Of a stretch of 64,000 nt of DNA, positions 1-64,000 are shown one piece after another. The stretch covers positions 1,056,001 through 1,120,000 of the forward strand of contig CAWJCS010000003.1 of NCBI GenBank assembly GCA_963841435.1. Reading direction: 5' to 3'. This stretch comes from an uncultured delta proteobacterium (lineage in GTDB: Bacteria > Myxococcota_A > Polyangia > Polyangiales > Polyangiaceae). The notes below the pieces were generated by a model. The model did no database searches. It was not told where the DNA came from and saw only the letters and a list, made by a program, of their open reading frames with translations. Numbering within the stretch: the first letter of the stretch is position 1; each line of letters begins with the position of its first letter. Position numbers and translations under genes: made by a program.

Positions 1-210
1 CGTGACCGTCATGATCGCGATCGACACCATGAACCAGGTGAGACTGAAGCTCTCCTGCTGGTAACGCCGCTCGAGCTCCTCCTGCCGCGACAGCTGGCGC
101 TTGACCTCCTCGACCTTCGCACCGCAGGAGACGCAGCGGTTGTTCGCGAGCGGGGGAGTGTTTGCAAAGCCGCAGGAAGGGCAGAGGATCTTCTTCGTGG
201 GTGAGGCCAT
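1..210 (-). CDS. Zinc-ribbon membrane protein, partial (runs off the window start)
   Basis: Manual translation from ATG at 210: MASPTKKILCPSCGFANTPPLANNRCVSCGAK...SLTWFMVSIAIMTVT; two CxxC pairs followed by a hydrophobic segment. Confidence 0.75.
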   Translation of the reverse strand, partial: MASPTKKILCPSCGFANTPPLANNRCVSCGAKVEEVKRQLSRQEELERRYQQESFSLTWFMVSIAIMTVT

Positions 211-310
211 GCTCGACGCCTTCCGATGCTAACAACCCTTCCTGTAAAAGTCCCGTGATATGGTCCCCTGGCCGCGAAACACGCGGCCCCTGGCCGTTGT
301 CGGACCGGAC

Positions 311-1024
311 ATGGAGCTAGAGCCGCCTACATCGTCCCCCCCTACCGAGTCCGTGCCCCCGGGCGCGCCAAAAGAGCGCGTCGAAGCCTCGAGACCCCGG
401 GGCCCCGACCACGAGCTCGTCGGCCTGCCGGCCCCGCGTCGGCCCTGGCGCCGGGCCACCCTCGTCACGCTTTCGGCGGGAGCCCTCGCGTCGCTCGCGC
501 TCGCCGCCGCGGTGCTGCCCGACGTTCGCTACTCGCTCGGGGCGGGGTCGGCCCGCGACATCGGCGACCTCGCGCATGCGTCGCTCGGGCCCGACCTTCG
601 CGACGCTTGGGTCCGCGCCGAAGGCTCGCTCTCGGCAACCCAGGCGATTCGCTATAGCCGTCCGCTCGAGCGCGACTCCTACCGATTGGCGCAGGCGGGC
701 GACAACCCCCGCGTGTGGGTCCAGATCCGCGTGCCCGCCGGAGAGGAAGATCCACGCTTCGTGCCACCCGATTCGTTCGTCGGGCGCCTTTTGCCCGTCG
801 GGGAGCTCGGTCTGCGCCAGCGCGGGCTCGCCGAAGCCGTGGCAAGCACGGGGCTCGACCCGTTGCCGAACGACGCCTGGCTCTTGCTCGACGGTGAATC
901 GCCCGCCGCGACGCGCTGGGTGCTCGGCCTGCTCGGCCTGCTGCTCGGCTTCGCGGCGTTCAACGTCGCGGGCCTGGTTCGGCTGCTGCGTCCGATTCCG
1001 AACGTGCCCGGACCGAGCCCGTGA
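311..1024 (+). CDS. Hypothetical membrane protein (two TM segments)
   Basis: ORF 260..1024, likely ATG at 311; hydrophobic segments near both ends; stop overlaps thiO start (GTGA). Confidence 0.7.
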   Translation: MELEPPTSSPPTESVPPGAPKERVEASRPRGPDHELVGLPAPRRPWRRATLVTLSAGALASLALAAAVLPDVRYSLGAGSARDIGDLAHASLGPDLRDAWVRAEGSLSATQAIRYSRPLERDSYRLAQAGDNPRVWVQIRVPAGEEDPRFVPPDSFVGRLLPVGELGLRQRGLAEAVASTGLDPLPNDAWLLLDGESPAATRWVLGLLGLLLGFAAFNVAGLVRLLRPIPNVPGPSP

Positions 1025-2157
1025 CAGCGACGATCGTGATCGTCGGGGGCGGGGTGATGGGGTGCGCTTGCGCCTGGGAGCTCGCGAGGCAGGGCAAGCG
1101 CGTCGTCGTGCTCGAGCGCAGCGTGCCCGGCGCCGAGGCGTCGAGCGCGGCAGCCGGCATCCTCGGGGCGTCGGTCGAGATGCACGCCGACGGTCCGCTC
1201 GCGCGGCTCGCGCGCACGAGCCGCGCCCTTTACCCGCGCTGGGCGCGCGCGCTCGCGCGCGAGACGGACATCGACGTTGAGTTGCGCCCGTGCGGCGTCG
1301 TGCGTGTCGCGACGACCGAGCGCGAGCTAGCGCGCGTGGCACGCGCCGCAGCCTGGCAGTCGCCGCGCCCGAAGCTGCTCGACCGGCGCGCCCTCTCGCG
1401 GCGCGAGCCCCAGCTCGACCGGCGGCTGGCCGGGGGTGTCTTGTTCGCGGACGATGCGCGCATCGAGCCGCGCGCGCTGCTCGCCGCACTGCGCATCGCG
1501 GCGTCGCGCGCGGGCGCGACGTTCCGCTCGGGTGCCTACGTGCGCCGCGTGATCACGACGCGAGGACGAGCCAGCGGCGTCGCGCTCGACGACGGCAGCG
1601 TGGTGAGCGGCGAGCACGTCGTCGTCGCGGCCGGCAGCTGGACGACGCTAATAGACGGTGCGGGCTTGCCGCCCGGCAGCGTGGTGCCCGCGCGCGGGCA
1701 GATCGTCGTCGTCAAGGCCACCGAGCCGCCGCTCGCGGGCGTGGTCTTCGGACCACGGGCGTATCTCGTGCCGCGGGACGACGGCCGTGTTCTCGTCGGG
1801 TTGACGCTCGAGTTCGTGGGTTACCGGCGTGACGTCACGGCGGGCGCCGTGCGCGATCTGCTCGTCGCCGCCATCGAGCTCGTCCCGGCGCTCTCCGCCG
1901 CCAGCTTCTCCGACAGCTGGTCGAGCTTCCGCCCCTACACGAAAGACGAGCTACCCATCATCGGTGCGGCGTCCGTCGAGGGACTCTGGCTTGCCACCGG
2001 ACACCACCGCAACGGAATCCTCCTCGCGCCGGTGACCGCGGCGATCGTGTCGGCGCTGATTCGAGGTCGGCGACCGCCGCTGCCCATCGGACCGTTCGCG
2101 CCGCTCCGCGCGGCGCCCGCTCGACGCACACGCGCCCCCCGAAGTCCGCGGCAGTAG
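1021..2157 (+). CDS. thiO: Glycine oxidase (FAD-dependent, DAO family)
   Basis: GGGVMG dinucleotide-binding motif, ASSAAAGIL, PARGQ, ATGHHRNGILLAP. Confidence 0.85.
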   Translation: MTATIVIVGGGVMGCACAWELARQGKRVVVLERSVPGAEASSAAAGILGASVEMHADGPLARLARTSRALYPRWARALARETDIDVELRPCGVVRVATTERELARVARAAAWQSPRPKLLDRRALSRREPQLDRRLAGGVLFADDARIEPRALLAALRIAASRAGATFRSGAYVRRVITTRGRASGVALDDGSVVSGEHVVVAAGSWTTLIDGAGLPPGSVVPARGQIVVVKATEPPLAGVVFGPRAYLVPRDDGRVLVGLTLEFVGYRRDVTAGAVRDLLVAAIELVPALSAASFSDSWSSFRPYTKDELPIIGAASVEGLWLATGHHRNGILLAPVTAAIVSALIRGRRPPLPIGPFAPLRAAPARRTRAPRSPRQ

Positions 2158-2207
2158 CGTCGCGCCCGGCGGGAGCAGGGCGACGAGCCATGCTATGAAG
2201 ACGGGCG

Positions 2208-2819
2208 ATGCCCCTCGAGCTCGGCGTCCTGGTGTCGGGGAACGGCACCAATCTCCAGGCGATCCTCGACGCCGTGGAGCGCGGCGCGCTCGACGCGCGC
2301 GTGCGCTGCGTGATCTCGAACCGCACCGGCGCTCAGGCGCTCGAGCGCGCCGCGCGCGCCGGCGTGCCCGCCCTCGCCATCCCGCACACGAGCTTCGACA
2401 CGCGTGAGGCGTTCGATCGCGCGGTCGTGGCCGCGCTGCGCGAGCATTCCGTCGAGTGGGTGGCGCTCGCGGGCTTCATGCGCGTGCTCACGCCCGAGCT
2501 CTTGCGGGCGTTCCCTGGACGCATCATCAACATTCACCCCGCGTTGCTGCCCTCGTTCCGCGGCACGCACGCCATCCGGCAGGCCCTCGAGCACGGCGTG
2601 ACGATCACCGGCTGCACCGTGCACTTCGTCGACGAGGGCGTCGACACGGGCCCCATCATCGCGCAGCGCGCCGTGCCGGTCTTGCCCGGCGACGACGAGG
2701 CAAGCCTCACCGAGCGAATGCACGAGGCCGAGCACGAGCTCTACGTGAAGGTCCTTTCCGACCTGTCGCGCGGCGCGATTGCTCCGCGCGCGCTGGGGGC
2801 TCGCCGGGGCACTTCGTGA
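2208..2819 (+). CDS. purN: Phosphoribosylglycinamide formyltransferase
   Basis: SGNGTNLQA, LAGFMRVL, NIHPALLPSF, GCTVHFVDEGVDTGPII. Confidence 0.96.
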   Translation: MPLELGVLVSGNGTNLQAILDAVERGALDARVRCVISNRTGAQALERAARAGVPALAIPHTSFDTREAFDRAVVAALREHSVEWVALAGFMRVLTPELLRAFPGRIINIHPALLPSFRGTHAIRQALEHGVTITGCTVHFVDEGVDTGPIIAQRAVPVLPGDDEASLTERMHEAEHELYVKVLSDLSRGAIAPRALGARRGTS

Positions 2820-4382
2820 GCACGCGCTACTACGACGCCATCGTGCTCGGCCGTTCGCTCGGCAGCCTCGCGACGGCTGCGCTGCTCGCCCGCCGCGATT
2901 TCCGCGTGCTCTTGCTCGGCAACGGGCAGCGACCCTCGAGCTACCGTTTCGACGGCCGCTGGCTCGGACGGCGCACGTTCTCGTTGCTCTTCGGCGCGTC
3001 GCCGGTCTGGCGGCGCATCCTCCACGAGCTGGCGCAGAGCCCGCAATTTCGCCGGCGCGTCACGCCGCTCGATCCCATGTTCGCCGTGCTCGCAGGCGAG
3101 CACCGGATCGAGCTGCCGCCCGACGTTCGAGCGCTTCGGTCGCGAGATCGATCGCGAATTCCCCGAGGTGCGCCAGGTGGTGGACGAGCTCTACCGCACG
3201 ATCGCCGACGTCAACGGCGCGACGGACGCTGCGTTCGAGCGCGATGCCGTCTGGCCCCCCGGCACGCTGTGGGAGCGCCTCGAGACGAGCCAGGCGGCGG
3301 CGGCGCTGCCCTTCGAGCGCGGCGAGCGCGCCCCCGAGCTTTTCGCCAAGTTCCCGAGCGGCCACCCCTTCCGAGAGATCGTCGCGATTCCGGCGCAGTT
3401 CGGCAGCCACCTCGCGGCGAGCCTGTCCGAGCTGCCCGCGCTGTCCCTCGCGCGCCTGCACGGCGCGTGGGCGCGTGGCGTGGTCGCGCTCAAGGGCGGC
3501 GAGCAAGAGCTTTCGGCGTTCCTCATCGAGCGCATCGAGGCGCACGGCGGGGTCTGCCTGCTCGATCGAAGGGCCCAGTCGCTCGTCGTGCGCAACGGTT
3601 CCGCCGCCGGCGTCGTGCTCGACGGCGACGACGAGGTCACGGGAGCGAGCGCCGTCATCACCGATCAGTGGGGCGAATCGCTCGCGGAGCTTTCGGGCGG
3701 CGACGGTGTGACGCGCGCCGCTCAGCGCGAATGGCCGCGCCTGACGCCGGAAACGGGACGGTTCATCGTGACGATGGTGGTGCGGCGCGAAGCCCTGCCC
3801 GAGCCGCTACCCGAGGAAGTGTTCATCGCGCCACCAGGCTCGCCGCGCGACCCGCGGCGCCCCGTGCTCCACCTGCAGAGCGTTCTCCCCGCACCGCGCG
3901 CCGACGGTGCTCCCGACGAGAACGAAGCACTGCTCGTCGCCGAGTGCCTCGTGCCCACGCGAGGCGCACTCACGCTGCTCGAGGCGCGGCGCGCCGTCGT
4001 CGAGGTGCTAAAGAGCGAGCTCGTGTTTCTCGACGACCATTTGCTGGTCCTGGACTCGCCGCACGACGGGCTGCCACTCGAAGATCGGACGACGGGCACG
4101 GTCCGGGAGATCGACCGGTTGCACCTCGTGGGAGCCGCGCCGGGGGCGGAGCCGATGGAGCGACAGTACGCCGTTGACCCGCCGGGCTATCGCGGCCTGT
4201 CGGGCGAGCCCCTCCGGGGCCCGATTCCCGGGACGTTCCTGGTCGGGCCGACGGTCTTGCCCGCGCTCGGTCAGGAAGGCGAGCTCATGGCAGCCTGGAG
4301 CGTCGCGCGTCTCATCACGCGACGTGACCGCACCCGTCAGCGCATGCGGCAAAAGCTCTGGTCCAAGCTCGAGACCACGTGA
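2816..4382 (+). CDS. Phytoene-dehydrogenase-like FAD/NAD(P) oxidoreductase, frameshifted near 3126 (probable sequencing error)
   Basis: GTG at 2816 overlaps the purN stop; N-terminus YDAIVLGRSLGSLATAALLARR; removing one T at 3126-3127 joins it to ORF 3168..4382 (PDVERFGREIDREFPEVRQVV). Confidence 0.7.
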
Positions 4383-4951
4383 GCACCTCGCCGCGCGTGA
4401 TCGCCGGCCGCTTCCACGGACGCCCGCTGCGCGTTCCGCGCGGTCTTGCCACTCGTCCCACCGCCGCCCGCGTTCGAAAATCGCTGTTCGACATCCTCGG
4501 CAACCTCGAGGGGGCGCGCGTGCTCGACCTGTACGCCGGTTCGGGAGCGCTCGCGATCGAAGCGCTGTCACACGGCGCGTCGTTCGCGGCCCTCGTCGAG
4601 CGCGACCGGCGAGCGCTCGAATGCATCACGCAGAACCTCTCGCTCGTCGGCGCCACCGCGATGACACGCGTGCTCGGCGTCCCCGCGGAGCGCGCCGTCG
4701 AGCGCCTGCGAGGCGGTGCCCCGTTCGACGTGGTGCTCTCCGACCCGCCCTGGGACGCCGTCGAGGCGGCCCTCGAGGTGGTCGGCGGGCTCGTGGCCGC
4801 AGGGCTCCTCGCCGAGCGTGGCGTCGTAACGCTCGAGCACCGGAAGGACGCTCGGCCGCTTGCCCCTCCGGGGCTCGCCGCGTACGATCGACGGACGTTC
4901 GGGGACGCGGGCATCACCTTCTTCAGGCTCGTCTCGCACCCCGACGAGTGA
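4379..4951 (+). CDS. rsmD: 16S rRNA m2G966 methyltransferase
   Basis: RVIAGRFHGRPL, TRPTAARVRKSLF, LDLYAGSGALAIEALS, DPPW. Confidence 0.92.
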   Translation: MSTSPRVIAGRFHGRPLRVPRGLATRPTAARVRKSLFDILGNLEGARVLDLYAGSGALAIEALSHGASFAALVERDRRALECITQNLSLVGATAMTRVLGVPAERAVERLRGGAPFDVVLSDPPWDAVEAALEVVGGLVAAGLLAERGVVTLEHRKDARPLAPPGLAAYDRRTFGDAGITFFRLVSHPDE

Positions 4952-5043
4952 CGCCCCCATCCGGCCCACTGTCCGGGACGCCGCCGTGTTAGCGCTTCCG
5001 GCGGCAGCGCCACCACCGGTATATTCTTTCACGCTCGCGAGCC

Positions 5044-5628
5044 ATGACCACGTCCCTCCCCCCTCCGAAGTCAGGTAGCAGCAAGCCGTTCGCGATCGCC
5101 GCCCTGCTGATGCTGTTGCTGATGGGCGGGCTCGTCTACGTGAAGCTTTCCGGCTCAGACGAACCGAAGCCTGAGCCGGCGCCGCCGCGTTCCGCACCGA
5201 AGCCGGTCATTGACCAGGTGATCCCACCGCCCCCGCCACCTCCGGAGCCCCCGCCTTCCGCATCGGCGTCGGCACCGGTGAAGAAGTCGGCGCCGAAGAA
5301 CGATACGGGCTGCTCCACGTGCGGCAACTGCCAGGGCACCGAAGCAGGCGGCTTCCGCGGCGCGATCGCCGGACGCGCGGCACTTGCCCAGCGCTGCTAC
5401 GAGAAGGCGCTCGGGCAGCAGGAGCAGCTCACGGGCAAGCTCACCGTGGGGGTCTGCGTCGGCGTGGGAGGCCAGGTCTGCTCGGCCCGCATCGAGAAAG
5501 ACTCGCTCGGCAGCCCCCTGGTTGCCCAGTGCGTGCTGAACCTCTACCGGTCCGTGACGTTCCCCTCCCCGAAAAACGGTTGCGTTCAGGCTGCCGTTCC
5601 GCTGAACTTCATCCCACAGAAGCTATGA
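5044..5628 (+). CDS. Membrane-anchored Pro-rich protein with AgmX/PglI (TonB-C-like) C-terminal domain
   Basis: N-terminal TM, poly-Pro linker, CYEKAL...GKLTV...V..C...F P P...VPLNF pattern typical of myxobacterial AgmX/PglI C-terminal domains. Confidence 0.7.
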   Translation: MTTSLPPPKSGSSKPFAIAALLMLLLMGGLVYVKLSGSDEPKPEPAPPRSAPKPVIDQVIPPPPPPPEPPPSASASAPVKKSAPKNDTGCSTCGNCQGTEAGGFRGAIAGRAALAQRCYEKALGQQEQLTGKLTVGVCVGVGGQVCSARIEKDSLGSPLVAQCVLNLYRSVTFPSPKNGCVQAAVPLNFIPQKL

Positions 5629-5861
5629 GCGCCTCCCACCGCGTTCAGACCAGGTTGGTCCTGTCGCTCTGCCTCATCGGCTCGGGGAGCCTGTTGTTTT
5701 CGGCTTGCGGCGAGGACGGCGAGTCGCCGCTCTGCCCCGAGGTCCGCCGCTACGACGTTGCGAAGGCGGGCGAGCGCAACAGCCCGGAGGCCGCCGAGGA
5801 TCGCGCGGCCGCCATCGACGCGGGCTGCATGACCGCGCTCATGGACGCGAGCACCGACTGA
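5625..5861 (+). CDS. Small lipoprotein
   Basis: ATGA overlap with the upstream stop; hydrophobic signal ending LFSAC. Confidence 0.6.
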   Translation: MSASHRVQTRLVLSLCLIGSGSLLFSACGEDGESPLCPEVRRYDVAKAGERNSPEAAEDRAAAIDAGCMTALMDASTD

Positions 5862-5886
5862 GCGCCCCACGGAGCGCGGGAGCCGG

Positions 5887-6714
5887 GTGACGCCCGACGA
5901 AGCAACAGGCGCGGCATCCCACGGCGTATTGCTCACCGTGGCTTACGACGGCGCGAGCCTCGCCGGGTTCGCGCGTCAACCCAACGTGCGGACCGTCGCC
6001 GGCGAGCTCGACGGCGCCGTGCACAGCGTGGCGCCGCGCGCCAGCCTGGTGCGGGGCGCGAGTCGTACCGATGCGGGCGTGCACGCACGCGCACAGCGCG
6101 TGGCATTCGACGTCGACCAGCTCATCCCGACGCGTGGCTGGGTGAAGGCGCTCAACGCTGCACTGCCCCAGGAGATCGCGGTCACTCGGGCGGCGCGCGT
6201 CGAGCCGGGCTACGAGCCGCGCTTCAGAGCCATCGCCAAGGTGTACCGCTATCGGATCTTGGAGAGCCACGTGCCCGATCCGTTTTTGCGCGGCCGGGCC
6301 TGGCGCATCGGCGAGAGGTTGAACCACGAGGCGATGCGCGAAGCGGCGGCACCACTGGTCGGTGAGCACGATTTCCGGGCCTTTCGCGCCGCGGGCGACG
6401 AACGCACGGACACGGTGCGTCGCATCGTTCGCATCGAGCTCGCACGGTCGCAAACCGCCGATCCTCCACGCTGCGAGGTGGTCGTCGAAGGCAACCGCTT
6501 CCTCTACCGAATGGTCCGCATCATCGTCGGATCGCTGGTCGATGTCGGTCTCGGTCGCCTCGACGCGTCCCGGCTCACGCTCGCGCTCGCAGCGGGCGAT
6601 CGCGCGCTCCTCGGGCGCACCGCGCCTCCCGACGGGCTTTGCCTCGACCGGATCACGCTCGACGACGACGGCAGCGACCCGTGGCCGATTGACGAAGCAC
6701 CGTCCCTCGCGTAG
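5887..6714 (+). CDS. truA: tRNA pseudouridine(38-40) synthase
   Basis: VAYDG, ASRTDAGVHA, GEHDFRAF, FLYRMVRIIVG, TAPPDGL. Confidence 0.95.
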   Translation: MTPDEATGAASHGVLLTVAYDGASLAGFARQPNVRTVAGELDGAVHSVAPRASLVRGASRTDAGVHARAQRVAFDVDQLIPTRGWVKALNAALPQEIAVTRAARVEPGYEPRFRAIAKVYRYRILESHVPDPFLRGRAWRIGERLNHEAMREAAAPLVGEHDFRAFRAAGDERTDTVRRIVRIELARSQTADPPRCEVVVEGNRFLYRMVRIIVGSLVDVGLGRLDASRLTLALAAGDRALLGRTAPPDGLCLDRITLDDDGSDPWPIDEAPSLA

Positions 6715-6728
6715 CGTCCCGGCCACTC

Positions 6729-8273
6729 GTGGGCTTCCGCCAGCGAATTCTCGAACGAAGTCGGAAAGCGTTGCTTGGGCCCGCCGTCATGCGGTGGGTC
6801 TCCGACGATCGCGTGATGCGTGCGGCCGAAGGCCTGCTCGACGCGCGAACGCGCGTGCAGGCCGCCTGGACGGTGCTGAAGAACGGCCACGCCCTGCCGA
6901 ACATCGACCCCGCGCTCGACGAGACGATCGGCGAGCCCGGACCCGAGAAACCCGCGCCGGAAGTCGCGAAGGCACGCGCCAACGGCAACGGCGCCGCCCA
7001 CCCGACCCGCGGCTCCGACGACATGCACGAGTCGCTCAAGGAGCGCAACACGCTCGCGAGCATCGGGGGCAAGGACATCTTCGAGAAGTGCCGCAAGTTC
7101 ATGGCGGCGGACAACGCGCGCAAGATGGGGATCTACCCCTTCTTCCGCCCGCTCGATCTCAACGACGGGCCCGAGGCCGTGATCGACGGCCGGCGCGTGG
7201 TCATGCTCGGCTCGAACAACTACCTCGGCCTGACGACGCACCCCAAGGTGCGTGAAGCCGCCAAGCTCGCGATCGATCGCTTCGGGACGAGCATGACCGG
7301 CTCGCGCCTCGTCAACGGCTCGATGAAGCTGCACGAGGAGTTCGAGGCCAAGCTCGCCGCGTGGCTTGGCAAGGAATCGGCGCTCGTGTTCACCACGGGC
7401 TACCAGGTGAACCTCGCCACCTGCTCGGCGTTGCTCAGCAACAAAGCGAGCGTCGCCGTCATCGATCGCAACGTCCACGCCTCGCTCTACGACGGCGCTC
7501 GGCTGGGCCAGGCCGCCGGCGCACGGCTCGTTCGCTACCGCCACAACGACCCAGAGTCACTCGATAAGACGCTCGAGAAGCTCGAGGCCGAGGAAGGTGC
7601 GCTCGTCATCACGGACGGCGTGTTCAGCGCGGAAGGCGAGATCGCCAAGGTCGACGAGATCGTTCGCGTCGTGAAGGCGCACGGCGCGCGGTTGCTCGTC
7701 GATGACGCGCACGCGCTCGGAGTGATCGGCCCCGGCGGCCGCGGCACTTCGCACAGCTTCGGGGTCTCCGATCAGGTCGACCTCATCGGCGGCACATTCT
7801 CGAAGTCGCTCGCCAGTATCGGCGGCTGGCTCGTCGGCGAGCGCAAGGTGCTCGACTACATCCGTCACTTCGCGCCTTCGTTCATGTTCGCGGCCGCCGC
7901 AGCGCCGCCCTGCGTGGCCGCCGCGATGGCCGCCTTCGAGACCATGCAGGAGGAGCCCTGGCGCATCGAGAAGCTCCGGGAAAACTTCACTTACATGCGC
8001 GACGAGCTCAAGAAGCTGGGCTTCGAGCTCGGCCACACGCAAACCGCCGTGATCCCGATCTACGTTCGCCAGGATCTTCGCACGATCATGATGTGGCGCG
8101 ACCTGCTCGAGGAGCACGGCATCTACACGAACCCCTTCATCTCGCCCGGCGTGCCGCCGAAGAGCGCGATGCTGCGCACTAGCTACATGGCGACGCACGA
8201 GCGTCCGCAGCTCGATCGCGCCCTCGAGGCGTTTCGCGTGGTCGGCAAGAAGTACGGTGTGATTTCGGGCTGA
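6729..8273 (+). CDS. spt: PLP-dependent alpha-oxoamine synthase, probably serine palmitoyltransferase, with a ~100-aa N-terminal extension
   Basis: YPFFRPL, GSNNYLGL, TGSRLVNG, HASLYDG, DDAH, GTFSKS (PLP Lys); motifs resemble Spt more than BioF/Kbl; clustered with bCerS/CerR-like genes. Confidence 0.8.
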   Translation: MGFRQRILERSRKALLGPAVMRWVSDDRVMRAAEGLLDARTRVQAAWTVLKNGHALPNIDPALDETIGEPGPEKPAPEVAKARANGNGAAHPTRGSDDMHESLKERNTLASIGGKDIFEKCRKFMAADNARKMGIYPFFRPLDLNDGPEAVIDGRRVVMLGSNNYLGLTTHPKVREAAKLAIDRFGTSMTGSRLVNGSMKLHEEFEAKLAAWLGKESALVFTTGYQVNLATCSALLSNKASVAVIDRNVHASLYDGARLGQAAGARLVRYRHNDPESLDKTLEKLEAEEGALVITDGVFSAEGEIAKVDEIVRVVKAHGARLLVDDAHALGVIGPGGRGTSHSFGVSDQVDLIGGTFSKSLASIGGWLVGERKVLDYIRHFAPSFMFAAAAAPPCVAAAMAAFETMQEEPWRIEKLRENFTYMRDELKKLGFELGHTQTAVIPIYVRQDLRTIMMWRDLLEEHGIYTNPFISPGVPPKSAMLRTSYMATHERPQLDRALEAFRVVGKKYGVISG

Positions 8274-8295
8274 GCCTCGGAGTCGGAGGGAGACC

Positions 8296-9030
8296 ATGGT
8301 GCGCGGCGCGCTGGTCGGGCTGTTGGGTGCGGCGCTCCTCGCCGGCTGCCAAGCGACGCTGCCGAGCTGCGACGCCGAGGTCGAGGCACCCCACGTCGAT
8401 TACGCGCTCGTCGAGTACCGCCTGAACGAGGAGACGGGCGCGCGGTGTACGAGCTCGAGCGCGAAAAGAGCCTTTCCACCTACGTCGCTGCCAAGGAGCT
8501 CGGAGCCGAAGTCGTGTTCGTCTTCAACCACCTCGAGACGGCGAACGTCACGGCAGGCTCGAGCAAGCTCGCGACCAGCAAGGTCTACCAGTCGGACGAG
8601 CACGGAGCGCGCGGCGCGCCACTTTCGCTCGACGACCAAACCCGCTCCGCATTCGTCGCGTCCACGCGCGAGGCCGCCGCCAAGTCCGTCGAGCCCGGGC
8701 GCGTCGTCGCCTTGAGCGCGGTGCTCGACTGTACGGCGATCGCCACGAGCACGGGCGAGAGCATCTGGTTTTACCGACGAACCGTCGCGAGACCGACCGA
8801 GGCGAAGCAGGGCCTGCGGCTGCTCTTCGGACGAAAGCCGGGCGGCGACTGGACACCCGCGGCGCCGGTCGAGCCCGCCGCCATCGACCAGACGGCGCCG
8901 CCCGAGGGCACGTTCGACTCCGAGCCCCGGCGACGCCTACGCCGAGGAACGGCTCGAGCTCGTTCGCAAGGGGGCGGAGCACTTCGTCGGCGCGTTCCGG
9001 AGCGGAGCGCTCCAGGAGGAGGGAGGGTGA
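8296..9030 (+). CDS. Hypothetical lipoprotein, two apparent frameshifts (~8440 and ~8913)
   Basis: GGAGG RBS and LLAGC lipobox; continues in the 8445 frame; removing one T at 8913-8914 gives EGTSTPSPGDAYAEERLELVRKGAEHFVGAFRSGALQEEGG* ending at 9030. Confidence 0.6.
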
Positions 9031-9809
9031 CCCGCGTCGCTGCCGTCGCGGCCGCGGCATGCCTCGCCGCCATGATGACGGGCGCGCCTGCCCATGCGCA
9101 GAGCGCACCGGCACCGGGTGCAGAGCTGCCGCCACTGCCACCGCCTCCGCCTCCGCCTCCGCCTCCGCCGCCCCCCGCCGCCGAGAGCCCCGGCGATTCG
9201 CCGCCGCCCGCCGCTCTGCCCAATGCCGGGCTCCAGGCTACGCCCGCTCCCCCCGTCGACGGCGCCGCTTTCCCGGTGACGCTGTCGCCGTCGGCCCCCG
9301 ACCTTGCCTGGTACCTGCCTCCCGAAGGCGAGCGCTTCGTGCCACCCCAGGCCCCCGAGCGCCGCTGGCTGGCTCACTTCGTCGCCGCCGCGCGCTTTCG
9401 CGCCATGTACATGCTCGACGCGCAGCAAGTGGAGGTCGAAGCATCGGCACGCGCCGGCATCGAGGCGATCGCCGGCGTGCTCGGCGTGGTCACGGTCGAC
9501 GGCGATCCGGTGCCGCTCGCTGGCATCGAGGCACTCGGCTACTTCGGCGTCGACGCGTTCGACGAGAACGGCTTTTTGGGTCAGGTGCTCTTGCCGAGCA
9601 TCGAGCTTTCGCTCGCTTTCGATCGCCGCTGGGTCATGCGCGCAGGCAGCGGCATCTCCGGTTTCCGTCTCACGAAGTGCCTGGGGTCGATGAGCCTGGT
9701 CGGGCAGCTGCGTATCCCGATTATCGACGTCTGGGCCGTGCCCGATAGGGACTTTCGCGACCCCCTGGTGTCGCTCGGCACGATGCTCGAGCTCGGCATG
9801 GCGCTCTGA
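9027..9809 (+). CDS. Secreted Pro-rich hypothetical protein, possibly outer-membrane beta-strand-rich
   Basis: GTG at 9027 after a GGAGG-rich RBS; signal peptide ending AHA-Q; poly-Pro linker; amphipathic C-terminus. Confidence 0.6.
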   Translation: MTRVAAVAAAACLAAMMTGAPAHAQSAPAPGAELPPLPPPPPPPPPPPPPAAESPGDSPPPAALPNAGLQATPAPPVDGAAFPVTLSPSAPDLAWYLPPEGERFVPPQAPERRWLAHFVAAARFRAMYMLDAQQVEVEASARAGIEAIAGVLGVVTVDGDPVPLAGIEALGYFGVDAFDENGFLGQVLLPSIELSLAFDRRWVMRAGSGISGFRLTKCLGSMSLVGQLRIPIIDVWAVPDRDFRDPLVSLGTMLELGMAL

Positions 9810-9934
9810 CGCCGCCTCCTCGGCGTCTTTGCGCGAACCCTCGTGCGAAAGAGCCCACGCACGACCGACGATCGAGCGCACGGCGCGTCCGCTCGATTGA
9901 CGCGGCCCTGGCCAGGGACTACGCCCCGGGCCTC

Positions 9935-11062
9935 ATGCCCATCGAAATCCGCGAGATCCCCATCGGCGGACGCGTCGAAGGCTTCCTCGACCTGGTGGAC
10001 TACGTGTACCGGGACGACCCCTGTTACGTGCGCCCCCTCGATCTGGACATGAAGCAGCGCCTCGGCAAAAAGCACCCGTTCTTCGACCACGCCGAAGGCA
10101 CGCTATTCACCGCGCACCGCAACGGCTGGTGCGTCGGCCGCGCGAGCGCGCAGATCGACCGTGAGCACCTTGCCCTCCACAAGGACGACGCCGGATTCTT
10201 CGGCTTCTTCGACACGATCGACGACGAAGAAGTCGCAACTGGCCTCCTCGACGCCGCGGCGCGCTGGCTCAAGGCGCGCGGTATGAAGCGCATGCGCGGC
10301 CCGTTCTCGTTTTCGATCAACGAAGAGCTCGGCTGCCTCGTGGAGGGTTTCGACACCCCACCCATGATCATGATGCAGCACCACCGACCCTACCAGGGCG
10401 GGCTCATCGAGGGCGCCGGCCTGAAGCGGCTCAAGGATTTCTACGCCTGGCGTTACACCGTCGGCAAGGTGCCGCCTCGCGCCCAGAAAGCCCACGACGA
10501 AATCGAGGCGATGCCAAACGTGACATCGCGTCACATCGACATGAAGAACCTCGATGCCGACGTCCACACGGTGATGGACATCTTCAACGACGCCTGGCAG
10601 GACAACTGGAGCTTCGTCCCGTTCACCGAAAGCGAGCTGCAAAAGCTCGCGGCCGATCTACGCATGATCGCGATTCCGGCGCTCAGCTACATCACACAAG
10701 TGGATGGCGAGCCGGCCGCGGTGGCCGTGGCGCTGCCGAACCTCAACGAGCTCATCAAGGACCTGCACGGCAGCCTGTTCCCGGTCGGGCTTCCCAAGCT
10801 GCTCTGGCGACTGAAGGTCGTCGGGCCGAAGACCGCGCGCCTGATCATCCTCGGTATCAAGCGAAAGTTCCGCAGCCAGCGAAAGTACGCCGGGCTCAGC
10901 ACGTACCTCTACACGAAGATGAACCACACCGGTCGTGACCTCGGCTTCGAGTGGGGCGAGCTTTCCTGGACCGACGAGGACAACGGCCCCGTGAACGTGG
11001 CGATCAAGTTCATGGGCGGCAAGATCTACAAGCGGTACCGTGTCTACGAGCGCGAGCTCTGA
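9935..11062 (+). CDS. GNAT-fold N-acyltransferase, bacterial ceramide synthase (bCerS)-like
   Basis: GFFGFFDTIDD, RGPFSFSINEELGCLVEGF, IFNDAWQDNWSFVP, ELSWTDEDN, YKRYRVYE; adjacent to Spt. Confidence 0.75.
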   Translation: MPIEIREIPIGGRVEGFLDLVDYVYRDDPCYVRPLDLDMKQRLGKKHPFFDHAEGTLFTAHRNGWCVGRASAQIDREHLALHKDDAGFFGFFDTIDDEEVATGLLDAAARWLKARGMKRMRGPFSFSINEELGCLVEGFDTPPMIMMQHHRPYQGGLIEGAGLKRLKDFYAWRYTVGKVPPRAQKAHDEIEAMPNVTSRHIDMKNLDADVHTVMDIFNDAWQDNWSFVPFTESELQKLAADLRMIAIPALSYITQVDGEPAAVAVALPNLNELIKDLHGSLFPVGLPKLLWRLKVVGPKTARLIILGIKRKFRSQRKYAGLSTYLYTKMNHTGRDLGFEWGELSWTDEDNGPVNVAIKFMGGKIYKRYRVYEREL

Positions 11063-12043
11063 ATGACGGTCCTCGTTACGGGTGCCACGGGCTTTCTGGG
11101 CTCGCACGTCGTGGAGCAGCTCGCGCGCTCCGGGCGCGCGGTTCGAGCGCTCGCGCGAAAGACGAGCGATACGCGGTTTCTGGTCTCGCTGGGCGTGGAG
11201 ATCGCCGAGGGCGCCATCGAGGATCGTGACGCCGTGGCGCGCGCCGCCCGCGGCGTCACCGGCATCGTGCACGCGGCGGGCCTCGTCAAGGCGAGGTCAC
11301 CCGAAGAGTTCATGCGGACCAACCACGGCGGCACGCAAAACCTGCTCGAAGCCGCGCTCGAGGAGCCGGCGCTCGAGCGTTTCGTGCTGGTCTCGAGCCT
11401 ATCCGCGCTGCGCCCGAGCGACGGCAGCGGCACCCCCATCCCCGAAGATGCCGAGCCCCACCCCGTCACCGAGTACGGCAAGAGTAAGCTCGCGGCGGAG
11501 CACGCCGCGCGCGCGCTCGAAGGCCGCATCCCGATCACGATCGTGCGACCGCCCGCGATCTACGGCCCGCGCGACCGCGAGATCCTCGCGTTCTTCAAAT
11601 CGATGAAGCTCGGCATTTTGCCGCTGCTCGGCTCGACCCAGAACAAGCTCAGCATGATCTACGGCAGCGACTGCGCCGCGGCTTGCATCGCAGCGCTCGC
11701 AGCGCGACTACCGAGCGGAACGGCGCTGCACGTCGACGACGGCCAGGTGCACACCATGCAGGAGCTCATCGAGCGAGCGGAAGCCGCCATGGGCTCGCGC
11801 GCGCGCTTGAGATTCCATCTACCGCGCCGGCTCGTCGAAACGGCGGCGCTCGGCGCCGAGCTCTACGGGCGTGCGACGAACCGCGCCGTCATGCTCACTC
11901 GCGACAAATGCAACGAGCTCTTCGAGCAGTGGGTCTGTGACGGCGCGCGAGCCAGGGGGCTGCTCGGCTGGCAACCCGAAGTTCGCTTCGCGGACGGCAT
12001 CGAGCGGACCGTGCGCTGGTACCGAGAAGCGGGCTGGCTGTAG
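11063..12043 (+). CDS. NAD-dependent epimerase/dehydratase (extended SDR), candidate ceramide reductase CerR
   Basis: TGATGFLG, YGKSK catalytic motif, RPPAIYGP; starts immediately after the bCerS-like stop. Confidence 0.75.
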   Translation: MTVLVTGATGFLGSHVVEQLARSGRAVRALARKTSDTRFLVSLGVEIAEGAIEDRDAVARAARGVTGIVHAAGLVKARSPEEFMRTNHGGTQNLLEAALEEPALERFVLVSSLSALRPSDGSGTPIPEDAEPHPVTEYGKSKLAAEHAARALEGRIPITIVRPPAIYGPRDREILAFFKSMKLGILPLLGSTQNKLSMIYGSDCAAACIAALAARLPSGTALHVDDGQVHTMQELIERAEAAMGSRARLRFHLPRRLVETAALGAELYGRATNRAVMLTRDKCNELFEQWVCDGARARGLLGWQPEVRFADGIERTVRWYREAGWL

Positions 12044-12145
12044 CGCCCGACCGGCCCCGCAGCCGCGTTCCACCGTTGCTGGACCGCGAATGCCAAACGA
12101 GAAACGTTTGACTCTGAAGGATCCCCGGGGGAGCTACTTTCGCAT

Positions 12146-12178
12146 CCGTCACCAGCTCGTCACGCGTCCGTCACGCAT
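12146..12178 (+). promoter_or_regulatory. Pho-box-like site: three 11-bp-periodic direct repeats
   Basis: CCGTCAC (12146), TCGTCAC (12157), CCGTCAC (12168), exactly 11 bp apart, just upstream of the phoU-pst operon. Confidence 0.75.
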
Positions 12179-12216
12179 TGACGGTGGAAGTAAGCGAAAA
12201 GGACCGCTGCGCCGCC

Positions 12217-13308
12217 ATGACACACTTCGAAGAGACCCTCGAGCGTGACGCGGCGCGCATTCGGCGCAAGATGCAGGAGATGGCCGGCCTGTGCGGCATG
12301 GCGCTCGAAGGCTGCCTGAAGGCGCTCGCGGAGAAAAATCGCCAGCTTGCCTACTCGGTCATCATGCGCGACCAGCGCATCGACGAGCTGGAAAAGGAAA
12401 TCGACAGGCTTTGCCTCGAGTTCATCGTGCGCCAACAACCGGTCGCCGGCACGCTGCGTTTCGTGTACGCAACGATCAAGGTGAACTCGGAGCTCGAGCG
12501 CGTCGGCGACTACGCCGAAAGCATGGCCCGGCAAATCCTCTTGCTCTCGGAGCTCGACGTGCGGGTTCCCATCGAGCGCTTCCGGGAGATTGCGGGGCTC
12601 GCGATCCCCATGTTCCACGGCGCCGTCGAAGCGTTCCTCGCCCAAGACCCCGATCGGGCTCGTCGCACGATGGAGAGCGAGGAACCGGTCGATCGACTGC
12701 GCCATGACCTGAGCAGCGATCTCATCCAGATGCGCCAGGACCAGGAAATTCCGCTCGAGGCGCTCGCGCCGCTGATGGCAATCGTCAACCGCTTCGAGCG
12801 GGTCGCCGATCAGGCGAAGAGCATCTGTCAGGAAGCAATCTACGTGAGCACGGGGGAGTACCTGAAGCACTCGGGTAGCGAGGTCTTTCGTGTGCTGTTC
12901 GTCGACGAGCACAATGCCTGTCGCAGTCAAATGGCGGAGGCCGTCGGTATCGCGCTCGGGCAGCCGAAGTTCGTGTTCACGAGCGCAGGGCTCGACCGCG
13001 AGCCAGTCGACCCCGGCACCATCAGGATCCTCACGGAACACGGCATCGACGTTTCACATCTCACGGCGAAAACCGTCGCCCAGGTGCCGCACCTCGACCA
13101 CTACCAAATCATCGTGGCGCTCGCAAAAGAGGCCCGACGCGTGTTTCCGCCGCCTCCGACCAAGGCCGTGTGCCTCGACTGGAGTATGCCGGATCCCTCC
13201 AAGTTGGGGGGCACGCCCGAGCAGGTTCGCGAAGCCTACGACCGAACGTACAAGGCCCTGGAAGGCTATGTCCGAGACCTCGTGGAGGCCGTCCTCGGCG
13301 ACGGCTAG
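12217..13308 (+). CDS. phoU: Phosphate signalling protein PhoU fused to an ArsC/LMW-PTP-like domain lacking the catalytic Cys
   Basis: Two PhoU repeats (DQRIDELE...QQPVAGTLR...ELERVGD; RFERVADQAKSI) then VLFVDEHNACRSQMAEA, SAG and WSMPDP. Confidence 0.9.
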   Translation: MTHFEETLERDAARIRRKMQEMAGLCGMALEGCLKALAEKNRQLAYSVIMRDQRIDELEKEIDRLCLEFIVRQQPVAGTLRFVYATIKVNSELERVGDYAESMARQILLLSELDVRVPIERFREIAGLAIPMFHGAVEAFLAQDPDRARRTMESEEPVDRLRHDLSSDLIQMRQDQEIPLEALAPLMAIVNRFERVADQAKSICQEAIYVSTGEYLKHSGSEVFRVLFVDEHNACRSQMAEAVGIALGQPKFVFTSAGLDREPVDPGTIRILTEHGIDVSHLTAKTVAQVPHLDHYQIIVALAKEARRVFPPPPTKAVCLDWSMPDPSKLGGTPEQVREAYDRTYKALEGYVRDLVEAVLGDG

Positions 13309-13321
13309 TGAAGGAAGAACC

Positions 13322-14269
13322 ATGACTAAGCAAACTTGGATTCTTGCCGCCTCGCGCGGCCTGCCGCTGGCGCGCCGCGCCGTCACCCTGGGCATCGTGG
13401 CGTTGTTGGCGGGCGGAGCCTGCAAGAAGAAGGCGGACACTTCTCAGGAAAGCGCTGGGGCGACCCCGGACAAGCTCTCGGTCCAGAACATCGGGTCCGA
13501 CACCATGGTGAATCTCGCCCAGGCCTGGGCGGAGGAGTACGCGAAGGTGGAGCCGAACGTCTCCGTCGAGGTCTCCGGTGGCGGCTCCGGCGTCGGGATC
13601 GCTGCGCTCATCAACAAGACAGCCGACATTGCCAATGCGAGCCGCAAGATGGAGCCCGAAGAGATGGAGAAGGCCAAGGCGAACGTCGGGGCGATGCCGA
13701 CGGAATTCTTGGTGGGCTACGACGGGCTCGCGGTCTACGTGAACAAGGACAACCCGCTCGATAGCATCAGCATCGAGGAGCTCGGCGGCATCTATCGTGA
13801 GGGCGGCACGATTTCACACTGGGCGCAGGTCGGCGTCGCAGGCATCCCCGGCTCGAAAAGCGACGACATCATCCGCATCAGCCGCCAGAACAACTCGGGC
13901 ACGTATGCGTATTTTCGCGAAACCGTCGTCGGCAAGGGGCATGACTACAAGCCTGGGTCTCTCGACATGAACGGCTCGAAGGACGTCGTCGAGCAGGTGG
14001 CGAAGACCCCCGGCGCCATCGGCTACGCCGGTCTCGGCTATGCGACGCACGAGGTGAAAATCCTCAAGGTTTCCGCGAAGAAAGGCGAACCCGGCGTGCT
14101 GCCGAGCATCGCCACCGTGCACGACAAGAGCTATCCGATCTCCCGACCGATGTTCATGTACACGCCGGGGGCACCCGCGCCACACGTCAGGAAGTACATC
14201 GAGTGGACCATGTCACCCGCTGGTCAGAAGATCGTGGAGGAGACGGGGTACGTCCCGCTGCTGCGGTAG
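13322..14269 (+). CDS. pstS: Phosphate ABC transporter substrate-binding lipoprotein
   Basis: Signal ending AGGAC; GSDTM, GGGSGVG, SRQNNSGTY, YPISRP. Confidence 0.93.
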   Translation: MTKQTWILAASRGLPLARRAVTLGIVALLAGGACKKKADTSQESAGATPDKLSVQNIGSDTMVNLAQAWAEEYAKVEPNVSVEVSGGGSGVGIAALINKTADIANASRKMEPEEMEKAKANVGAMPTEFLVGYDGLAVYVNKDNPLDSISIEELGGIYREGGTISHWAQVGVAGIPGSKSDDIIRISRQNNSGTYAYFRETVVGKGHDYKPGSLDMNGSKDVVEQVAKTPGAIGYAGLGYATHEVKILKVSAKKGEPGVLPSIATVHDKSYPISRPMFMYTPGAPAPHVRKYIEWTMSPAGQKIVEETGYVPLLR

Positions 14270-14275
14270 GCCACC

Positions 14276-15244
14276 ATGGAGGAACGCGTCGTGGATGTGT
14301 CCCCTCAGTCGGCCCCGGGTGCTAGCTCGGTAGCCGTGCGCCCGCGCCCCCACGTGCGGCGACGGCCGTGGGAGCAGCCACTCGAGATCGGCCTCGAGTG
14401 GCTGATTCGCGTGTGCGGCGTCAGCGCCATCCTCTTCGTCTTCAGCATCTTCTTCTTCGTCTTCCGTGAAGGCGTCGGCATGCTGTTCGGCGGGCTCGAC
14501 CTCACGCAGTTCTTCTTCTCCACCGAGTGGTACCCGACGTCGGTGAGGCACGTCCGCTACGGCGCGCTCGCTCTGATCGTCGGAACCTTCAGCGTTACGT
14601 CGCTCGCGATGTTCATCGCCGTGCCGTTCGGGCTCGGCGGAGCCGTGTTCGTCTCCGAGTTCTGCGGCCCGCGCCTGCGCGAGACACTGAAGATCGTCAT
14701 CGAGCTCCTCGCCGCCATTCCCTCGGTGGTCTGGGGCTTCATCGGGCTCTCGGTCATGAATCCCCTGATTCAGGAGCTCTTCCACGTACCCGTGGGGCTC
14801 AACGTGCTGAACGGTGCGCTCCTGCTCGCTCTGATGAGCGTTCCCATCATGGTGAGCATCGGCGAGGACGCGCTCAAGGCCGTGCCCGATTCGTATCGCG
14901 AGGCTGCGCTCGCGATGGGCGCCACGCGCTGGCAGGCCGTCTACCGCGTGCTCCTGCCAGCGGCGCGCAATGGCCTGCTCGCCGCCGTCCTGCTCGGCGT
15001 CGGGCGCGCCGTCGGCGAGACCATGGCCGTCCTGATGGCGACCGGGCACGCCATCAACATCCCGAAGAGCATCTTCGATCCGGTCCGGACCCTCACCGCC
15101 ACCATCGCCGCCGAGCTCGGCGAGGCGTCCGTGGGCTCCGCACACTACCAGGTGCTGTTCGTCATCGGCATCCTGCTTTTCACCATCACTTTCGTCGTGA
15201 ATCTCGTCGCCGACCTCGTGGTCAAGGGCACGGGCAAGGAATAG
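14276..15244 (+). CDS. pstC: Phosphate ABC transporter permease
   Basis: IELLAAIPSVVWG, REAALAMGATRW, GRAVGETMAV. Confidence 0.95.
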   Translation: MEERVVDVSPQSAPGASSVAVRPRPHVRRRPWEQPLEIGLEWLIRVCGVSAILFVFSIFFFVFREGVGMLFGGLDLTQFFFSTEWYPTSVRHVRYGALALIVGTFSVTSLAMFIAVPFGLGGAVFVSEFCGPRLRETLKIVIELLAAIPSVVWGFIGLSVMNPLIQELFHVPVGLNVLNGALLLALMSVPIMVSIGEDALKAVPDSYREAALAMGATRWQAVYRVLLPAARNGLLAAVLLGVGRAVGETMAVLMATGHAINIPKSIFDPVRTLTATIAAELGEASVGSAHYQVLFVIGILLFTITFVVNLVADLVVKGTGKE

Positions 15245-15247
15245 CGC

Positions 15248-16132
15248 GTGTTCACCGAGACTCCCCACATCAAGAGGAAACGCCGCGAGGAGCGGCTGAT
15301 GCACGTCATCCTCGGCCTGATGGCGGGCGCCATGGTCGTGCCGCTCGTGGTCATCGTCACCTACCTCCTCGTGCAGGCGTGGCCGCTCCTGTCGCTCGAT
15401 TTTCTGCTGACGAACCCGGCGGGAGGCATGCGCCGAGGCGGCATCTGGTCCGCGCTGCTCGGCACCTTCTACCTGGTGACGACGTCGCTCTTGATCGCGG
15501 CGCCCATCGGCGTGCTCGCTGCCGTCTACCTGAACGAGTACGCGAAGAAGAACGTCTTCACGCGCATCATCAACCTCGCCGTCGTGAACCTCGCGGGGGT
15601 GCCCAGTATCGTTCACGCCCTGTTCGGGCTCGGCGCGTTCGTGCTCTTCGCGGGCATCGGCCGCTCGATCCTCGCGGCCTCGCTCACGCTGGCGATCATG
15701 ACGTTGCCCGTGATCATCGCCAGCACGAAGGAGGCGCTTTCCTCCGTCCCCATGTCGTTCCGTGAGGCCTGCTGGAACGTGGGGGCGACGCGCTGGCAGA
15801 CGATCCGCGGCATCGTCCTGCCGAATTCGATCAGCGGGATCCTCACGGGCGTCATCCTGCAGGTGTCGCGCACGGCAGGTGAAACGGCTCCCATCATGTT
15901 CACCGGCGCCGTTTTCTTCAAGAAGATCCCGGAGGGTGACCTCTTTGCCTACAACCTGACGGATCAGTGCATGGCCCTCTCCATGCATTTGTTCACGATC
16001 ACGACCCAGGTCACGGAGGCGCCCCACGCGCTTCCCTATGCCACCGCCGTCGTGCTGCTCGGCGCCGTGTTGCTCGTCAACGCCGCGGCCATCTTGGTGC
16101 GAGTCAAGCTGCGCGCGAGGAAGAAGTGGTAG
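15248..16132 (+). CDS. pstA: Phosphate ABC transporter permease
   Basis: AVYLNEY, LAGVPSIVHALFG, SRTAGETAP. Confidence 0.95.
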   Translation: MFTETPHIKRKRREERLMHVILGLMAGAMVVPLVVIVTYLLVQAWPLLSLDFLLTNPAGGMRRGGIWSALLGTFYLVTTSLLIAAPIGVLAAVYLNEYAKKNVFTRIINLAVVNLAGVPSIVHALFGLGAFVLFAGIGRSILAASLTLAIMTLPVIIASTKEALSSVPMSFREACWNVGATRWQTIRGIVLPNSISGILTGVILQVSRTAGETAPIMFTGAVFFKKIPEGDLFAYNLTDQCMALSMHLFTITTQVTEAPHALPYATAVVLLGAVLLVNAAAILVRVKLRARKKW

Positions 16133-16905
16133 AAGCCGCCCCCGCTCACGGGCGCGCGAAGATCGCGGTGAGCGATCTTCGCCTGAGATACGGGGACCGA
16201 GAGGTGATTCACGGCATCTCGTTCGACGTCGAACCGAACGAGATTTTCGCCGTCATTGGACCCGCCCAATCCGGCAAGAGCTCGCTTTTGCGGTGCTTGA
16301 ATCGGACCATCGAGTTCGAGCCCGAGGCGCGGGCCTCGGGCTCGATCCGCATCGACGGTCTCGACGTCTCCATGGTGAAGAACGTCTACGAGCTCCGGCG
16401 CCGCGTGGGCATGGTGGCTCCGCTGCCCGTCGGCTTGCCCCTCAGCATTTACGAGAACGTCGCGTTCGCGCCGAGGGCCTCCGGCCTACGCGACAAAGCC
16501 GAGCTCGACGCCCTGGTCGAACGCTGCCTCAGGCAGGCCGCGCTGTGGGACGAGGTGAAGGATCGACTGCATTCGCTCGGTACCAAGCTCTCCGGTGGGC
16601 AGCAGCAGCGGCTCACGATCGCGCGCGCGCTGTCGCACGAGCCCGAGATCCTGTGTCTCGACGAGTTCTCGATTGCCATCGATCCCGTGACCACGATGCG
16701 CATCGAAGAGGTCCTGAAAAAGCTCAAGCAGCAGATGACGATCGTGCTCGTCACCAATCTGGTCCAGCAGGCTCGCCGGCTCGCGAGCCACACCATGTTC
16801 CTGTGGAACGGCGAAATCATCGAGGTGGGGACGACCGATCTGTTGTTCTCGGACAAGCCGAAGGACCAGAGAACCTACGACTACGTGAACGGCATCTTCG
16901 GATGA
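16126..16905 (+). CDS. pstB: PstB-like ATPase 1 (degenerate Walker A, Q-loop and H-loop; intact LSGGQ)
   Basis: GPAQSGKS, GMVAPLP, LSGGQQQRL, LDEFSIAIDP, VTNLVQQA, TYDYVNGIFG. Confidence 0.88.
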   Translation: MVEAAPAHGRAKIAVSDLRLRYGDREVIHGISFDVEPNEIFAVIGPAQSGKSSLLRCLNRTIEFEPEARASGSIRIDGLDVSMVKNVYELRRRVGMVAPLPVGLPLSIYENVAFAPRASGLRDKAELDALVERCLRQAALWDEVKDRLHSLGTKLSGGQQQRLTIARALSHEPEILCLDEFSIAIDPVTTMRIEEVLKKLKQQMTIVLVTNLVQQARRLASHTMFLWNGEIIEVGTTDLLFSDKPKDQRTYDYVNGIFG

Positions 16906-17712
16906 TGGCGGCGCTACGTTCCACCGCGCCGCCGCCGGAGACGCTCGAGGGCGGCGGGATCGAGACCCGAGAGCTGTCGCTGTGGTACGCCGACTTTCAG
17001 GCGCTCCACGCCGTGACGCTCAGCATGAAGCGCGGCCTCATCACCTCGCTGATTGGTCCGTCGGGCTGCGGCAAGACCACGCTTCTACGCTGCTTCAACC
17101 GCGTCAACGAGCGCTACGGCTACGTGCGCACGACCGGCGAGATTCGCATCCTCGACAAGAATATCTACGACCCGGACGTTTCACTCGTCGAGCTCAGAAA
17201 GTCCGTGGGCATGGTGTTTCAGCGCCCGAACCCGTTGCCCATTTCCGTGTACGAGAACGTGGCGTTCGGGCTGCGCATCCACCATCCGCGCTCGGAGCTC
17301 AAGAAATCGCACGTCGACGAGGCCGTGGCCAAGGCGCTCACCGAGGTCGGTCTGTTCGACGACCTCAAGGACCGCCTGTCCAGCCGTGCCACCGACCTAC
17401 AGCTCGAACAGCAGCAGAAGCTCTGCATCGCGCGCCTCTTGCCGGTCCAGCCGAAAATCATCCTCATGGACGAGCCGTGCTCGGCGCTCGAACGTCGAGG
17501 GGACGCGCGCCATCGAGGAGCTGATGTGGACGTTGCGAGGCCGCTACACGATCGTCATCGTGACGCACAACATGGCCCAGGCGCGGCGCGCCAGCGACGA
17601 ATGCATCTTCATGTTGCTCGGCGAAATCATCGAGCACCGGCGCACCGAGGATCTGTTCCTGACGCCCTCGGACCCGCGCACGGCGGAGTACGTCGAAGGG
17701 CGCTACGGCTGA
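16902..17712 (+). CDS. pstB: PstB-like ATPase 2 (degenerate signature motif), frameshift at ~17491 (probable sequencing error)
   Basis: GPSGCGKT, GMVFQRPNP, LQLEQQQKL, MDEPCSAL; removing one A at 17491-17492 gives SALDVEGTRAIEE...VTHNMAQA...YVEGRYG*. Confidence 0.88.
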
Positions 17713-17746
17713 GCCGCTCGCGAAGCCGGCCGCAACGCCTCGATGC

Positions 17747-18172
17747 TCACTCTCGACCTGGAAGTTCCAGCGCCGCGCGACCCAGACGGGCGCGCAGCGC
17801 GTTGACGATACGAAGCACGCGGGGACGCGCGATGAGCCGGCGCTCGAGGCGCCGCTTGCCCGGAAAATCGAGCAGCACGATGCCGAGGACGATGGTGAGG
17901 ATCCCCTGCCCCGGCAGGATCAACATCAGAACCCCCGCGACGACGAGCACCGCTCCGAGCACGTTTTTCAGCACGCGCCGCGCCATCCCGAGCGGGCTCG
18001 CCGCGTCCGCCCGGGGCTCCTCGCGCACGAGGTAATTCGCGGGCAGCCGGGCGACAACGAGTGGCACGACGAGCGCGCCGAGCAAGAACGCCAGCCCCGA
18101 TAGCACGGCCAGGCCCTCGAGCCTCCCCGGGGTGAGGACGCTCCGAACGGCGACCAGGAGACGCTCGGGCAA
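17747..18172 (-). CDS. PGPGW-family small membrane protein
   Basis: KNVLGAVLVVAGVLMLILPGQGILTI motif. Confidence 0.75.
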   Translation of the reverse strand: MPERLLVAVRSVLTPGRLEGLAVLSGLAFLLGALVVPLVVARLPANYLVREEPRADAASPLGMARRVLKNVLGAVLVVAGVLMLILPGQGILTIVLGIVLLDFPGKRRLERRLIARPRVLRIVNALRARLGRAALELPGRE

Positions 18173-19561
18173 TCAGCTTCGGCTGCCGCGGTGGGCTTTG
18201 GCGGCGGAAATGGCGGCGAGCGCCGCGCGAGCCTTGTTCCAAGTCTCCTTCGCCTCGAGCTCCGGACGACTGTCGGCGACGATGCCGGCCCCGGCGGTGA
18301 CCTCGAAGCGATCGTCGGCAATGACCACCGTGCGGATCGCGATGGCGAGGTCGAGATCGCTGCTGCGCGTCACGTAGCCGATGGCGCCTCCGTAAACGCC
18401 GCGTGGTCGGGTTTCGAGCTCGCGGATGATCTGCATGGCGCGCACCTTGGGCGCGCCGGTGAGCGTCCCCGCGGGGAAGGTGGCGCGGATGACGTCCCAG
18501 GCGCCGAGGTGCGGTGCGAGCTCGCCGCGCACCTCGCTCACGATGTGCATGACGTGACTGTAGCGCTCCACGAGCAGGCGCTCGGGCGTCGTGACGGTGC
18601 CCGCTTTGGCGACGCGGCCGACGTCGTTGCGGGCGAGGTCGATGAGCATGACGTGCTCGGCGCGCTCCTTCGGATCGGACAGCATTTCCTCGGCGAGGCG
18701 CGTGTCTTCGTCCGCCGTGCGACCGCGGCGCCGCGTGCCGGCAATCGGGCGAAGCGTGACCCCGCCGTGCTCCGAGCGCACCAGCGTTTCCGGGCTCGCG
18801 CCGGCGACGGCCACGGCCGGCGCGCCGGCGTGAGCCGGCAGCTCGAGCAGATACATGTACGGAGCGGGCGAGAGGACGCGCAACGCGCGATACACCTGGA
18901 AGGGGTCGGCGCCGCCCGTGGGGACCGAGAAGGTGCGCGCAGGAACGATCTGGAACGCGTCACCCGCGCGGATGTACTCCTTCGCTCGCTCGACGGCGAC
19001 ACCGTACTCCTGGTCGCTCATCGTGACGTCGATGCCCGCCGGCATGGCCGTCGGGTCCGGCGGCGCCACCAGATCGAGCCCGGGCGCCGACACGAGGTCG
19101 TGCTCCGCCCGCTCGAGATCGGCCTGATCCGGCGCGGCGATCACGGCCGTGTGCTCGAGGTTGTCGAACACCACCACGGTGAAGTCCCGCATCAAGCGCG
19201 CCACGGGGCGACGATCGGAATCCGGCCAGGGCTCGACCTTCGTCGCATAGTGGACGATGTCGTACGGGATCATGCCGACGGCGGCGCGCGCGAAGCGGGT
19301 CGCGACGTCCGCGTCGGGCGGCTCACCCGTCGTGAACGCCTCGGACAGCCGCGTGAAGGGATCCACGCCCCGCTCGCCGTAGTGGGTGATGAGGGCGCGC
19401 GGCCGATACCCGAGAATCGAGTAGCGGCCCCAGCGCTCGCCGGGCACGACGCTCTCCAGCAAGAAAGAGCCGGCGTCGGAACGATTGCGAAGCCCCTGGT
19501 AGGCACCTACCGGGGTAAGCCCGTCGACGACCAGGGTCTTCTTGTGCATCGGCCCCGGCAA
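18173..19561 (-). CDS. trpE: Anthranilate synthase component I (chorismate-binding)
   Basis: FLLES, GRYS, YIRAGDAFQIV, ASPE, RPIAGTRRRG, KERAEHVMLIDLARND, FPAGTLTGAPKVRAM; start could be 19549. Confidence 0.9.
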   Translation of the reverse strand: MPGPMHKKTLVVDGLTPVGAYQGLRNRSDAGSFLLESVVPGERWGRYSILGYRPRALITHYGERGVDPFTRLSEAFTTGEPPDADVATRFARAAVGMIPYDIVHYATKVEPWPDSDRRPVARLMRDFTVVVFDNLEHTAVIAAPDQADLERAEHDLVSAPGLDLVAPPDPTAMPAGIDVTMSDQEYGVAVERAKEYIRAGDAFQIVPARTFSVPTGGADPFQVYRALRVLSPAPYMYLLELPAHAGAPAVAVAGASPETLVRSEHGGVTLRPIAGTRRRGRTADEDTRLAEEMLSDPKERAEHVMLIDLARNDVGRVAKAGTVTTPERLLVERYSHVMHIVSEVRGELAPHLGAWDVIRATFPAGTLTGAPKVRAMQIIRELETRPRGVYGGAIGYVTRSSDLDLAIAIRTVVIADDRFEVTAGAGIVADSRPELEAKETWNKARAALAAISAAKAHRGSRS

Positions 19562-19691
19562 TCCTTATGCGCCGCGCGCGAGCTGTCCACTGTCGTAGCG
19601 GCCGGCGGCAAGCCGGCTCGGCGGAAAGTCGAGCCCCTGCGAGTCTCCTGTTCCCTGCTGGCACTGGCGGCTCTAGCCTGCGAGTTCCATC

Positions 19692-21077
19692 ATGAAGGAA
19701 AGCTCGCTGACTTCCAGTGCGGCGCTCGCGGCGTTCTCCGAGCAATTCGTCGAAGGCCGCCGTGCGCTCGTCTTCGGCAGCTCGCTGTCCGCGGTACCTC
19801 GGCTGCTCATAGAACGGGGCGCGCGCATCGTGCAGGTCTGCGACCCGGTGCCCTCGCGCGTCGAGGAGGCGACGACACGCCTCGCCGCTCCTGGGCTCGC
19901 CTTCGCCACCTTCGCCGACGAGCTCTTGCAGTCGCGCGAGGGCGGTTTCGACTTCGTGCTCGTGGAGCACCTCGGTGCGTTCGACGCGCGCACGGTGGTG
20001 ACGCGCGCGAAGCGCCTGCTCGCGGCCCGCGGGGTCGCGCTGTTCGCCACGCCGAACCGCGAGTGCACGGCGCCCCTCTTGCCCGCGCCCGAGCCCGGCG
20101 CCGCCCCGCTCGACTACTACGCGCTCTACGATCTCGTGGCCTCCGAGTTCGAGCACGTGCGCATGCTGGGCCAGGCACCGTTCGTCGGGTATGCCGTCGT
20201 GGACTTCGCGCCCGAGGGCAACCCCGACCCGGTCATCGACAGCGAGCTCGTGCCGCGCGGCAGTGAGGAGCCCGAGCTCTTCGTCGCTGTCGCGAGCCGT
20301 CATCGGGCGAGCGTGATGGGCTACACGGTGATTCAGCTTCCCATGCACCGTGTGCTATCGCGCCAGGCTTCGACGCAAAAAGCCGGGCCGCCCGCGCCCG
20401 TGCGCGAGCTGCGCGCGCCGGCCGAGGTCGATGCGCGGCTCGCGCGTCAGGAAGCCTGGATCCGCGAGCTCGAATCCCGTGCCGAGACAGCGGACGCACG
20501 TGCCGATGCGGCCGAGGAGCGCGCCGAAGAGATCGAGCGCGAGCTCGAGGCGGCGCGCAGCGACACGCGGGCCGGCGGCGAGGCCCAGCGCGCGCTCGCG
20601 CAGGCCAACGCGCGTATTGCCGAGCTGGCGCGAAAGCCCGACGAGCGTCCCGCGCTCGCGGCACGCATCGCCGAGCTCGAGGCGCTCCTCGTGGAGCGCG
20701 AGGCCACGCTGCGCAAGCGCGACGTTGCCGTCGCCGATCGCGACCGCGCGATCACCGAGCGCGACCAGCGCATCACCGAGCTCGAAATCAGCGCGACTCC
20801 GGACTCGGTCGACGACCTTGCGCGGCACGAAGAGCAGCTCGTCGAGCGCGGGGTGGCGCTGCGTCGTCTCGAGCGTGAGCTCGCCGAGGCCGAACGCGTG
20901 GGCCGCGAGCTGGTCGCCGAGCTCGAGCGCGCGCGCCGGCCCGACCGAGCGACGGCATCGGCGCTTTCCGAGCTCGGCGCGCGGCTCGCGCGGAGCGAAG
21001 CCGACCGGCAGGCGCTCAGCTGGTTTTCAGGCTTGCCGGGGCACGGCGGCGGGCAGCCCGGGCCGCCGACGGGGTGA
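19692..21077 (+). CDS. Degenerate class I methyltransferase-like domain followed by a long coiled coil
   Basis: ALVFGSS / FDFVLV / LAARGVALFATPN / LVASEFEHVRMLGQ, then an E/R/A-rich heptad region. Confidence 0.65.
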   Translation: MKESSLTSSAALAAFSEQFVEGRRALVFGSSLSAVPRLLIERGARIVQVCDPVPSRVEEATTRLAAPGLAFATFADELLQSREGGFDFVLVEHLGAFDARTVVTRAKRLLAARGVALFATPNRECTAPLLPAPEPGAAPLDYYALYDLVASEFEHVRMLGQAPFVGYAVVDFAPEGNPDPVIDSELVPRGSEEPELFVAVASRHRASVMGYTVIQLPMHRVLSRQASTQKAGPPAPVRELRAPAEVDARLARQEAWIRELESRAETADARADAAEERAEEIERELEAARSDTRAGGEAQRALAQANARIAELARKPDERPALAARIAELEALLVEREATLRKRDVAVADRDRAITERDQRITELEISATPDSVDDLARHEEQLVERGVALRRLERELAEAERVGRELVAELERARRPDRATASALSELGARLARSEADRQALSWFSGLPGHGGGQPGPPTG

Positions 21078-21137
21078 GCCGGCCCTCGACCACGCCTCGG
21101 CCAAAAGGCCGGCCGTGCCGGCTGGCGCTCGCTCGCG

Positions 21138-21165
21138 TTGACAGCGCGAAAGGAAGTCTTACCTT
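21138..21165 (+). promoter_or_regulatory. Putative sigma70-type promoter for dnaJ
   Basis: TTGACA (21138-21143), 16-bp spacer, TACCTT (21160-21165), ~30 bp upstream of the dnaJ ATG. Confidence 0.5.
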
Positions 21166-21195
21166 GGCCGGCGGCGTGTGCCGAGCCCAGCAAAC

Positions 21196-22287
21196 ATGAG
21201 CCAGAAGCGGGACTATTACGAGGTGCTCTGCGTCGCCCGAGAGGCCTCGGCCGACGAAATCAAGCGGGCATACCGGCAGGCCGCGCTCAAGCACCACCCC
21301 GACCGCAACCCCGGGGACACCGCGGCCGAAAGCCGTTTCAAGGAGGCCACCGAGGCGTACACGGTGCTTTCCGACACCACGAAGCGGGGCCAGTACGACC
21401 GTTTCGGCCACCAGGGAGTGCAGGGCGGGTTCGATTTCGAGGGAGCCGGCGTCGGCGACATCCTGAGCCAATTCCAGGAGATGTTCGCCGATTTCTTCGG
21501 CGGGTTCGGGGGCGGCTTCGGGGGACAGCAGCGCCGACGCACCGCGCGCGGCCAGGACGTGCGCGTCCACGCAAGCCTCACGCTCGCGGACACAATGGTC
21601 GGCGGCAAGCACGAGGTCGCGATTCGAGGCCAGGCCCCCTGCGAGACATGCGCGGGCTCCGGCGCGAGCCCCGGGACGACCCCAGAGACGTGCTCGGCCT
21701 GCCGGGGCACGGGACAGGTGACGGCGCAGCGCGGCTTCATCATGTTCTCGAGCACGTGCGCGCGCTGCCGCGGCAGTGGTCGCGTCGTCGCGAGCCCCTG
21801 CGAAACCTGCTCGGGCCGAGGCAACGTCGAGCGCCAGCGCAAGGTGCTCGTGAGCTTCCCGCCGGGCATCGACACGGGGCATCGCTTGCGCGTTCCGGGT
21901 CAAGGCATGCCGGGCCCCGCGGGCGCGCCCCCTGGGGATCTTTACGTCAACGTCGAGATGGAGGCACACGAGCGCTTCGAGCGTCACGGGGACGATCTCG
22001 CCGTGCGCGTGGACCTGTCCTTTTCCGAGGCGGCGCTCGGAACGAAGGTCGAGCTGACGCTGCCGGACGACGCCGTGGTGACGGCGTCGATTCCGGGTGG
22101 CACTCAGCCGAACTCCATCGTCACCGTGAAGGGCAAGGGCGTGCCGCTCCTGCACGAATCGGGTCGCGGCGACTTGCACGTCGTGGTCGCCGTTTCGGTC
22201 CCAACGCGGCTCAGCAAGCGCGCCAAGAAGCTGCTCGAGGAGCTCGACGTAGAGCTACGCGGCGATAGCCAGCGGGCCTCCGGCTAG
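21196..22287 (+). CDS. dnaJ: Chaperone DnaJ
   Basis: RDYYEVL, HPD, G/F-rich linker, four CxxCxGxG motifs, C-terminal domain. Confidence 0.96.
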   Translation: MSQKRDYYEVLCVAREASADEIKRAYRQAALKHHPDRNPGDTAAESRFKEATEAYTVLSDTTKRGQYDRFGHQGVQGGFDFEGAGVGDILSQFQEMFADFFGGFGGGFGGQQRRRTARGQDVRVHASLTLADTMVGGKHEVAIRGQAPCETCAGSGASPGTTPETCSACRGTGQVTAQRGFIMFSSTCARCRGSGRVVASPCETCSGRGNVERQRKVLVSFPPGIDTGHRLRVPGQGMPGPAGAPPGDLYVNVEMEAHERFERHGDDLAVRVDLSFSEAALGTKVELTLPDDAVVTASIPGGTQPNSIVTVKGKGVPLLHESGRGDLHVVVAVSVPTRLSKRAKKLLEELDVELRGDSQRASG

Positions 22288-22335
22288 AGCCCGCGGCGCG
22301 GCTTCGACGAGCCGTTGGCGGACCCCGGGCACCGC

Positions 22336-23655
22336 TCAGTCGAGCGTCCGCGCAAAGCGCTTTTCGAGCTCGAGCAGGCTCGCCAGCGTCGCGTCGAAGG
22401 GCGAGCTTTCCCCGGGCGCCTGCGCGAGGAAACGCTCGAGCGCGGGCATGGCGGCTATCGCGAGATCGAGCCGCGCGTCGCTGCCCGATGCGTAGGCGCC
22501 GAGCGTCACGAGGTCGCGTTTGTCCTCGAACGTGCCGAGCAGCGTGCGAAGGCGGCGCGCGGCTCGCCGATGCTCCGGCGTCACGACCCGGTCCGCCACG
22601 CGCGACACCGAGCGCGTCACGTCGATGGCGGGGTAGCGGCCGCGCGCGGCCACGGCGCGGTCGAGCACGACGTGCCCGTCGAGGATGCCGCGCACCTCGT
22701 CGGCGATGGGCTCGTCCATGTCGTCGCCTTCGACGAGCACGGTGTAAATGGCCGTGATCGCGCCGCTCGGGCCTTGCCCCGTGCGCTCGAGCAGTCGCGG
22801 GAGCATGGCGAACACGCTCGGCGGATAGCCGCGACGCGCAGGTGGCTCACCCGCGGCGAGCCCGATCTCGCGTTGCGCACGCGCGATGCGCGTCACCGAA
22901 TCGAGCAAGAAGAGCACGTTCTGCCCGGCGTCGCGGAACGACTCGGCGATGGCCGTCGCGACGTGCGCAGCGCGCAGACGCTCGACGGGCGGCGCGTCGC
23001 TCGTCGCGGCCACGACGACGGCACGGCTCCTGCCCGCCTCGCCGAGCGACTGCTCGAGGAACTCGGAGACCTCGCGCCCACGCTCTCCGATGAGCGCGAC
23101 CACGATGACGTCGGCGACCGCGGCGCGCGCGATCGAGCCGAGCAGGGTGCTCTTGCCGACACCCGAGCCCGCGAAGAGCCCCACGCGCTGGCCGATGCCG
23201 AGCGTGAGCAGCGCGTCGATGGCGCGGACGCCGGTCGCGAACGGCTCGCTCACGGGGCGTCGGCCGAGCGCTCGCGGGGGCTCCCGGTCCACGGGCGCGG
23301 CCCGGAGGCCACGCGGCAGCGGCTGGCCGTCGAGCGGGCGCCCGAGGCCGTCCAGAACGCGGCCGACCAGGCCCGGCCCGACCCCAACCTCGAGCCCGCC
23401 ACCAAGCGCCTCGACCGAGTCGTCCGGGCCGATCCCCGAGAGCTCCCCGAGCGGCAGGGCCATGGCCTCCCCTTCGGCGAAGCTCACCACTTCGGCGGGC
23501 AGGGCGCCGCCCCGCCCGCGCACGACGACCAGATCTCCGATCTTGGCGCCAGGCACCCGTACGCGAACGAGGAGCCCGGTGACCCCTACGACCCGCCCCG
23601 TAGGGCGCAGCGTCGGAGTCGACGCAAGCCGCGCGCGGAGCGCGTCGAGGTCCAC
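22336..23655 (-). CDS. FliI/SctN(YscN)-family type III export ATPase
   Basis: AGSGVGKS, GERGREV, DSVTRIARAQRE, GEPPARRGYPPS, TVLVEGDDMDEPIADEVRGILDGH; likely GTG start at 23655. Confidence 0.92.
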   Translation of the reverse strand: MDLDALRARLASTPTLRPTGRVVGVTGLLVRVRVPGAKIGDLVVVRGRGGALPAEVVSFAEGEAMALPLGELSGIGPDDSVEALGGGLEVGVGPGLVGRVLDGLGRPLDGQPLPRGLRAAPVDREPPRALGRRPVSEPFATGVRAIDALLTLGIGQRVGLFAGSGVGKSTLLGSIARAAVADVIVVALIGERGREVSEFLEQSLGEAGRSRAVVVAATSDAPPVERLRAAHVATAIAESFRDAGQNVLFLLDSVTRIARAQREIGLAAGEPPARRGYPPSVFAMLPRLLERTGQGPSGAITAIYTVLVEGDDMDEPIADEVRGILDGHVVLDRAVAARGRYPAIDVTRSVSRVADRVVTPEHRRAARRLRTLLGTFEDKRDLVTLGAYASGSDARLDLAIAAMPALERFLAQAPGESSPFDATLASLLELEKRFARTLD

Positions 23656-23733
23656 GGCCCGAGGGTACCAGCCGCCCCCGAAATCGCGCAGACAGATTTG
23701 CCCACGCTCGACCGGAGGTGCCACGCTGTCGGC

Positions 23734-24399
23734 GTGCGCATCCCAAGCACCCTCGCGCTCCTTTTCGTCTGCGCCTGCCAGGCGTCCGTGCAGGGCAACG
23801 CCAATGTGAGCACCCAGGCCGGTGGCGACGCCGATCTCGAGGCCCAGATCCAGTCGGAGCGGGCGACGGGACCGGGCGGTTCATCGGCGGACGGCGGGAC
23901 GATCCCCGAGGCGGGAACGGCGTTGCTCGGCGCGCGGCGCGACCTCACGCTTGCGAGCGGGCAGGGCTCGACCAAGTGCTCGTGCCTCAGGGTGGCGTTG
24001 GGCGGGGTCGGCTCGGACGCTTTCCGATGGAAGGCGGCCGCGCCGGCCGTCGACCCGAAAACCCAGCTCGTCATCGGGCTGAGCTCGGAAGGCGCCGGCT
24101 GCCCCAACGACAAGGGAAGCGCCGGGGCCTCCTACTGGGGCTACAAGCGCTCGGGAGACAATATTTTAGTGTACGTGGAAAATGCCATCAAGGACCGCCC
24201 CATCGTGGCGGGCGGCATCATTCCGAAGCCGTTTGGCGCAGGCCAGGTCTTCCTCGGGCCCATCAAGGGCTCGCCTTACGGCAAGACTTCCGACGGCAAG
24301 GGAAACTGCAAGGTCGGCAACCCGGGAGCGGCGAGAACGTCACCCGTGAGCCCTTCGGAGGACGGCGAGAGCCCCGAAGAGGCGCCCACAGACGGCTGA
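23734..24399 (+). CDS. Hypothetical lipoprotein
   Basis: GTG 23734, VRIPSTLALLFVCAC signal; 3' part of listed ORF 22315..24399. Confidence 0.7.
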   Translation: MRIPSTLALLFVCACQASVQGNANVSTQAGGDADLEAQIQSERATGPGGSSADGGTIPEAGTALLGARRDLTLASGQGSTKCSCLRVALGGVGSDAFRWKAAAPAVDPKTQLVIGLSSEGAGCPNDKGSAGASYWGYKRSGDNILVYVENAIKDRPIVAGGIIPKPFGAGQVFLGPIKGSPYGKTSDGKGNCKVGNPGAARTSPVSPSEDGESPEEAPTDG

Positions 24400-24400
24400 T

Positions 24401-24425
24401 CGCGAGCCGAAACGCCCCGCTCGCG
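24401..24425 (+). terminator. GC-rich stem-loop just after the lipoprotein stop
   Basis: CGCGAGC-N11-GCTCGCG inverted repeat; no U-tract. Confidence 0.35.
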
Positions 24426-24479
24426 GGCACTATTGGGCACTCGGCCCCCAATCTCGAAACATCCTCCAGGATCTTGTCG

Positions 24480-24565
24480 TAGACTATGGATAGGCGCGGC
24501 CGAGTTGAGCACCACCCCCCTCCCCCCACCAAGTGCCCTCGGTCGCGCCGCTAACGTTGCGGCGG
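24480..24565 (+). ncRNA. Candidate small RNA with a C-rich loop
   Basis: TAGACT -10-like box at 24480-24485; 12-bp stem 24493-24504/24538-24549 with one G-U pair; loop CACCCCCCTCCCCCCACC; lies between convergent genes. Confidence 0.35.
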
Positions 24566-24601
24566 GGTGAGTGACGGCGGTGTGTCGCGGCATGGCATTG
24601 C

Positions 24602-25576
24602 TCACCAGGCGAAGGCCTCGGGCGACGTCTTGTACGGTGGGAAGATCTCGTCGAGCCTCGTGAGCGTCGCTGCGTCGAGCTCGACCTCGAGCGCGCGCAC
24701 CGAGCTTTCGAGCTGCTCCATCGTTCGCGGACCGACGATCGGCGCACTCACCTGAGGGCGCGACGCGACCCAGGCGAGCGCTATGTCCGCCGGCTCGCGC
24801 CCGAGCTCGCGACAGAGCCCTTCGTAGCGCTCGAGCGTGGGGCCGTGCTTGCCGAGCTCCCGCTTCGCGTACTCGCTCTCGCGCCGGGGGTTCTGCGCCT
24901 CCCCGCGGCGCCCGGAGCGTGAGAGTAGACCCCCTGCGAGTGGGCTGTAGGGAACGAGCCCGATGCCGTAGTGCTGAGCGGCGGGGACGACCTCCATCTC
25001 GACCTGCCGCGTGAGGAGATTGTACTTGCACTGCTCGGAGACGAGCCCCAAAAACGAGCGCCGTCGCGCGCTCTCGGAGGCTGCGGCGAGGTGCCAACCG
25101 GCGTGGTTCGACGAGCCCACGTAGAGCACCTTGCCCTGCTGCACGAGCACCTCCATCGCCTGCCAGATCTCGTCCCAGGGTGTCACGCGATCGACGTGAT
25201 GCATCTGGTAGAGGTCGATGAAGTCGGTATTCAGCCGCCTCAGGCTGTCCTCGCATGCGCGCCGGATCGAGAGGGCCGAAAGCCGACTCTGGTTCGGCCA
25301 CTTTCCCATTTCTCCGTAAACCTTGGTCGCGAGCACGACCTTCTCGCGACGCCCGCCGCCCTGCAGAAAGTAGCGTCCGATGATGCGCTCGGTGATCCCC
25401 TCGCCGATCTTCCAACCGTAGACGTTCGCGGTATCGAAGAAATTCAGCCCGAGCTCGAGCGCCCTATCCATGATCGCGAACGAGTCGGACTCGCTCGTGT
25501 GGGGCCCGAAATTCATCGTGCCGAGGCAAAGGCGGCTCACTTTCAAGCCTGTACGACCGAGCTGCGTCAGTTCCAT
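24602..25576 (-). CDS. Aldo/keto reductase
   Basis: LGRTGLKVSRLCLGTM, FDTANVY, ATKV, IDLYQMH, YSPLAGGLL; AGGAGG RBS. Confidence 0.95.
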   Translation of the reverse strand: MELTQLGRTGLKVSRLCLGTMNFGPHTSESDSFAIMDRALELGLNFFDTANVYGWKIGEGITERIIGRYFLQGGGRREKVVLATKVYGEMGKWPNQSRLSALSIRRACEDSLRRLNTDFIDLYQMHHVDRVTPWDEIWQAMEVLVQQGKVLYVGSSNHAGWHLAAASESARRRSFLGLVSEQCKYNLLTRQVEMEVVPAAQHYGIGLVPYSPLAGGLLSRSGRRGEAQNPRRESEYAKRELGKHGPTLERYEGLCRELGREPADIALAWVASRPQVSAPIVGPRTMEQLESSVRALEVELDAATLTRLDEIFPPYKTSPEAFAW

Positions 25577-25639
25577 GTGGCGCTCCTCCTTCGGGGAACT
25601 GTTGGATCGTTCGCGACCGCCGCGCCAGAGAAAATCGCG

Positions 25640-26716
25640 TCAGCGGCGGTGCGCCCGGAACAGCCGAAAATCGTGACCCTCGGCGGCCCCCCCGTCGGAC
25701 ACGAAGACGAGGTCGCAGAGATCGCGCGAGAAGCTCGGATCGCTCTCACTCGATTCGTCGCTCGTTTGGTTGACGTCGCCGAGCGGGGCGGCCGGCGTGA
25801 GTGGCCGACCCGTGCTCGCGTCGAGCGCCACGGCGTAGAGATCGGTGGCGGCGCCATCGACGGGCAGGCAGCCGGAATCGAGCGCCGGCGCGCGCAGCAG
25901 CATCAAGTTGCCGCTCGGCGTGACCCAGGGCGTCGCGTCGTCGCCCGTGCGGGGGCAAGTCGTCGTGCCGTCGCGCGCGAGAAGCGTCACGTCGAGGACA
26001 TCGTCGTTGCCGCTGCCGAAGGTGCCGGTCCTGAGTGACGGCCCGCCGTCACGCGTGCTCATCCAATAGGCGCGCCGCGTGCTCGAAGCGACCGCCACGC
26101 TGTAGGTGTCGAACCCGCCGGGGCTCAGCGGGGAGCTCAGCGACGCAACGTTACCGAGCGTGCTGCCGTCCCAGCTTGCCGAGCGTACGACGAGCTGCGC
26201 GTCGGTCGCCTCGCCGAACACTGCGTCGAACGAAAGGCTCCCGGGATTGTCGAGGTAGAGCAACGCGAGGCGCGACGGGTCCTGCGCGTCGCCGATCGGA
26301 GCGCTCGCCTGTCCAAGAACGTCCGCCGAGTACCAGAGCTCGGAGCGCTGCGCGGTCGCGACGGTGTAAAAAAGCGATGCAGCGGGTCCGCCCTGGCGAG
26401 GGAAGCGGAGGTCGGCCGAGGGGTGATCCAAGAACATCTGGGGCGCGTCGAACTGAATGCTCGAGAGGTCCGAGCAGTCCCGACAGCTGCCGCCGCGGCA
26501 GTACTGGCCGACCGCGCACGAGCACGACGGCGCGCCCGCCCCGCCGGAGCCCGCCCCGCCTGCACCCGCCCCGGCGCTTCCGCCGCCTCCGAGCCCGCCA
26601 CCCGAGGTCCCCGAGCTCCCCGAGCCGCCCCCGTCCGACGCGGCGCCGAAGCGGCTGGTGCCGCAACCTAGCGCGCCGAGGAGCGCGAGGAGCGCGGACG
26701 CCACGCCGGGTCGCAT
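25640..26716 (-). CDS. Gly-rich lipoprotein with a Cys motif and TolB/PD40-like C-terminal repeats
   Basis: ATG 26716, LGALGC signal, Gly linker, CSCAVGQYC, DATPWVTPSG and ESDPSFSRDLCDLVFVSD. Confidence 0.65.
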   Translation of the reverse strand: MRPGVASALLALLGALGCGTSRFGAASDGGGSGSSGTSGGGLGGGGSAGAGAGGAGSGGAGAPSCSCAVGQYCRGGSCRDCSDLSSIQFDAPQMFLDHPSADLRFPRQGGPAASLFYTVATAQRSELWYSADVLGQASAPIGDAQDPSRLALLYLDNPGSLSFDAVFGEATDAQLVVRSASWDGSTLGNVASLSSPLSPGGFDTYSVAVASSTRRAYWMSTRDGGPSLRTGTFGSGNDDVLDVTLLARDGTTTCPRTGDDATPWVTPSGNLMLLRAPALDSGCLPVDGAATDLYAVALDASTGRPLTPAAPLGDVNQTSDESSESDPSFSRDLCDLVFVSDGGAAEGHDFRLFRAHRR

Positions 26717-26774
26717 CCCACCAAGTGTCCGGGAATCCGAGCGGGGAGGCAATGAGGAAGGCCTGCTCGGCCGT

Positions 26775-27959
26775 ATGCTCGAGGCACGGCGCTTGACCTT
26801 CGATGTGCTCTTTGCTTGGCTCTCGCGCCGGGAGAAGGCACTGTTGGTGATCGGTTCCGACCAAACATCGGGAGGCGGTTCGGAAGGATCGCCCCCACCC
26901 CAGGCACCGCTGCCTGCGCCAATCCCGAGCGAACCTCCCGCGGCGCCCGCGCCCGCGCTTGCGAAACGACCGGGGGCAGTGCGACGGACCTGGGAGTGGT
27001 TCTGGCGGGGACGGGCGATGGCCGAGGTCAAGGCGCAGCGAGGGCTCGGGACCGCGCGCGCCGCGGAGCTTTTGCGGCGCGGTTGGTCGGCGCTCGAGGT
27101 TGCCAAGCGGACGCTCGATCCGCCGGTCCGCTTCACGGACGGCCCGGCTGACGCCGTCGCTTGGGAGGTCGCGCGTCAGGCCGTGTATTGGGGGCTGCGC
27201 GCAGCGCTCCTTTCGCGAACCGGCGAGGACGATGCTGTCTCGCCGAACGACCTGCCGAAGCTCTTCGCTCAGTCACGCGAGCGGTGCCTAGCGGCCGCGG
27301 GCGACGACGCCGAGCTCGCCGCGATCGAAGCGATGCTGTCGGGTCATAGCTACGCCGACTTCGGTGATTTGCCGCCGGAAGAGCAGGGCCGGAGCTCGCG
27401 CAAGCTCACCGCCTTCGCGAGCGCGCTGCTCAAGGGCATCGAGGCGCCACGCGTACGGCTCGATCGCTTCTGGTTCCAGCGCCTGACGCGCATGAGCCTC
27501 GTCGTCGCGCTCGTGGGTGGCATCGTGGGCGGTGTCGTCTGGACGCGCAGCTTACAAGAGAGGCGTCGTGACATCGCGCGCGGCAAGGAATGGCGTGCGA
27601 GCTCGGCGTTTCCGGGCATCACGCCGTGCGCGTCGCCCGCGCAGGAGTGCACCGAGAGCCCGTTCTTCTTTTTCCACACGCTCGACGAAGACAAACCCTG
27701 GATCGAGATCGACCTCGGTAGCAAGCAGCGCTTCACGGGCACGCGCATCGTCAATCGCGAGGACTGCTGCGCCGATCGCGCGGTGCCGCTCGCGGTCGAG
27801 GTGAGCAGCGATCACAAGAGCTGGCGCGAGGTGGCTCGCCGCACCGAGGTGTTCGGCGACTGGAAGGCATCGTTCAACCCGGTCAGCGCGCGCTGGGTGC
27901 GCGTGCGCACGCTCAAGCGCGCCACGCTGCACCTGCACCGCGTGATGATCCTGCGCTAG
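26775..27959 (+). CDS. Membrane protein with a C-terminal discoidin (F5/8 type C) domain
   Basis: TM segment then DIARGKEWRASS, FHT, PWIEIDLG, NREDCC, VEVSSD, ARWVRV; start uncertain. Confidence 0.75.
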   Translation: MLEARRLTFDVLFAWLSRREKALLVIGSDQTSGGGSEGSPPPQAPLPAPIPSEPPAAPAPALAKRPGAVRRTWEWFWRGRAMAEVKAQRGLGTARAAELLRRGWSALEVAKRTLDPPVRFTDGPADAVAWEVARQAVYWGLRAALLSRTGEDDAVSPNDLPKLFAQSRERCLAAAGDDAELAAIEAMLSGHSYADFGDLPPEEQGRSSRKLTAFASALLKGIEAPRVRLDRFWFQRLTRMSLVVALVGGIVGGVVWTRSLQERRRDIARGKEWRASSAFPGITPCASPAQECTESPFFFFHTLDEDKPWIEIDLGSKQRFTGTRIVNREDCCADRAVPLAVEVSSDHKSWREVARRTEVFGDWKASFNPVSARWVRVRTLKRATLHLHRVMILR

Positions 27960-28022
27960 CGCGACCCCGCCGCCCTGCGGCGAAACCCACGCTAGGACGT
28001 GAGTTAGCGACGTGCCACGCGC

Positions 28023-29021
28023 TCAGCCGTCCGTTTCGGGGCCGCTGCGGCGTTCGAGCGCGCTCCGGCCGGGCAGTGGCGGCAGGTTCAGCTCGCGCGC
28101 GGCGACGTAGAGCGGTCGCCGCTTGATCTCCTCGTAGATCCTGCCGATGTACTCGCCGAGTATGCCCGTCATGACGAGCTGGGCCGAGAAGCCGAACGTG
28201 ACGGCGACCATGATGCCGGTCCAGCCGGGAACGGCGCCGCGCGCGAAGAACTTCACGTAAAACAGCCAGATGCCGACGCCCACGGCGACGACGCCCGCGA
28301 ACAGTCCGAGCCAGGTCGCCAGGCGCAGCGGCAGCACCGAGAACGAGGTGATGCCGTCGACGGCGAAGCGCAGCATCTTGCGGAACGGGTACTTGGTCTC
28401 GCCCGCGAACCGCGCGTCGCGATCGTACAACACCGCCGTCTGCCGGAATCCCACCCAGGCCACCATGCCGCGCACGAAGCGATGTTGCTCCCTGAGCGCG
28501 CGCAGGGTGAGCACGACGGGGCGTGCCATCAGCCGAAAGTCTCCAGCGTCGCGCGGAATGTCAACCTGCGTCATCCCGCGAATGAAGCGATAAAAGAGCG
28601 CAGCCGTGCCGCGCTTGAAGATCGTCTCCGCACGGCGCTTGCGCCGCACGGCGTAGACCACCTGAAACCCCGCGGCCGCCTGCTCGAGCATGCGTTCGAC
28701 CACCTCGGGGGGATCCTGCAGGTCGGCGTCCATGACGACCACGTAGTCTCCTTCGGCGCGGTCGAGCCCCGCGGTGATGGCGATCTGGTGCCCGAAATTG
28801 CGGGAGAACCCGATGAGCTTGTAGCGGGGCTCGCTCGCCGCAAGACCCGCCAGAAAATCACCCGAACCGTCGCGCGAGCCGTCGTCGATGAAGACCACCT
28901 CCCAGGCATCGCCGACACTGACGAGCTTCTCGAGCAGGCCCCGGAGGCGCCGATCGAGCTCGGGCAGCGACTCCATCTCGTTGAACACGGGCACGACGAG
29001 CGAGAGCTTGGGCCGCGACAT
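28023..29021 (-). CDS. GT2 polyprenol-phosphate glycosyltransferase (GtrB/ArnC-like)
   Basis: LSLVVPVFNE, DDGSRD, SRNFGHQ, MDADLQDPP, GDFRLM, two C-terminal TMs, GEYIGRIY. Confidence 0.92.
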   Translation of the reverse strand: MSRPKLSLVVPVFNEMESLPELDRRLRGLLEKLVSVGDAWEVVFIDDGSRDGSGDFLAGLAASEPRYKLIGFSRNFGHQIAITAGLDRAEGDYVVVMDADLQDPPEVVERMLEQAAAGFQVVYAVRRKRRAETIFKRGTAALFYRFIRGMTQVDIPRDAGDFRLMARPVVLTLRALREQHRFVRGMVAWVGFRQTAVLYDRDARFAGETKYPFRKMLRFAVDGITSFSVLPLRLATWLGLFAGVVAVGVGIWLFYVKFFARGAVPGWTGIMVAVTFGFSAQLVMTGILGEYIGRIYEEIKRRPLYVAARELNLPPLPGRSALERRSGPETDG

Positions 29022-29069
29022 GTGTGCGGGTGAGCCTAGCACAGGCCCTCGCGCGCCCTAGCGTGCCAG

Positions 29070-31043
29070 TCACAGTCCGATGATCTGTTTGCCCTGATCG
29101 TTCCTGCTCCGATCGCCGCCGCGCTTCCAGAGCGCGAAGTTGCCCCGGCGGCCGACGTACCCGTACTTGCCCGTAGCGATGGCGGTCGCGAGGATCTGGT
29201 GGGTGGTGCCACTGCGTGCCTCGTCGAGGTTCATGAGGAGGTAATCGGCATCGTCGTAGGTGAAGCGCAGCGTGAAGCAGTAGCGGCGACTCGAGACGTG
29301 CGGCGCTTCCATCTCCGTGGCGGCGACCGAAGCGCTCTTCGGGATCTGCTTGACGAGCTCGTACAGATCCTTGTGCCGCTTCTGGTCTTCGCGCGAGATC
29401 TTGAACTGGATCTGACGGAAGCCTCCCACGAAGCTCGCGCGCTGGAGGATCGCCCCTTGGCTGTAGCTGAAGATGGTCGCCGTCGCGAGGATGGCGAGCA
29501 CGGCTGCGGGTACCCTGAACGTTCGCTGACCGAGCAGCGCGTCCCGCTCGCGCCAGTACGACATCACGATGACCGCAGAAAAAAAGATGTAAGCGGTGTA
29601 GTTCGACGTGTACTGAAAGAAGGTCTGGTAGAGCGGCTTGTAGCCCCACGAAAGGAGCGTGAACATCGCCGGAGGGATGAACAGAATCCACGTGCGCGGG
29701 TGCCGGAACGGCAAGAGCAGCACGGGGCCCATCATCTTCACGATGTAGGTGAGCTTGTCTTGCTCGAGCAGCGAGTTGAACGTGAAGATCGGGTTCGACC
29801 CCATCGTGCGCAGCACGCCCTTGAAGCCGGTTTCCCCGGGTGGAATCAGACCCTGGAACATCCAGGTGAAGCTGTTGGCATCCGACCAGGTTCGGTGGAG
29901 CGGCATGACCACGAATTTTACGACCACGAAATAGATCGCCGACAGGATGCCGCCGACGAGCGCCCAGCGCGTGCGCTTGCCCGTCGCGAGATAGAAGAGG
30001 CCGCCCGCCGCCAGCACGGCGCTCGTGTCCTCGCGCAGGAGCAGCGCGCAGAGCCACGCCGCAATCAGCCAACCCTTCTTCTCGGCCTCGAAGAAGTAGA
30101 TCACCCAGGCGATCCAGAACGGCGCGAGCGTCGCGAAGTGAAAATCGTAGAAAACGGGCCCGTGGAGCGGGGCGTGGACGAGGTACGCGTAAGCGATCAC
30201 GAGCGCGCCCCAGGCACTGCCGATGCGACGCTTCGCGATCAGGTAGATGGGGATGGCGGCCGCCGAAACCGTCACGCCCTGAATCACGAGCAGCGTTTGG
30301 GCGTGCTGGTAGAGCGCGTAGATGGGGCCGTAGAGATAGGCGAGGAAGGTGGCGTGAAACTGGATGTGGGAGCCCGTACGGCCCAGATCCGGACTGGCCG
30401 CGAACCAGCTGCCGCGGATCAGGTTCCACATGATGTTGTCGAAAATAGCGAGGTCCCAGCTGGCCGTGCCGAGCCGGTAGTGGTTCATCATCGTGAAGTA
30501 CGAGAGGTACCAACCGACGAACGAGGCCATGCCCACGAGCAGAAGCGGCGGCGCCCACGCATGCAGGCGGGGGTAGCGACGCACGCTGCGCGCGTACCAG
30601 CCCGCGATGCCCGTCCAGTCGATCGACCCGAACGACAGCCTGAGCGTGCGCTCGAGCCCTAGGCCGAAAAGGACGGCCGCGAGCACGAAGGTCCACTCGT
30701 TGCGCTGCGTCCAGCGATAGTCGAAAAGGACGGGCACAGGGAACAGCACGAGCAGCGGGGAGACGATGCGCCCCGCGCGCAATAGCGCCGTGAGAGCCGC
30801 ATCCGAGAAGCGCCGTACGGCGAGGTAGATGGCGCCCGCGACGACGAGCCCCGCGCCCGCGACGAGCATCGAAACGAGCAGCACGTCGCGTGACGCCCTG
30901 TCCATGGCGTTCGACGTGACGTGATCGAGCACGCGGTCGTACTCGAGCAGGTACGCGCAGCTCGCCACCGAGGCGCCGACCCCGAAGAGCAGTATCGCAC
31001 TGGCGACGAGGCGCGACTCCGCGGGGGTGCGTTCGACGTGCAT
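29070..31043 (-). CDS. DUF2079-like multi-TM protein (probable GT-C glycosyltransferase)
   Basis: WDLAIFDNIMWN, H...LYGPIYALY, FYDFH, LLREDTS; many TM helices. Confidence 0.75.
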   Translation of the reverse strand: MHVERTPAESRLVASAILLFGVGASVASCAYLLEYDRVLDHVTSNAMDRASRDVLLVSMLVAGAGLVVAGAIYLAVRRFSDAALTALLRAGRIVSPLLVLFPVPVLFDYRWTQRNEWTFVLAAVLFGLGLERTLRLSFGSIDWTGIAGWYARSVRRYPRLHAWAPPLLLVGMASFVGWYLSYFTMMNHYRLGTASWDLAIFDNIMWNLIRGSWFAASPDLGRTGSHIQFHATFLAYLYGPIYALYQHAQTLLVIQGVTVSAAAIPIYLIAKRRIGSAWGALVIAYAYLVHAPLHGPVFYDFHFATLAPFWIAWVIYFFEAEKKGWLIAAWLCALLLREDTSAVLAAGGLFYLATGKRTRWALVGGILSAIYFVVVKFVVMPLHRTWSDANSFTWMFQGLIPPGETGFKGVLRTMGSNPIFTFNSLLEQDKLTYIVKMMGPVLLLPFRHPRTWILFIPPAMFTLLSWGYKPLYQTFFQYTSNYTAYIFFSAVIVMSYWRERDALLGQRTFRVPAAVLAILATATIFSYSQGAILQRASFVGGFRQIQFKISREDQKRHKDLYELVKQIPKSASVAATEMEAPHVSSRRYCFTLRFTYDDADYLLMNLDEARSGTTHQILATAIATGKYGYVGRRGNFALWKRGGDRSRNDQGKQIIGL

Positions 31044-31193
31044 GGGCGAGCGACGGAAGCCGTCTGTTAGTAGCGCGACGCGCCGGGACCAGGCAAGTCG
31101 CTTTCCGGTATGGAAAACACGTTCTCGGCGCCGCCCGCCGGACTACCCGGGGGATTGCGACGGGCTACGATCCGTATCAGGCTTCGACGCACG

Positions 31194-32720
31194 ATGCCGG
31201 ACAAGAAGCCCCGGGTGGTGATTTTCGTCGTCGCCTACCACGCCGAAAGCACGCTCGAAGCGGTCCTTTCTCGCATCCCCGCGTCGCTGTTTTCGGACTA
31301 CGACTGCTCGATTCTCGTGGTCGACGACGCCTCGAAGGACCACACGGTCGAGGTGGGCCAGAGCTACCAGCGTATGCATCCGGAGGTGCCGCTAACCGTG
31401 CTCCGGAACGAGTACAATCAGGGTTACGGCGGCAACCAGAAGGTGGGCTACACCCACGCCATTGCCGAAGGCGCCGACGCCGTCGCGCTCCTGCACGGCG
31501 ACGCCCAGTACGCGCCCGAGGAGCTACCGAAGCTGCTCGGGCCCGTCTGCCGCGGCGAGGCGGACGCCGTTTTCGGTAGCCGCATGATGGAGCGCTTTGG
31601 CGCGCTCCGTGGCGGCATGCCGCTCTACAAATACGTCGGCAACAAAGTACTGACGACGGTGCAGAACCGGCTGCTCGGCACGCGCCTTTCGGAGTTTCAC
31701 AGCGGCTACCGCGTCTACTCCGTACCGTTCCTCGAGAAGATTCACTTCAAGCTCAACTCCAACGATTTCCACTTCGACAGCGAGATCATCATCCAGATCC
31801 TGAACGCGGGGGGCCGCATCCTCGAGCTGCCGATTCCCACCTACTACGGCGACGAGATCTGCCGCGTGAACGGGATGAAGTACGCGAGGGACGTCGTGCG
31901 CGTCACGCTGCAGAACGTGGCCCATCGCGCGGGCCTTCTGCACCAGCGCCGCTTCGACCCCGTGGGCGGCGCCAACACCCACTACGACCTCAAGCTCGGC
32001 TATGCGAGCAGCCACAGCTACGCGCTCGAACGCGTGCCGGACGGCTCCCGCGTGCTCGACATCGGCGCCGGACCGGGCGGCATGGCGCGCGAGCTCGTGA
32101 AAAAGCACTGCGACGTCACCGTCGTCGACGAGCACGCCCCCGCCGAAGCGACGCCGGGCGTCACCGTGCTCGAGCAGGACCTCGATACCGGGCTTTCGTT
32201 CAACCCCGGGCGCTACGACGTGCTCCTGATGCTCGACGTGATCGAGCACCTCAAGCGGCCGGAAGATTTCCTCGACAAGCTGCGAGACAATTTCGATCAC
32301 TCCCAGAAGAAGCTGATCCTCACCACGCCCAACGTGGCGTTCGCGCCACAGCGGCTCATGCTGCTCTTCGGGCAATTCAACTACGGCAAGGCGGGCATCC
32401 TCGACCTCACGCACACGCGCCTGTTCACCTTCCGCTCCATCGAGCAGCTGCTCAAGGACGCAGGGTTCCGCATTCGCGAGGTCCGGGGCGTCCCGGCGCC
32501 CTTTCCCAAGGTGCTTGGTAACGGCGTGCTCGGCCGCACCGCAACGCAGCTGAACGAGCTTGCGATCCGCTTTAGCAAGACGCTTTTTTCCTACCAAATC
32601 CTGATCACGGCCGAGGGCACGCCGACGCCCGAGTTCCTCGTGGACGACGCGCGCGTTCGCAGCGGCCTCACGGGACTCAATCTGAGCTTCAGCCAGCGTG
32701 GCCCCATCGCGAGCGCGTGA
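31194..32720 (+). CDS. GT2 glycosyltransferase fused to a class I SAM methyltransferase
   Basis: VDDASKD, NQGYGGNQK, LHGDAQY, EFHSGYR, IPTYYGDEI; then VLDIGAGPG, LDVIEHL, TTPN, GILDLTH. Confidence 0.9.
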   Translation: MPDKKPRVVIFVVAYHAESTLEAVLSRIPASLFSDYDCSILVVDDASKDHTVEVGQSYQRMHPEVPLTVLRNEYNQGYGGNQKVGYTHAIAEGADAVALLHGDAQYAPEELPKLLGPVCRGEADAVFGSRMMERFGALRGGMPLYKYVGNKVLTTVQNRLLGTRLSEFHSGYRVYSVPFLEKIHFKLNSNDFHFDSEIIIQILNAGGRILELPIPTYYGDEICRVNGMKYARDVVRVTLQNVAHRAGLLHQRRFDPVGGANTHYDLKLGYASSHSYALERVPDGSRVLDIGAGPGGMARELVKKHCDVTVVDEHAPAEATPGVTVLEQDLDTGLSFNPGRYDVLLMLDVIEHLKRPEDFLDKLRDNFDHSQKKLILTTPNVAFAPQRLMLLFGQFNYGKAGILDLTHTRLFTFRSIEQLLKDAGFRIREVRGVPAPFPKVLGNGVLGRTATQLNELAIRFSKTLFSYQILITAEGTPTPEFLVDDARVRSGLTGLNLSFSQRGPIASA

Positions 32721-32770
32721 GTGGGTGCCACCGGCCGCCGGGGGTCGGGCACGGCCCCGCGGGCCGCTGC

Positions 32771-35090
32771 TCAGTGCTTGGCGCGGGAACGGCGCACGTA
32801 GAGCTGCGAGCGGCCGCGCGCCGAGGCGTAGTCGAAGCGCTTGCCGGGGTTCACGTCGGGGTGGCACGGCGTCTCGACGACGACGAAGTCACCCCTTTCG
32901 AGAGGAGCGTCGGATGCATGGAGTGGCTCGACGGGGTCGGGCGGCGGTGCCGGATCGACGGCGGGCAAGGTGAGCTGCGAGAGCTTGTACCAGCCCGTGC
33001 GGTAGGGCGGACCGCAGCCGAAGTAGGCGACGTTCGAACTCGGTTCGCGTTTCGGAAGGACGGGGCTCGGGCACGCGCGCCACCCACTGGCCCGCGACGA
33101 TGCGGCGCTCCTCGGTGGCGCGGTAGGCATAGTTGTAAAAGGCGAGATCTTCGCCGACGGAATCGCGACCGATGCTGTACGGCGGCCACACGAGGTCGGT
33201 GACGCCAAGGCGGCGCAGCTGGTCGTTGATGCGCGCGGGGCTCGCAAGCCTCGCGTAGTTGAACTTGAGCTGGTGCAGGTCCGTGACCCAATTGCGGTCG
33301 AGGCCCAAGATCATGATGTTGTCGTGCGCGAGCACCGTCGCGTCCGGAGGCAAAGCACGCCCGATCGTGCTGAGCGGCTCGTAGATATCGAGCCGATTTT
33401 CCTGTCTCTCGAAGGCCGAAGCCAGGAACAGCGCCACGACGCGGATCGGCGAATCGTGAAGGAGGTTGTGAGTACGAATGAAGGGCGTGTCGCCCGCCCA
33501 GACCACCTGGAGCCCACCGAGCAGCGCGAGAGCGATGCGCGGCTTGTAGCCGCTGCGTGCCACGAGCACGAACGTCGTCGCCGTGGCTCCTGCCATCAGC
33601 GGCACGGCGGCCACGAGGTAGCGATCGTAGTGCGTGAGCAGGTACCAGACGAAGACCGCGGCCATCCCCAGCGCGTAGAGCCACGCCACGCGGGCCGCTC
33701 CCTTGACGAAGAGCAAGCAGGGCAAAGTCAGCGTGAACAGCGAGCCGAACACGGGCCAGTTGCCATAGAGGAACTCCCAATTGTTCGGCTCGAACGAGAA
33801 CGTCAGCGTCGCCTTCGCCGCGGCGAAGAGCCCCTCTGCGTTGACGGAGCCGGGGCGGCCGGTGGCCTCGAGGATCGAGAGCCGTGCCGCCGCTTCCGGA
33901 GCCCACGGATGGGACGGGAAAAAGCGGTGCAGCATCGGATAGATGGGGTCGCCGTACCAGACCCAGTTCTTGAGCCAGTGGGGGGCCGTGAGGATCAGCG
34001 GCAGCGTCACGAGGGCGGCGAGGGCAATGCCCTCCGTCTTCGTGCGTCGGCGCAAGGTGAGCCAGAGCCCACGCGCGAGCAAGGCGAAGGCCGGCGGCAG
34101 CACGATGCTCAACGCCGTGTACTTGGTGAGCGTCGCCGCTGCGATGAACACACTGAACAGCGCTGCGTTCAAAGGCGTGAAGCGACGCCAGGCACGAAAG
34201 AAGGTGAGCGCAATCGGGATCGCGAAAAAGCCCGTTACGCGATCCGCCCCCGAGTGAAGGTTGAGATCGTAGACGTAGAGCCCCGGGAACATGAGCAACG
34301 TGACCCAGGTGATGCCCACGTAGCGTCCCGGAGCTAGACGCCGGACCAGCACGGGGACCTGCGCGAGCATGGCGAGGAACAGCACGAACTCCAGATGCGC
34401 GCAGAGCTCCACCCGGTCGAAAAGCAGCGTTTTGGGCGCGAGAAACGCCCAGGCGTACACGTAACTCCACAGGTGGGGAAAGGCGACCGGCCAGAAGCCT
34501 TCCTCGAAGCGGCTGACCGCGCCCGACAGCGCGTACCGCTGTGCAATCGGCATGTGGTACCAGCGCACGTCGAAGCTCACGACCTCCGGCGAGAGGATCG
34601 TGAAGTACACGATGCCGAGCGCGAGCACGGCGAGCACCAGAACGGGGACTTGCCAAGCTGGCACGCGCCACTCGGAGCGCAGCGTTCTCCGCGCGAAATG
34701 AAGTAGCTCCTTGCCCGAGCGGCGGTACCCAAAAAGGGCGAAGACAGCGGGCAGCAGGAAGAACGTGAGCACGGAAAGTCCGTGCGCGAGGCCAACGAAA
34801 AACACGCCCAGCCCGAAGCACAGGACGCCGAGCGCGAGGCCCAGTGTGAGCTGCTCGAGCTTAGGCAGCGCCCCACGCACGAGCACGCCGCAAAGCGCGT
34901 AGCCCGCGAGCAGGCAGGACGCGAGCCACGCGAGCGAGACGACCCAATAGGCCGCGTAGCGAAGGAAGAGCCAGTCCTTTACGGGGTAGACGCCGTCGAC
35001 CTTCACCCCGAAGTAGACGAGCCCCGCGGCGAGCACGGCGACGAGGAAGAAGCCCCTGGCGCGCTCGAGCGAAGGCAGCGTGAAGGGCAT
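32771..35090 (-). CDS. Multi-TM GT-C/ArnT-like membrane protein, frameshift at ~33034 (probable sequencing error)
   Basis: DVRWYHMPIA, TKYTAL, PHWLKNWVWYGDPIYP; removing one base in TTCGAA (33033-33038) continues into VAYFGCGPPY...AKH* at 32771. Confidence 0.7.
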
Positions 35091-35104
35091 CGAGGGTGCC
35101 CGGC

Positions 35105-35740
35105 TCAGTGAGGCCGACGACCGCTGGCGGCCAGGACCCATCCGAGCGCGATCGTTTCCACTTGCAGCGCCTCCGCACCCGCGTGTCCGAGGACGGTGGT
35201 CAGGCGCTCCGGTGTCATTTTCGTGGGGTGGATGTGCTTGCGACTGAAATGTTGAAGCCTGGCTATGGCTTCGAGCGCCGTCGCCTCGATCAGGCGCAGC
35301 GACGTCGAGGCGTAGTTGGGGGTCGTCAAGAACAGCGCCCCGTTGGGCTTGAGAACGCGGAGGATCTCGCGTGTCCAGGCCACGGGTTCCGGGACGTGCT
35401 CGATGACATCCATCGAAACGACCAGATCGAACCGTGCGTCCGGGTACGGGAGCCCTCGTCCGGGGTCGATCACGTCCGCGCCCGCGAGCTTGTGTCCATG
35501 AAGGCTCTTGGCAAGCTCCACGGCCCGCTCGTCGATGTCACAGATCGTGAAACTTCGTCCGCGGCGCTCGAGGCGCTCGAGCTCGAAGAACGGCCCCGAC
35601 CCGACGTTCAAGACATCGGGCCCGGGACTCTGCTCCACGGCGTGCTGTAACGAGCGCACGATAGGACCGTGGTAGAGGTTCCACGGGAACCGCAGCTTCA
35701 GGCTGTGGTTCGAGAAATAGTCCGGCTGAGGGGCGGACAT
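35105..35740 (-). CDS. Class I SAM methyltransferase
   Basis: VLNVGSG, FDLVVSMDVIEHV, RVLKPNG, TTPN. Confidence 0.88.
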   Translation of the reverse strand: MSAPQPDYFSNHSLKLRFPWNLYHGPIVRSLQHAVEQSPGPDVLNVGSGPFFELERLERRGRSFTICDIDERAVELAKSLHGHKLAGADVIDPGRGLPYPDARFDLVVSMDVIEHVPEPVAWTREILRVLKPNGALFLTTPNYASTSLRLIEATALEAIARLQHFSRKHIHPTKMTPERLTTVLGHAGAEALQVETIALGWVLAASGRRPH

Positions 35741-35743
35741 CGC

Positions 35744-36559
35744 TCACTCGATCCGGCGGCGACCGATCGCCAGAAACTCGGCCGTGGGGGTCGGATCACT
35801 CTTGTCGAGGAGCGACTTTGCCAGGGCGTAGATCGGCAAAGCGAGCCCACGGCGCACCGAGGGGAAATTGGTCCAGCGCGTCGTCAGGTGTTTGTTCAAC
35901 AAACCTGCGAGCGACGGGAGCAGCAACGCCTCGAACGCTACCGTCGTGGCCGTCGAGAGCACCGGTTCCACGTGCTCGACCTCGAAACCGCCGTCCACGA
36001 GCACCTGCCGCCAGCCCTGCTCGTCGTAGAGGTGATGGTGCTTGAAGAGGGTATCGATGGCCGTCTGCAGGGTCTCCGCGAGGCCCGTTGCCCCAACGCC
36101 GGCTAGCAGCCGGTAGCTCAAGAATTGCTTGGCCCAGTCCCGATTGGGAACGAACATGAGCACGCGCCCCCCGGGCTTGAGGCAGTCGTGGATCGTCTTC
36201 ATTGCCAGGTCGAGACGCGGCACGTGCTCGAGCGAGCAGTTGGCGACACAGGTTTCGAAGAAGGCCTGGGGGAGCCTGGCGCGCGTGACGTCGCCGAGCA
36301 CCACTTGCGCGTAGGCGCGACTCGCGGCGGCCCAGCGGCCCTCCTTGGCGTCGATGTCGATGCCCCAGACTTCCGCGTCGGCGAACGCAACGCTCGCGAA
36401 CAAGCCATCGCCGCAGCCCACGTCGAGGATCGGGCCCGGACAATCGTAGCGACGCAGGACGGAGAGGCGCGCGCACTCCTTGACGCAGAGAGCCGCGGGA
36501 GTGTGGGGGAAATACCGCTGAAAGTCGGCGAGGCTGATCTCGGGCGCGCGGCTCGTCAT
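35744..36559 (-). CDS. Class I SAM methyltransferase
   Basis: ILDVGCGDG, NCSLEHV, LKPGG. Confidence 0.88.
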   Translation of the reverse strand: MTSRAPEISLADFQRYFPHTPAALCVKECARLSVLRRYDCPGPILDVGCGDGLFASVAFADAEVWGIDIDAKEGRWAAASRAYAQVVLGDVTRARLPQAFFETCVANCSLEHVPRLDLAMKTIHDCLKPGGRVLMFVPNRDWAKQFLSYRLLAGVGATGLAETLQTAIDTLFKHHHLYDEQGWRQVLVDGGFEVEHVEPVLSTATTVAFEALLLPSLAGLLNKHLTTRWTNFPSVRRGLALPIYALAKSLLDKSDPTPTAEFLAIGRRRIE

Positions 36560-36733
36560 GGGGCCTAAGTTGCCGCCGTGATTAGCTTACCGGGAGGCGG
36601 ATCGCAACCGGGCCCTCGCCGCCGTGCGTGGCATTTTCACGCCGATTCGCGCGGCTTTTCCTCGCCGGGCATGACCATGGCAAGCTTCGGCCGCCGACGG
36701 ATCGTCGTCGCGTGGGCCAAGAAGAAGCACCGC

Positions 36734-37502
36734 ATGAAAGTCGTCATCCTCGCAGGCGGGCTGGGCAGCCGGCTCTCGGAGCACACAGCCCTCAAGCCGA
36801 AGCCCATGGTCGAGATCGGACAGTATCCGATCTTGTTCCACATCCTGAACATCTACGCGGCGCACGGCTTCGACGATTTCGTGATTGCGTGCGGCTACAA
36901 GGGGGAGGTCATCAAGGAGTACTTCCAGGGCTTCCATCTCAGGCATACCGACTTCACGGTGCGCCTCCGCGACGGCGAGCTCAGCACGCTGAAGAACGAT
37001 GCGCCGCCCTGGACCGTGACGTTGATCGACACGGGGCTCAGCACCATGACGGGGGGCCGCGTTCGCCGGCTCGCGAGCGTGATCGGCGAGGAGACGTTCA
37101 TGGTGACGTACGGTGACGGCGTCGGAAACGTTAACATCACGAAGCTCGTCGCCTTTCACCGCTCCCACGGAAAGGCAGCGACGGTCACCGCCGTCCGGCC
37201 GCCGTCGCGCTTCGGCGGGCTCGTCGTCGAGGGCGGCCGCGTACGCGAATTCACGGAGAAACCTCAGACCGGCGAGGGCTGGATCAACGGCGGATTCTTC
37301 GTGTTCGAGCCGCGCGTCTTTTCGTACCTCGACGGGGACGAGAGCGTGCTCGAGAAGACCCCACTCGAGCGTCTCGCGCGAGACGGCGAGCTCATGGCCT
37401 TCGAGCACCACGATTTCTGGCAGCCGATGGACACGCTGCGCGAAAAGCGCGTGCTCGACGAGCTCTGGGCTTCGGGGAAGGCGCCCTGGAAGATTCTGGT
37501 GA
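36734..37502 (+). CDS. rfbF: Glucose-1-phosphate cytidylyltransferase (stop apparently lost through a 1-nt insertion at 37494)
   Basis: MKVVILAGGLGSRL, PKPMVEIG, DTGLSTMTGGR, TYGDG, WINGGFF, FWQPMDTLRE, APWK; removing one T gives KIW* overlapping the next ATG. Confidence 0.9.
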
Positions 37503-38584
37503 TGGCGCCGGTGCTCGAGTTCTTCCGCGGCCGGCGCGTGCTCGTGACCGGTCACACCGGCTTCAAGGGCGCCTGGCTCTGTGAGTGGCTCTTGACGCTC
37601 GGCGCCAACGTCGTGGGCTTCGCGCGCCCTCCGGACCAGGAGCCGAGCCTCTTCGCGGCAACCGGGCTCGCGTCACGCCTCGTGTCCGTGATGGGCCATG
37701 TCGAAGATGCCGAGGCCGTGCTGTCGCTTTTCCGGACGCATCGGCCCGAGCTCGTGCTGCACCTCGCAGCGCAAGCGCTCGTCAGGCGCTCGTACCAGTC
37801 GCCGCTCGACACCTACGCAACGAACGTCATGGGCACGGCGCACGTTCTCGAGGCAGCACGGAAGACGCCGTCGGTGAGGAGCGTGGTGATCGTCACCTCC
37901 GACAAGTGCTACGAAAACGTGGGCCTCGAGCGCGGCTACGTCGAGACGGATCCGATGGGCGGCCACGATCCGTACAGCTCGAGCAAGGGCGCCGCCGAAC
38001 TCGTCACGCAGGGCTATCGACGCTCGTTCTTCCACGAGCCAGGCGACGCCGGCGTCGCGTCCGCCCGCGCCGGCAACGTGATCGGGGGCGGCGACTGGTT
38101 GACCGATCGTCTCGTGCCGGATCTGGTCCGCGGGATCACGCGCGGCGAGCCGGTCGTGATCCGGAACCCCGACGCCACCCGGCCCTTTCAGCACGTGCTC
38201 GAACCGCTCTACGGTTACCTCGTCCTCGCGCGCCAAGCTCACGAAAAGCCGCGGCTCTTCTCGCAGGGATACAACTTCGGGCCACGGGACGGCACGCTCC
38301 GCGTCCGCGACCTCGCCGAGCGCTTCGTCGCGACGTTCGGGCGCGGCGACATCGTTCTGCCCCCTCCCGACGACGCCGGCCCCCACGAGGCCCGCACGCT
38401 GAGCCTCGACAGCGCGAAGGCGCACCGCGAGCTCGACTGGACGCCCCGCCTCGACATCGCCGACACCGTTTCGCTCACGGCGAGCTGGTACAAGGCCTAC
38501 TACGACGACCCGCGCAGCGCGCGCGCCACGACCGAGGCGCAGATCGCCGAGTACATGGCGCGGCAGGCGGCAGCGGGAGCATGA
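37502..38584 (+). CDS. rfbG: CDP-glucose 4,6-dehydratase
   Basis: VLVTGHTGFKGAWL, HLAAQALVRRSY, TSDKCYEN, DPYSSSKG, RAGNVIGGGDW, RPFQHVLEPL. Confidence 0.93.
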   Translation: MAPVLEFFRGRRVLVTGHTGFKGAWLCEWLLTLGANVVGFARPPDQEPSLFAATGLASRLVSVMGHVEDAEAVLSLFRTHRPELVLHLAAQALVRRSYQSPLDTYATNVMGTAHVLEAARKTPSVRSVVIVTSDKCYENVGLERGYVETDPMGGHDPYSSSKGAAELVTQGYRRSFFHEPGDAGVASARAGNVIGGGDWLTDRLVPDLVRGITRGEPVVIRNPDATRPFQHVLEPLYGYLVLARQAHEKPRLFSQGYNFGPRDGTLRVRDLAERFVATFGRGDIVLPPPDDAGPHEARTLSLDSAKAHRELDWTPRLDIADTVSLTASWYKAYYDDPRSARATTEAQIAEYMARQAAAGA

Positions 38585-39504
38585 GCGGAGCCGTCCTCGT
38601 GACGGGCGGCGACGGCTTCATCGGCCGGCGCGTGGTCGCCGCCTTCGCCCGCGACGGCGCGACCGTGCACTGCCTCGTTCGTGCCGGGTCGAAAGGCGGA
38701 AAGGCGCCCCCCGGACACGTCGAGCGTCACGAGCTGCCGAGCGAACCGGGAGCGCTCACGGCGATCGTCGAACGCCTGCGACCCGAGGTCCTGGTGAATC
38801 TCGCGACTTACGGTGTCGCCCCCGACCAGCTCGATCCCCGGCGCATGGTCGAAGCGAACGTCGGGCTCGTCACCGAGCTCATCGACGCCTGCCGCAGCCT
38901 GCGGCCTCGCTTCTTGCAGATCGGCAGCTGTTCGGAATACGCGCGCACCGAGCGGCCACGCCTGATCGACGAGCAGACGCGCTGCGTCCCGACCACGCCG
39001 TACGGCGCCGCCAAGCACGCGGCCACGCTGTGGGGCGGCGCCCTCGCGCGGCGCTTCGAGATCCCGTTCTTCGTGCTCAGGCCGTTCGGTGTGTACGGAC
39101 CGGGCGAGAGCCCACACCGCCTCGTCCCGTACGTTGCGAGCCGCCTTGCCCGGGACCAAACCGCGGCGTTGACGCCCGGCGACCAGGTGCGCGATTTTTC
39201 TTACGTGGACGACGTCGCGAGCGCCATCCTGGCCGCCAGCAAGCGTGAGCTCGAAAGCGGTACCGCCTACAACCTTTGCACGGGCGTCGGCACCTCGGTG
39301 CGAGAGCTCGCCCTCGCAGTGTGCGAGCGCTTGGGCAAGCCGGCGTCGCTGCTCGACTTCGGGGCGCGGCCCTACCGGCCGGGTGACGACCTCTGGATCG
39401 TCGGGGATCCGACCCGGTTCCGCCTAGCCACCGGCTTCATGCCCGAGACACCGCTCGCGCTCGGCATCGAGAGCACCCTCTCGGCAGCGGCCGCTCACCG
39501 ATGA
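38581..39504 (+). CDS. NAD-dependent sugar epimerase/4-reductase (CDP-deoxysugar synthase-like)
   Basis: ATG 38581; TGGDGFIG, GSCSEY, YGAAK, RPFGVYGPGE, RDFSYVDD. Confidence 0.85.
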   Translation: MSGAVLVTGGDGFIGRRVVAAFARDGATVHCLVRAGSKGGKAPPGHVERHELPSEPGALTAIVERLRPEVLVNLATYGVAPDQLDPRRMVEANVGLVTELIDACRSLRPRFLQIGSCSEYARTERPRLIDEQTRCVPTTPYGAAKHAATLWGGALARRFEIPFFVLRPFGVYGPGESPHRLVPYVASRLARDQTAALTPGDQVRDFSYVDDVASAILAASKRELESGTAYNLCTGVGTSVRELALAVCERLGKPASLLDFGARPYRPGDDLWIVGDPTRFRLATGFMPETPLALGIESTLSAAAAHR

Positions 39505-39556
39505 GGCCGCGCTTGCCTCGGGACCGCACATCGAGCATGGCTTCGGGGAAAGCAGG

Positions 39557-40168
39557 ATGATGAGCCTGTTCGACCGCATTCTCGGCAACCCGTGGGTGTA
39601 CGAGTACGTGCGGCCGCTCGCGGCGGGCGGGCTCGACTACGCCCACGCCTATCGCCGCCTCAGGTGCGGCCCTTCGGCGCACGTGCTCGACCTCGGCTGC
39701 GGCACGGGCGACGCCCTGCGCTACCTCGATACCTACGAGGCTTACCTCGGGATCGACACCGACGAGCGCGCGATCCGCTACGCAGCCTCACGCTGGCAGG
39801 GTCGCGCGGGCACGCGCTTCGAGTGCCGCCTCTGCACGCCCGACGACGTGCGGGCGTTTGCGCCCACCCACGCGGCGCTGATTGGGCTCTTGCACCACCT
39901 CGACGACGGTGACGCGGTGTCGATGCTGAAGATGCTTCGCGAGTCACCACGTCTCGAGCGCGCCGTGACGCTCGATACGGTGTACCTCCGCAGGCACCCC
40001 TACAACAACCTGCTCACGCGGCTCGACCGTGGGCGCTTCGGTCGCTCCGAGCCCGCCTACGTCGCACTGGCCGAGCGGGCGGGGCTCCGGGTGGTCGAGC
40101 ACTACATCGTGAAGAGCCACCCGACGCGCGGGCTCGTGAAGTTCTGCGTGCTCGTGCTCGAGCCCTGA
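39557..40168 (+). CDS. Class I SAM methyltransferase
   Basis: VLDLGCGTG, YLGID, LLHHLDD, DRGRF. Confidence 0.85.
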   Translation: MMSLFDRILGNPWVYEYVRPLAAGGLDYAHAYRRLRCGPSAHVLDLGCGTGDALRYLDTYEAYLGIDTDERAIRYAASRWQGRAGTRFECRLCTPDDVRAFAPTHAALIGLLHHLDDGDAVSMLKMLRESPRLERAVTLDTVYLRRHPYNNLLTRLDRGRFGRSEPAYVALAERAGLRVVEHYIVKSHPTRGLVKFCVLVLEP

Positions 40169-40212
40169 GCCCTGTTGCCGCGGCGGGGCGCGCGGTGCAC
40201 CATGCCGGTCCC

Positions 40213-40833
40213 ATGAACCGTGGAGCCGGCTGGGCCTTGGCGCTCTCGCTCATGCTTGCGAGCTGCGAGAAAAAGCCCTTGGAGATCCGCCTGATGCCGG
40301 GGCCGGATCTCAGCGGCTGGCGCCGTGTCCCGATCCAAGCGCTCGCCGAGAAACCAGTGTGGAACGTCAGCGACAAGATGTTGCTCGTCAACGGCGTGGG
40401 AGCGAAAGAGATGCTCCTGTTCGAGCAAGAGCTCGCCGACGGAGTCGTCCACGTCGAATGGCGGTTCCGCAAGAGCACCGACCCGGCCGCCGTGTACAAC
40501 GGTGGCATCTACGTTCGCACGGCGCTCGATGGCAAGGTGTACGTCCAGGCGCAGGTGGCGCACGCCGAGAAGGCGCCCACCACGGGCGACCTGATTGCCC
40601 AGGTGCCGGGCGTCACAGAGCGCGTCAACGTGTACCAGAAAGCGGCGAGCGTCGAGCACTCAGTCGGCGAGTGGAACACGACCGACATCATGATGCGTGG
40701 ACGCAACATCGGGGTCACGGTCAACGGCACGCCGACGGTCACCTGGACCGACTGCCCGATGCTGAGCGGCCACGTCGGCATCCAGGCCGAAGGCGCTTTC
40801 GTCGAGGTGCGAGCGCTGAGCTACCGCCCGTGA
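40213..40833 (+). CDS. DUF1080 (3-keto-disaccharide hydrolase-like) lipoprotein
   Basis: LASC lipobox; DLSGW, VEWRF, NGGIYVR, GEWNT, VTVNG, GHVGIQ. Confidence 0.75.
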   Translation: MNRGAGWALALSLMLASCEKKPLEIRLMPGPDLSGWRRVPIQALAEKPVWNVSDKMLLVNGVGAKEMLLFEQELADGVVHVEWRFRKSTDPAAVYNGGIYVRTALDGKVYVQAQVAHAEKAPTTGDLIAQVPGVTERVNVYQKAASVEHSVGEWNTTDIMMRGRNIGVTVNGTPTVTWTDCPMLSGHVGIQAEGAFVEVRALSYRP

Positions 40834-40896
40834 CCGCCTTTTTCCGCGGCGATTTTCTGGCCATTCTATGGGTCAAAACGCTAGCTTCGAGACACC

Positions 40897-41211
40897 ATGC
40901 CACCGCTCGACTTCGTCCGAGTCCCTCGCCGCCGGCTGTTCATCCTGGTGCCACCCGCGCTCACGGTGCTCCTTGCCGCCGCCTGCGAGAAACTGCCGGC
41001 CTCGTGCGGCGACGTGAGCGGTCTGACCGAAGACGAAGCCGCCCTGCGAAAGACGATGGGCTACTCCGATCTGGCACCGAGCGCCGACAAGCGCTGTGTG
41101 ACCTGCCGGCACTACGTCGCCGCGTCGAGCCAGTCGAGCTGCGGCAGCTGCAAGCTCCTCAAAGGCCCGATTCACCCGAACGGCTACTGCCAAGCGTACA
41201 CGTCACTCTGA
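40897..41211 (+). CDS. High-potential iron-sulfur protein (HiPIP), putative Tat lipoprotein
   Basis: RRRLF...LAAAC signal; Y...CVTC..Y...CGSC...GPIHPNGYC Cys pattern. Confidence 0.75.
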   Translation: MPPLDFVRVPRRRLFILVPPALTVLLAAACEKLPASCGDVSGLTEDEAALRKTMGYSDLAPSADKRCVTCRHYVAASSQSSCGSCKLLKGPIHPNGYCQAYTSL

Positions 41212-43419
41212 CGCCGGCGGCGCCGCGACGACCGCAGGCGCGCGCACGGGGACGCCCAGATTGCGCGAAAGCATGTCCTGGAGCGCGACGAGCGTGTAGG
41301 GCTTGGGGAGCACGTCATCGAACGGTGTGCCCGTCATCACGAAGTCCGTCCCGCTCGACAGCACGACACGAAGGTCGGGCCGAATGGCGTGGATCGCGCG
41401 GGCAAAGTCGGCGCCCGTCATGCTGGGCATGGACATGTCGGTGACGACCATGCAAAACCGCGCCGGATCGCGCTCGAGCAGCGAAAGCGCTTCCGCGGGT
41501 GAGGTCAGCGGCAGCGCCCTGTGACCGAGGTGAATGAGGAGACGCACGAGCGTGAAGCCGATCATCGGCTCGTCGTCGACGACCAGAACTTCGCCGCTCG
41601 GCTGCGGGCGCGATGCCGACACCGGGGCCGGTCGCGGGTCCTCGGCCGTGCTCGGAACTGCCGCCGCGGGCGCCTCGCTCACCGCAGGCGCGGGGCTCGC
41701 GGCCGGGATCAGCACGCGGAAGGTCGTCCCTGCGCCAGTCGCGGAACGGACGCGGAGGGCTCCGCCGTGCTCGAGGACGATGCCATGCACGACGCTGAGC
41801 CCGAGGCCCGTCCCTTCGCCGCGCGGCTTGGTCGTGAAGAAGGGGTCGAACATGCGTGCCTGCGTGGGAGCGTCCATGCCGGCACCGTCGTCCTCGACGC
41901 AGAGCTCGATGTAGCTGCCGGGGGCGAGACCTTCGTCTTCGACGCCGTCCGCCACTCGACGCACGGTGAAGCGGATGCGACCGGGACGGTCGCCGATCGC
42001 CTGCGAGGCGTTGGTGCCAAGGTTCATGAGCACCTGGTGGATCTGCGCGACGCTGCCCGTAAAGCGCGGGCGCCCCTCCGAGACGAGCTCGAGGGCATGG
42101 CGCGCGGGTAGTGCCGCACGCAACAGCGCCACCACCTCCTCGACGAGCTCGACGGCGTCGACGGACTCGACGACCGCGGGATCCCGGCGTGAAAACGTCA
42201 GAATGCGCCGCACAACGTCGCGGGCCCGGGTCGCTCCGGCACGCAGCCCGTCCACCGATTCGCGCGCCTCGGGCGGCAGCGACCGTTGGCCGTGCAAGAG
42301 CTCGACGTGACCGAGCATCGCAGTGAGCAAATTGTTGAAGTCGTGAGCAATGCCGCCCGCGAGCGTGCCCAGGGACTCGAGACGCTGCGAATGGGAGAGG
42401 CGCTCCTCGAGCTCCCGGCTGCGAGCCTCGGCGGCCAGCAGCCGCTCGCTGACCTCGAGCATGACGCTCTGGCGCAGAGCAGCAGCAATCACGACGCCGA
42501 CCATGCACAGCGTGACCGCGAGCCGCACCTGAGGGAAGAGCTCGCTCGAGAGCAACATGGCGACCGCAGCCGTCACGACGAGCGCGAGCGGAACGAGCCG
42601 CGAGCCGATGCCGTAACCGCGACGCAAGGCGCCCACCACTTCGACCTCGCCCGGATCGAACGACGCGACACCCGCGCCGAGCAGCAGGGCGCCGTACGAA
42701 AACGCGTAGTTTAGGAGCGTCGCATCGTCGAGCTCGCCGTTCAGCGTCGCGAGGTTCCATTCCATCCACAAGAGGCCCTGGCCGAGGACGGCCGCGAACA
42801 GCAAGAAAAGCCCAGGTTTGGGGGGTACCATGAGCTCGAGCGCCACCACGGCGATGAGCGCCGTCACGGTCAAGAGCGCCGTCGGGTAGGCCACGAGCAC
42901 GGCGAGCGTCGGCGCGTCGAAGTCCCCACGGCGCGGGAGATAGGCAGCGAGCGTCAGCGCGAGCATCGCGAGCCCAAGACCGACGCCATCGAGGCCCACG
43001 GCAATGCGGCGCGAGCGCCGCTGGTCGCGCGTGAGGCAGACCACGCCGAGTCCCAAAAGGGGACCGACCGCAACGAAGGCGAGATCGGAGGGACCCGGAA
43101 ATGGATTCCACCCGATCGCGACCTGGACGTCCCAGAGCACCTGGCCGAAGAACAGAGCGAACAGCGCTCGCGTGAACCACGTGCGGGCTCGGCAGAGAGC
43201 ACCTCGCGCGCGCCGGCGCGAGAGCCAAGCGAGCGCGAATGCGGACGCGTACGACAGCGTCCAGTGGGCGTTGTCCCAGAAACGGACGGCGGTGGTGTCC
43301 TCTGCGACCCGCGTCGCCGCGACCGCGAACGTCGTCGCCGCGAACCCGAAAAGCAGCGTCACGCGCTCGGCGTGGGACCAGCTCGAAGCGGCATCACGGG
43401 GGAGAACGTGCGTAGACAC
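41203..43419 (-). CDS. Hybrid sensor histidine kinase with a multi-TM input domain and a C-terminal receiver
   Basis: AHDFNNLL, QVLMNLGTNA, DDGAGM, FDPFFTTK, GTGLGL; receiver VVDDE...TDMSMP...KP. Confidence 0.92.
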   Translation of the reverse strand: MSTHVLPRDAASSWSHAERVTLLFGFAATTFAVAATRVAEDTTAVRFWDNAHWTLSYASAFALAWLSRRRARGALCRARTWFTRALFALFFGQVLWDVQVAIGWNPFPGPSDLAFVAVGPLLGLGVVCLTRDQRRSRRIAVGLDGVGLGLAMLALTLAAYLPRRGDFDAPTLAVLVAYPTALLTVTALIAVVALELMVPPKPGLFLLFAAVLGQGLLWMEWNLATLNGELDDATLLNYAFSYGALLLGAGVASFDPGEVEVVGALRRGYGIGSRLVPLALVVTAAVAMLLSSELFPQVRLAVTLCMVGVVIAAALRQSVMLEVSERLLAAEARSRELEERLSHSQRLESLGTLAGGIAHDFNNLLTAMLGHVELLHGQRSLPPEARESVDGLRAGATRARDVVRRILTFSRRDPAVVESVDAVELVEEVVALLRAALPARHALELVSEGRPRFTGSVAQIHQVLMNLGTNASQAIGDRPGRIRFTVRRVADGVEDEGLAPGSYIELCVEDDGAGMDAPTQARMFDPFFTTKPRGEGTGLGLSVVHGIVLEHGGALRVRSATGAGTTFRVLIPAASPAPAVSEAPAAAVPSTAEDPRPAPVSASRPQPSGEVLVVDDEPMIGFTLVRLLIHLGHRALPLTSPAEALSLLERDPARFCMVVTDMSMPSMTGADFARAIHAIRPDLRVVLSSGTDFVMTGTPFDDVLPKPYTLVALQDMLSRNLGVPVRAPAVVAAPPASE

Positions 43420-43591
43420 GCCTTGTCATTCCCAACTCGAGCGCTTGGCGCTCCAACACTCAGGATACACCTTCCGCGACGCGCGCTCACGCGGATCCGA
43501 GTTCCGCGCGGCTGGAGGCGGTGTTTTCATCGGGCCTGGCGCGCGACGACACGCCTCGCGCCACGCGACCTTTCGCTGTCGTCGGTCGCCG

Positions 43592-43744
43592 TCACGCAAA
43601 ACCGCGGCGTTCGAGGCCGGCCAGGATGCGTTCGAAGCGGGGCTCGAGTCGATGCAGAAGGAGCACCTTGTCGCGAGCGGCGCGGCCAATCGTGCGGCGT
43701 TCGTCGTCCGAAGCCTGCAGGCGCTCCGCCTTGCTCACGAGATC
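43592..43744 (-). pseudogene. Remnant of a glycosyltransferase C-terminus (CgeB/Glyco_trans_1_2-like)
   Basis: DLVSKAERLQASDDERRTIGRAARDKVLLLHRLEPRFERIL resembles the terminal helices of GT-B enzymes; no N-terminal part recognisable. Confidence 0.45.
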
Positions 43745-44044
43745 GGCGCGGCCGCCGAACCGGGCCCCACTGGTGCGCCAACCGTCATCGCCATGGACCG
43801 TCATCCCGAGCGGCGGGAGCGCTGCAACGCGGCCCGCCCTGAGCCCATGGGAGCGCGCCGTTGAGCCAATCGGCGACCTCGGAGGGCGAGGCGCCCCGGG
43901 GCCTGGCGATGGTGGTCGGCCACCGGGCGTCTCGATGCCGCGAGCCACCGCGCGCTCGGCGCGCTCGGCCCAACCGGCACCATATGTCCCCTCACCGCCT
44001 GCCAGCGACGGCAGAGGCCGACTCGATGGTAGATTGTCGCAAGC

Positions 44045-44653
44045 ATGGCCGAGCTCGAGCGACGGATCCGAGACCTGGTCGCTGGCTCCGACCTCGAGGA
44101 GCGCCTGAGCCTCGTCCCGCCCTCCGCAATGCTACGCGGGTTGTATTTTCGCAACACCGTCGCGGTGCTGCGAAACGCGGGAGCACTGGCAAGCTACGAG
44201 GCCCTCTATTCGGAGAGTCACTCGGCCGTGCGCTGGTACCCGCTCTCGGACTTCCTCGAACGCGCCGCGGTCGCAGCGGCGCTGCTCAAGGGCCCGGACG
44301 GGATCCACGAAGGGTTACGCGAGATCGGGCGCCGCAACGTGCTCGCTTTTTCCGAGAGCCTCATCGGTCGGACGCTGCTGCGCATCCTGCCGAACGATCC
44401 CGTCAGCCTGCTCAAACAGGCGTGCGCTGGGCGGCGGCAAAGCTGCCGCTATGGGCGCTGGGAGGTCACGTTTCCGGAGCCGGGCAAGGCGGTGATGGCG
44501 ATGTTCGAGGAGTATCTCTGGATCGAGTCGAACGTGCTCGGTGCGGCCGAGGGCACGTTCGCGGCGGTCGGTCGTGACGTGCACGTGACAGTGGAGCTGG
44601 ACTCGAAATTCAAGGGGCGCCACATCCTCACGTGGTCTGACGAGGGGCGATGA
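44045..44653 (+). CDS. DUF2378 / TIGR02265 myxobacterial family protein
   Basis: RGLYF, WYPLSDFL, GLREIGRR...FSESLIGRTL, YG...V, GAAEG. Confidence 0.75.
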   Translation: MAELERRIRDLVAGSDLEERLSLVPPSAMLRGLYFRNTVAVLRNAGALASYEALYSESHSAVRWYPLSDFLERAAVAAALLKGPDGIHEGLREIGRRNVLAFSESLIGRTLLRILPNDPVSLLKQACAGRRQSCRYGRWEVTFPEPGKAVMAMFEEYLWIESNVLGAAEGTFAAVGRDVHVTVELDSKFKGRHILTWSDEGR

Positions 44654-44902
44654 CATCGCCAGCGGGCAACCCAATCGTGGTATGAGCGGCGACGAGCACG
44701 TCGGGGGTCACTTAACATTGCTGTCCGCCCGACCGTCGAGAGCCTGCGCCACGTGCTTGATCGTAAAAAACTGGCTTTTGCCGTAGCAAGCGACGCGCCG
44801 CCGGCGCGCTCGAGCCCCCCGGACGAAACGCTCGGGGCTGGTGCGTCCCGCCGCGAATCAGGCATCGTCGAACGCGGGCGGGCCGACGCCGACGGGCTGA
44901 CC

Positions 44903-46645
44903 GTGCCAAAGGGCGCGGTCATCGACTCGACGCTCAGCCCCGAATCAGCGGCGGCGCGCATCGTCAACGCGCTCGTGGCGCGCGGTGTGGAGACGTACTT
45001 CGGGATCCCGGGCGGGCCCATCTGTCCGCTCGTCGAGGCGCTACGGTTGCACCCCGCTGCGCGCTTCATCGAGTCGCGCCACGAAAGTCACGCGGCATTC
45101 GCGGCAGCAGCGTACTTTCGGGCGAGCGGACGCGTCGCGGGGGTCGTCGTCACGGCGGGACCGGGGGTCACGAACGCCGTCACGGGCGTCGCGTCCGCGT
45201 TCCTCGAACGCATCCCGTTGCTGGTCCTCGCGGGCGACGTGGCCTGGGCCACCCACGGCGGGCGGCTCGCGCAGGATTCGGGACCGGAAGGCATCGACAT
45301 CGAGCAGCTACTCGGCTCGGTAACGCGCGCCCGTGTGCGGGTTACGAACGGCCGCAGCGCCGTGAGTCAGGTCCTCTGTGCCCTGGATGCGGCGACGAGC
45401 CCGCTGTCCCCCGGTCCGGCCCTGCTCGTCCTCCCCATCGATCGCGCCACGGAAATGGCGCCCGTCTGTCGGATCATCCCTTCGACCCCGCCCCTCGCCG
45501 GCGTCCCGGATCTCGAACCGGTGATGGCGACCGCGCGGCTGCTCGCGGAAGCGGAGCGCCCCCTCTTGGTTCTCGGTGGCGCCTGCCTCTCGCACGCGGG
45601 CTGGGTTCGCCAGCTCGTCGACATGCTCAACGTCCCCTTCGTCACGACGCCGCGGGCCAAGGGTGTCGTGAGCGAAGAACACCCCCGCTCTCTGCGCAAC
45701 GGCGGCATGGCCGCGTCGCTCTGGGCCCGGCGCTACACCGCGAAGCCCGTCGACGCGGCGCTCGTGCTCGGTAGCGACCTCGACGATACCTCCGTCGGCG
45801 CGACGCCCTACGTGGGCGCGGGCGGGCGCCTCATTCACGTCGACCTCGACCCGCGGGTCTTCAACCGAAACTTGCCGACGACGCTCGGCATCACGGCAGA
45901 CCTCGCGACGTTCGCGCGGGAGCTCTACCAGGTGGTATCGGGGCTCGGCTCGAAGAACCCGCGCACGAGCTCACTGATGCGAGAGGCGCGCGCGGTGTCA
46001 CCCTATGACGAAGCAGAGTTCGAGACCGACGGCGGCAGTCTGATCCCGCCGCATCGTGCCATCGCCGACCTCGCCCGAGCCGTCGAGGACGACGCGCGTT
46101 TCGTCACCGACATCGGCGAGCACATGCTGTTCGCTCTGCACTACCTCACGGCGCGCGGTCCGCTCGATTTCAACATCCAGCTCAATCTCGGCAGCATGGG
46201 CAGCGGCATCGCGGGCGCGCTGGGCCTCGCGCTCGCCGATCCCACGCGCCAGGTCGTGTGCATCGCGGGTGACGGCGGCATGCAGATGTCGGGCATGGAG
46301 ATCCTCACCTGCAAAAAGCTCCGGCTGCCGGTGCTCTACGCCGTGTTCAACGACTCCCGCTACAACATGGTGCACCACGGCATGCGGCAGATCTTCGGGC
46401 AGACGGGCGACCACGGCATGCCCCAGGTCGATTTCGCGGCGTGGGCGGCGTCCATGGGCGTCCCCGCTCGGACCATCCACGCCGCCGGGGAGATCGATCG
46501 CGAGCTCTTGGCCGAGCTCTCGCGTCACGGAGGCCCGGTCCTGCTCGACATCCGCATCGACCCCGAGGTGCGCCTGCGAGCCGGCGGTCGCGTCGAGGCC
46601 CTGCAGCACATGTCCATGCTGTCGAAAGCCGCGGGGAGCGCGTGA
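44903..46645 (+). CDS. ThDP-dependent enzyme (AHAS-like, candidate acyloin synthase)
   Basis: FGIPGG, RHE catalytic Glu, TAGPGVTN, GSMG, GDGG...N ThDP motif; start uncertain (ORF open from 44753). Confidence 0.88.
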   Translation: MPKGAVIDSTLSPESAAARIVNALVARGVETYFGIPGGPICPLVEALRLHPAARFIESRHESHAAFAAAAYFRASGRVAGVVVTAGPGVTNAVTGVASAFLERIPLLVLAGDVAWATHGGRLAQDSGPEGIDIEQLLGSVTRARVRVTNGRSAVSQVLCALDAATSPLSPGPALLVLPIDRATEMAPVCRIIPSTPPLAGVPDLEPVMATARLLAEAERPLLVLGGACLSHAGWVRQLVDMLNVPFVTTPRAKGVVSEEHPRSLRNGGMAASLWARRYTAKPVDAALVLGSDLDDTSVGATPYVGAGGRLIHVDLDPRVFNRNLPTTLGITADLATFARELYQVVSGLGSKNPRTSSLMREARAVSPYDEAEFETDGGSLIPPHRAIADLARAVEDDARFVTDIGEHMLFALHYLTARGPLDFNIQLNLGSMGSGIAGALGLALADPTRQVVCIAGDGGMQMSGMEILTCKKLRLPVLYAVFNDSRYNMVHHGMRQIFGQTGDHGMPQVDFAAWAASMGVPARTIHAAGEIDRELLAELSRHGGPVLLDIRIDPEVRLRAGGRVEALQHMSMLSKAAGSA

Positions 46646-47724
46646 TGAACGCCGCCATCGCGGGGATCGGCGCCTGGTACCCGGAGCGGGTGCGCACGAA
46701 CGACGAGTGGCCCGCCGACTTCGCCGCGGCCTCCCGCAGCGCCGGAGACCGGCTTTTCAACGACATTCCGCGGTCGCCCGACGACGCGCTCCGGGTCACG
46801 GACCGCTACCTCGCGGCGGAAGCGCATGATCCCTTCCTCGGCGCGAAGGAGCGTCGCGTCGCCGACGACGCGACGAGCTCGGTCGATGCCGAGGTGCTCG
46901 CCGCGCGACGCGCGCTCGACGATGCCGGCGTTTCCGTCCGGGAGATCGACGTGGTCATCTCGTACTCGGTCGTTCCCGATCGCGTGACGCCGGCGTCGGC
47001 GTGCGCCGTCGCGAACCGCCTGGGAGTGCCGGGCGCGCTCGCATTCTCGATGGATGCTGCCTGCGCGACGGCGCTCGTCCAGATCCAGAACGCCAAAGCG
47101 CTCGTCGAGTCCGGCCAGGCGAAAGCGGTCCTGCTCACGCAATCGCACCTCTTGCTCCGCACCTTTCCCATGCTGCACCCGGCGGCTCCGGGGCTCGGCG
47201 ACGCTGCAACGGCGCTCGTCGTGAAGCGCGACGGTCGCTTCCCCATCCTCGGCGTTCTGGGTCGAACTCATGGCGAGTACTACCCGGCCGTGACCTGGGT
47301 GCGCGGCTCTACGCCCGAGGAGGACACGCCCTGGTGGCTCGCCGGGGGGCCGCTACGCGTAGGCAGCCGCGATCGAGAGCAAGCCAAGGTGCTGCAGAGA
47401 GACACCGTAGCCTACGGGGTCGAGACGCTGCGGGAGGTCGCCCGGGAGGCCCGCGTCGACCTCGAGAGGATCGACGTGCTCGCGAGCGTCCAGCCCCGGG
47501 GCTGGGTCCCCGTGGCCATGGCCGAGGTGCTGGGGCTCGACCCGGGGGTCGTCCCGAGCGTTTACGAGACCCGCGGCCACCTCGGTGCGTGCGGCCCGAT
47601 CGCGAACTTGGAGCTCTGGTACCGAACCCGGCGGACCGCGGGGTCTCGCGTCGGGGCCCTGTATGCTCAGGGCGCCGGTTTCACGCGGGCCGCCGTTCTT
47701 CTCGACCTCGCCTCAAGCGAGTGA
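46645..47724 (+). CDS. 3-oxoacyl-ACP synthase III-like (thiolase-fold) enzyme with an atypical active site
   Basis: TGATG coupling to the ThDP gene; MDAACATAL (Cys), GDAATA, SVQPRG, GHLGACGP, QGAGF. Confidence 0.85.
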   Translation: MNAAIAGIGAWYPERVRTNDEWPADFAAASRSAGDRLFNDIPRSPDDALRVTDRYLAAEAHDPFLGAKERRVADDATSSVDAEVLAARRALDDAGVSVREIDVVISYSVVPDRVTPASACAVANRLGVPGALAFSMDAACATALVQIQNAKALVESGQAKAVLLTQSHLLLRTFPMLHPAAPGLGDAATALVVKRDGRFPILGVLGRTHGEYYPAVTWVRGSTPEEDTPWWLAGGPLRVGSRDREQAKVLQRDTVAYGVETLREVAREARVDLERIDVLASVQPRGWVPVAMAEVLGLDPGVVPSVYETRGHLGACGPIANLELWYRTRRTAGSRVGALYAQGAGFTRAAVLLDLASSE

Positions 47725-47797
47725 CGACGAAACGGGGCCAGGGCGCTAACCTGGGCGCCCCGCGCTCCTTCCGAGCCGCGCGAGCATTCGTCGAGCC

Positions 47798-49354
47798 ATG
47801 GTCGCCCCGATCGACACCTTCGTGTACTTCACGACCGAGGAGGCCTTCCAAAGGCTCGGCGCGCCGTTCACGTTGCGTAGCGAGCTCGGCGGCGGACGCG
47901 TGGAGACGCGCTTGCTCGAGCGCGAGGTACCGGCCGGCGTAGCGCTGGCGCGGTCCACCGTCGGGTCCTCGCCACTCGGTGTCGTGGCGACGTCGGAACC
48001 GCAGGCTCTCGAGGCGATCGGGGCGGGCGCCGACGAGGCCGTCGTGCTGGCGGAGCCGCATCCCGCGGCCATCACGGCGTTCGTCGATCGCGTGCGCGTG
48101 CGTGCGTGGAACCGTCGGGAACGCGAGCAGCGAACGCAGGACTTGAGCCAGGCCGAACGCCTCGCGACGCTCGGAACGCTCGTCGCCGGAGTCGGGCACG
48201 AGCTCAACAATTCCCTCGCGATGATTGCGCTCGGCTTCGACCTCTTGCGCGACGCCCTCTTGCCCGACCTCAACGTGATCTGGACGGCACGCGGGCGCAT
48301 TCTCGGCTCGGGCGAGCTGACGCCAGACGCCGCGAAGGAGCTCGCCGGCGCGCTGCGCGGCGACGGCGTCGCCGTCACCCAGATCCTGGACGATCTCAGC
48401 GTCTCGACCAAAGCCGTGACGCAGGTCGTGCGCGATCTCCGGACGTTCGGCGGAGGCAACGTCGTCGAGGGGCCGTCCCTCTTCCAGCCTCGCGAGGTGA
48501 TTCAGCAGGCCTTGCGCCTGGTGCGCCGCGAGCTGCCCCCGAAGACCGTGCTCGAAGAGGACTACGACGACGACCTTCCCACGCTCTACCTGCCGCGAAA
48601 CCGACTGGCACAGGTGCTCACGAACCTGCTCGTGAACGCCGGGCAGGCGCTGCGCGAGGTCACCCGCGAGATCCATCGCGTGCGCGTCGGAGCGCGCCGG
48701 GACGAGCAATCGCTCGCCATCTCCGTCACGGACACGGGCCCGGGCATCGACGACGAAGCCCTGGAACGCATATTCGATCCCTTCTTCACGACCAAGCGCG
48801 AGGGCCAGGGTCTCGGGCTTTCGATCTCTCGCTCGATCATCCAGCAGATGGGCGGCGACCTCGTCGCGTCGTTGACGTTGGGCGAAGGAGCGAGCTTCGT
48901 GTGCTTCCTGCCACTGCCGAACGATGCCGATCTGCAGAAGGCAAAGCATTCGCTTCGGGGCACGTGGCTTGGGGGCCCGAGCGAAGCACGTCGGTCGGTG
49001 CTCATCATCGACGACGACGAGCGTGTGCTACGGGCCACGGCGCGTGCCCTGAGCGAGCAGTGCAAGGTGCTCGTGGCTCGCGACGGCGAAGAGGCACGCC
49101 AACTCTTGAAATCCGGCTCCCACGTTAACGCGATCGTGATGGAGCTCGTCTTGCCGGAGCTCGACGCCATCGCCTTTTGCGACTGGCTCGTCACGTTCGA
49201 CGCCGACCTCGCCCGCCGCGTCGTGATCGCCACCGCCGCCCACGAGCGCCCCCAGCACCGCGCCTTCCTGGAGGAGCGGGCAGCGCTCGTGCTGCACAAG
49301 CCCTTCCACCGCGAGGACTTGCTGGCCGCCGTCGCGCGCGTCACCGGCGGCTGA
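47798..49354 (+). CDS. Cytoplasmic hybrid histidine kinase with an atypical receiver
   Basis: GHELNN, QVLTNLLVNA, DTGPGI, FDPFFTTK, GLGL; receiver LIIDDD...IVMELVLP...KPF. Confidence 0.88.
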   Translation: MVAPIDTFVYFTTEEAFQRLGAPFTLRSELGGGRVETRLLEREVPAGVALARSTVGSSPLGVVATSEPQALEAIGAGADEAVVLAEPHPAAITAFVDRVRVRAWNRREREQRTQDLSQAERLATLGTLVAGVGHELNNSLAMIALGFDLLRDALLPDLNVIWTARGRILGSGELTPDAAKELAGALRGDGVAVTQILDDLSVSTKAVTQVVRDLRTFGGGNVVEGPSLFQPREVIQQALRLVRRELPPKTVLEEDYDDDLPTLYLPRNRLAQVLTNLLVNAGQALREVTREIHRVRVGARRDEQSLAISVTDTGPGIDDEALERIFDPFFTTKREGQGLGLSISRSIIQQMGGDLVASLTLGEGASFVCFLPLPNDADLQKAKHSLRGTWLGGPSEARRSVLIIDDDERVLRATARALSEQCKVLVARDGEEARQLLKSGSHVNAIVMELVLPELDAIAFCDWLVTFDADLARRVVIATAAHERPQHRAFLEERAALVLHKPFHREDLLAAVARVTGG

Positions 49355-49397
49355 CGACGCCGACGATGCCGCGTGCGGCACCCGCGTCCACCCGAAC

Positions 49398-50082
49398 CTA
49401 CTTCGCGCTCGGTGCGCACGCTTGGCGGGCGCGACCCTCTTGCAACGAGCCCGGCGACAGCCGAGAAAGCTCGCTCTGGGCCTCGGCGGTGCGACCCATG
49501 CCGCAGAGCGCATGGATCTTCGCGGCGACGCGCTCTTGCACGAGAGTCCCATGGGGAAACTCTCGCTCGTGCTCGGCGAGCAGGCGAAGCGCTCCCGCGA
49601 AGCGACCGGCGTGGAGCTCCGTCTCCGCACGCGACAGGATCGCGACTTCCTCGGCAAGCCGATTCGGACGGGCGGCGCGGAGCGACGGTGCGCTCGGGCT
49701 CGGGAGCGGCAGGAGACGGAGCGTGCTCCGGGAGCGCCTGCGCGGCCGGAGCCGGCGGCTCCTCGACGACCGGCGCGACCGGTGGGGGCGCCGTCGCGAC
49801 GCTCGGCTGCGCGGCCGCGGGCACGGGCCGCGTCGGCCGTTCGCGCGTTCGCTCGAACAGCACGGCACCGCCCACGGCGAGGCCGACGACGATCAGCGAA
49901 ATCGTGGACCACCCGACGCCGGCGCTCGGCGCGGCCGGGGCCGGTGCCCCCGTGGGGAGGTCGCCGGCGGCGATGCGCCCGCTGAGCTCACGGAACACGC
50001 GCTCGCGATCCGCGACCGTCGGACGCAGTCCCTTTCGACCCGCTCTGACGAGCGCTGCTGCCTCGGGACCGAGCTCGTTCAC
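49398..50082 (-). CDS. Single-TM anti-sigma-like protein with a Pro-rich linker and C-terminal TPR-like helices, frameshift at ~49663
   Basis: Coupled to the ECF stop; removing one T at 49663-49664 gives PRRPSDRLAEEVAILSRAE...HEREFPHGTLVQER...ALC. Confidence 0.7.
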
Positions 50083-50657
50083 GGGCGACCTCCGGCGTCA
50101 CGGCTGGCGCTGCGCGCGAGCTCCTCCCCGAAGGCGATCCTTGCGGCCCGCAGTCGCGAGTAAGCGGTATTGAGCGGGATCTCGAGCGCCTCCGCAATCT
50201 CGGGAACGGTCATCTCCTCCAGCTCGGCCAGCATGAAGACCTCCCGCTTCGGAAAGTCGATCTTCTCGAGCAGGGCGAACAGCACCTTGATCTCGTCGCT
50301 TTGCTCCGTGAGATCGTGTGGGGTCGGCGGCGCACGGTGTCGCACCCCTGCTTCGACCGCCAAGGCCTCACCGCCGGCGTGCCTGCTGCGCTGCGACCGA
50401 TGGTGATCGCTCACGGTGCGCCGGACGACGCCGTAGATCCAGCTTCGGAGCGAGCTCGGTTGCCTGAGCGTTTCGACCTTCGCGTGGATCACCAAGAATA
50501 TCTCCTGAACGACATCATCCATCGACGACGCGCTCACACCGAGGCGCCGTGCCGAGGCCCAAACGAAATCGAAGTGCTGTTGGTAGATGGCTTCGAACGT
50601 TGGGACTTCTTCGATTGCCACGACCCGGGCGTGCTCCACCTGGTTCGGCGGCCCCAT
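50079..50657 (-). CDS. ECF RNA polymerase sigma factor
   Basis: FEAIYQQHFDFVW, DDVVQEIFLV, LRSWIYGV, EIAEALEIPLNTAYSRLRAAR. Confidence 0.92.
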   Translation of the reverse strand: MGPPNQVEHARVVAIEEVPTFEAIYQQHFDFVWASARRLGVSASSMDDVVQEIFLVIHAKVETLRQPSSLRSWIYGVVRRTVSDHHRSQRSRHAGGEALAVEAGVRHRAPPTPHDLTEQSDEIKVLFALLEKIDFPKREVFMLAELEEMTVPEIAEALEIPLNTAYSRLRAARIAFGEELARSASRDAGGRP

Positions 50658-50727
50658 GGCACGAGCCGCAGCGCTCCGTCCTAACATCGTCGGTCCCAAA
50701 GGCAGTGGCGCCACGCGCGGGTGTCCG

Positions 50728-51810
50728 TCAAAAAATCCACTCCGAGGCGAGCCCGAACGACCCCCAGACCCGCCCAAGTTGACGAATTTCCCCGAAGTCT
50801 TCGATGATCAGGCGCGGCCGGGAGGTTTCCAATCCGACCGAAGCCGTGCCGACCAAGGCGAGCCAATCGCGTAGGTAAACGTGCGACACCGCACCGCTGC
50901 CGACCACGACCGAAACCCGTTGCGCCGAGCGGGCAGCGACCGTGGCTCCGACGCCACGAGCAGTAAAGCGATCGAGCCCCAAGCCGACGCACGGCCCGAT
51001 CTCGAGCCACGACGCTTGCCACTGACGACACGCCGAGAGCTCCGCCGTCATACGGCCGACGTGCGCGCCAACATCGGGGACCTCGCGCGACCAAAGGGTT
51101 TCCGCCTTGAAGATTCGACCCAGCGCGACGAAGCGCCAAGCCTCGAAGCGCACGCCGAGACCCGCGCCGAGCCCGAACCCGGCCTTCGGCAGCGGACCCA
51201 CGTTGACCGTTCCGAACGGTGCGCGAAGGATGGCCTGGAGCCTGCCCCCATCGGGTACTTCACGCTTCGTCTTGGTGTCGGCACGCTCGTTCTTGCTCGG
51301 AACGACGTCGGGCGCCGTCGCGGCGCGCGGAGGCTCCTCGGGGGCGACGGTTTCGTCCTTCCCCGGCTCGTTGGCATGCTCCGAGGAGGATGCGGCCTCC
51401 GCTTCCTTCGTTGACGCCCCTTTCCCCGGCTCGCTCCGAAGCAACAAGCCGAGGGCAACGGCAGCAGCCCCTGCGAGGTCCGCGCACGAGTCGGAATCGA
51501 TCACGCGCGTTCGAACGCTGCTCCCGTCGCGCACGGTCAGCGTGAGACGATAGCGATCGTCTTTCTTTACCACCTGCCCCTCGGCATGAAGCTCGCCTGC
51601 GGCCCGCAGCGACTCGCCGGCGAGCGAGCGAATGCGCTCACGCACGGCATCCTGCTGGGGACAGACCGGCGGCGCGTCCCAGGCAAGGTCCAGTGGCCCC
51701 TGGGCCATGACGCGCGCAGGCAGAAGCACCGCCGCGAGCCCCCACGCGACGATGCCGAGCAAGCGCCCGTCGCGGCTGCGTCGGTCAGGGAGCGGCACGG
51801 ATCGAAACAT
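50728..51810 (-). CDS. Secreted / outer-membrane protein with a probable C-terminal beta-barrel
   Basis: Signal peptide, WDAPPVCP...DSCADLA N-domain, Pro/charged linker, amphipathic Gly-rich strands ending in WIF; start uncertain. Confidence 0.65.
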   Translation of the reverse strand: MFRSVPLPDRRSRDGRLLGIVAWGLAAVLLPARVMAQGPLDLAWDAPPVCPQQDAVRERIRSLAGESLRAAGELHAEGQVVKKDDRYRLTLTVRDGSSVRTRVIDSDSCADLAGAAAVALGLLLRSEPGKGASTKEAEAASSSEHANEPGKDETVAPEEPPRAATAPDVVPSKNERADTKTKREVPDGGRLQAILRAPFGTVNVGPLPKAGFGLGAGLGVRFEAWRFVALGRIFKAETLWSREVPDVGAHVGRMTAELSACRQWQASWLEIGPCVGLGLDRFTARGVGATVAARSAQRVSVVVGSGAVSHVYLRDWLALVGTASVGLETSRPRLIIEDFGEIRQLGRVWGSFGLASEWIF

Positions 51811-52567
51811 CGTCCACGTAAACGGTGGTGGCGGGCGGCGTGAGCGCATTCGCCAGGTTCCCGACGTACCAAAGTTCCGGCTCGGGAACGTCCGTGATGA
51901 TCCCCCGTGCTTCGAGCACCAGCTGCCCGTCCTGGTAGAGCGCGACCTCACCGCTCGCGTCCAGCGAGCGCAACCAGTGAAATTCGAGGTGAAACCACGA
52001 GCCGATCGGGATTTCGGGTGCGGTCAGCGACGCGCGGACCATCGAGCGCAAGAAGTCGAACACGTAGAGGGCGAGCCCACCGCCGTCCGTGTTTCCGAGC
52101 GAGACGTCCCAGAGCTTTTGCTGGGGGCTCCGAAAGTGCATGAGGTTCCAGTTGTCCGCGTTCGTCGCCGCCGCAGGCACGTAGTACCAGGCGCCGTAGA
52201 CACCGTCGTCGGGCAGCGCGCCCTCTCGCACGCAACGCGCCTGCAGGCCGTCGAGCTCAACGTCGGAGGTGACCGAGAAGGCGGCCGCGCGTTTCCCGGA
52301 ATGGACGGGCGCGGTGACGATGTCGAAGCCGGCTCCCGGATTGGCGACGCAAAAGCCATTGACGCGGGCGTAGTCACAGAAGCCGCCCTCGAAGCCGGTC
52401 GTCCAGGGAACGGGCACCGGATCGGTGGCTGGTGCCGCGACATCGGCGCCAGCGTCCGGAACGCCCAGGGCGGACCCACAGTTCCACTTTCCGACCGTAA
52501 GGTCCGGGTCGCAGGCCGCCGAGAGGCAGGCGAGCAGCAAGCCCAAGGGGCACCCGATAACCCGCAC
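51785..52567 (-). CDS. Lipoprotein with a jelly-roll (polysaccharide lyase/LamG-like) domain
   Basis: LSAAC signal; WTTGFEGG, PVHSGKRA, YGAWYYVP, WFHLEFHW, GEVALYQDG, VYVDDV. Confidence 0.6.
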   Translation of the reverse strand: MRVIGCPLGLLLACLSAACDPDLTVGKWNCGSALGVPDAGADVAAPATDPVPVPWTTGFEGGFCDYARVNGFCVANPGAGFDIVTAPVHSGKRAAAFSVTSDVELDGLQARCVREGALPDDGVYGAWYYVPAAATNADNWNLMHFRSPQQKLWDVSLGNTDGGGLALYVFDFLRSMVRASLTAPEIPIGSWFHLEFHWLRSLDASGEVALYQDGQLVLEARGIITDVPEPELWYVGNLANALTPPATTVYVDDVSIRAAP

Positions 52568-52856
52568 AGGGGGCGGGCGGACGCCCGGTGGGCGCCGGCG
52601 ATGGCCGGGCGCCAGCCGGGGGTCGAGACTCGCCGACACGCCGCCCGAGTCTCCATGCACGACCTCGCCTTGTCACTCTCCCCAAAATGGCGCAAGCGAA
52701 CAGCAAAAGGCCGCCCGATCCGGGACAGGCTTAACGGAAATGGGAGCGCCAGCCCACTGCTTTTCGCATGGCTCCGTCCGAAAGCACCTCGAGAACGTCC
52801 CGTTTCTCGCCGGGGGGAACACCGCGGCCGCTCCGCGGGCGAGGGCCAGCCCCACG

Positions 52857-53504
52857 ATGAACGCCCCCGCGCTACCGGGCCCACTTGCGCCAGAACATGA
52901 CCCATGGCCGAGCTGCGCTCAATCAAAGGAAAGCCTGTGCGCGCGGTACGCGCCGCGCGTCACGCGCCTGCTGCGCCACGCGCTCGGACGCGATTCCGAG
53001 CACGAGGACCTGCTTCACGAGATCTTGATCGTCGTCTTCACTCGCGTCGATACGGTTCGTGATCCCGGCTGTATGGACAGTTGGGTAAACCAGGTGGCCC
53101 TTACGACCATCCACAGCACGCTGCGCCGCCGCTACACCCGCCCGTTCGCCGCGCCCGACGCCGAGCTCGACCTCCCGGCGCGCCCCGTCGATGGGGACGC
53201 GAGTCTGGTCGCGGCGCACGCGCTCGATGCCATCGGACGCCTGCGGGAGGCGGATCGTCAGCTCCTCGAGCGACGGTGGTTCCGCCCCGGTACCATCGCT
53301 GCTCTCGCCTCGCAGTATGGCTGCTCCGCCATGACATTGCGCCGTCGCTTGCGGCGCGCCGAAGCTCGTTTCGTCCGTCTCGCCGCGCGCGACCCCCTGC
53401 TCCGAGCGCGACTCGAAAGCTCTAAGCTCGTGAGGACCACCGCCCGCACCCCGGCCAAGCTGGAAAGAGCCGGGAACCGCGCCGGCCGAGCGCCCCTGAG
53501 ATAG
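52857..53504 (+). CDS. ECF-like sigma-70 factor
   Basis: RYAPRVTRLL, EDLLHEILIVVF, VRDPG...WV, C-terminal HTH (IAALASQYGCSAMTLRRRLRRAEARF). Confidence 0.75.
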   Translation: MNAPALPGPLAPEHDPWPSCAQSKESLCARYAPRVTRLLRHALGRDSEHEDLLHEILIVVFTRVDTVRDPGCMDSWVNQVALTTIHSTLRRRYTRPFAAPDAELDLPARPVDGDASLVAAHALDAIGRLREADRQLLERRWFRPGTIAALASQYGCSAMTLRRRLRRAEARFVRLAARDPLLRARLESSKLVRTTARTPAKLERAGNRAGRAPLR

Positions 53505-53751
53505 GGCGGCCGGCAGCCGGGCGCCTCACGACCGATCCAAGGACCGGGCGCCTGGCCGGCCGACCGCCGGCGGCCGCTTTTGCACACGGGGTCCAGGGCG
53601 ACTTTACGCCTCGACTTGGCATGAAATGGGCCGATCGGCCCATTGACCGGCGCGGCTCTCGAAGGGCTCCATCTACTGCCGACATGGGCTTCGACCATCA
53701 GCCGCCACAAAAGAAAGACAACAAAACGGGCCCCAACGACAGGAGCCCATC

Positions 53752-54897
53752 ATGAGCCAACCGCGCGTGCTCGTCGTGCTGGGGACCGCCGACGTGTGGT
53801 CCCGCGGAATCCTTCGGGGTTTTACCGCCGTCGCTCGCGAGAGCGGCTGGGGGTTGCTCCACTACCATCCGTCCGCCGACCTCGCCTGGTTGGCGAGGGA
53901 ATGGGACCCGTCGATCGCCGTGCTCGGCCCAGACGCGGCGGGTGTCGTCCCGCACCTGCGCTGTCCGATGATTTCGGTCAACGCGGACCGCGTCCGCGAG
54001 CAAGCAGCCTGCGTTCTGCCCGACGAACAACGGATTGGCGAGCTGGCTCTTCGGCACTTCGTTGCTCGCGGGCTGGAGCACGTGACGACATTTCGCTTCG
54101 ATCAATCAGCGTTCGCCATTGCTCGCGAGCGCGCGTTCGAAGGGTGCGCGAGACAGGCAGGGGCCCAGCTTGCCACCCCCCATCGACCCGGACCTTCGGA
54201 GCCACATTCCACCGAAGACCGAGCCGAGATGGTCAGCTGGCTTCGAGCCTTGCCACGTCCCTGCGGCATCTTCACCTGCTGCGATTCGTGGGGGCGTGTC
54301 GTTGCGCGCTATGCCATGGCGGCCGGCCTGCGCGTCCCCGAGGACATTGCCCTCGTCGGGGCCGACAACGACATCGTCGAATGCGAGCTCATCGCCCCGC
54401 CGCTCTCCAGCGTCGCCATCCCATGGCGCACTCTCGGCGAGGAAGCGGCGAGGCTCGTCGCGCTCGCCCTGGCAGGGACGGACATTGCGGGCAGACGCGT
54501 CATCGTGCCGCCTGTGGACGTGGTGGCGCGCCGCTCGTCGGACGTTCTGGCGATCGACGATCCCGTCGTCGCCGACGCGGTGGCGTGGATTGGCTCGCAC
54601 GCCACGGGGCGCTTGCGGGTGCCGATGGTGGCGCGGGCCGCGGCGTGCAGCCGCCAGCGGCTGGAGCGCGGGTTTCGCGCAGCCCTCGGCCGGACCATTC
54701 GCGAGGAGATCCAGCGCGTCCGCGTCGAATCCGCGAAGACCATCCTCCGCGCCACGACGCTGGATCTGAAGGACGTCGCGAGGCAGACCGGCTTTACGAC
54801 CGCGGCACTGCTGAACGAGGCCTTTCGGCGCGAGCTCGAGATGACGCCCGGCGTCTACCGGCGCCGGATGAGGGCCGCCATCGACGCGGAAGCCTGA
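53752..54897 (+). CDS. xylR: XylR-type regulator (LacI-like sensor plus AraC HTH)
   Basis: RGILRG, LPRPCGIF, VPEDIALVGADND, PPLSSV, RRSSD, LERGFR...VARQTGF...MTPGVYR; AGGAG RBS. Confidence 0.85.
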   Translation: MSQPRVLVVLGTADVWSRGILRGFTAVARESGWGLLHYHPSADLAWLAREWDPSIAVLGPDAAGVVPHLRCPMISVNADRVREQAACVLPDEQRIGELALRHFVARGLEHVTTFRFDQSAFAIARERAFEGCARQAGAQLATPHRPGPSEPHSTEDRAEMVSWLRALPRPCGIFTCCDSWGRVVARYAMAAGLRVPEDIALVGADNDIVECELIAPPLSSVAIPWRTLGEEAARLVALALAGTDIAGRRVIVPPVDVVARRSSDVLAIDDPVVADAVAWIGSHATGRLRVPMVARAAACSRQRLERGFRAALGRTIREEIQRVRVESAKTILRATTLDLKDVARQTGFTTAALLNEAFRRELEMTPGVYRRRMRAAIDAEA

Positions 54898-55368
54898 CGA
54901 GCGAGGCGGCGGCACGCGGGCCCGTCGCTTGAGGCGACACAGCTTCCTTCCGTCGCGAAAAGAAAGATCCAAGCGCCAGCGCGCTATGCCGCATGGCCGG
55001 CTACGCCGGGCGTGCTCGGCGATTTAGCGGGCTTTTCGCCGATCTTTGCTCGCGGGCCGACGAATTCGAAATGGGGACTGCGCGCTGGCGCATGTAGGGG
55101 GCGAGTCCGTGTCCGGATCCCGCGAACCGCACGACAGCACCACGAGCACCACCGAATGCGACTGCTTGGCCACCCGAAGCGCTCGATATACGCCAGCTTT
55201 CCCCAGCTCTTGCTCGCCGGCCGGGCCAGCGCCGGTCAGGGTCGAGCGTCCGCCGGCCGCCGGCTCGACCCGAACGATAGCGGGGACTCGGGCACCGGCG
55301 GGGGCGCGGGCTCGCACGGCGACGCGCGCTCGGAATGTTTTGGCCGGTTGGGGCCGAAGGAGGCAAGC

Positions 55369-57333
55369 ATGCGACGGTCAAACGTAACGAAAAGCTGGCA
55401 AGCCCGCTGGCTGGCTCGAGGCATCGTCCTCGTCGGTCTGTTGGTCGGTGCCTCGTGCTCCCAGGACCCGGGCCAGCCGTCGTCACCGGCCCCGAGCGGT
55501 CCTGGTAGCTGCATCGCGCCTGCCCAAGCCTGCAACGGCGCCTGCGCCAACCTGTCAGTCGATCCGACGAACTGCGGGACCTGCGGCGTGGCATGCCTCG
55601 CCGGACAGGCCTGTCAGGCGGGACACTGCACGCTGAGCTGCACGGCGCCCGAGCTCGACTGTGGGGGCCTCTGCGCCAACCCCGCGAGCAATGCGCTGCA
55701 CTGCGGCGGCTGCAACCGGCCCTGTGCGTCCGGCCAGATCTGTCAGAGCGGGGCCTGCGTGACCGGGAGCTGCGCGGCGGGGCAGTCCCTGTGCAACGGC
55801 GCCTGCGTCGATACGCTCGTTGACCTTGCGAACTGCGGCGGCTGCGCCGCTGCCTGTGCGGTGGGCCAGAGCTGCCAGGCGGGAATGTGCGTCGCTGCAG
55901 GGTGCCCTTTTGGGCAGTCGCCGTGCAGCGGCGTTTGCACCGACCTGACCACCCCCACGAACTGTGGGGGCTGCGGGGCGACATGTGCCGTCGGTCAAAG
56001 CTGCCAGGCGGGAATGTGCGTCACCGACCAAGGGAGCGCTGGAAGCGCCGGCGCGGGCGCCGGAGGCACTGCAGGAACGGGCGCGGGCGGAAATGCCGGG
56101 ACGAGCACGGGTGGTATTGCCGGAACGAGCCCCGGAGGCGCAGGGGGAACGAGCGGCGGCGCCGGGCAAGGCGGCACCGCGACCGGCGGCAGCGGCAGCG
56201 GCGGAACCGGTCCAGGCGTCAGTGAGTCGTCCAGTTGCCCGAACATCACCTGGCCGACCGCCAATGGCTCGAAGAACCTCGGCGGCGGGATGACCGTGGC
56301 CGCGAATCAGGTCTACGACGGCGGCATGGCGGTCCACGAGGGGTCACTCGAGGACTGCTCCACCGGCAATCAAGACACGGTGGCTCCGCTCATCGACGTC
56401 GCCAATGGCGGCACGGTGCGAAACGTCATCATGGGCAAGAATGTCGGCGACGGCATTCACTGCGAAGGCTCGTGCACGATCGAGAACGTGTGGTTCCCGT
56501 ACGTCTGCGACGACGCGATATCGGTGCTCGGCTCGGGCACGGTGTCGATCAAGAACTCGGGCTTCAAGAACGCTCGCGACAAGACCATCCAGCACAACGG
56601 GACCGCCAGCGTCACCATCGACAACGTGTACGTCGAGACCGCAGGCAAGCTCTACCGCTCCTGTGGCGAGGGCTGCAGCAGCAGCTCGAGCCGCACGGCG
56701 ACCCTCTCGAACATCGTCGCAATCGGAGTCGACCAAATTGCCGGCGCGAGCGAACGCGACACGGTCACCCTCAAGAACATCTGCATGTACCGCAGCTCGG
56801 CGGTCTGCACCGTTTACAAGCCGGGCACGAGCGACGAGTCCACCACGGGCGTCAATAGCTCCGACGAGGGGCCCAATTCGAATTGCAAATTCACGTCTGG
56901 GGACACGCATGCGTTGTTGACTCGCGTCGGCGGCATTCCTTTCACGACGGACGCCGTCTGCGGTGGCCCCAACGCCTACAAGTCGGGCAGCACGGCGACG
57001 AGCTGCGTGTCTGGCTTCGACAAGTGTTTGAAGGCGTGCATGCCGGGCGGCTATGGGTTCAAGGAAATCACCTGCACGAACGGGCGATATGCCGAAGGGA
57101 CCGGCGCGATCTGCGCCATGCCCACCGATCCCACGGCGGCGCAGAACCTCGCTCAGGCGCGAGTCACGTCCGGCGCCTCGGCGATGGTCAACAACAACGA
57201 CGATTGCCCGACGGAGTGGGCGCTCGGCATCGAAACCTCGAACAACGCCAACTACTGCGTCTGCGTGCACAAGCCGGGCTACTACCAACACGACAACTGG
57301 CTCGCTTGGGACTGTCAGCGCAGGTGGTGGTAG
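55369..57333 (+). CDS. PL3 pectate lyase, putative lipoprotein with Cys-rich repeats, a Gly linker and a C-terminal Cys-rich domain
   Basis: AAGGAGG RBS, ATG 55369; GIHCEGSCTIENVW, CDDAIS, DKTIQHNG, GKLYRSCG. Confidence 0.85.
   Translation: MRRSNVTKSWQARWLARGIVLVGLLVGASCSQDPGQPSSPAPSGPGSCIAPAQACNGACANLSVDPTNCGTCGVACLAGQACQAGHCTLSCTAPELDCGGLCANPASNALHCGGCNRPCASGQICQSGACVTGSCAAGQSLCNGACVDTLVDLANCGGCAAACAVGQSCQAGMCVAAGCPFGQSPCSGVCTDLTTPTNCGGCGATCAVGQSCQAGMCVTDQGSAGSAGAGAGGTAGTGAGGNAGTSTGGIAGTSPGGAGGTSGGAGQGGTATGGSGSGGTGPGVSESSSCPNITWPTANGSKNLGGGMTVAANQVYDGGMAVHEGSLEDCSTGNQDTVAPLIDVANGGTVRNVIMGKNVGDGIHCEGSCTIENVWFPYVCDDAISVLGSGTVSIKNSGFKNARDKTIQHNGTASVTIDNVYVETAGKLYRSCGEGCSSSSSRTATLSNIVAIGVDQIAGASERDTVTLKNICMYRSSAVCTVYKPGTSDESTTGVNSSDEGPNSNCKFTSGDTHALLTRVGGIPFTTDAVCGGPNAYKSGSTATSCVSGFDKCLKACMPGGYGFKEITCTNGRYAEGTGAICAMPTDPTAAQNLAQARVTSGASAMVNNNDDCPTEWALGIETSNNANYCVCVHKPGYYQHDNWLAWDCQRRWW
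55510..56022 (+). repeat. Four tandem Cys-rich units (C..G.C.....NCG.C...C..GQ.C..G.C; Stig1/MXAN_6577-like)
   Basis: Repeated NCGxC/HCGGC units; AVGQSCQAGMCV occurs twice. Confidence 0.8.
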
Positions 57334-57336
57334 CGC

Positions 57337-58998
57337 GTGCCGCTCGGAACCAAGCTCAAGACCCTCCGCGCCGCGTTCCTGGTCTCGCTGGCGCTGCCTG
57401 GGGCCTGCACGGACAACGCGCCTTCGCGCGACGTCAACGGCGGCCCTACGAAGGATGCCGGAGCGGGCTCTGGCGGAACCGGTGCAAAGCCCCCGGACGC
57501 CTCGGGGGGGACGGCAGGAACGGCCGGCACGACGGGCGGCGCCTCGGGCGCCAGCGGCTCGGACGCCGGACCGAGCGTCGATGCGTGTCTGCCCGAATGC
57601 AACGACCCGAATGGCTGCGAGCTCACGCCCCTCGAGCAAGCCGAGGTGGACTTCTGCAGGCTCTACGCGAAACGCTGCCCCGACCAGCCGGCGGACGTGC
57701 TGATGGACCCTGGTCCCGGCAAATCCGTCCCTGCGGGCCCCGTCGCACCCTCCACCCTCGCGCGGCCGCAGCTCGGCGAGGCCGAAGCCGACGGCCTTTA
57801 CACGCTCGAGAAGACCTTCGAGGCGGGCGGCATTTACACGGTCAGCTATTCCGGCGGTGGAACGGGCGGCGACGCGGCGGGTGCCGGCGGCGAGGGCGGT
57901 GACGGGACCGGAGCCGGTGGCGAGGGAGGCAGCGGCGTCAGCGAGCCGCTCGGAGAGCGGACCCTGTCATACACCTCCGAGGACGACTGGGATCCAAGAG
58001 GCGACATCGAAGACGTGACGAAGATCGTCCCGGGCCTCGTCGTCGATCCGGACGGCGATCCGGAAATGGACGGCACCTACAAGACGATCCAGTCGGCGAT
58101 CAGCGCTGCCGTCGTGGTCGCGGGGTGCCCGCGGGTCTTCATCAAGGTCATGCCGGGCACGTACCGTGAAAAGATCACGGTGCCCGCGAAGACCTCCTCG
58201 CCGCCCGTCACGCTTTACGGTGTCGACCGCGACCCGAGCCAGATCGTGATCGTCGCCGGCCACTCGGCAGCAGGCGCCGAGGGCGACGGTACACCGCTCA
58301 CCATTCACCAGTCGGCCACGTTCTCGAATTCGCTGCCCCAGGCCTTCCAGGCGAGAAACCTCACGATCGCCAACGACTACGTCGCCGGGACCTGGCCGGG
58401 CGACGCGGAGAGCCAGACCGCCGTTGCCCTTTTGAACCAGGGCGACAGGGCGGCGTTCGACAACGTTCGCATCGTCGGCCATCGCAACACCCTGTACGTC
58501 AAGTCAACGGGAACCAACGAGGTGGCACGCGCCTACTTTCGGAACTGCTACATCGAAGGGGACGAGGACATCATCCTCGGGCGAGGGGCGGCGGTGATCG
58601 ACGGGTGCCGCATCCATTCGCTCGGCGATCGCGTCTCGAGCGGCGCCATCGCGGCGCCGTCAACGCGCGTGGACAACCCACACGGGCTCCTGATCATCAA
58701 CAGTCAATTCACCGCCGACGCGAGCGTCTCGGACGTCTACCTCGGCCACCAGTGGTACGAGGGCGAAACCGAAGAGGCAGTCGGAAAGACGATCGTTCGC
58801 AACTCGATACTCGGCGCGCACATTCGCCTGGGGGACCCCTGGGCGCCGACGCTGCGCCTGACACCCAACAACCCGACGCTGCCCGAGCCCCTCGTCCTCT
58901 ACACGTCGGACGACTACTACGCACCTGGAACCGGTCTGATTCCGCCCGAGATCTTTGTGGCGGAATTCGGCAACTCCGGTCCAGGCGCCGCCCAGTGA
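57337..58998 (+). CDS. CE8 pectinesterase-fold putative lipoprotein, YbhC-like
   Basis: TIQSAI, GTYREKI, SATF, QTAVAL, GHRNTLY, YIEGDEDIILGRG, APST, YLGHQW, AEFGNSGPG. Confidence 0.8.
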   Translation: MPLGTKLKTLRAAFLVSLALPGACTDNAPSRDVNGGPTKDAGAGSGGTGAKPPDASGGTAGTAGTTGGASGASGSDAGPSVDACLPECNDPNGCELTPLEQAEVDFCRLYAKRCPDQPADVLMDPGPGKSVPAGPVAPSTLARPQLGEAEADGLYTLEKTFEAGGIYTVSYSGGGTGGDAAGAGGEGGDGTGAGGEGGSGVSEPLGERTLSYTSEDDWDPRGDIEDVTKIVPGLVVDPDGDPEMDGTYKTIQSAISAAVVVAGCPRVFIKVMPGTYREKITVPAKTSSPPVTLYGVDRDPSQIVIVAGHSAAGAEGDGTPLTIHQSATFSNSLPQAFQARNLTIANDYVAGTWPGDAESQTAVALLNQGDRAAFDNVRIVGHRNTLYVKSTGTNEVARAYFRNCYIEGDEDIILGRGAAVIDGCRIHSLGDRVSSGAIAAPSTRVDNPHGLLIINSQFTADASVSDVYLGHQWYEGETEEAVGKTIVRNSILGAHIRLGDPWAPTLRLTPNNPTLPEPLVLYTSDDYYAPGTGLIPPEIFVAEFGNSGPGAAQ

Positions 58999-59036
58999 AG
59001 CAGATGAAAACCCCGCTAGGAGCTCAGACGAACATC

Positions 59037-60767
59037 ATGAAACGCTCAGCCATGCGATCATCAGGCAAGAACGTGAGCGCTCTGCTCACTTGGCTGTTTC
59101 GAGGCTCGATCCTCGTGGGCATGCCGTGCCTCGTCGGCTGCTCCTCGGGGGAAACACCACCGGCGTCGGACACGCCGAACAACCCGGTCACGTGCACGGC
59201 GCCCGAGGTCGATTGTGGCGGACGCTGCGTCAACCCCGCGAGCAACGCGCTCCACTGCGGCGGATGCAACCAGGCGTGCGGGTCCGGAGAAATCTGCGAA
59301 GGCAGCTCCTGTGTGACCGGCAGCTGCCCGACAGGACAGGACTTGTGCAACGGAGCTTGTGTCGACAAGCAGACGGATCCCGCGAACTGCGGAGCCTGTG
59401 ATGCCCCATGCCCCTCGGGCCAGAGCTGCGACTCCGGCGCCTGCGTCGGCGGCGGCAGCGGCGCGGGTGGGACCGGTGGAGCCGGTGGCAGCGGCGTCGG
59501 GGGGAGCAGCGGAGCCGGCGGCGGTTCCGGAGCCGGTGGCACGGGCGCGTCGAGCGGAACCGGAGGCGACGCGGGAGCCAGCGGCAGCGGTGCCGGCGGG
59601 AGCAGCGGAACCGGCGGTGACGCGGGAGCCAGCGGCACGGGCGCGTCGAGCGGAACCGGAGGCGGCTCAGGAACGGGCGGAACCGCAGGCAGCGCCGGAA
59701 CGGGCGGCAGCGGGGGCGGCACGAGCGGTGACTGCCGCGTCTGGCTCGCTACGGACGGCAACGACAGCAACGACGGGTCCGAGGCTTCGCCGGTCAAGAC
59801 GCTGCTGCATGCCTACGACCTGATGTGTCCGAAACCCCCCGACGGCACCGAGAACGGGGCGGAGTGCCTGGGCGCCGCGCCGAGGACCATCTGCGCGAAG
59901 GCCGGCACGTACCCGGTAACGGAGCGCTTGGAATTCAAGAAGACCCGCATGGGGACGGCGAGCAATCGCCTCATTCTGCAGGGCGATCCGGGCTCCACGG
60001 AGAGGCCGGTGTTCGACTTCCGCACCCAGGAGCGCCTCACTTGCGGGGCCAACCCCGACAACATCGGCGGCCTGACCGTCAATGCAAACTACGTGACGGT
60101 CAAGAACATCGCCGTACGAGGCGCCAACGACAACTGCATTCTGGTGCAAGGCAGCGAGGGTATGATCGAGCACGTCCTGACTTACGAGTGCGCCGACACC
60201 GGAATCCAGATCAGCTCCGGCGGCGAATTCACGGGCAGCGGCACGAACAATACGATCCTCAACTGCGATTCGCACAGCAACTACGACGTGCAGTGCAGCG
60301 GAGAGAACGCCGACGGCTTTGCCATCAAGGAGGGCACGGGAACGGGCAATGCGTTCATCGGTTGCCGCTCCTGGGACAACACCGACGACGGCTACGATCT
60401 CTACGCCTGGACCTCACCGGTGCGCGTCGAGAATTGCTGGGCCTTCGACCAGAGCAAGACCACCCAGGACACTGGCAGCGACGGCAATGGCTTCAAGCTC
60501 GGTGGCGACGGTGTCTCGGCCACTCACCAGCTCAAGGATCTGATCGCGGTCGGCAACAGCCGCGGCACGGGCAACGGCTTCACGGAGAATTCGAATCCGG
60601 CGTCGATGACCTGTACCGGGACCTGCGCTTCCTGGGGCAACAAGGTGGACGTCAACTCTATCGGCGGCGTGAGCACCACCGCGATCGGCAACGCCAACGT
60701 CACCAACATGGCCGCCGACAGCGCTCGCAATGCCGACGGGAGCCTGAAGTCGATCTCGTCGCTCTGA
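59037..60767 (+). CDS. PL9 pectate lyase (PelL-like) lipoprotein with Cys-rich repeats and a Gly linker
   Basis: LVGC lipobox; GNDSNDGS..P, DTGIQIS, NCDSHSNYD, ENADGFAIK, WDNTDDGYD, DGNGFKLGG; start could be 59004 or 59052. Confidence 0.88.
   Translation: MKRSAMRSSGKNVSALLTWLFRGSILVGMPCLVGCSSGETPPASDTPNNPVTCTAPEVDCGGRCVNPASNALHCGGCNQACGSGEICEGSSCVTGSCPTGQDLCNGACVDKQTDPANCGACDAPCPSGQSCDSGACVGGGSGAGGTGGAGGSGVGGSSGAGGGSGAGGTGASSGTGGDAGASGSGAGGSSGTGGDAGASGTGASSGTGGGSGTGGTAGSAGTGGSGGGTSGDCRVWLATDGNDSNDGSEASPVKTLLHAYDLMCPKPPDGTENGAECLGAAPRTICAKAGTYPVTERLEFKKTRMGTASNRLILQGDPGSTERPVFDFRTQERLTCGANPDNIGGLTVNANYVTVKNIAVRGANDNCILVQGSEGMIEHVLTYECADTGIQISSGGEFTGSGTNNTILNCDSHSNYDVQCSGENADGFAIKEGTGTGNAFIGCRSWDNTDDGYDLYAWTSPVRVENCWAFDQSKTTQDTGSDGNGFKLGGDGVSATHQLKDLIAVGNSRGTGNGFTENSNPASMTCTGTCASWGNKVDVNSIGGVSTTAIGNANVTNMAADSARNADGSLKSISSL
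59455..59730 (+). repeat. Gly/Ser/Thr linker with internal DNA duplications
   Basis: GGCACGGGCGCGTCGAGCGGAACCGGAGGC at ~59538 and ~59634; GACGCGGGAGCCAGCGGCA occurs twice. Confidence 0.7.
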
Positions 60768-60799
60768 CGCTCGAAGAGAAACGGCACGAGTCGATCTCG

Positions 60800-61618
60800 A
60801 TGAAAGCAGCGCGCCTCCTTCGCCATTTCATGCTGGTCGCCCTGGGCGTCGGCGCGCCGTCCTGCTTCACGGACAACCCGGCGTCTTATCGGGGCATTTT
60901 AGGGCCCGAGAGGAAGCCGACCGAGGGGCCTTCTTTGCCCTCGGGCGGCGCCGGCACCGGCGGGACCGCGGGCGCCACGGCGGGAGGCCCCGCGGCGGGC
61001 GCCGGCGGAGCATCCGCGGGCAGTGCGGGAACGAGCGAAGCAGGAGAGGCAGGCGCCGGCGAGGGCGGCAACGGCGCGACGGCCGCAACCGGTGGCAAGG
61101 GCGGCAGCAGTGGAGCGAGTGGAACCGGTGTGACGGCCGGAACCGGGGCCACCGAAGAGAATCCTCCCATCGATCCGAACTTCTCCCCGGCTTGCTTCAT
61201 GGGCCCGACCGAAGCCGGCGAGGAGATCAAGAAGGGCACTCCCTGCACCTCCGCGGATCCACCCGTGTGCTACCGCCCGTGCGGGCCCAATCAAACGGGG
61301 TGGAAGGCGGAGACCTGTCTCGCCGGCGTGTATGCCGAAGGTGACTGCACGTTCCCACCCGAGAAGGATTACGGCTGCTATGCGATCCCCAACGTCATCG
61401 ACGAGAGCGCGTGCGGGGTCGATGCTGCCCCCGCCGCGACCGACGAGTGCAACGCGCCGTTGTGCATGACCTGCAACTTCGGCGGCTTCTACCAGGACAG
61501 CGGCTCCAACGCGAAGGAGGGGTATTGCACCTGCAGGGAGCCCGACAAGGAAGGCGTGCGTCGCTGGACGTGCGCCAGCACCACCGCGTGGCCCTGCCCC
61601 TTCAACCAAGGCTGTTGA
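60800..61618 (+). CDS. Non-catalytic Cys-rich putative lipoprotein
   Basis: ATG 60800; signal ending GAPSC, Gly linker, Cys-rich domain resembling the PL3 C-terminus. Confidence 0.75.
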   Translation: MKAARLLRHFMLVALGVGAPSCFTDNPASYRGILGPERKPTEGPSLPSGGAGTGGTAGATAGGPAAGAGGASAGSAGTSEAGEAGAGEGGNGATAATGGKGGSSGASGTGVTAGTGATEENPPIDPNFSPACFMGPTEAGEEIKKGTPCTSADPPVCYRPCGPNQTGWKAETCLAGVYAEGDCTFPPEKDYGCYAIPNVIDESACGVDAAPAATDECNAPLCMTCNFGGFYQDSGSNAKEGYCTCREPDKEGVRRWTCASTTAWPCPFNQGC

Positions 61619-63225
61619 TGTTGCGCTTCCTACTCATTGCCCTCATCGGCACCCTTTCGCTCGTCGGCTGTGGCGGACTGCAAAACGACCCCGCGGGCTA
61701 CGAGTACGTGTGTGACACGAGCCAGGAGGCCGCCTTCGACTACTCGGGCGGGCTGGTTCACTGCGGTGAGGGCGATCCGAATCTGCCGCCCGAGCCAACG
61801 CTCCCCACCGATGTGTGCCGCACGCTCGTGGCGAACAAGTCAACTCCCGACGAGAGCGACCTCGATACGGCCCGCGTGCAGGCTGCGCTCGACGCGTGCA
61901 GGGGCAGGGCCGTCAAGCTGGTCGCGAACGGTGCGAACAACGCCTTCATCACCTCGCACATCGAGATCGACAGCGTCGTCTTGTGGGTCGACGAGGGAGT
62001 CTGGCTCTACGCCTCGCGCAATCCCGACCTCTACCAGGAATCGGGCAACTGCGGAAAGCCTGGGCTCACCGACTCCGGTGCTTGCCTCGACTTCATCCAG
62101 GTGCGCGGCACGAGCCCCGGCATCGTCGGTAGTGGCCACATCGACGGCCAGGGCGGAGAGCCCCTCGTCGGTCAAGACTACTCCTGGTGGCAGCTCTCGG
62201 GGGCGCTAAGAGGCATCAACGGCAGCATCGGCAATCCTCAGCTCATCAACCTCGAGCGCGGCGTCACGGGATTCGTGCTGTACGGCGTCCACCTGCACGA
62301 CGCCGCGAAGTTCCACGTCAAGATCACCGCCGCACCCGAAGACGGCATCTGCGACGTCCCCGGCAAGGGCTACACCATCTGGGGCATCACCATCCTCACG
62401 CCCCGCAAGCTCTACAACAGCCAGGGGATCCTGATGACGCCGCACTTTGCACGCAACACGGACGGAATCGATCCGGGCACGACCAACTCCGCCACGTGCG
62501 GCGTCATCGCCTGCAACACCGTGAGCACGGCCGATGACCAGATCGCCATCAAGGGCGGCCACCTGGTCAAGGATCTGATCATCGCCCACAACCATTTCGG
62601 CACCGGCCACGGCCTGTCGATCGGCAGCGAAACGTACGGCCAGACCATCAACACCGAGGGGGAGGTGGAGCGCGGAATACAGAACGTCTTGGCCTACGAC
62701 ATCACCATCGATGCCGATTCTCGCAGCGTGGGCTACGACGCCACGGACGCGGACTTCAACGGCATTCGCATCAAGAGCGACATCAGCCGCGGCGGGTTGG
62801 TCGAGAACATCGTGTATCGCGACATCTGTATGCGAGACATGAACAACCCCTTGCTGATCAGCACGGCCTACAACCCCCTGTACGCCGGCGATCTGTTCCC
62901 CCAGTTCGGGTCGGTGACGTTCCAGGACGTGCGCCACGTCACGTGCATGAATACCAAACCCCTCGCGGTCAGCATGGAGGGACACAGCACGGTGCGCCGC
63001 GCGGGGCCCATCATCCTCGACAACGTGGTCATCGACAACATCGGCCCCCCGAACGTGTACTCGGAGTACGCCGACATCGTGATCGGGCCCGGTGGCGCCA
63101 ACTTCCGCCCCGCCGGCCCGGACGTGAACGTGACGGACAACAGCAGCGGGACGAGCACTCCCAAGCAGTGCGTCTTTCCGAAGCTGCCCGCCCCCGAGCT
63201 CCCGGAAGGCTGGCTCAGGGAGTGA
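61618..63225 (+). CDS. GH28 polygalacturonase lipoprotein
   Basis: TGATG coupling, LVGC lipobox; NTDG, DD, GHG, RIK catalytic motifs. Confidence 0.92.
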   Translation: MLRFLLIALIGTLSLVGCGGLQNDPAGYEYVCDTSQEAAFDYSGGLVHCGEGDPNLPPEPTLPTDVCRTLVANKSTPDESDLDTARVQAALDACRGRAVKLVANGANNAFITSHIEIDSVVLWVDEGVWLYASRNPDLYQESGNCGKPGLTDSGACLDFIQVRGTSPGIVGSGHIDGQGGEPLVGQDYSWWQLSGALRGINGSIGNPQLINLERGVTGFVLYGVHLHDAAKFHVKITAAPEDGICDVPGKGYTIWGITILTPRKLYNSQGILMTPHFARNTDGIDPGTTNSATCGVIACNTVSTADDQIAIKGGHLVKDLIIAHNHFGTGHGLSIGSETYGQTINTEGEVERGIQNVLAYDITIDADSRSVGYDATDADFNGIRIKSDISRGGLVENIVYRDICMRDMNNPLLISTAYNPLYAGDLFPQFGSVTFQDVRHVTCMNTKPLAVSMEGHSTVRRAGPIILDNVVIDNIGPPNVYSEYADIVIGPGGANFRPAGPDVNVTDNSSGTSTPKQCVFPKLPAPELPEGWLRE

Positions 63226-64000
63226 TGATGACCAAGCGACGGTCCGGAAGAACCCTCGTGCATGGGCCCAGGCGTGCACTCTGCTGGGCGCTCGTGTGCG
63301 CCGCATCGCTCGTTGGCTCCGCCGCTTGCTGGTCGGATCCCGCAGCGCTCGACGGAACCTGCGAGGTCCTCCCCCCCTCGGTCCTCGACTGCCGCGTCGC
63401 GGGTTACGACGATGCGCTCCAGCCGGCCGGCCTCGTGGCGTATGGGTGCACCGGCTCGGCGCGACCGGACCTCGGCGCGACCATCTCGGAGGGAGTCCCG
63501 TCGGGCGTCTTGTGCGCCGACAAGGGCCCCATCGAAGGCTCCGACGAGCAGACGTATTGCTGCACCGAGAACGTCGTCCCCTGCGCCTACAATCCCGCCG
63601 AGGAGTGCGAGCAAGGCACCGTCGGCTACGAGTGCTGGGGCAACAACCGGCCCGAATCGCTGAATCCCGCGATCTCGTGCGGCAACGGCACCAGCGAGCG
63701 CGGTCTCGATCACTACTGCTGCACCGGACGGCCGGAGCCGTCTCCCTGCAAGGAGTCGACCGCGGTCGGCTGCGGGGATCGGTTGCTCGGCTTTCTGTGC
63801 GAGGGTGACGGGCTGCCGCGAGGGGAAGACTGGGGCGCCAACAAGAGCCGGGCGGACACCTTCTATCCGATTTGCAGCATCGCAAGGCCGGCTCCGAACC
63901 CCGCTTTCAACAGCTACTGCTGCTACGTGAGCCTGCCCGTACCGGCCGGCGGGACTTGTGAACGCAGCCCCAACGTACCGGGCTGTGCGCCGGGTCGCTT
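63225..64000 (+). CDS. Cys-rich repeat putative lipoprotein, partial (runs off the window end)
   Basis: Manual translation from TGATG at 63225: signal ending GSAAC; three repeats each ending in YCC. Confidence 0.75.
   Translation, partial: MMTKRRSGRTLVHGPRRALCWALVCAASLVGSAACWSDPAALDGTCEVLPPSVLDCRVAGYDDALQPAGLVAYGCTGSARPDLGATISEGVPSGVLCADKGPIEGSDEQTYCCTENVVPCAYNPAEECEQGTVGYECWGNNRPESLNPAISCGNGTSERGLDHYCCTGRPEPSPCKESTAVGCGDRLLGFLCEGDGLPRGEDWGANKSRADTFYPICSIARPAPNPAFNSYCCYVSLPVPAGGTCERSPNVPGCAPGR

Follow-up and report, generated by a model that had tools for sequence, protein, structure and literature searches.

A PhoU protein fused to an arsenate reductase-fold domain without the catalytic cysteine heads a phosphate importer operon with two unequal PstB ATPases

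Analysis of a 64,000-nucleotide stretch of DNA from an uncultured delta proteobacterium of the Polyangiaceae (the window) revealed a gene, here termed phoU-L, that joins PhoU to an ArsC/LMWPc-fold domain stripped of its nucleophilic cysteine. The gene stands at the head of an operon that encodes an accessory phosphate importer with two PstB ATPases of unequal motif content (Table 1). Fusion-headed Pst operons with unequal ATPases are widespread and undescribed in the literature searched, where no description of a PhoU-ArsC/LMWPc fusion was found, as judged on titles, abstract openings and passages of 10.1101/870428 and PMC12096839. With middling confidence, we read PhoU-L as a dedicated cytoplasmic regulatory subunit of the accessory Pst importer, with the C-terminal domain serving as a non-enzymatic module.

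Table 1. Features of the phoU-L operon and its upstream region, in window coordinates
Feature	Position	Strand	Details and basis
Pho-box-like element, three GTCAC direct repeats, 11-bp period	12148..12174	+	43-69 nt upstream of ATG
phoU-L gene (PhoU + ArsC/LMWPc-like domain)	12217..13308	+	363 aa plus stop
PhoU part, residues 1-212, two PhoU repeats, helical bundle	12217..12852	+	PF01895, TIGR02135, Foldseek
ArsC/LMWPc-fold domain, residues 226-352, without Cys nucleophile and resolving Cys pair	12892..13272	+	PF01451, 2l17 alignment, Foldseek
Remnant P-loop D230-E-H-N-A-C-R236-S237	12904..12927	+	2l17 alignment
D326-P327, ArsC/LMW-PTP general-acid 'DP' position	13192..13197	+	2l17 alignment, 'mpdp' versus 'LEDP'
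pstS, phosphate-binding protein, PstS family	13325..14269	+	PBP_like_2, E 2.8e-42; TIGR02136, 251.3 versus cut-off 206.6
pstC permease	14276..15244	+	BPD_transp_1; same position in related loci
pstA permease	15248..16132	+	BPD_transp_1; related loci
pstB1, degenerate Q-loop and H-loop, intact LSGGQ	16093..16905	+	ABC_tran; start codon approximate
pstB2, degenerate signature	16905..17712	+	PstB model, alignments; split by 1-base insertion near 17491 in assembly

The fusion gene lies within an open reading frame spanning 12178..13308 of the forward strand, and the ATG at 12217 ('MTHFEE...') is the start used by homologues. Pfam PhoU (PF01895) matched the product in two stretches (E 1.9e-36), and TIGR02135 (phoU_full) scored it at 153.1 bits, above the curated cut-off of 130.25. 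An AlphaFold2 model (mean pLDDT 95.4, pTM 0.76) displayed a helical bundle over residues 1-212 and an alpha/beta domain over residues 224-360. Residues 3-212 were entirely helical with a pLDDT of ~98 and had the six-helix PhoU fold, and Foldseek aligned the model to PhoU structures 1t72 (Aquifex), 4q25 (Pseudomonas) and 2i0m (Streptococcus) with target TM values of 0.93-0.95. PhoU-L is moreover encoded together with pstSCAB genes, both in the window operon and in 80 related loci. The N-terminal part of PhoU-L is a bona fide PhoU. Both Pfam families were present in all of the best 120 database matches (65-88% identity); thus, the fusion is not a product of chance. PhoU-L resembles canonical PhoU in its two repeats, helical-bundle fold and pst gene company. 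It differs in carrying an extra 150-aa ArsC-fold domain, in being encoded at the first or second position of the operon instead of the last, in its constant pairing with two unequal PstB proteins, and in coexisting with a standalone PhoU of the usual kind encoded elsewhere in the genome.

Pfam LMWPc (PF01451) matched residues 226-352 (E 4.5e-12), and the best sequence matches of the C-terminal domain in the PDB were ArsC proteins (E 2.4e-14 to 1e-6). Foldseek comparison with ArsC structures gave TM values of 0.82-0.89, with 8p6m and 1jl3 at 0.87-0.89. The motifs RVLFVDEHNACRSQMAEA, IIVALAKEARRVFPPPP and W..PDP occupy residues 225-242, 298-314 and 322-327, respectively. In a HMMER alignment to Synechocystis ArsC (2l17, E 2.4e-14), 'FVDEHNACRSQMAE' is opposite 'FVCKRNSCRSQMAE', and D230 thereby takes the place of the leading Cys in the C-x5-R loop. 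Farther along, 'ALAKEA' is opposite 'SLCGCG', such that both downstream Cys are missing; residues 298-318 contain no Cys, and C319 sits outside this segment. The same alignment showed N233, C235, R236, S237 and D326-P327 to be present. These results bear out the first-pass annotation, which had described two PhoU repeats followed by an ArsC/LMW-PTP domain with Asp at the nucleophile position and an apparent lack of the downstream redox Cys pair. With neither a nucleophilic Cys nor a resolving Cys pair, the domain is ruled out as a thiol-based arsenate reductase or LMW-PTP, and the known thiol mechanism of arsenate reduction is impossible for it. Its scores were also far below the cut-offs of TIGR02691 (64.5 versus 174.3 bits) and TIGR02689 (55.7 versus 157.6 bits).

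Relative to the ArsC proteins of Synechocystis (2l17), B. subtilis (1jl3) and S. aureus pI258 (1ljl) and ArsC2 of Deinococcus indicus (8p5n/8p6m), the PhoU-L of the window (the query) shares the fold, the DP motif and the Asn, Cys, Arg and Ser of the P-loop. It departs from them in its Asp for nucleophilic Cys, lack of a resolving Cys, fusion to PhoU and sub-cut-off scores. STYX-type pseudophosphatases likewise carry another residue in place of the nucleophilic Cys while retaining part of the remaining pocket, and a non-catalytic regulatory use is presumed. PhoU-L is distinguished from these by its LMW-PTP/ArsC subfamily, its replacement residue (Asp), its bacterial origin and its fusion to a transporter regulator.

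The two ATPases of the operon have lost different motifs. Alignment of PstB1 with the canonical PstB of the genome revealed MVAP for MVFQ in the Q-loop and VTN for VTH in the H-loop, and T209-N210-L211 of PstB1 was invariant in 52 of 52 sequences. PstB2 has intact Walker A, Q-loop, Walker B and H-loop motifs and a signature of LQLEQ for LSGGQ. Both proteins scored below the TIGR00972 cut-off of 343.2 (277.9 for PstB1; 323.6 for PstB2, represented by the orthologue from locus L007). Because the Q-loop Gln and H-loop His missing from PstB1 and the LSGGQ missing from PstB2 belong to the same composite site, the ATPase pair is left with one degenerate ATP site. A similar division is known from heterodimeric ABC ATPases with a degenerate site, in which one subunit has lost the H- and Q-loops and the other the signature, leaving that site non-hydrolytic; PhoU-L operons have the same complementary motif loss, with the difference that the asymmetry resides in a Pst importer. 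Double pstB accompanied the fusion at every locus long enough to judge, a co-occurrence that the first-pass annotation had put forward for checking: both pstB types were found in 64 of 80 fusion loci, and of the other 16, 15 were cut by contig ends and one contained an N gap. Passages of PMC12096839 describe tandem pstB1/pstB2 genes with unequal roles in one pst operon of Enterococcus faecalis (Firmicutes). The adjacent pair is a shared trait; set against what those passages describe, PstB1 and PstB2 of the PhoU-L operon are about 35-42% identical and lack different motifs, jointly disabling one ATP site.

In the window assembly, the PstB model matched pstB2 in two frames, with one extra A relative to two same-genus genomes. 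Most Logan contig pieces matching this region were short conserved ABC fragments from other organisms. One 236-letter Logan contig (run X1, depth 2.7) spans the 237 positions of 17425-17661 without a mismatch and with a single gap at an unspecified place, which is suggestive of one base fewer than the window in pstB2. If the frameshift is real, the operon could be inactive in the host organism.

Sequences upstream of phoU-L are consistent with Pho regulation. GTCAC-N6-GTCAC occurred three times in the window versus 0.15 expected, with two overlapping matches forming the element upstream of the fusion. Genome-wide, 26 matches were found versus two for a reversed control, and these include sites upstream of standalone phoU and of two phoB-like genes beside phoR-pstCAB. 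A variant-repeat form of the element precedes the fusion in five same-genus genomes and in L007, and the element is absent upstream of the fusion in locus L006. The strict pattern GTCA-N7-GT(C/T)A was found upstream of the operon in just eight of 73 loci from other taxa (0.33 per kb versus a background of 0.02 per kb); thus, the element can be ascribed to the genus of the query and L007, not to the family. A scan of 11900-18300 found no sigma-70 promoter, and terminator-like matches in this interval did not exceed chance level.

The host genome also encodes a canonical PstB, which clears the cut-off at 361.8 bits, together with a PhoR-like kinase, a standalone PhoU and two PhoB-like regulators. 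The fusion was present in six of 18 other genomes of the genus and in none of 12 genomes from other families of the order. The PhoU-L operon is therefore an accessory phosphate importer, and setting this gene apart from the E. coli PstB-PhoU-PhoR model, as was initially done, overstates the difference, since the standalone PhoU, canonical PstB and PhoR-like kinase reside in the same genome.

In the mechanism we favor, PhoU-L would act as a brake or signal coupler for a Pho-regulated accessory importer, PstS-PstC-PstA-PstB1-PstB2, whose ATPase combines a consensus ATP site with a degenerate one. If it behaves like canonical PhoU, the PhoU part should have the PstB dimer as its target. The C-terminal domain probably derives from a thioredoxin- or glutaredoxin-type arsenate reductase that, with its thiol chemistry lost, would have become a non-enzymatic regulatory module. 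This module could dock or position PhoU-L on the unequal ATPase pair or on a Pho signaling partner. Complex prediction for the domain (L007 residues 214-364, 52-row alignment) with PstB1 and PstB2 returned 0.00 and 0.00 against a mark of 0.32, an outcome that counts neither for nor against binding.

Conservation was examined in 181 fusions, of which 83 are type I (including the query) and 98 are type II; the counts pool cluster representatives with locus-derived proteins and include non-independent relatives and some duplicates, such as the identical P0125 and L036. The position of the Cys nucleophile was occupied by D in 149 of 181 fusions, E in seven and C in five. Counting D and E together, 156 of 181 fusions have an acidic residue here, among them 94 of the 98 type II proteins. 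Cys-to-Asp is thus the family rule, contrary to the outcome that homologues mostly retain Cys. P-loop Arg236 was present in 44 fusions (40 of 83 type I, four of 98 type II) and missing from 137, and general-acid Asp326 was present in 59 and missing from 122. On the type I tree, the state of Arg236 must have changed at least 17 times, and the residue is absent even from P0121 and P0122, both within the 5-row clade of the query; thus, a function common to the family cannot depend on this Arg. The type II clade (Accumulibacter, Thiodiazotropha, Planctomycetota and others) has the same operon with the pocket gone, and its strand end is frequently an acidic D-E-D-N cluster. Since both Arg236 and Asp326 are missing from most lineages, the family-shared function is most likely structural or allosteric.

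Closer to the query, the pocket is well preserved. Among 120 relatives with at least 65% identity, N233 was kept in 114, C235 in 117, R236 in 106, S237 in 118, and D326 and P327 in all 120, and, at 88% for R, 95% for N, 98% for S and 100% for D326, pocket residues were conserved above the 78% mean of the domain. The initial claim that the oxyanion-binding N, R and S and the distal W..PDP are kept thus stands for the query and its close relatives, and the oxyanion residues are retained by just a part of the family. Its wider interpretation fared similarly, being upheld on loss of thiol chemistry, the Cys-to-Asp rule and double pstB, and not on a kept oxyanion site as the general mechanism of the family.

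ABC importers such as MetNI and ModBC are trans-inhibited via ligand-binding regulatory domains. A comparable role can be envisioned for the Asp230/Arg236/Asp326 clade only, in which the ArsC-derived pocket would bind cytoplasmic phosphate or arsenate without turnover and, via PhoU, shut the importer (trans-inhibition) or signal phosphate sufficiency, making it an oxyanion sensor built into the cell's own importer regulator. In PhoU-L the putative regulatory domain, with its possible ligand binding, is on PhoU, not the ATPase. We regard this reading as rather unlikely. It draws on N233, C235, R236, S237 and D326-P327, all present around Asp230 in the query clade, where they may additionally bind a tetrahedral oxyanion; the above-average conservation of these residues in the close clade fits a ligand site, so phosphate or arsenate binding is possible for the query gene. 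R236 and D326 also tend to be kept or lost together in type I (2x2 counts of 33, 7, 21 and 22; Fisher p = 0.002, ignoring relatedness). Ancestry points the same way: arsenate reductases are the nearest relatives, metagenome loci L133 and L137 have an intact standalone arsC between pstB and phoU, and three basal fusions retain the complete ArsC residue set, which together argue for an ancestral arsenate/phosphate link to Pst. Set against these points are the family-wide scarcity of Arg and DP Asp, the repeated changes of the Arg and its absence from 14 of the 120 close relatives, retention of the operon by the entire pocketless type II, and the Asp carboxylate in mid-P-loop, which may itself fill the anion hole. 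Retention of the acidic residue where Arg and the DP Asp are lost is unexplained by pure docking and hints at a chemical or ligand role of the old active site. A bolder form, which we consider unlikely, would make the pocket of this clade a cytoplasmic phosphate/arsenate receptor that trans-inhibits the asymmetric Pst importer through the fused PhoU, with a thiol-free, oxidation-proof anion site or phospho-acceptor that hinges on the acidic residue.

The acidic residue could alternatively signify that the domain is still an enzyme, with Asp230 as an acyl-phosphate-forming nucleophile assisted by R236 and D326 in a slow phosphatase, or as phospho-acceptor, acting on a Pho signaling protein or small phospho-compound. 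In its favor, the residue is the best-conserved active-site feature, type II often displays the acidic cluster noted above, HAD enzymes carry an Asp at the end of strand 1, and a Cys-to-Asp mutant of PTP1B reportedly keeps weak activity. The catalytic partners, Arg and general acid, are gone in most family members, and we consider an Asp-based enzyme highly improbable. Only slightly less improbable is a domain that persists as a remnant of a PhoU-ArsC fusion, tolerated but with no present function. ArsC features do decay stepwise along the tree, and R236 and D326 have been lost repeatedly. However, the full-length domain is kept in records labeled with about a dozen phyla, none of the 80 operons examined carried a shortened version consisting of PhoU alone, and mean top-residue frequency among the 120 close relatives is on par with that of the PhoU part (0.78 versus 0.80). 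L227, F228, A240, G276, W322 and L355 are near-invariant (at least 90% in 132 sequences), and the domain is modeled with pLDDT above 90. Conservation similar to that of PhoU, along with a confident fold, indicates a domain under selection and not a decaying appendage.

How PhoU couples Pst to phosphate sensing is a long-standing question, and we know of no established cytoplasmic phosphate sensor, if there is one. PhoU-L constitutes a natural experiment in which PhoU is welded to a former oxyanion-binding enzyme and coupled genetically to paired ATPases in which one of the ATP sites is dead. Were the pocket a receptor, it would represent a transporter-borne direct sensor of intracellular phosphate, or of arsenate leaking in with phosphate. 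Even as a docking module only, the domain would represent a regulatory subunit architecture new to ABC importers. Scores against the ArsC model descend from 128.9 (P0154) through ~100 (P0220 and P0253) and 86.2 (L048) to 64.5 (query) and none (Accumulibacter L061). This graded series, which begins with PhoU-ArsC fusions that look intact and ends with fully degenerate proteins, makes the ligand-sensing idea testable by comparison of natural variants. In a midpoint-rooted tree, the Cys-keeping rows form the base of type I; L048 retains C, R and D and is located in a six-gene operon. A metagenome scan with the Cys-keeping P0154 returned mostly standalone ArsC genes. The six-gene operon occurs in records labeled with about a dozen phyla, and its carriers include the polyphosphate accumulators Accumulibacter and Dechloromonas and chemosynthetic symbionts (Thiodiazotropha and tubeworm symbionts).

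The gene phoU-L encodes a protein of 363 aa (PhoU-L; P0001). Its Pfam matches are a pair of PhoU repeats (E 1.9e-36) followed, over residues 226–352, by an LMWPc domain (E 4.5e-12). An alternative TTG start at 12178 gives a longer ORF; homologues begin 'MTHFEE' instead. PhoU-L passes the NCBIfam PhoU equivalog model (153.1 bits versus a cut-off of 130.25) and scores far under both ArsC models (64.5 versus 174.3 and 55.7 versus 157.6). An AlphaFold2 model built with 132 homologues (mean pLDDT 95.4, pTM 0.76) displays a helical bundle (residues 3–212), a short lower-confidence linker and an alpha/beta domain (224–360). Foldseek matched the bundle to PhoU structures (1t72, 4q25, 2i0m; target TM 0.93–0.95) and the C-domain to arsenate reductases (8p6m, 8p5n, 1jl3, 1ljl; TM 0.82–0.89), ranked above tyrosine phosphatases. 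Alignment with Synechocystis ArsC (2l17; E 2.4e-14) placed FVDEHNACRSQMAE of PhoU-L opposite FVCKRNSCRSQMAE of ArsC, 'ALAKEA' opposite 'SLCGCG', and 'MPDP' opposite 'LEDP'. By this pairing Asp230 stands where the nucleophilic Cys would be and neither of the downstream redox Cys is present, while N233, R236, S237 and D326-P327 are kept, as is C235 in the P-loop remnant. The pocket is thus as the first-pass annotation described it: Asp for Cys, no redox pair, and retained oxyanion-loop N, R and S with the distal PDP. Full-text searches of openly accessible papers turned up no description of this fusion.

Coordinates of the fusion operon, its surroundings and related loci (window positions unless a contig or locus is named)
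Feature	Position	Strand	Description
Alpha-oxoamine synthase	6729-8273		Serine-palmitoyltransferase-like
Putative ORF	8445-9809		Proline-rich
375-aa protein	9935-11062		
NAD-dependent epimerase/reductase-family protein	11063-12043		
Pho-box-like element	12148-12174		Upstream of phoU-L; three GTCAC repeats, 11-bp period
phoU-L	12217-13308	+	First gene of operon
pstS	13325-14269	+	Second gene
pstC	14276-15244	+	Third gene
pstA	15248-16132	+	Fourth gene
pstB1	ends 16905	+	Fifth gene
pstB2	16905-17712	+	Sixth gene
Canonical Pho locus (L182)	contig 5: 579754-585200	-	Two tandem OmpR-family regulators, PAS-HisKA-HATPase kinase, pstC, pstA, pstB
GTCAC-N6-GTCAC	contig 5: 584418-584433, 585185-585200, 585319-585334		
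GTCAC-N6-GTCAC	contig 3: 1377038-1377053		~210 nt upstream of standalone phoU
PhoR-like kinase	L007: 13491-15293		Directly 3' of pstB2, same strand
PhoR-like kinase	L006: 6535-8343		Directly 3' of pstB2, same strand

The best 120 matches in a 90%-clustered database were 65–88% identical and all carried both domains; their named sources are Myxococcota/Polyangia. A 50%-cluster library yielded 190 proteins at E <= 1e-30, the best 150 of which, with the query, gave 106 of 335–460 aa, from which P0159, P0179 and P0200 were removed because their alignment does not span the C-domain. With one genome scanned per species, at least 80 fusion loci were found, with labels among the matches listed that include Myxococcota, Verrucomicrobiota, Acidobacteriota, Fibrobacterota, Calditrichota, Deferribacteres/KSB1, Eisenbacteria, Planctomycetota, Gemmatimonadota, Rhodothermia and, within Pseudomonadota, Accumulibacter, Dechloromonas, Chromatiaceae, Sedimenticolaceae/Thiodiazotropha, tubeworm symbionts and Magnetococcales. 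Two operon orders cover every fusion locus among the 80 listed: type I (L006–L050), phoUL-pstS-pstC-pstA-pstB1-pstB2, and type II (L051–L085), pstS-phoUL-pstC-pstA-pstB1-pstB2. In the window, phoU-L heads a row of six co-directional genes. The suspected co-occurrence with a double pstB held: 64 of the 80 listed loci contain both types, 15 of the others stop at a contig end and one (L059) has a 522-N gap. Of 18 other genomes of the genus, 6 have the operon, and 12 genomes belonging to other families of the order yielded none. Several of the genomes without it are 98–100% complete. This patchy occurrence, along with the intermixing of phyla in the fusion tree, suggests a history of gain, loss and transfer.

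The two PstBs are unequal. Aligned with the genome's canonical PstB on contig 5 (361.8 bits, over cut-off), PstB1 has a Q-loop 'MVAP' versus 'MVFQ' and an H-loop 'VTN' versus 'VTH' and retains LSGGQQQRL, whereas the signature of PstB2 is 'LQLEQQQKL', with Walker A, Q-loop, Walker B and H-loop retained. For each subunit, all 52 aligned orthologues share these states. Every ATP site of an ABC dimer pairs the signature of one subunit with the Walker motifs and H-loop of the other. Because each site draws on both subunits, the defects of PstB1 and PstB2 share one site, and the predicted dimer has one consensus and one degenerate ATP site. The tandem PstBs of Enterococcus are unlike this pair (PMC12096839). 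Relative to two same-genus genomes, pstB2 has one extra A near 17491 (17488–17495; CTCGAACGTCGAG in the window, CTCGACGTCGA in both genomes), so that past 'DEPCSAL' the gene continues in a second frame. An assembly error is the probable cause; a 236-letter short-read contig (run X1) over 17425–17661, with one letter fewer, one gap and no mismatch, is compatible with that but short of proof, and pstB2 could be a real pseudogene in this organism.

Several relatives point to an arsenate reductase origin of the C-domain. P0154, P0220 and P0253 keep C-x5-R, the 'LC...C' pair and PDP, and lie at the type I base under midpoint rooting, a polarity that depends on the root; L048, located in a six-gene operon, keeps C, R and DP. 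ArsC-model scores step down from 128.9 through ~100 and 86.2 to 64.5 (query) and none (Accumulibacter). Moreover, metagenome loci L133 (3700–8061) and L137 (3578–8123) carry pstS-pstC-pstA-pstB, then a standalone arsC whose C-x5-R and Cys pair are intact, and then phoU, an unfused arsenate reductase within a pst-phoU operon. Because Pst admits arsenate, ArsC attached to PhoU is a sensible starting point. On our reading, the family stems from a fusion of PhoU with ArsC in which thiol chemistry disappeared early and which was retained for another purpose.

Pocket residues were counted in 181 full-length fusions (103 representatives and 78 proteins from the loci, after two truncated ones were set aside), which include duplicate rows such as P0125 and L036. 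Position 230 was Asp in 149, Glu in 7, Ser in 10, Gly in 7, Cys in 5 and another residue in 3; Asp for Cys, first seen in the query, is thus conserved, and 156 fusions are acidic here. P-loop Arg236 was found in 44 and Asp326 of DP in 59. FastTree separated the two operon types (support 100): D230, R236 and D326 occur in 60, 40 and 54 of 83 type I rows and in 89, 4 and 5 of 98 type II rows. The type I tree requires at least 17 state changes for R236 and 23 for D326, and the query's own five-row clade (support 97) includes P0121 and P0122, which have D-L-T and D-A-H at positions 230, 236 and 326. Given this rarity, the many changes and the losses in P0121 and P0122, a function shared by the whole family cannot require the Arg that binds the oxyanion, nor the general acid.

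We give about even credence to a three-part reading, in which PhoU-L would be the importer's own regulatory subunit. Its PhoU part would act on the PstB1/B2 dimer, by analogy with what canonical PhoU is thought to do on PstB, and the ArsC-derived domain would be a non-enzymatic module with a structural or allosteric role across the family. In the clade keeping Asp230, Arg236 and Asp326, this domain may additionally bind Pi or arsenate. Among the 120 close relatives, D230 occurs in 117, N233 in 114, C235 in 117, R236 in 106, S237 in 118, and D326 and P327 in all, at or above the C-domain average conservation of 0.78, a comparison of low power because these proteins are little diverged. A ligand site in the query's clade is, on these residues, a live possibility; that Pi or arsenate binding would be the main function in this gene, the built-in sensor of the first-pass annotation, we consider doubtful. 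A functionless relic is quite unlikely, since the C-domain is as conserved as the PhoU part and is retained across phyla. A chemical role of the old active site, the least probable reading, is kept on the table because docking alone leaves unexplained the acidic residue that persists at the old nucleophile position. PhoU-L belongs to a known kind of system (PhoU/Pst) and may open PhoU mechanism and cytoplasmic Pi sensing to experiment.

The genome (7.78 Mb, 6 contigs) also encodes a 228-aa standalone PhoU (phoU_full, 210 bits) away from pst genes and, on contig 5, a set of two PhoB-like regulators, PAS-HisKA kinase, pstC, pstA and canonical pstB; no pstS match was found within the 12 kb examined there. 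Because of these genes, the fusion operon is, judged by gene content, an accessory second system. In L007 and L006, the two closest Myxococcota loci, pstB2 is followed by a 600-aa PhoR-like histidine kinase, that of L007 being 53% identical to the contig 5 kinase. A tblastn search of the whole window (64 kb; E < 1e-10) detected no kinase of this kind.

GTCAC-N6-GTCAC has 3 matches in the window versus 0.15 expected, two of them overlapping at the phoU-L element, and 26 in the genome versus 2 for a reversed control. On contig 5, one match lies directly upstream of each phoB-like gene, and another ~130 bp further on the opposite strand. With variants of the repeat, among them GTAAC and GTTCAC, the element also precedes the fusion in L007 and in five other genomes of the genus; upstream of the fusion in L006 it is absent. 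By its sequence it looks like the Pho box of this organism and, as a candidate, of the genus; because of this resemblance, the fusion operon is probably switched on when phosphate is limiting.

The operon is immediately preceded by a synthase-like gene (NF047600, 448.7 bits, under the cut-off of 640), a gene for a 375-aa protein with no match in Pfam or NCBIfam, and an epimerase-like gene, a trio that presumably resembles bacterial ceramide-synthesis clusters. Between the first two, a putative ORF with a run of ~15 prolines and Ala/Pro-rich stretches occupies a region of 70% GC with many overlapping ORFs.

Follow-up and report, generated by a model that had tools for sequence, protein, structure and literature searches.

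Among high-affinity phosphate importers Pst is the textbook case, and it also forms the sensor end of the Pho regulon. To our knowledge, the structures solved for it and the models of how it works assume a pair of identical PstB subunits with two equivalent ATP sites. The operon described here, which lies in the 64,000 nucleotide stretch of DNA that was analysed as a whole (the window), ends with two adjacent pstB genes whose products differ from one another at the motifs that form those sites. This raises the question of whether the motor of a phosphate importer can be built asymmetrically, with one consensus and one degenerate ATP site.

The genes are contiguous on a single strand in the order phoU(-LMWP)-pstS-pstC-pstA-pstB1-pstB2, with ends that overlap or nearly abut (Table 1): pstS starts at an ATG with GAAGGAAG just 5' of it, the GTG start of pstB1 overlaps the stop codon of pstA, and the ATG of pstB2 in turn overlaps the stop codon of pstB1. 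The protein encoded by the first gene has both a Pfam PhoU domain (3.9e-36) and an LMWPc domain (4.8e-12), and passes the TIGR02135 cut-off (152.9 against 130.25); the fusion carries the sequence VDEHNACRS, which is VCDKNDCRS and LCENNACRS in two relatives. Arginines are kept in PstC and PstA at the positions of E. coli PstC Arg237 and PstA Arg220 (by alignment, with positions counted by hand), the two residues which set phosphate specificity according to the account of the E. coli Pst structure (PMC12976172). As PstS, PstC and PstA also pass their NCBIfam cut-offs, the product of the operon is a true high-affinity ABC importer of phosphate. The source genome, of 7.8 Mb in six contigs, contains a second pstA-pstB locus on another contig, which is fully canonical.

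Table 1. Coordinates of the operon and of the ATPase motifs, numbered from the first letter of the window.
Feature	Position	Strand	Details
PhoU fused to low-molecular-weight phosphatase / ArsC-like domain	12178..13308	+	first gene of the operon
PstS, phosphate-binding protein	13322..14269	+	TIGR02136 251.3 (cut-off 206.6); PBP_like_2 2.9e-42
PstC permease	14276..15244	+	TIGR02138 291.9 (cut-off 196.45)
PstA permease	15248..16132	+	TIGR00974 252.7 (cut-off 193.45)
PstB1, degenerate-half ATPase	16126-16905	+	best family TIGR00972
PstB1 Walker A	16258-16281		GPAQSGKS
PstB1 Q-loop region	16405-16440		VGMVAPLPVGLP
PstB1 signature	16588-16602		LSGGQ (consensus)
PstB1 Walker B and D-loop	16648-16683		ILCLDE, then SIAID
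PstB1 H-loop	16750-16758		VTN
PstB2 N-terminal 196 residues, starting frame	16902..17489	+	TIGR00972 positions 2-175, 217.3 bits
PstB2 Walker A	17055-17078		GPSGCGKT (consensus)
PstB2 Q-loop region	17205-17240		VGMVFQRPNPLP (consensus)
PstB2 signature	17397-17411		LQLEQ
PstB2 Walker B	17457-17474		IILMDE (consensus)
PstB2 frame break	17490..17493	+	GAAC; GAC (D-loop Asp codon) in four same-genus orthologues
PstB2 C-terminal part, shifted frame, with H-loop	17494..17712	+	VEGTRAIEEL...VTHN...EGRYG; TIGR00972 positions 179-248, 77.6 bits
PstB2 H-loop	17560-17571		VTHN (consensus)
PstB2 stop codon	17710-17712		

The alignment of PstB1 to E. coli PstB runs from one end to the other (E 9.6e-65), and PstB1 matches PF00005 (ABC_tran, 3.9e-24), including the Walker A (Gx4GK[ST]) and Walker B (hhhhDE) patterns. 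Its Walker A is nevertheless altered from the consensus, the Gln of the E. coli PstB Q-loop is replaced by Pro (alignment to PDB 9k3x), Asn stands at the position of the H-loop His and the D-loop is the unusual SIAID; the signature, within LSGGQQQRL, is perfect. PstB2, which is around 40% identical to PstB1, has the complementary pattern, with consensus Walker A, Walker B, Q-loop and H-loop motifs and a signature of LQLEQ; its N-terminal part also matches PF00005 (2.1e-20) and both Walker patterns. TIGR00972 is the best family for each protein, yet PstB1 (278.2 bits) and both pieces of PstB2 score below its cut-off of 343.2, as do PstB2 orthologues from five other genomes (288.7-320.9 bits). 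All of the motifs listed in a first-pass annotation of the locus were recovered, the H-loop of PstB2 in a shifted frame.

In an ABC protein, each ATP site is formed from the Walker A and B motifs and Q- and H-loops of one subunit together with the signature of the other. E. coli PstSCAB (PDB 9k3x, 9k3y and 9k3s; PMC12976172) shares the five-part architecture and the order of parts, but uses two copies of one PstB and has consensus residues at both sites, whereas here there are two subunits and one composite site is non-consensus. An obligate PstB1/PstB2 heterodimer, in place of the usual PstB homodimer, is well supported by the sequence comparisons below. Given the way in which each site pairs one subunit with the other, all of the non-consensus residues would gather in site 1, composed of the Walker, Q- and H-loop motifs of PstB1 and the L-x-L-E-Q of PstB2, and site 2, composed of the equivalent motifs of PstB2 and the LSGGQ of PstB1, would be fully consensus. 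As in known degenerate-site proteins, the two ATPase domains differ, the non-consensus catalytic residues of one face a non-consensus signature in the other, and the second site is consensus. Our principal reading, to which we attach a probability of roughly 0.78, is that this is a Pst importer with a PstB1/PstB2 heterodimer as its motor, site 1 being degenerate and site 2 catalytic, and that a single extra A within pstB2 is an assembly indel.

The same substitutions recur in relatives. Among the best 120 homologues of PstB1, the window's own protein included, Pro at the Gln position and VTNL are present in all 120 and LSGGQQQRL in 119. PstB1-type changes were found in all 59 other loci, which, being related, are not independent observations: the genus of the window contributes six, 22 genomes of its phylum contribute 23, and the remaining 30 are from records that bear the labels Verrucomicrobiota, Poribacteria, Acidobacteria/Holophagales, Planctomycetota, Gammaproteobacteria, Binatia and others, so that besides Myxococcota the set takes in records assigned by their labels to about ten further phyla. 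One of the carriers, the Limisphaera record L091, is cultured. An ATPase gene with a visible signature lies directly downstream in 54 of the 59, and the signature is L-x-[L/M]-[E/D] in every one of these. The other five comprise four loci that reach a contig end and one (L100) in which the partner is cut before the signature; in the two genomes that account for three of the contig-end loci (G098 and G357), a separate contig carries a PstB2-type gene. Orthologues hence share the asymmetry, which is not a degeneration peculiar to this genome.

Counted by alignment column in groups that were sorted by motif pattern, and so circular for the columns concerned, all 59 PstB1-type rows have Lys51, Pro99, Asp179-Glu180, Asn211 and each of the nine residues of LSGGQQQRL, and 56 have Tyr22; all 54 PstB2-type rows have the Q-loop Gln, with Leu (53) or Met (one) at signature position 3 and Glu (53) or Asp (one) at position 4, and the H-loop His is present in all 53 rows that reach it; the 27 canonical PstB rows are consensus throughout. 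The sorted groups are supported by the similarity searches and the tree, which give the same groups, PstB1 types falling into one clade with a support of 100 and PstB2 types into another with a support of 99. A search of a representative library returned many fragments among its top matches, and its only addition was a second degenerate clade. In a comparison of the PstB1 D-loop (Ile/Val) with the D-loop and signature of PstB2, the raw table looks correlated, but a tree built from 53 concatenated pairs offers only three to four independent contrasts, too few for the correlation to carry weight.

The recurrence in 59 of 59 related loci indicates that the motif pattern is far beyond chance and, as the replaced residues are themselves invariant, they appear to have been fixed anew for a function, not to be decaying. 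The first-pass proposal, of a heterodimer with its defects confined to one composite ATP site, implied that the substitutions would be conserved in relatives; it holds on this comparative evidence, the two types being co-conserved and always adjacent where both are visible.

Pst operons of Firmicutes can also end in tandem pstB genes, as with PstB1/PstB2 or PstBA/PstBB in Enterococcus faecalis and Bacillus subtilis, the latter system being modelled as PstBA-PstBB-PstC-PstA-PstS in PMC11466899. However, both paralogues have consensus motifs in the E. faecalis pair and in the B. subtilis pair (L152), whereas the pair in the window is complementary-degenerate, and in the tree the B. subtilis pair groups with canonical PstBs, outside both the PstB1 and PstB2 clades. 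The adjacent E. faecalis genes have non-overlapping functions according to PMC12096839, and by analogy PstB1 and PstB2 might form no heterodimer at all, acting as alternative homodimers or in separate cellular roles. We consider this very improbable: a PstB1 homodimer would lack the Q-loop Gln and H-loop His at both of its sites and a PstB2 homodimer would have L-x-L-E at both, leaving unexplained the perfect signature of PstB1 in 59 of 59 loci and the perfect Walker, Q- and H-loop motifs of PstB2. Furthermore, when a PstB2 orthologue was used as the query against the 401 genomes that had also been searched for PstB1, 36 were found, consisting of 22 in PstB1-positive genomes, 13 ordinary single PstBs and one related asymmetric pair, and every PstB2 type recovered was accompanied by a PstB1 type.

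The first-pass annotation had presented PstB2 as one gene, but its frame is not intact, a one-base insertion having been read through unremarked. The frame opened by the pstB2 ATG departs from the PstB alignment after ...CSAL and continues as unrelated sequence to position 18035, and the last 73 residues, including the H-loop, are encoded in a different frame (17491-17712). DNA alignment with four same-genus orthologues shows that the window has one A more than they do (CTCGAACGTCGAG versus CTCGACGTCGAG), and the orthologues read SALDVEGTRAIEEL in a single frame across the break. A programmed frameshift was rejected, as these four orthologues have GAC and read straight through; there is also no slippery run at CTCGAACG, the sequence having been read by eye.

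The extra A is probably an indel introduced during assembly, with no biological meaning. Assemblies made up of few long contigs often contain wrong single-base indels, PstB2 has no further breaks, and its identity to the G020 orthologue (79%) resembles that of PstB1 (81%), PstA (79%) and PstC (75%), such that it is conserved like its neighbours. In a public soil run, one contig of 236 bases covers the 237 bases from 17425 to 17661 with no mismatches and one gap, and is thus one base shorter than the assembly; as the position of the gap is not given, the depth is 2.7 and the contig possibly derives from the same sample as the assembly, the frameshift could still be real. Of three soil runs, only X1 yielded long exact pieces, and most other contigs were short matches, at 90-95% likeness, from the ABC motifs of other organisms, which are uninformative on habitat or expression. 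Were the frameshift real, pstB2 would be a recent pseudogene and the asymmetric Pst unused, with phosphate supplied by the canonical pst operon elsewhere. The extra A is present in the assembly as given, the second pstA-pstB locus could take over, and the asymmetric system is accessory in the genus, being found in six of 24 genomes; nevertheless, the points above make this explanation an unlikely one, and it would leave the asymmetric heterodimer intact as the reading for the family in relatives.

If the PstB1/PstB2 heterodimer is the motor, site 1 would be expected still to bind ATP, since the Walker A Lys and Ser/Thr and the Walker B Asp-Glu are retained in PstB1, as is the A-loop Tyr in most relatives. 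Hydrolysis there would be slow or absent, making it a stable hinge or an allosteric site, and catalysis at site 2 would drive transport in the manner of heterodimeric ABC exporters. It is from the motifs alone that we infer the loss of hydrolysis; the first-pass descriptions of the site as 'dead' or 'regulatory' are of the same kind, and the former sits poorly with the residues that PstB1 keeps.

The same logic, in which a non-consensus Walker side faces a non-consensus signature and one consensus site is left, applies in heterodimeric ABC exporters and full transporters with one degenerate site, namely TM287/288, TmrAB, BmrCD, TAP1/2, CFTR and Pdr5, and the degenerate signature of Pdr5, LNVEQ, shares with L-x-L-E-Q a Glu at position 4 (PMC7756269). 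These exporters have fused membrane domains, whereas the system here is a type I importer that depends on a binding protein and has its ATPase subunits as separate chains; most of the exporters lose the Walker B Glu, which PstB1 retains, other residues having taken the place of its Q-loop Gln and H-loop His instead. A degenerate ATP site likewise occurs in the bacterial importers RbsA and NupO of B. subtilis, as described in PMC11466899, but these are of a different family and importer type, have two domains in one polypeptide and have lost the Walker A Lys that is retained here.

Two observations run against a loss of hydrolysis at site 1: the catalytic Glu, absent from many known degenerate sites, is present along with the Walker A Lys in all 59 PstB1 rows, and active-site (NBS2) mutants of ABCC1 in which the H-loop His is changed to Asn or Gln retain transport, according to PMC7756269. 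Both would accord with a heterodimer in which the two sites are active, Asn standing in for the His and another residue for the Gln, and the asymmetry tuning either kinetics or docking to PstA versus PstC. This too we judge improbable, if less so than alternative homodimers, because the Q-loop, the H-loop and both opposing signature glycines (to Leu-Glu) change together in one site, and a Glu at signature position 4 also marks the Pdr5 degenerate site in that source.

PLPVGLP, DEFSIA, TNL and L-x-L-E are invariant across at least ten phylum labels. The signature position now occupied by Glu is one that normally meets the ATP gamma-phosphate. This placement, together with the invariance of the replaced residues, suggests a pocket that would hold nucleotide permanently, or would close on ADP or without the gamma-phosphate. 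Hence the degenerate site may tentatively be viewed as a purpose-built allosteric site and not a dead remnant, although we regard this as rather doubtful. A link between the site and the PhoU-LMWP fusion, raised in the first-pass annotation, is weak, as the fusion heads only seven of the 28 related operons with upstream sequence and a plain PhoU is found in eight others.

A search of the openly accessible literature found no account of PstB pairs that are asymmetric or degenerate. As both subunits score below the cut-off, the curated PstB model under-calls the genes of such pairs. A spurious 'pseudogene' call is to be expected at pstB2 in the annotation of the source genome. In two genomes, G133 (94% complete) and G347 (95% complete), the pair provides the only TIGR00972 matches at E <= 1e-50, and hence the asymmetric system may be their only Pst. 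If the degenerate pocket is indeed allosteric, each cycle would cost the importer one ATP, and the second pocket would report the energy or phosphate state of the cell to the transporter and, via PhoU, to the Pho regulon; some lineages would have no other Pst system. A variant of this importer with a built-in asymmetric motor appears to be widespread and horizontally spread; it would offer a natural system in which to determine the number of ATP molecules used per cycle by a type I importer, and to ask whether PhoU reads one particular face of PstB.

PstB1 and PstB2, the adjacent ATPase subunits of the pst operon, depart from the ABC consensus at complementary motifs. Each motif named in the first-pass annotation is present, and the register agrees with an alignment to the solved E. 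coli PstB (PDB 9k3x). An ATP site, as set out in excerpts of PMC7756269, consists of the Walker A and B motifs and the A-, Q- and H-loops contributed by one domain, together with the signature of its partner. When PstB1 pairs with PstB2, all of the non-consensus residues are assigned to one site, combining the PstB1 loops with the PstB2 signature, and the other site is consensus. By the same assignment a homodimer of either subunit would have two impaired sites, and would leave both the perfect signature of PstB1 and the perfect catalytic loops of PstB2 unexplained; hence a heterodimer is favoured.

Motifs of the two ATPase subunits
Motif	PstB1	PstB2
Walker A	GPAQSGKS	GPSGCGKT
Q-loop region	VGMVAPLPVGLP (Gln to Pro)	VGMVFQRPNPLP
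Signature	LSGGQQQRL	LQLEQQQKL
Walker B	ILCLDE	IILMDE
D-loop	SIAID	SAL, then frame break
H-loop	VTN (His to Asn)	VTHN

The six genes form a single tight operon. Its substrate is very probably phosphate, judging from the sequences, since PstS, PstC and PstA pass their cut-offs and both specificity arginines are kept: by hand-counted alignment positions, they correspond to E. coli PstA Arg220 and PstC Arg237, which set phosphate specificity according to excerpts of the PstSCAB structure paper (PMC12976172). On another contig this genome carries a further locus, a pstA with a pstB that is consensus throughout, which makes the window operon its second, accessory Pst system.

Features of the pst operon and of related loci
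Feature	Position	Strand	Remarks
PhoU fused to low-molecular-weight-phosphatase/ArsC-like domain	12178-13308	+	
PstS	13322-14269	+	passes NCBIfam cut-off
PstC	14276-15244	+	passes NCBIfam cut-off
PstA	15248-16132	+	passes NCBIfam cut-off
PstB1	16126-16905	+	GTG overlaps pstA stop
PstB2	ATG at 16902	+	start overlaps pstB1 stop
pstA and consensus pstB (L002)	G000:C5:579754-580518		same genome
PhoU fusion of G433	L068:337-1413		
PhoU fusion of G418	L071:6084-7157	-	

The first-pass account of the two subunits, correct as to motifs, did not report a frameshift: PstB2 has no single open frame in the window. In its starting frame, the match to the PstB model (positions 2-175) lasts as far as ...CSAL (17489), after which unrelated sequence continues until 18035, and model positions 179-248, including the H-loop, lie in a different frame (17491-17712). 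Same-genus orthologues in four genomes (G020, G016, G003 and G007) carry SALDVEGTRAIEEL within a single frame, and DNA alignment locates one extra A in the window, in the D-loop Asp codon (GAAC against GAC). Were this base genuine, pstB2 would be a recent pseudogene, which is unlikely in view of two observations. In one of three soil runs a 236-base contig spans 17425-17661 (237 bases in the window) with no other letters differing and one gap, although its depth is 2.7, the position of the gap is not given and the assembly may itself have been made from this run. Furthermore, with the extra base set aside, PstB2 is as well kept relative to G020 (79% identity) as PstB1 (81%), PstA (79%) and PstC (75%). 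These points, together with a genome of 7.8 Mb in six contigs, favour an assembly indel, to which we assign a probability of about 0.7-0.75. A programmed frameshift is improbable, as the relatives lack the extra base.

Among the best 120 PstB1 homologues (76-100% identity, the window's own protein counted), Pro at the Gln position, VTNL and [I/V]LCLDEFSIAIDP are universal, and LSGGQQQRL is found in 119. Walker A reads GPAQSGK[S/T] in 115, GPVQSGKT in one and GPAQSAKT in four; the last, with Ala for the Gly preceding the Lys, may point to a P-loop under relaxed constraint at the putative degenerate site. In whole-genome searches, 6 of the 24 genomes from the same genus had a PstB1 orthologue, as did 23 of 401 sampled genomes of the phylum, including the window's own; the nearest named homologues are labelled Polyangiaceae (Myxococcota). 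Another 30 loci, 55-75% identical, came from species-representative genomes; their bin labels, some of them possibly wrong, include Verrucomicrobiota/Limisphaera, Poribacteria, Acidobacteria/Holophagales/Thermoanaerobaculia, Planctomycetota/Pirellulales, Gammaproteobacteria (Chromatiaceae, Accumulibacter), Binatia and Halobacteriovoraceae, among others. The co-conservation envisaged for tandem pairs is borne out: all 59 loci other than the window have the PstB1 changes, and the partner signature, visible downstream in 54, is L-x-[L/M]-[E/D] in every one. Four loci are cut by a contig edge (L052, L053, L060 and L113), the partner in L100 is truncated ahead of the signature, and that in L040/L069 is broken by 200 masked bases.

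Left out of the column counts were two window duplicates (L001 and L003), a further duplicate (L060) and fragments of fewer than 200 residues; the canonical rows were also thinned. Sorting by motif pattern is circular for those columns, but similarity thresholds and the tree give the same three groups. All 59 PstB1-type rows (window included) have Pro99, Asn211, Lys51, Asp179-Glu180, Phe181 and each of the nine LSGGQQQRL columns, and 56 have the A-loop Tyr22. The 54 PstB2-type rows, including the window's N-terminal piece, all keep the Q-loop Gln; their signatures have Leu (53) or Met (1) at position 3 and Glu (53) or Asp (1) at position 4, and His is present in all 53 reaching the H-loop. The 27 canonical rows are consensus throughout.

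When an intact PstB2 orthologue was searched against the same 401 genomes (E <= 1e-80), 36 matched, 22 of them PstB1-positive; in the 23rd such genome, G202, the partner is the masked one. Of the other 14 matches, thirteen are single PstBs of the ordinary consensus kind, and the last, in G169, belongs to a related asymmetric pair (VTNN; partner signature LSGEQ), so that no PstB2 type without a PstB1 type was seen in this search. In a FastTree phylogeny of 155 rows, whose support values call for caution on long branches, PstB1 types (support 100) and PstB2 types (99) each form a single clade. The sister of the former (92) is a second degenerate group (L025 and L088 of the same-genus genome G001, L169 of G169, and proteins P0130, P0159, P0179 and P0200), whose first subunit has no Q-loop Gln, a VTNN H-loop and consensus LSGGQ, with partner signatures LAPEQ, LSAEQ, LTEEQ or LSGEQ. 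Glu at signature position 4 is the common mark. The single clades indicate one origin of the pair and its spread as an operon, partly via horizontal transfer. The proposed heterodimer with one degenerate site is well supported by these loci, the tree and the reciprocal search.

In five loci of families f46 and f60 (L077, L078, L080, L084 and L086) the order is pstA-pstB1-pstB2-pstS-pstC instead of pstS-pstC-pstA-pstB1-pstB2, the pair having stayed together despite rearrangement of the operon. Two Poribacteria records have a third PstB-like gene downstream of the pair (L092 around 5016, L094 around 5125), with unusual motifs of its own: GPTNSGKS, VGMVFRKPIPFR, LSIGQQQLL, FDEPCGELDP and FATNK. 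In two of five carriers checked, G133 (94% complete) and G347 (95%), the pair provides the only PstB-model matches at E <= 1e-50, which suggests that the asymmetric system can be a genome's sole Pst.

For 28 related operons, including L088 of the VTNN type, the sequence considered reached as far as 6 kb upstream. The PhoU-phosphatase fusion comes first, in one open frame, in only seven (five same-genus loci, G433 and G418), whilst eight have plain PhoU between pstS and pstC, three more have a PhoU match elsewhere (L082, L086 and L088), and the rest have the order pstA-pstB1-pstB2-pstS-pstC or too little upstream sequence. The fusion is thus no fixed companion of the asymmetric ATPase, although a coupling of the two had been suggested. 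The window fusion reads VDEHNACRS, with Asp where the C-x5-R loop would have its nucleophile Cys, whereas those of G433 (VCDKNDCRS) and G418 (LCENNACRS) keep the Cys; hence the phosphatase-like domain may have activity in some lineages and lack it in this genus.

With Lys, Ser/Thr, Asp-Glu and Tyr retained, the degenerate site would still bind nucleotide, turning it over slowly or not at all, and transport would be powered by the consensus site. The invariance of the replaced stretches (PLPVGLP, DEFSIA[I/V]DP, TNL and L-x-L-E) argues that the changes are functional and not decay. The Q-loop stretch is the meeting point of ATPase domain and permease coupling helix, so its change may in part favour docking specifically to PstA or to PstC. 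The site need not be dead, because PstB1 retains the catalytic Glu and, in excerpts of PMC7756269, ABCC1 mutants with Asn or Gln at the active-site H-loop retained transport; a dead site, and a regulatory or PhoU-coupled role for it, are tentative suggestions.

Full-text searches covering the main text of openly accessible papers turned up no account of a degenerate PstB pair. According to excerpts of the papers cited, the PstB of E. coli PstSCAB is a homodimer (PMC12976172), in contrast to the two differing subunits here, and the tandem PstBs of Firmicutes are both consensus in E. faecalis (PMC12096839) and B. subtilis (PMC11466899, and the sequence of locus L152), unlike this complementary pair. 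Degenerate sites are well known in exporters, the Pdr5 signature being LNVEQ (PMC7756269), and also occur in fused-domain importers such as RbsA and NupO (PMC11466899). The asymmetric PstB pair is a variant on the known theme of ABC transporters with one degenerate site.

Follow-up and report, generated by a model that had tools for sequence, protein, structure and literature searches.

A conserved gene module links a candidate acyloin-lactone enzyme pair to a DUF2378 protein of predicted H-NOX-like fold and a soluble histidine kinase in uncultured myxobacteria

In addition to two enzymes of a recognizable biosynthetic type, the locus described here encodes a DUF2378 protein and a soluble histidine kinase, and the linkage of these four genes is conserved in uncultured Polyangia-type myxobacteria. 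Our preferred reading, to which we give a probability of about one half, is that the enzymes form a CybE/CybF-like pair producing a lactone derived from an acyloin, with DUF2378 and the kinase as a dedicated sensing arm. The enzyme pair belongs to a known type, which an earlier report (PMC8777810, available text) has noted in marine myxobacteria. The conserved coupling of the pair to a kinase and a protein of predicted H-NOX fold is new, and we found no mention of a DUF2378 or kinase linkage in the available portions of two accounts of CybE/CybF-type pairs (PMC12395478, PMC8777810).

The module lies in a window of 64,000 nucleotides (the whole stretch of DNA that was analysed), and its genes are listed in Table 1 together with a divergently transcribed neighbour. 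The features named in a sequence-only reading of the window (the DUF2378, ThDP and KAS III genes and both kinases) were all recovered in their places by coordinates and by Pfam or NCBIfam profiles. The ATG of the KAS gene (46645-46647) and the TGA stop of the ThDP gene (46643-46645) have one base in common, the two genes being translationally coupled, and 73 nt separate the KAS stop from the start of the downstream kinase. Because the four genes fully occupy positions 44045-49354, there is no room in that interval for an ACP, a CoA ligase or an AHAS small subunit, as the same reading had observed.

Table 1. Genes of the module and the divergent neighbouring kinase, with positions in the window.
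Feature	Position	Strand	Profile evidence
DUF2378/TIGR02265 protein, 202 aa	44045..44653	+	PF09536 E 1.6e-13, TIGR02265 E 2e-16
ThDP-dependent enzyme, 630 aa from GTG 44753 or ~580 aa from GTG 44903	44753..46645	+	three TPP_enzyme domains (Pfam)
Atypical KAS III-like enzyme, 359 aa	46645..47724	+	ACP_syn_III + ACP_syn_III_C domains
Soluble histidine kinase, 518 aa	47798..49354	+	HATPase_c + Response_reg (Pfam)
Divergent multi-TM hybrid histidine kinase, 738 aa	41203..43419	-	HisKA, HATPase_c, REC (Pfam)

The ThDP enzyme is distinct from AHAS. Its N-terminal, central and C-terminal TPP domains are all present (Pfam), although the choice between its two GTG starts is uncertain because the match to the Pfam N domain starts at residue 66, and its translation carries the ThDP-binding GDG...ND motif as GDGGMQ...FND. 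The best NCBIfam name is acetolactate synthase large subunit, at a score below every AHAS profile cut-off (263.6 bits for TIGR00118, cut-off 538.35). A true ilvB (743.7 bits) adjoins ilvN elsewhere in the genome, on contig 6, and therefore the ThDP enzyme of the module is not the housekeeping acetolactate synthase. The closest solved structures are BbmA and CsmA (PDB 8x3x and 8x3z; E 4e-71 and 4.5e-69), whose matches span residues 66-606, with AHAS structures matching more weakly (E 2e-56); a literature search found neither BbmA or CsmA as enzyme names nor 8x3x or 8x3z as cited codes. By analogy, we propose that this protein is a candidate acyloin (alpha-hydroxy-beta-keto acid) synthase of the CybE/NzsH kind.

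Similarly, the best NCBIfam name for its partner, beta-ketoacyl-ACP synthase III, is reached at scores far under the cut-offs of the FabH-type profiles (94.9 bits against 249, and 92.9 against 292). The FabH triad is altered in this enzyme: Cys140 aligns with the FabH cysteine and is invariant in 15 of 15 sequences, and in the alignment the FabH catalytic His and Asn correspond to V282 and H312. Further invariant motifs are LTQSHL, HPAAPGLGD, QPRGW, GHLGACG and YAQGAGFTR. The gene is present in single copy in the genome, which also encodes a canonical FabH with HQAN and GNTSSAS motifs. The clade to which the KAS of this locus belongs (78 rows, support 99) is separate from that holding the named cyanobacterial pairs, and distribution is patchy: of 401 genomes sampled from the phylum, 4 have an orthologue. 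We propose, again by analogy, a candidate acyl-transfer, C-C-forming lactone synthase of the CybF/NzsJ kind.

These observations bear directly on an explanation from primary metabolism, in which the pair would be an acetolactate synthase isozyme and a FabH-type initiator that have signalling neighbours by chance. The names of the best profiles would suit such an explanation, but scores so far beneath the curated cut-offs, the true ilvB/ilvN and canonical FabH in the same genome, the replacement of the FabH catalytic His and Asn, and the patchy distribution all argue against it, and it is now close to refuted. With the sub-cut-off scores and a separate ilvB/ilvN, the earlier assignment of the pair to a secondary-metabolism cassette of ThDP acyloin synthase plus KAS III-like type, and not to AHAS, is upheld.

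Of the 47 related loci with at least 1.9 kb of upstream DNA, 45 have the ThDP gene directly 5' of the KAS gene and on the same strand. In 36 of 48 loci the stop of the former overlaps the start of the latter, by 4 or 1 nt. This arrangement is far beyond chance. In the cyanobacterin pathway, as the available text describes it, a two-enzyme core is sufficient for lactone assembly, with two 2-oxo acids and a single acyl thioester as substrates, and CybE and CybF with a CoA ligase suffice in vitro for the furanolide core (PMC12395478). Co-localized cybE/cybF homologues have been reported in Plesiocystis pacifica and Enhygromyxa salina and proposed for enhygrolides, and marine myxobacteria are described as having a bare cybE/cybF-like pair without the remaining cyb operon (PMC8777810, available text). 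Like CybE/CybF, our pair consists of a ThDP enzyme followed directly 3' by a KAS III-like enzyme that retains the active-site cysteine, a likeness drawn from the published description. However, the module has no CoA ligase, a profile search for aromatic ammonia-lyase (PF00221) gave no match in this 95% complete genome, and neither enzyme is a conserved neighbour of the pair across 57 loci; the cinnamoyl- or coumaroyl-CoA donor of the known furanolides is therefore not evident. Furthermore, the nearest named cyanobacterial (plasmid) ThDP and KAS pairs are only 25-28% identical to ours, so our pair may carry out chemistry other than furanolide formation. We propose that the ThDP enzyme would join two 2-oxo acids into an alpha-hydroxy-beta-keto acid (acyloin), and that the KAS III-like enzyme, through its retained cysteine, would acylate this acyloin with a thioester from general metabolism and then close a small lactone of butenolide or furanolide type, as CybE/CybF do in cyanobacterin. 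That the pair makes an acyloin-derived secondary metabolite of some kind is, we consider, highly probable.

The genes that accompany the pair are conserved as a unit. Flanking DNA is sufficient in 37 related loci: 31 of these contain all four genes, five the pair only and one the KAS gene with DUF2378, and the kinase and DUF2378 are jointly present or jointly absent in 36 of the 37. Across 56 KAS loci, DUF2378 is present in 44 and kinase orthologues (36-59% identity) are adjacent in 44; any other neighbour family occurs in at most 6 of 57 loci. Five gene orders are found among 40 four-gene loci, and in one distant locus (L068) DUF2378 is again followed by the ThDP, KAS and kinase genes, in that order, with 29-34% identity. 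The pairwise distances of the four proteins correlate across the 37 loci (r = 0.84-0.91), as shared species history would also make them do. Loci with the pair but neither kinase nor DUF2378 occupy at least four positions in the tree, and five of the 37 loci keep the pair alone; the enzymes therefore do not need the other two proteins.

The sequence-only reading had treated DUF2378 as a bystander, a view that the analysis does not support. The protein, the only copy in its genome, is conserved with the pair and the kinase, and its AlphaFold model (pLDDT 94.5) gave 44 Foldseek matches in the PDB at E<=1e-3, nearly all of them H-NOX or sGC beta, with TM 0.67-0.75; the best was 6bde (E 2.5e-7). 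On the basis of this model we confidently predict an H-NOX-like fold. Pfam returns DUF2378 only, with no match to PF07700 even at E<=10, and hhalign against six true myxobacterial H-NOX proteins gave a probability of 0.15%. The YxSxR motif that is invariant in those six lies, in a weak alignment, opposite M153, E155 and Y157 of DUF2378, and sequence alignment shows neither the proximal haem His nor the YxSxR haem motif in DUF2378. We propose that DUF2378 is a detachable ligand sensor of the kinase, and the likeliest sensor in the module.

DUF2378 could instead be a biosynthetic helper (a cyclase, chaperone or carrier for an unstable acyloin or its acylated form, as NzsI/CqsB2), leaving the kinase as a regulator only. 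In carbazole assembly the acyloin formed by a ThDP acyloin synthase is alkylated or acylated by a KAS III-like partner enzyme, and small scaffold-like cyclase proteins are needed as well, the cyclase stabilizing an unstable intermediate (PMC7466098, in the text available). In addition, 19 of the 40 four-gene loci, this one included, have DUF2378 on the strand of the ThDP gene and just 5' of it. However, in 15 loci it is directly 5' of the kinase and not of the enzymes, on the same strand and 9-98 nt away. Five loci have lost both DUF2378 and the kinase, and one pair-only genome (96% complete) contains no relative of this DUF2378 anywhere; thus, the enzymes function in its absence. The predicted fold is that of sensor proteins, and CybE/CybF need no such helper in vitro according to the available account (PMC12395478). 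We therefore regard a helper role as improbable. Our pair resembles NzsH/NzsJ/NzsI (CqsB3/B1/B2) in partnering a candidate ThDP acyloin synthase with a KAS III-like enzyme, but among the neighbour families of 57 loci no NzsI/CqsB2-type cyclase, ACP or second KAS III is conserved beside it, and the sole conserved small protein has a predicted H-NOX fold.

The downstream kinase comprises a REC-like N-terminal domain, a DHp domain (H134, with a long insert), a CA domain and a C-terminal receiver. A Kyte-Doolittle scan revealed no convincing TM segment, and neither Pfam nor comparison of the N-terminal structure identified a recognized sensor domain; the N-terminal model (pLDDT 94.3) has receiver domains as its best PDB matches throughout, and these matches are weak (E >= 1.4e-3, TM ~0.55). 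At the position that we take, from the canonical CheY pattern, to be the phospho-acceptor of the C-terminal receiver, the residue is Glu here and in most of the 32 aligned orthologues, with Asp in five (L032, L033, L039, L043 and L050). The earlier description of this protein as a hybrid kinase 73 nt downstream of the pair is thus accurate for its HATPase_c and Response_reg domains, H134 and CA domain, but not for the receiver acceptor, where Asp is replaced by Glu. In a complex prediction, DUF2378 and kinase residues 1-390 gave a median score of 0.45, the best of three controls giving 0.01; in the calibration 116 of the 157 solved complexes reached the mark, as did 2 of the 215 mismatched pairs, but at scores of 0.60 or below it was reached by only 18 of the 157 and by both of the mismatches. 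At least 85% of contacts are shared between the DUF2378-kinase runs, and the partner pLDDT is at least 86. We consider it probable that DUF2378 and the kinase work together, a view that the joint occurrence of their genes favours and the complex prediction supports weakly.

The second kinase, which has five hydrophobic segments in its first 320 residues (Kyte-Doolittle scan), is a neighbour only and stands outside the conserved module. No orthologue of it was found near the pair in the other loci, where its matches have only 27-34% identity and all fall on the orthologue of the downstream kinase. Consequently, the proposed linkage of the pair to flanking kinases holds for the downstream kinase, which with DUF2378 accompanies the pair in the 31 complete loci, but not for the divergent multi-TM one.

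The four-gene linkage would be equally expected if the sensor pair merely regulated the metabolite cluster through another cue. The locus would then be an antibiotic or allelochemical cluster, enhygrolide- or furanolide-like, with DUF2378 and the kinase as pathway regulators that switch production on in response to something other than the product (redox, a gas, or a signal from prey or a competitor). Biosynthetic genes commonly have their regulators in the same cluster, and the persistence of the pair without sensor genes in five of 37 loci is consistent with such an arrangement. Furthermore, in the available portions of the respective papers, the known furanolides are bioactive metabolites and not signals (PMC12395478), and the Pseudomonas quinolone HHQ raises the expression of a DUF2378 gene in two myxobacteria (PMC9257966). 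Against this, the module lacks a transcription-factor output, and DUF2378 is missing the haem motif of gas-sensing H-NOX. The four genes also remain a unit across five orders with no conserved tailoring, export or resistance neighbour, which is unusual for an antibiotic cluster. We consider this explanation possible but doubtful.

In our preferred reading, of a lactone-making pair with its own sensing arm, DUF2378 and the kinase would form a sensor pair built like H-NOX/HnoK, in which the haem-motif-free DUF2378 would bind a small hydrophobic ligand and so control a soluble kinase lacking a sensor domain of its own. The module's own product would be the most likely ligand, although we put the chance that it is the one sensed at below even. 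It counts against this reading that no response regulator with an output domain is present in the module and that the receiver of the kinase itself carries Glu as its acceptor residue. More speculative is the possibility that the module is a complete and portable circuit, of a new class, for cell-cell or self signalling. In it, the ThDP and KAS III-like enzymes would produce a butenolide-type autoinducer out of common 2-oxo acids plus an acyl thioester, and haem-free DUF2378 would be the cytoplasmic receptor that, once it has bound the ligand, switches the soluble kinase. If true, this would provide the first ligand for the DUF2378 family and an endogenous small-molecule autoinducer system for myxobacteria.

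Several known systems offer a comparison. Stand-alone sensors are paired with histidine kinases in the H-NOX/HnoK systems of Shewanella and Vibrio, and here too a stand-alone protein of about 200 aa and predicted H-NOX fold is encoded beside a soluble kinase without its own sensor domain. Unlike those sensors, DUF2378 is not a PF07700 protein, has no haem motif and shows linkage with a metabolite synthase, not with NO signalling. The encoding of a signal synthase next to its receptor is familiar from the alpha-hydroxyketone systems CqsA/CqsS and LqsA/LqsS, from PpyS/PluR and DarABC/PauR, where the signal synthases are KAS III-like, and from AfsA/ArpA, where the signals are butyrolactones. As in all of these, the synthase here is encoded beside its proposed sensor; PpyS and DarABC are precedents for KAS III-like signal making, and the proposed chemistry is again of a lactone or hydroxyketone kind. 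However, the candidate synthase of this module is a ThDP enzyme, rather than a PLP enzyme or AfsA, and its candidate receptor is a protein of predicted H-NOX fold acting with a soluble kinase, in place of a membrane kinase, a LuxR solo or a TetR-family protein.

The four genes of the module (DUF2378, ThDP enzyme, KAS III-like enzyme and soluble kinase) fully occupy window 44045-49354, all on one strand. The ATG of the KAS III-like gene shares one base with the TGA stop of the ThDP gene, and 73 nt separate the KAS III-like gene from the kinase. The sequence-only reading had described these four genes and a divergent hybrid kinase, and its account of the gene content was borne out in every detail. 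The ThDP start may lie at GTG 44903, because the Pfam N domain begins only at residue 66. The G+C content of the region is about 69%. A promoter and terminator scan was uninformative, returning no promoters and five terminator-like sites (2.7 ± 1.8 expected), each of them intragenic.

Genes and open reading frames of the module and its surroundings
Feature	Window position	Strand	Remark
Methyltransferase	39557-40168	+	Small, SAM-dependent (Methyltransf_25/12)
Divergent hybrid kinase	41203-43419	-	Five hydrophobic segments
DUF2378/TIGR02265	44045-44653	+	
ThDP enzyme	44753-46645	+	All three TPP_enzyme domains
KAS III-like gene	46645-47724	+	
Soluble kinase	47798-49354	+	HATPase_c and receiver domains
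266-aa ORF	49373-50173	+	Begins 19 nt past the kinase stop
ECF sigma factor gene	50079-50777	-	Overlaps the start of the 407-aa ORF
407-aa ORF	50728-51951	-	

Several neighbours deserve brief comment. The methyltransferase gene lies upstream of the divergent kinase and is not a conserved companion of the module. The 266-aa ORF matches no Pfam family and lacks relatives among the 57 related loci described below, and in such G+C-rich DNA it may not be a gene. The 407-aa ORF, also lacking a Pfam match, is possibly an anti-sigma factor; an ECF sigma gene (49% identical) and a weak relative of this ORF occur in the vicinity of the module at a single related locus (L036).

That the pair (ThDP plus KAS III-like enzyme) serves primary metabolism, as housekeeping enzymes, is essentially excluded. 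Against the AHAS large-subunit model (cut-off 538) the ThDP protein obtains 263.6 bits, and a true AHAS large subunit (743.7 bits) adjoins its small subunit on another contig of the same genome. Its nearest solved structures are BbmA (E 4e-71) and CsmA (E 4.5e-69), with AHAS behind at 2e-56; a literature search turned up nothing relevant on the function of BbmA or CsmA. Similarly, the bit scores of the KAS III-like protein are 94.9 for PRK09352 (cut-off 249) and 92.9 for the fabH model (cut-off 292). The canonical FabH of the same genome, with HQAN and GNTSSAS motifs, served as reference in an alignment. The FabH cysteine is retained as C140; the FabH His stands opposite V282 and the Asn opposite an invariant H312. 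Further features of the family are insertions at the N terminus and in the centre, together with the invariant motifs LTQSHL, HPAAPGLGD, QPRGW, GHLGACG and YAQGAGFTR.

The four genes are found together well beyond the window. We searched the window proteins by tblastn against 57 related loci from one-genome-per-species contigs, all of them from Polyangiaceae, Sandaracinaceae or otherwise myxobacterial metagenome-assembled genomes. Orthologues of the downstream kinase (36-59% identity over almost the whole length) and of DUF2378 (35-58% identity) were each present in 44 of the 56 KAS loci. Of the 37 loci whose sequence extends 5 kb or more upstream and 3.4 kb or more downstream of the KAS gene, 31 carried all four genes; five (L003, L006, L009, L027 and L028) had the enzyme pair only and one (L054) had only KAS and DUF2378. 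Gene order takes five forms across the 40 four-gene loci (19, 12, 6, 2 and 1 loci), and the linkage of the four genes therefore survives rearrangement. Every other flanking family is confined to six or fewer of the 57 loci, and tblastn detected no orthologue of the divergent multi-TM kinase beside the pair in the others. Pairwise distances of the four module proteins correlate (r = 0.84-0.91, confounded by species history), which fits co-inheritance.

Of the 37 loci, 36 carry either both DUF2378 and the kinase or neither. In 15 loci DUF2378 immediately precedes the kinase in the same orientation (gaps of 9-98 nt), most commonly with both genes convergent toward the enzyme operon; in L036 and L044 the two are separate genes 24 nt apart. 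In the KAS tree, the pair-only loci sit inside the module clade at no fewer than four positions, and in one of the pair-only genomes (96% complete) nothing related to the window's DUF2378 is encoded anywhere. These observations bear on the idea that DUF2378 is a biosynthetic helper resembling NzsI, the cyclase that accompanies NzsH/NzsJ in carbazole formation (PMC7466098). DUF2378 travels with the kinase and is lost with it, and such a helper role appears quite improbable.

The KAS III-like enzyme has many distant relatives. Exhaustive comparison of the window KAS with 1.84 billion representatives gave 480 clusters at E<=1e-10, of which 52 reached E<=1e-30, and the relatives are mostly metagenome proteins. 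In a FastTree phylogeny of 177 rows, the window's clade comprises 78 rows (support 99), apart from a second large clade of relatives about 30% identical, which ThDP genes often adjoin too (L061, L062, L064, L065 and L068). The last of these (G285:C116:32910-45974, about 3706-8639) has a distant DUF2378, ThDP, KAS and kinase in the same order at 29-34% identity; as its KAS belongs to the other major clade, the four-gene design predates the window clade or arose twice. Bare ThDP+KAS pairs are also found on plasmid2 of Calothrix brevissima NIES-22 (L073, 6052-9065) and on a plasmid of Gloeothece verrucosa PCC 7822 (L075, 6220-10235), the latter with an O-methyltransferase downstream of it. Their proteins are 25-28% identical to those of the window and nearest to second-clade representatives, and the two pairs are possibly cryptic minimal furanolide-type cassettes. 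A 218-aa protein upstream of the Calothrix pair, considered as a DUF2378 counterpart, proved on comparison not to be DUF2378-like. The two clades and the cyanobacterial plasmid pairs indicate that the two-gene cassette is old, widespread and deeply split, and the window belongs to a myxobacterial branch for which we found no description. Across the phylum the distribution of the module is patchy, like that of accessory systems, with an orthologue in only 4 of 401 sampled genomes, the window's included. On contig 1 of an 11.5-Mb genome of the same family (G230), an orthologous four-gene module (L072) occurs together with a second, distant ThDP+KAS pair (L061).

DUF2378 is present in one copy in the window's genome. 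Its AlphaFold model (pLDDT 94.5, pTM 0.89, from a 32-sequence alignment) gave 44 Foldseek matches in the PDB at E<=1e-3, nearly all to H-NOX structures, whether stand-alone proteins or the domain in soluble guanylate cyclase (top match 6bde, E 2.5e-7; TM 0.67-0.75 over about 187 columns). In sequence searches, a Pfam scan found nothing except DUF2378 even at E<=10, and the DUF2378 alignment, used as a profile against the PDB, yielded matches at chance level only. Of 151 sampled Myxococcota genomes (the window's and 150 others), 20 encode true H-NOX proteins (PF07700), and the window's genome is not among them. We compared six such proteins, from other myxobacteria, in which His104 and the Y-x-S-x-R motif are invariant. 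Profile-profile comparison with the DUF2378 alignment was insignificant (probability 0.15%); in a weak but topologically sensible alignment YxSxR stands opposite M153, E155 and Y157 of DUF2378, whose own invariant residues (R130, R131, Q132, W139, E156, Y157 and others) are unlike those of H-NOX. Judged by its sequence, DUF2378 is not an H-NOX protein. Without an H-NOX sequence match or the haem-motif residues, haem binding is therefore unlikely, and DUF2378 is likely to bind another small ligand. H-NOX proper and DUF2378 co-exist in Myxococcota as distinct lineages sharing one fold.

The kinase has a conserved H-box (LGTLVAGVxHEINNPL, H134), a DHp domain with a long insert and a normal CA domain. 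Its N-terminal 110 residues are modelled as an alternating beta/alpha domain (pLDDT 94.3). Foldseek returned nothing for this domain at E<=1e-3, and its top PDB matches, weak (E at least 1.4e-3, TM about 0.55), are uniformly receiver domains, suggesting a receiver-like fold. In the C-terminal receiver, the position that we take from the canonical CheY pattern to be that of the phospho-acceptor Asp is occupied by Glu (VMELVLPE; window 49202-49213 region, residues about 445-452). This Glu is found in the window kinase and most orthologues, with Asp in 5 of 32 aligned sequences, and the domain resembles a phosphomimetic pseudo-receiver more than the receiver of a true hybrid kinase. No convincing TM segment is present. 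The kinase thus has no recognisable ligand-binding input domain, as expected if its input comes from a separate protein. Complex prediction for DUF2378 and kinase residues 1-390 lent weak support to such a partnership (median 0.45 against 0.01 for the best control), on a scale where the mark was reached by 116 of 157 solved complexes and 2 of 215 mismatched pairs, only 18 of the former and both of the latter at 0.60 or under. At least 85% of contacts agreed between runs, and partner pLDDT was at least 86.

We propose that the ThDP enzyme would condense two 2-oxo acids to an alpha-hydroxy-beta-keto acid, which the coupled KAS III-like enzyme would acylate and close to a lactone through its cysteine. 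DUF2378 would be a haem-free binder of H-NOX fold, signalling a small ligand to the soluble kinase; that ligand would most plausibly be the module's own product, to which we assign a probability of about 0.35. A CoA ligase is not conserved in the module across the 57 loci and no aromatic ammonia-lyase was found in the window's genome (95% complete), which argues against a classical tri-aryl furanolide. Therefore, an ordinary acyl-CoA or acyl-ACP is more likely as acyl donor, and the product is more likely an alkyl-substituted butenolide or related lactone.

Alternatively, the locus could be a bioactive-metabolite cluster whose neighbours merely regulate the pair in response to another cue. One report notes that in two myxobacteria the quinolone HHQ induces a DUF2378 gene, and gives the family no known function (PMC9257966); the literature on DUF2378/TIGR02265/PF09536 that we found mentions it only incidentally. 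We consider this alternative rather doubtful. If the product is indeed the ligand of DUF2378, the module would represent a new architecture of autoinducer, receptor and kinase, DUF2378 would gain a function, and the H-NOX fold would be widened from gas sensing to metabolite sensing. As the module has only four genes, this idea is directly testable by heterologous expression.

Finally, the enzyme pair is of a known kind. In published work on the furanolide cyanobacterin, CybE forms an acyloin acid from two 2-oxo acids, and CybF then carries out O-acylation with coumaroyl-CoA, C-C closure of the Morita-Baylis-Hillman type and a hydride shift; CybE, CybF and a CoA ligase built the furanolide core in vitro (PMC12395478). 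The bare myxobacterial form is already in print: a second study describes two co-localised cybE/cybF homologues, without the remaining operon, in Plesiocystis pacifica and Enhygromyxa salina, and proposes them, without genetic proof, for (deoxy)enhygrolide formation (PMC8777810). Together with NzsH/NzsJ, these precedents make sound the chemical analogy that the sequence-only reading had drawn with the Cyb and Nzs pairs (PMC12395478, PMC8777810, PMC7466098), a likeness that we base on published descriptions of those enzymes. Our literature searches found no description in which the pair is coupled in a conserved manner with a soluble kinase and an H-NOX-fold DUF2378 protein, nor did the papers found to combine such topics mention 'histidine kinase'. 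The ThDP and KAS III-like pair is the minimal engine behind furanolide and carbazole chemistry, and such pairs have until now been studied for bioactive compounds; here, in dozens of uncultured myxobacteria, the pair is tied to an H-NOX-fold protein and a kinase.
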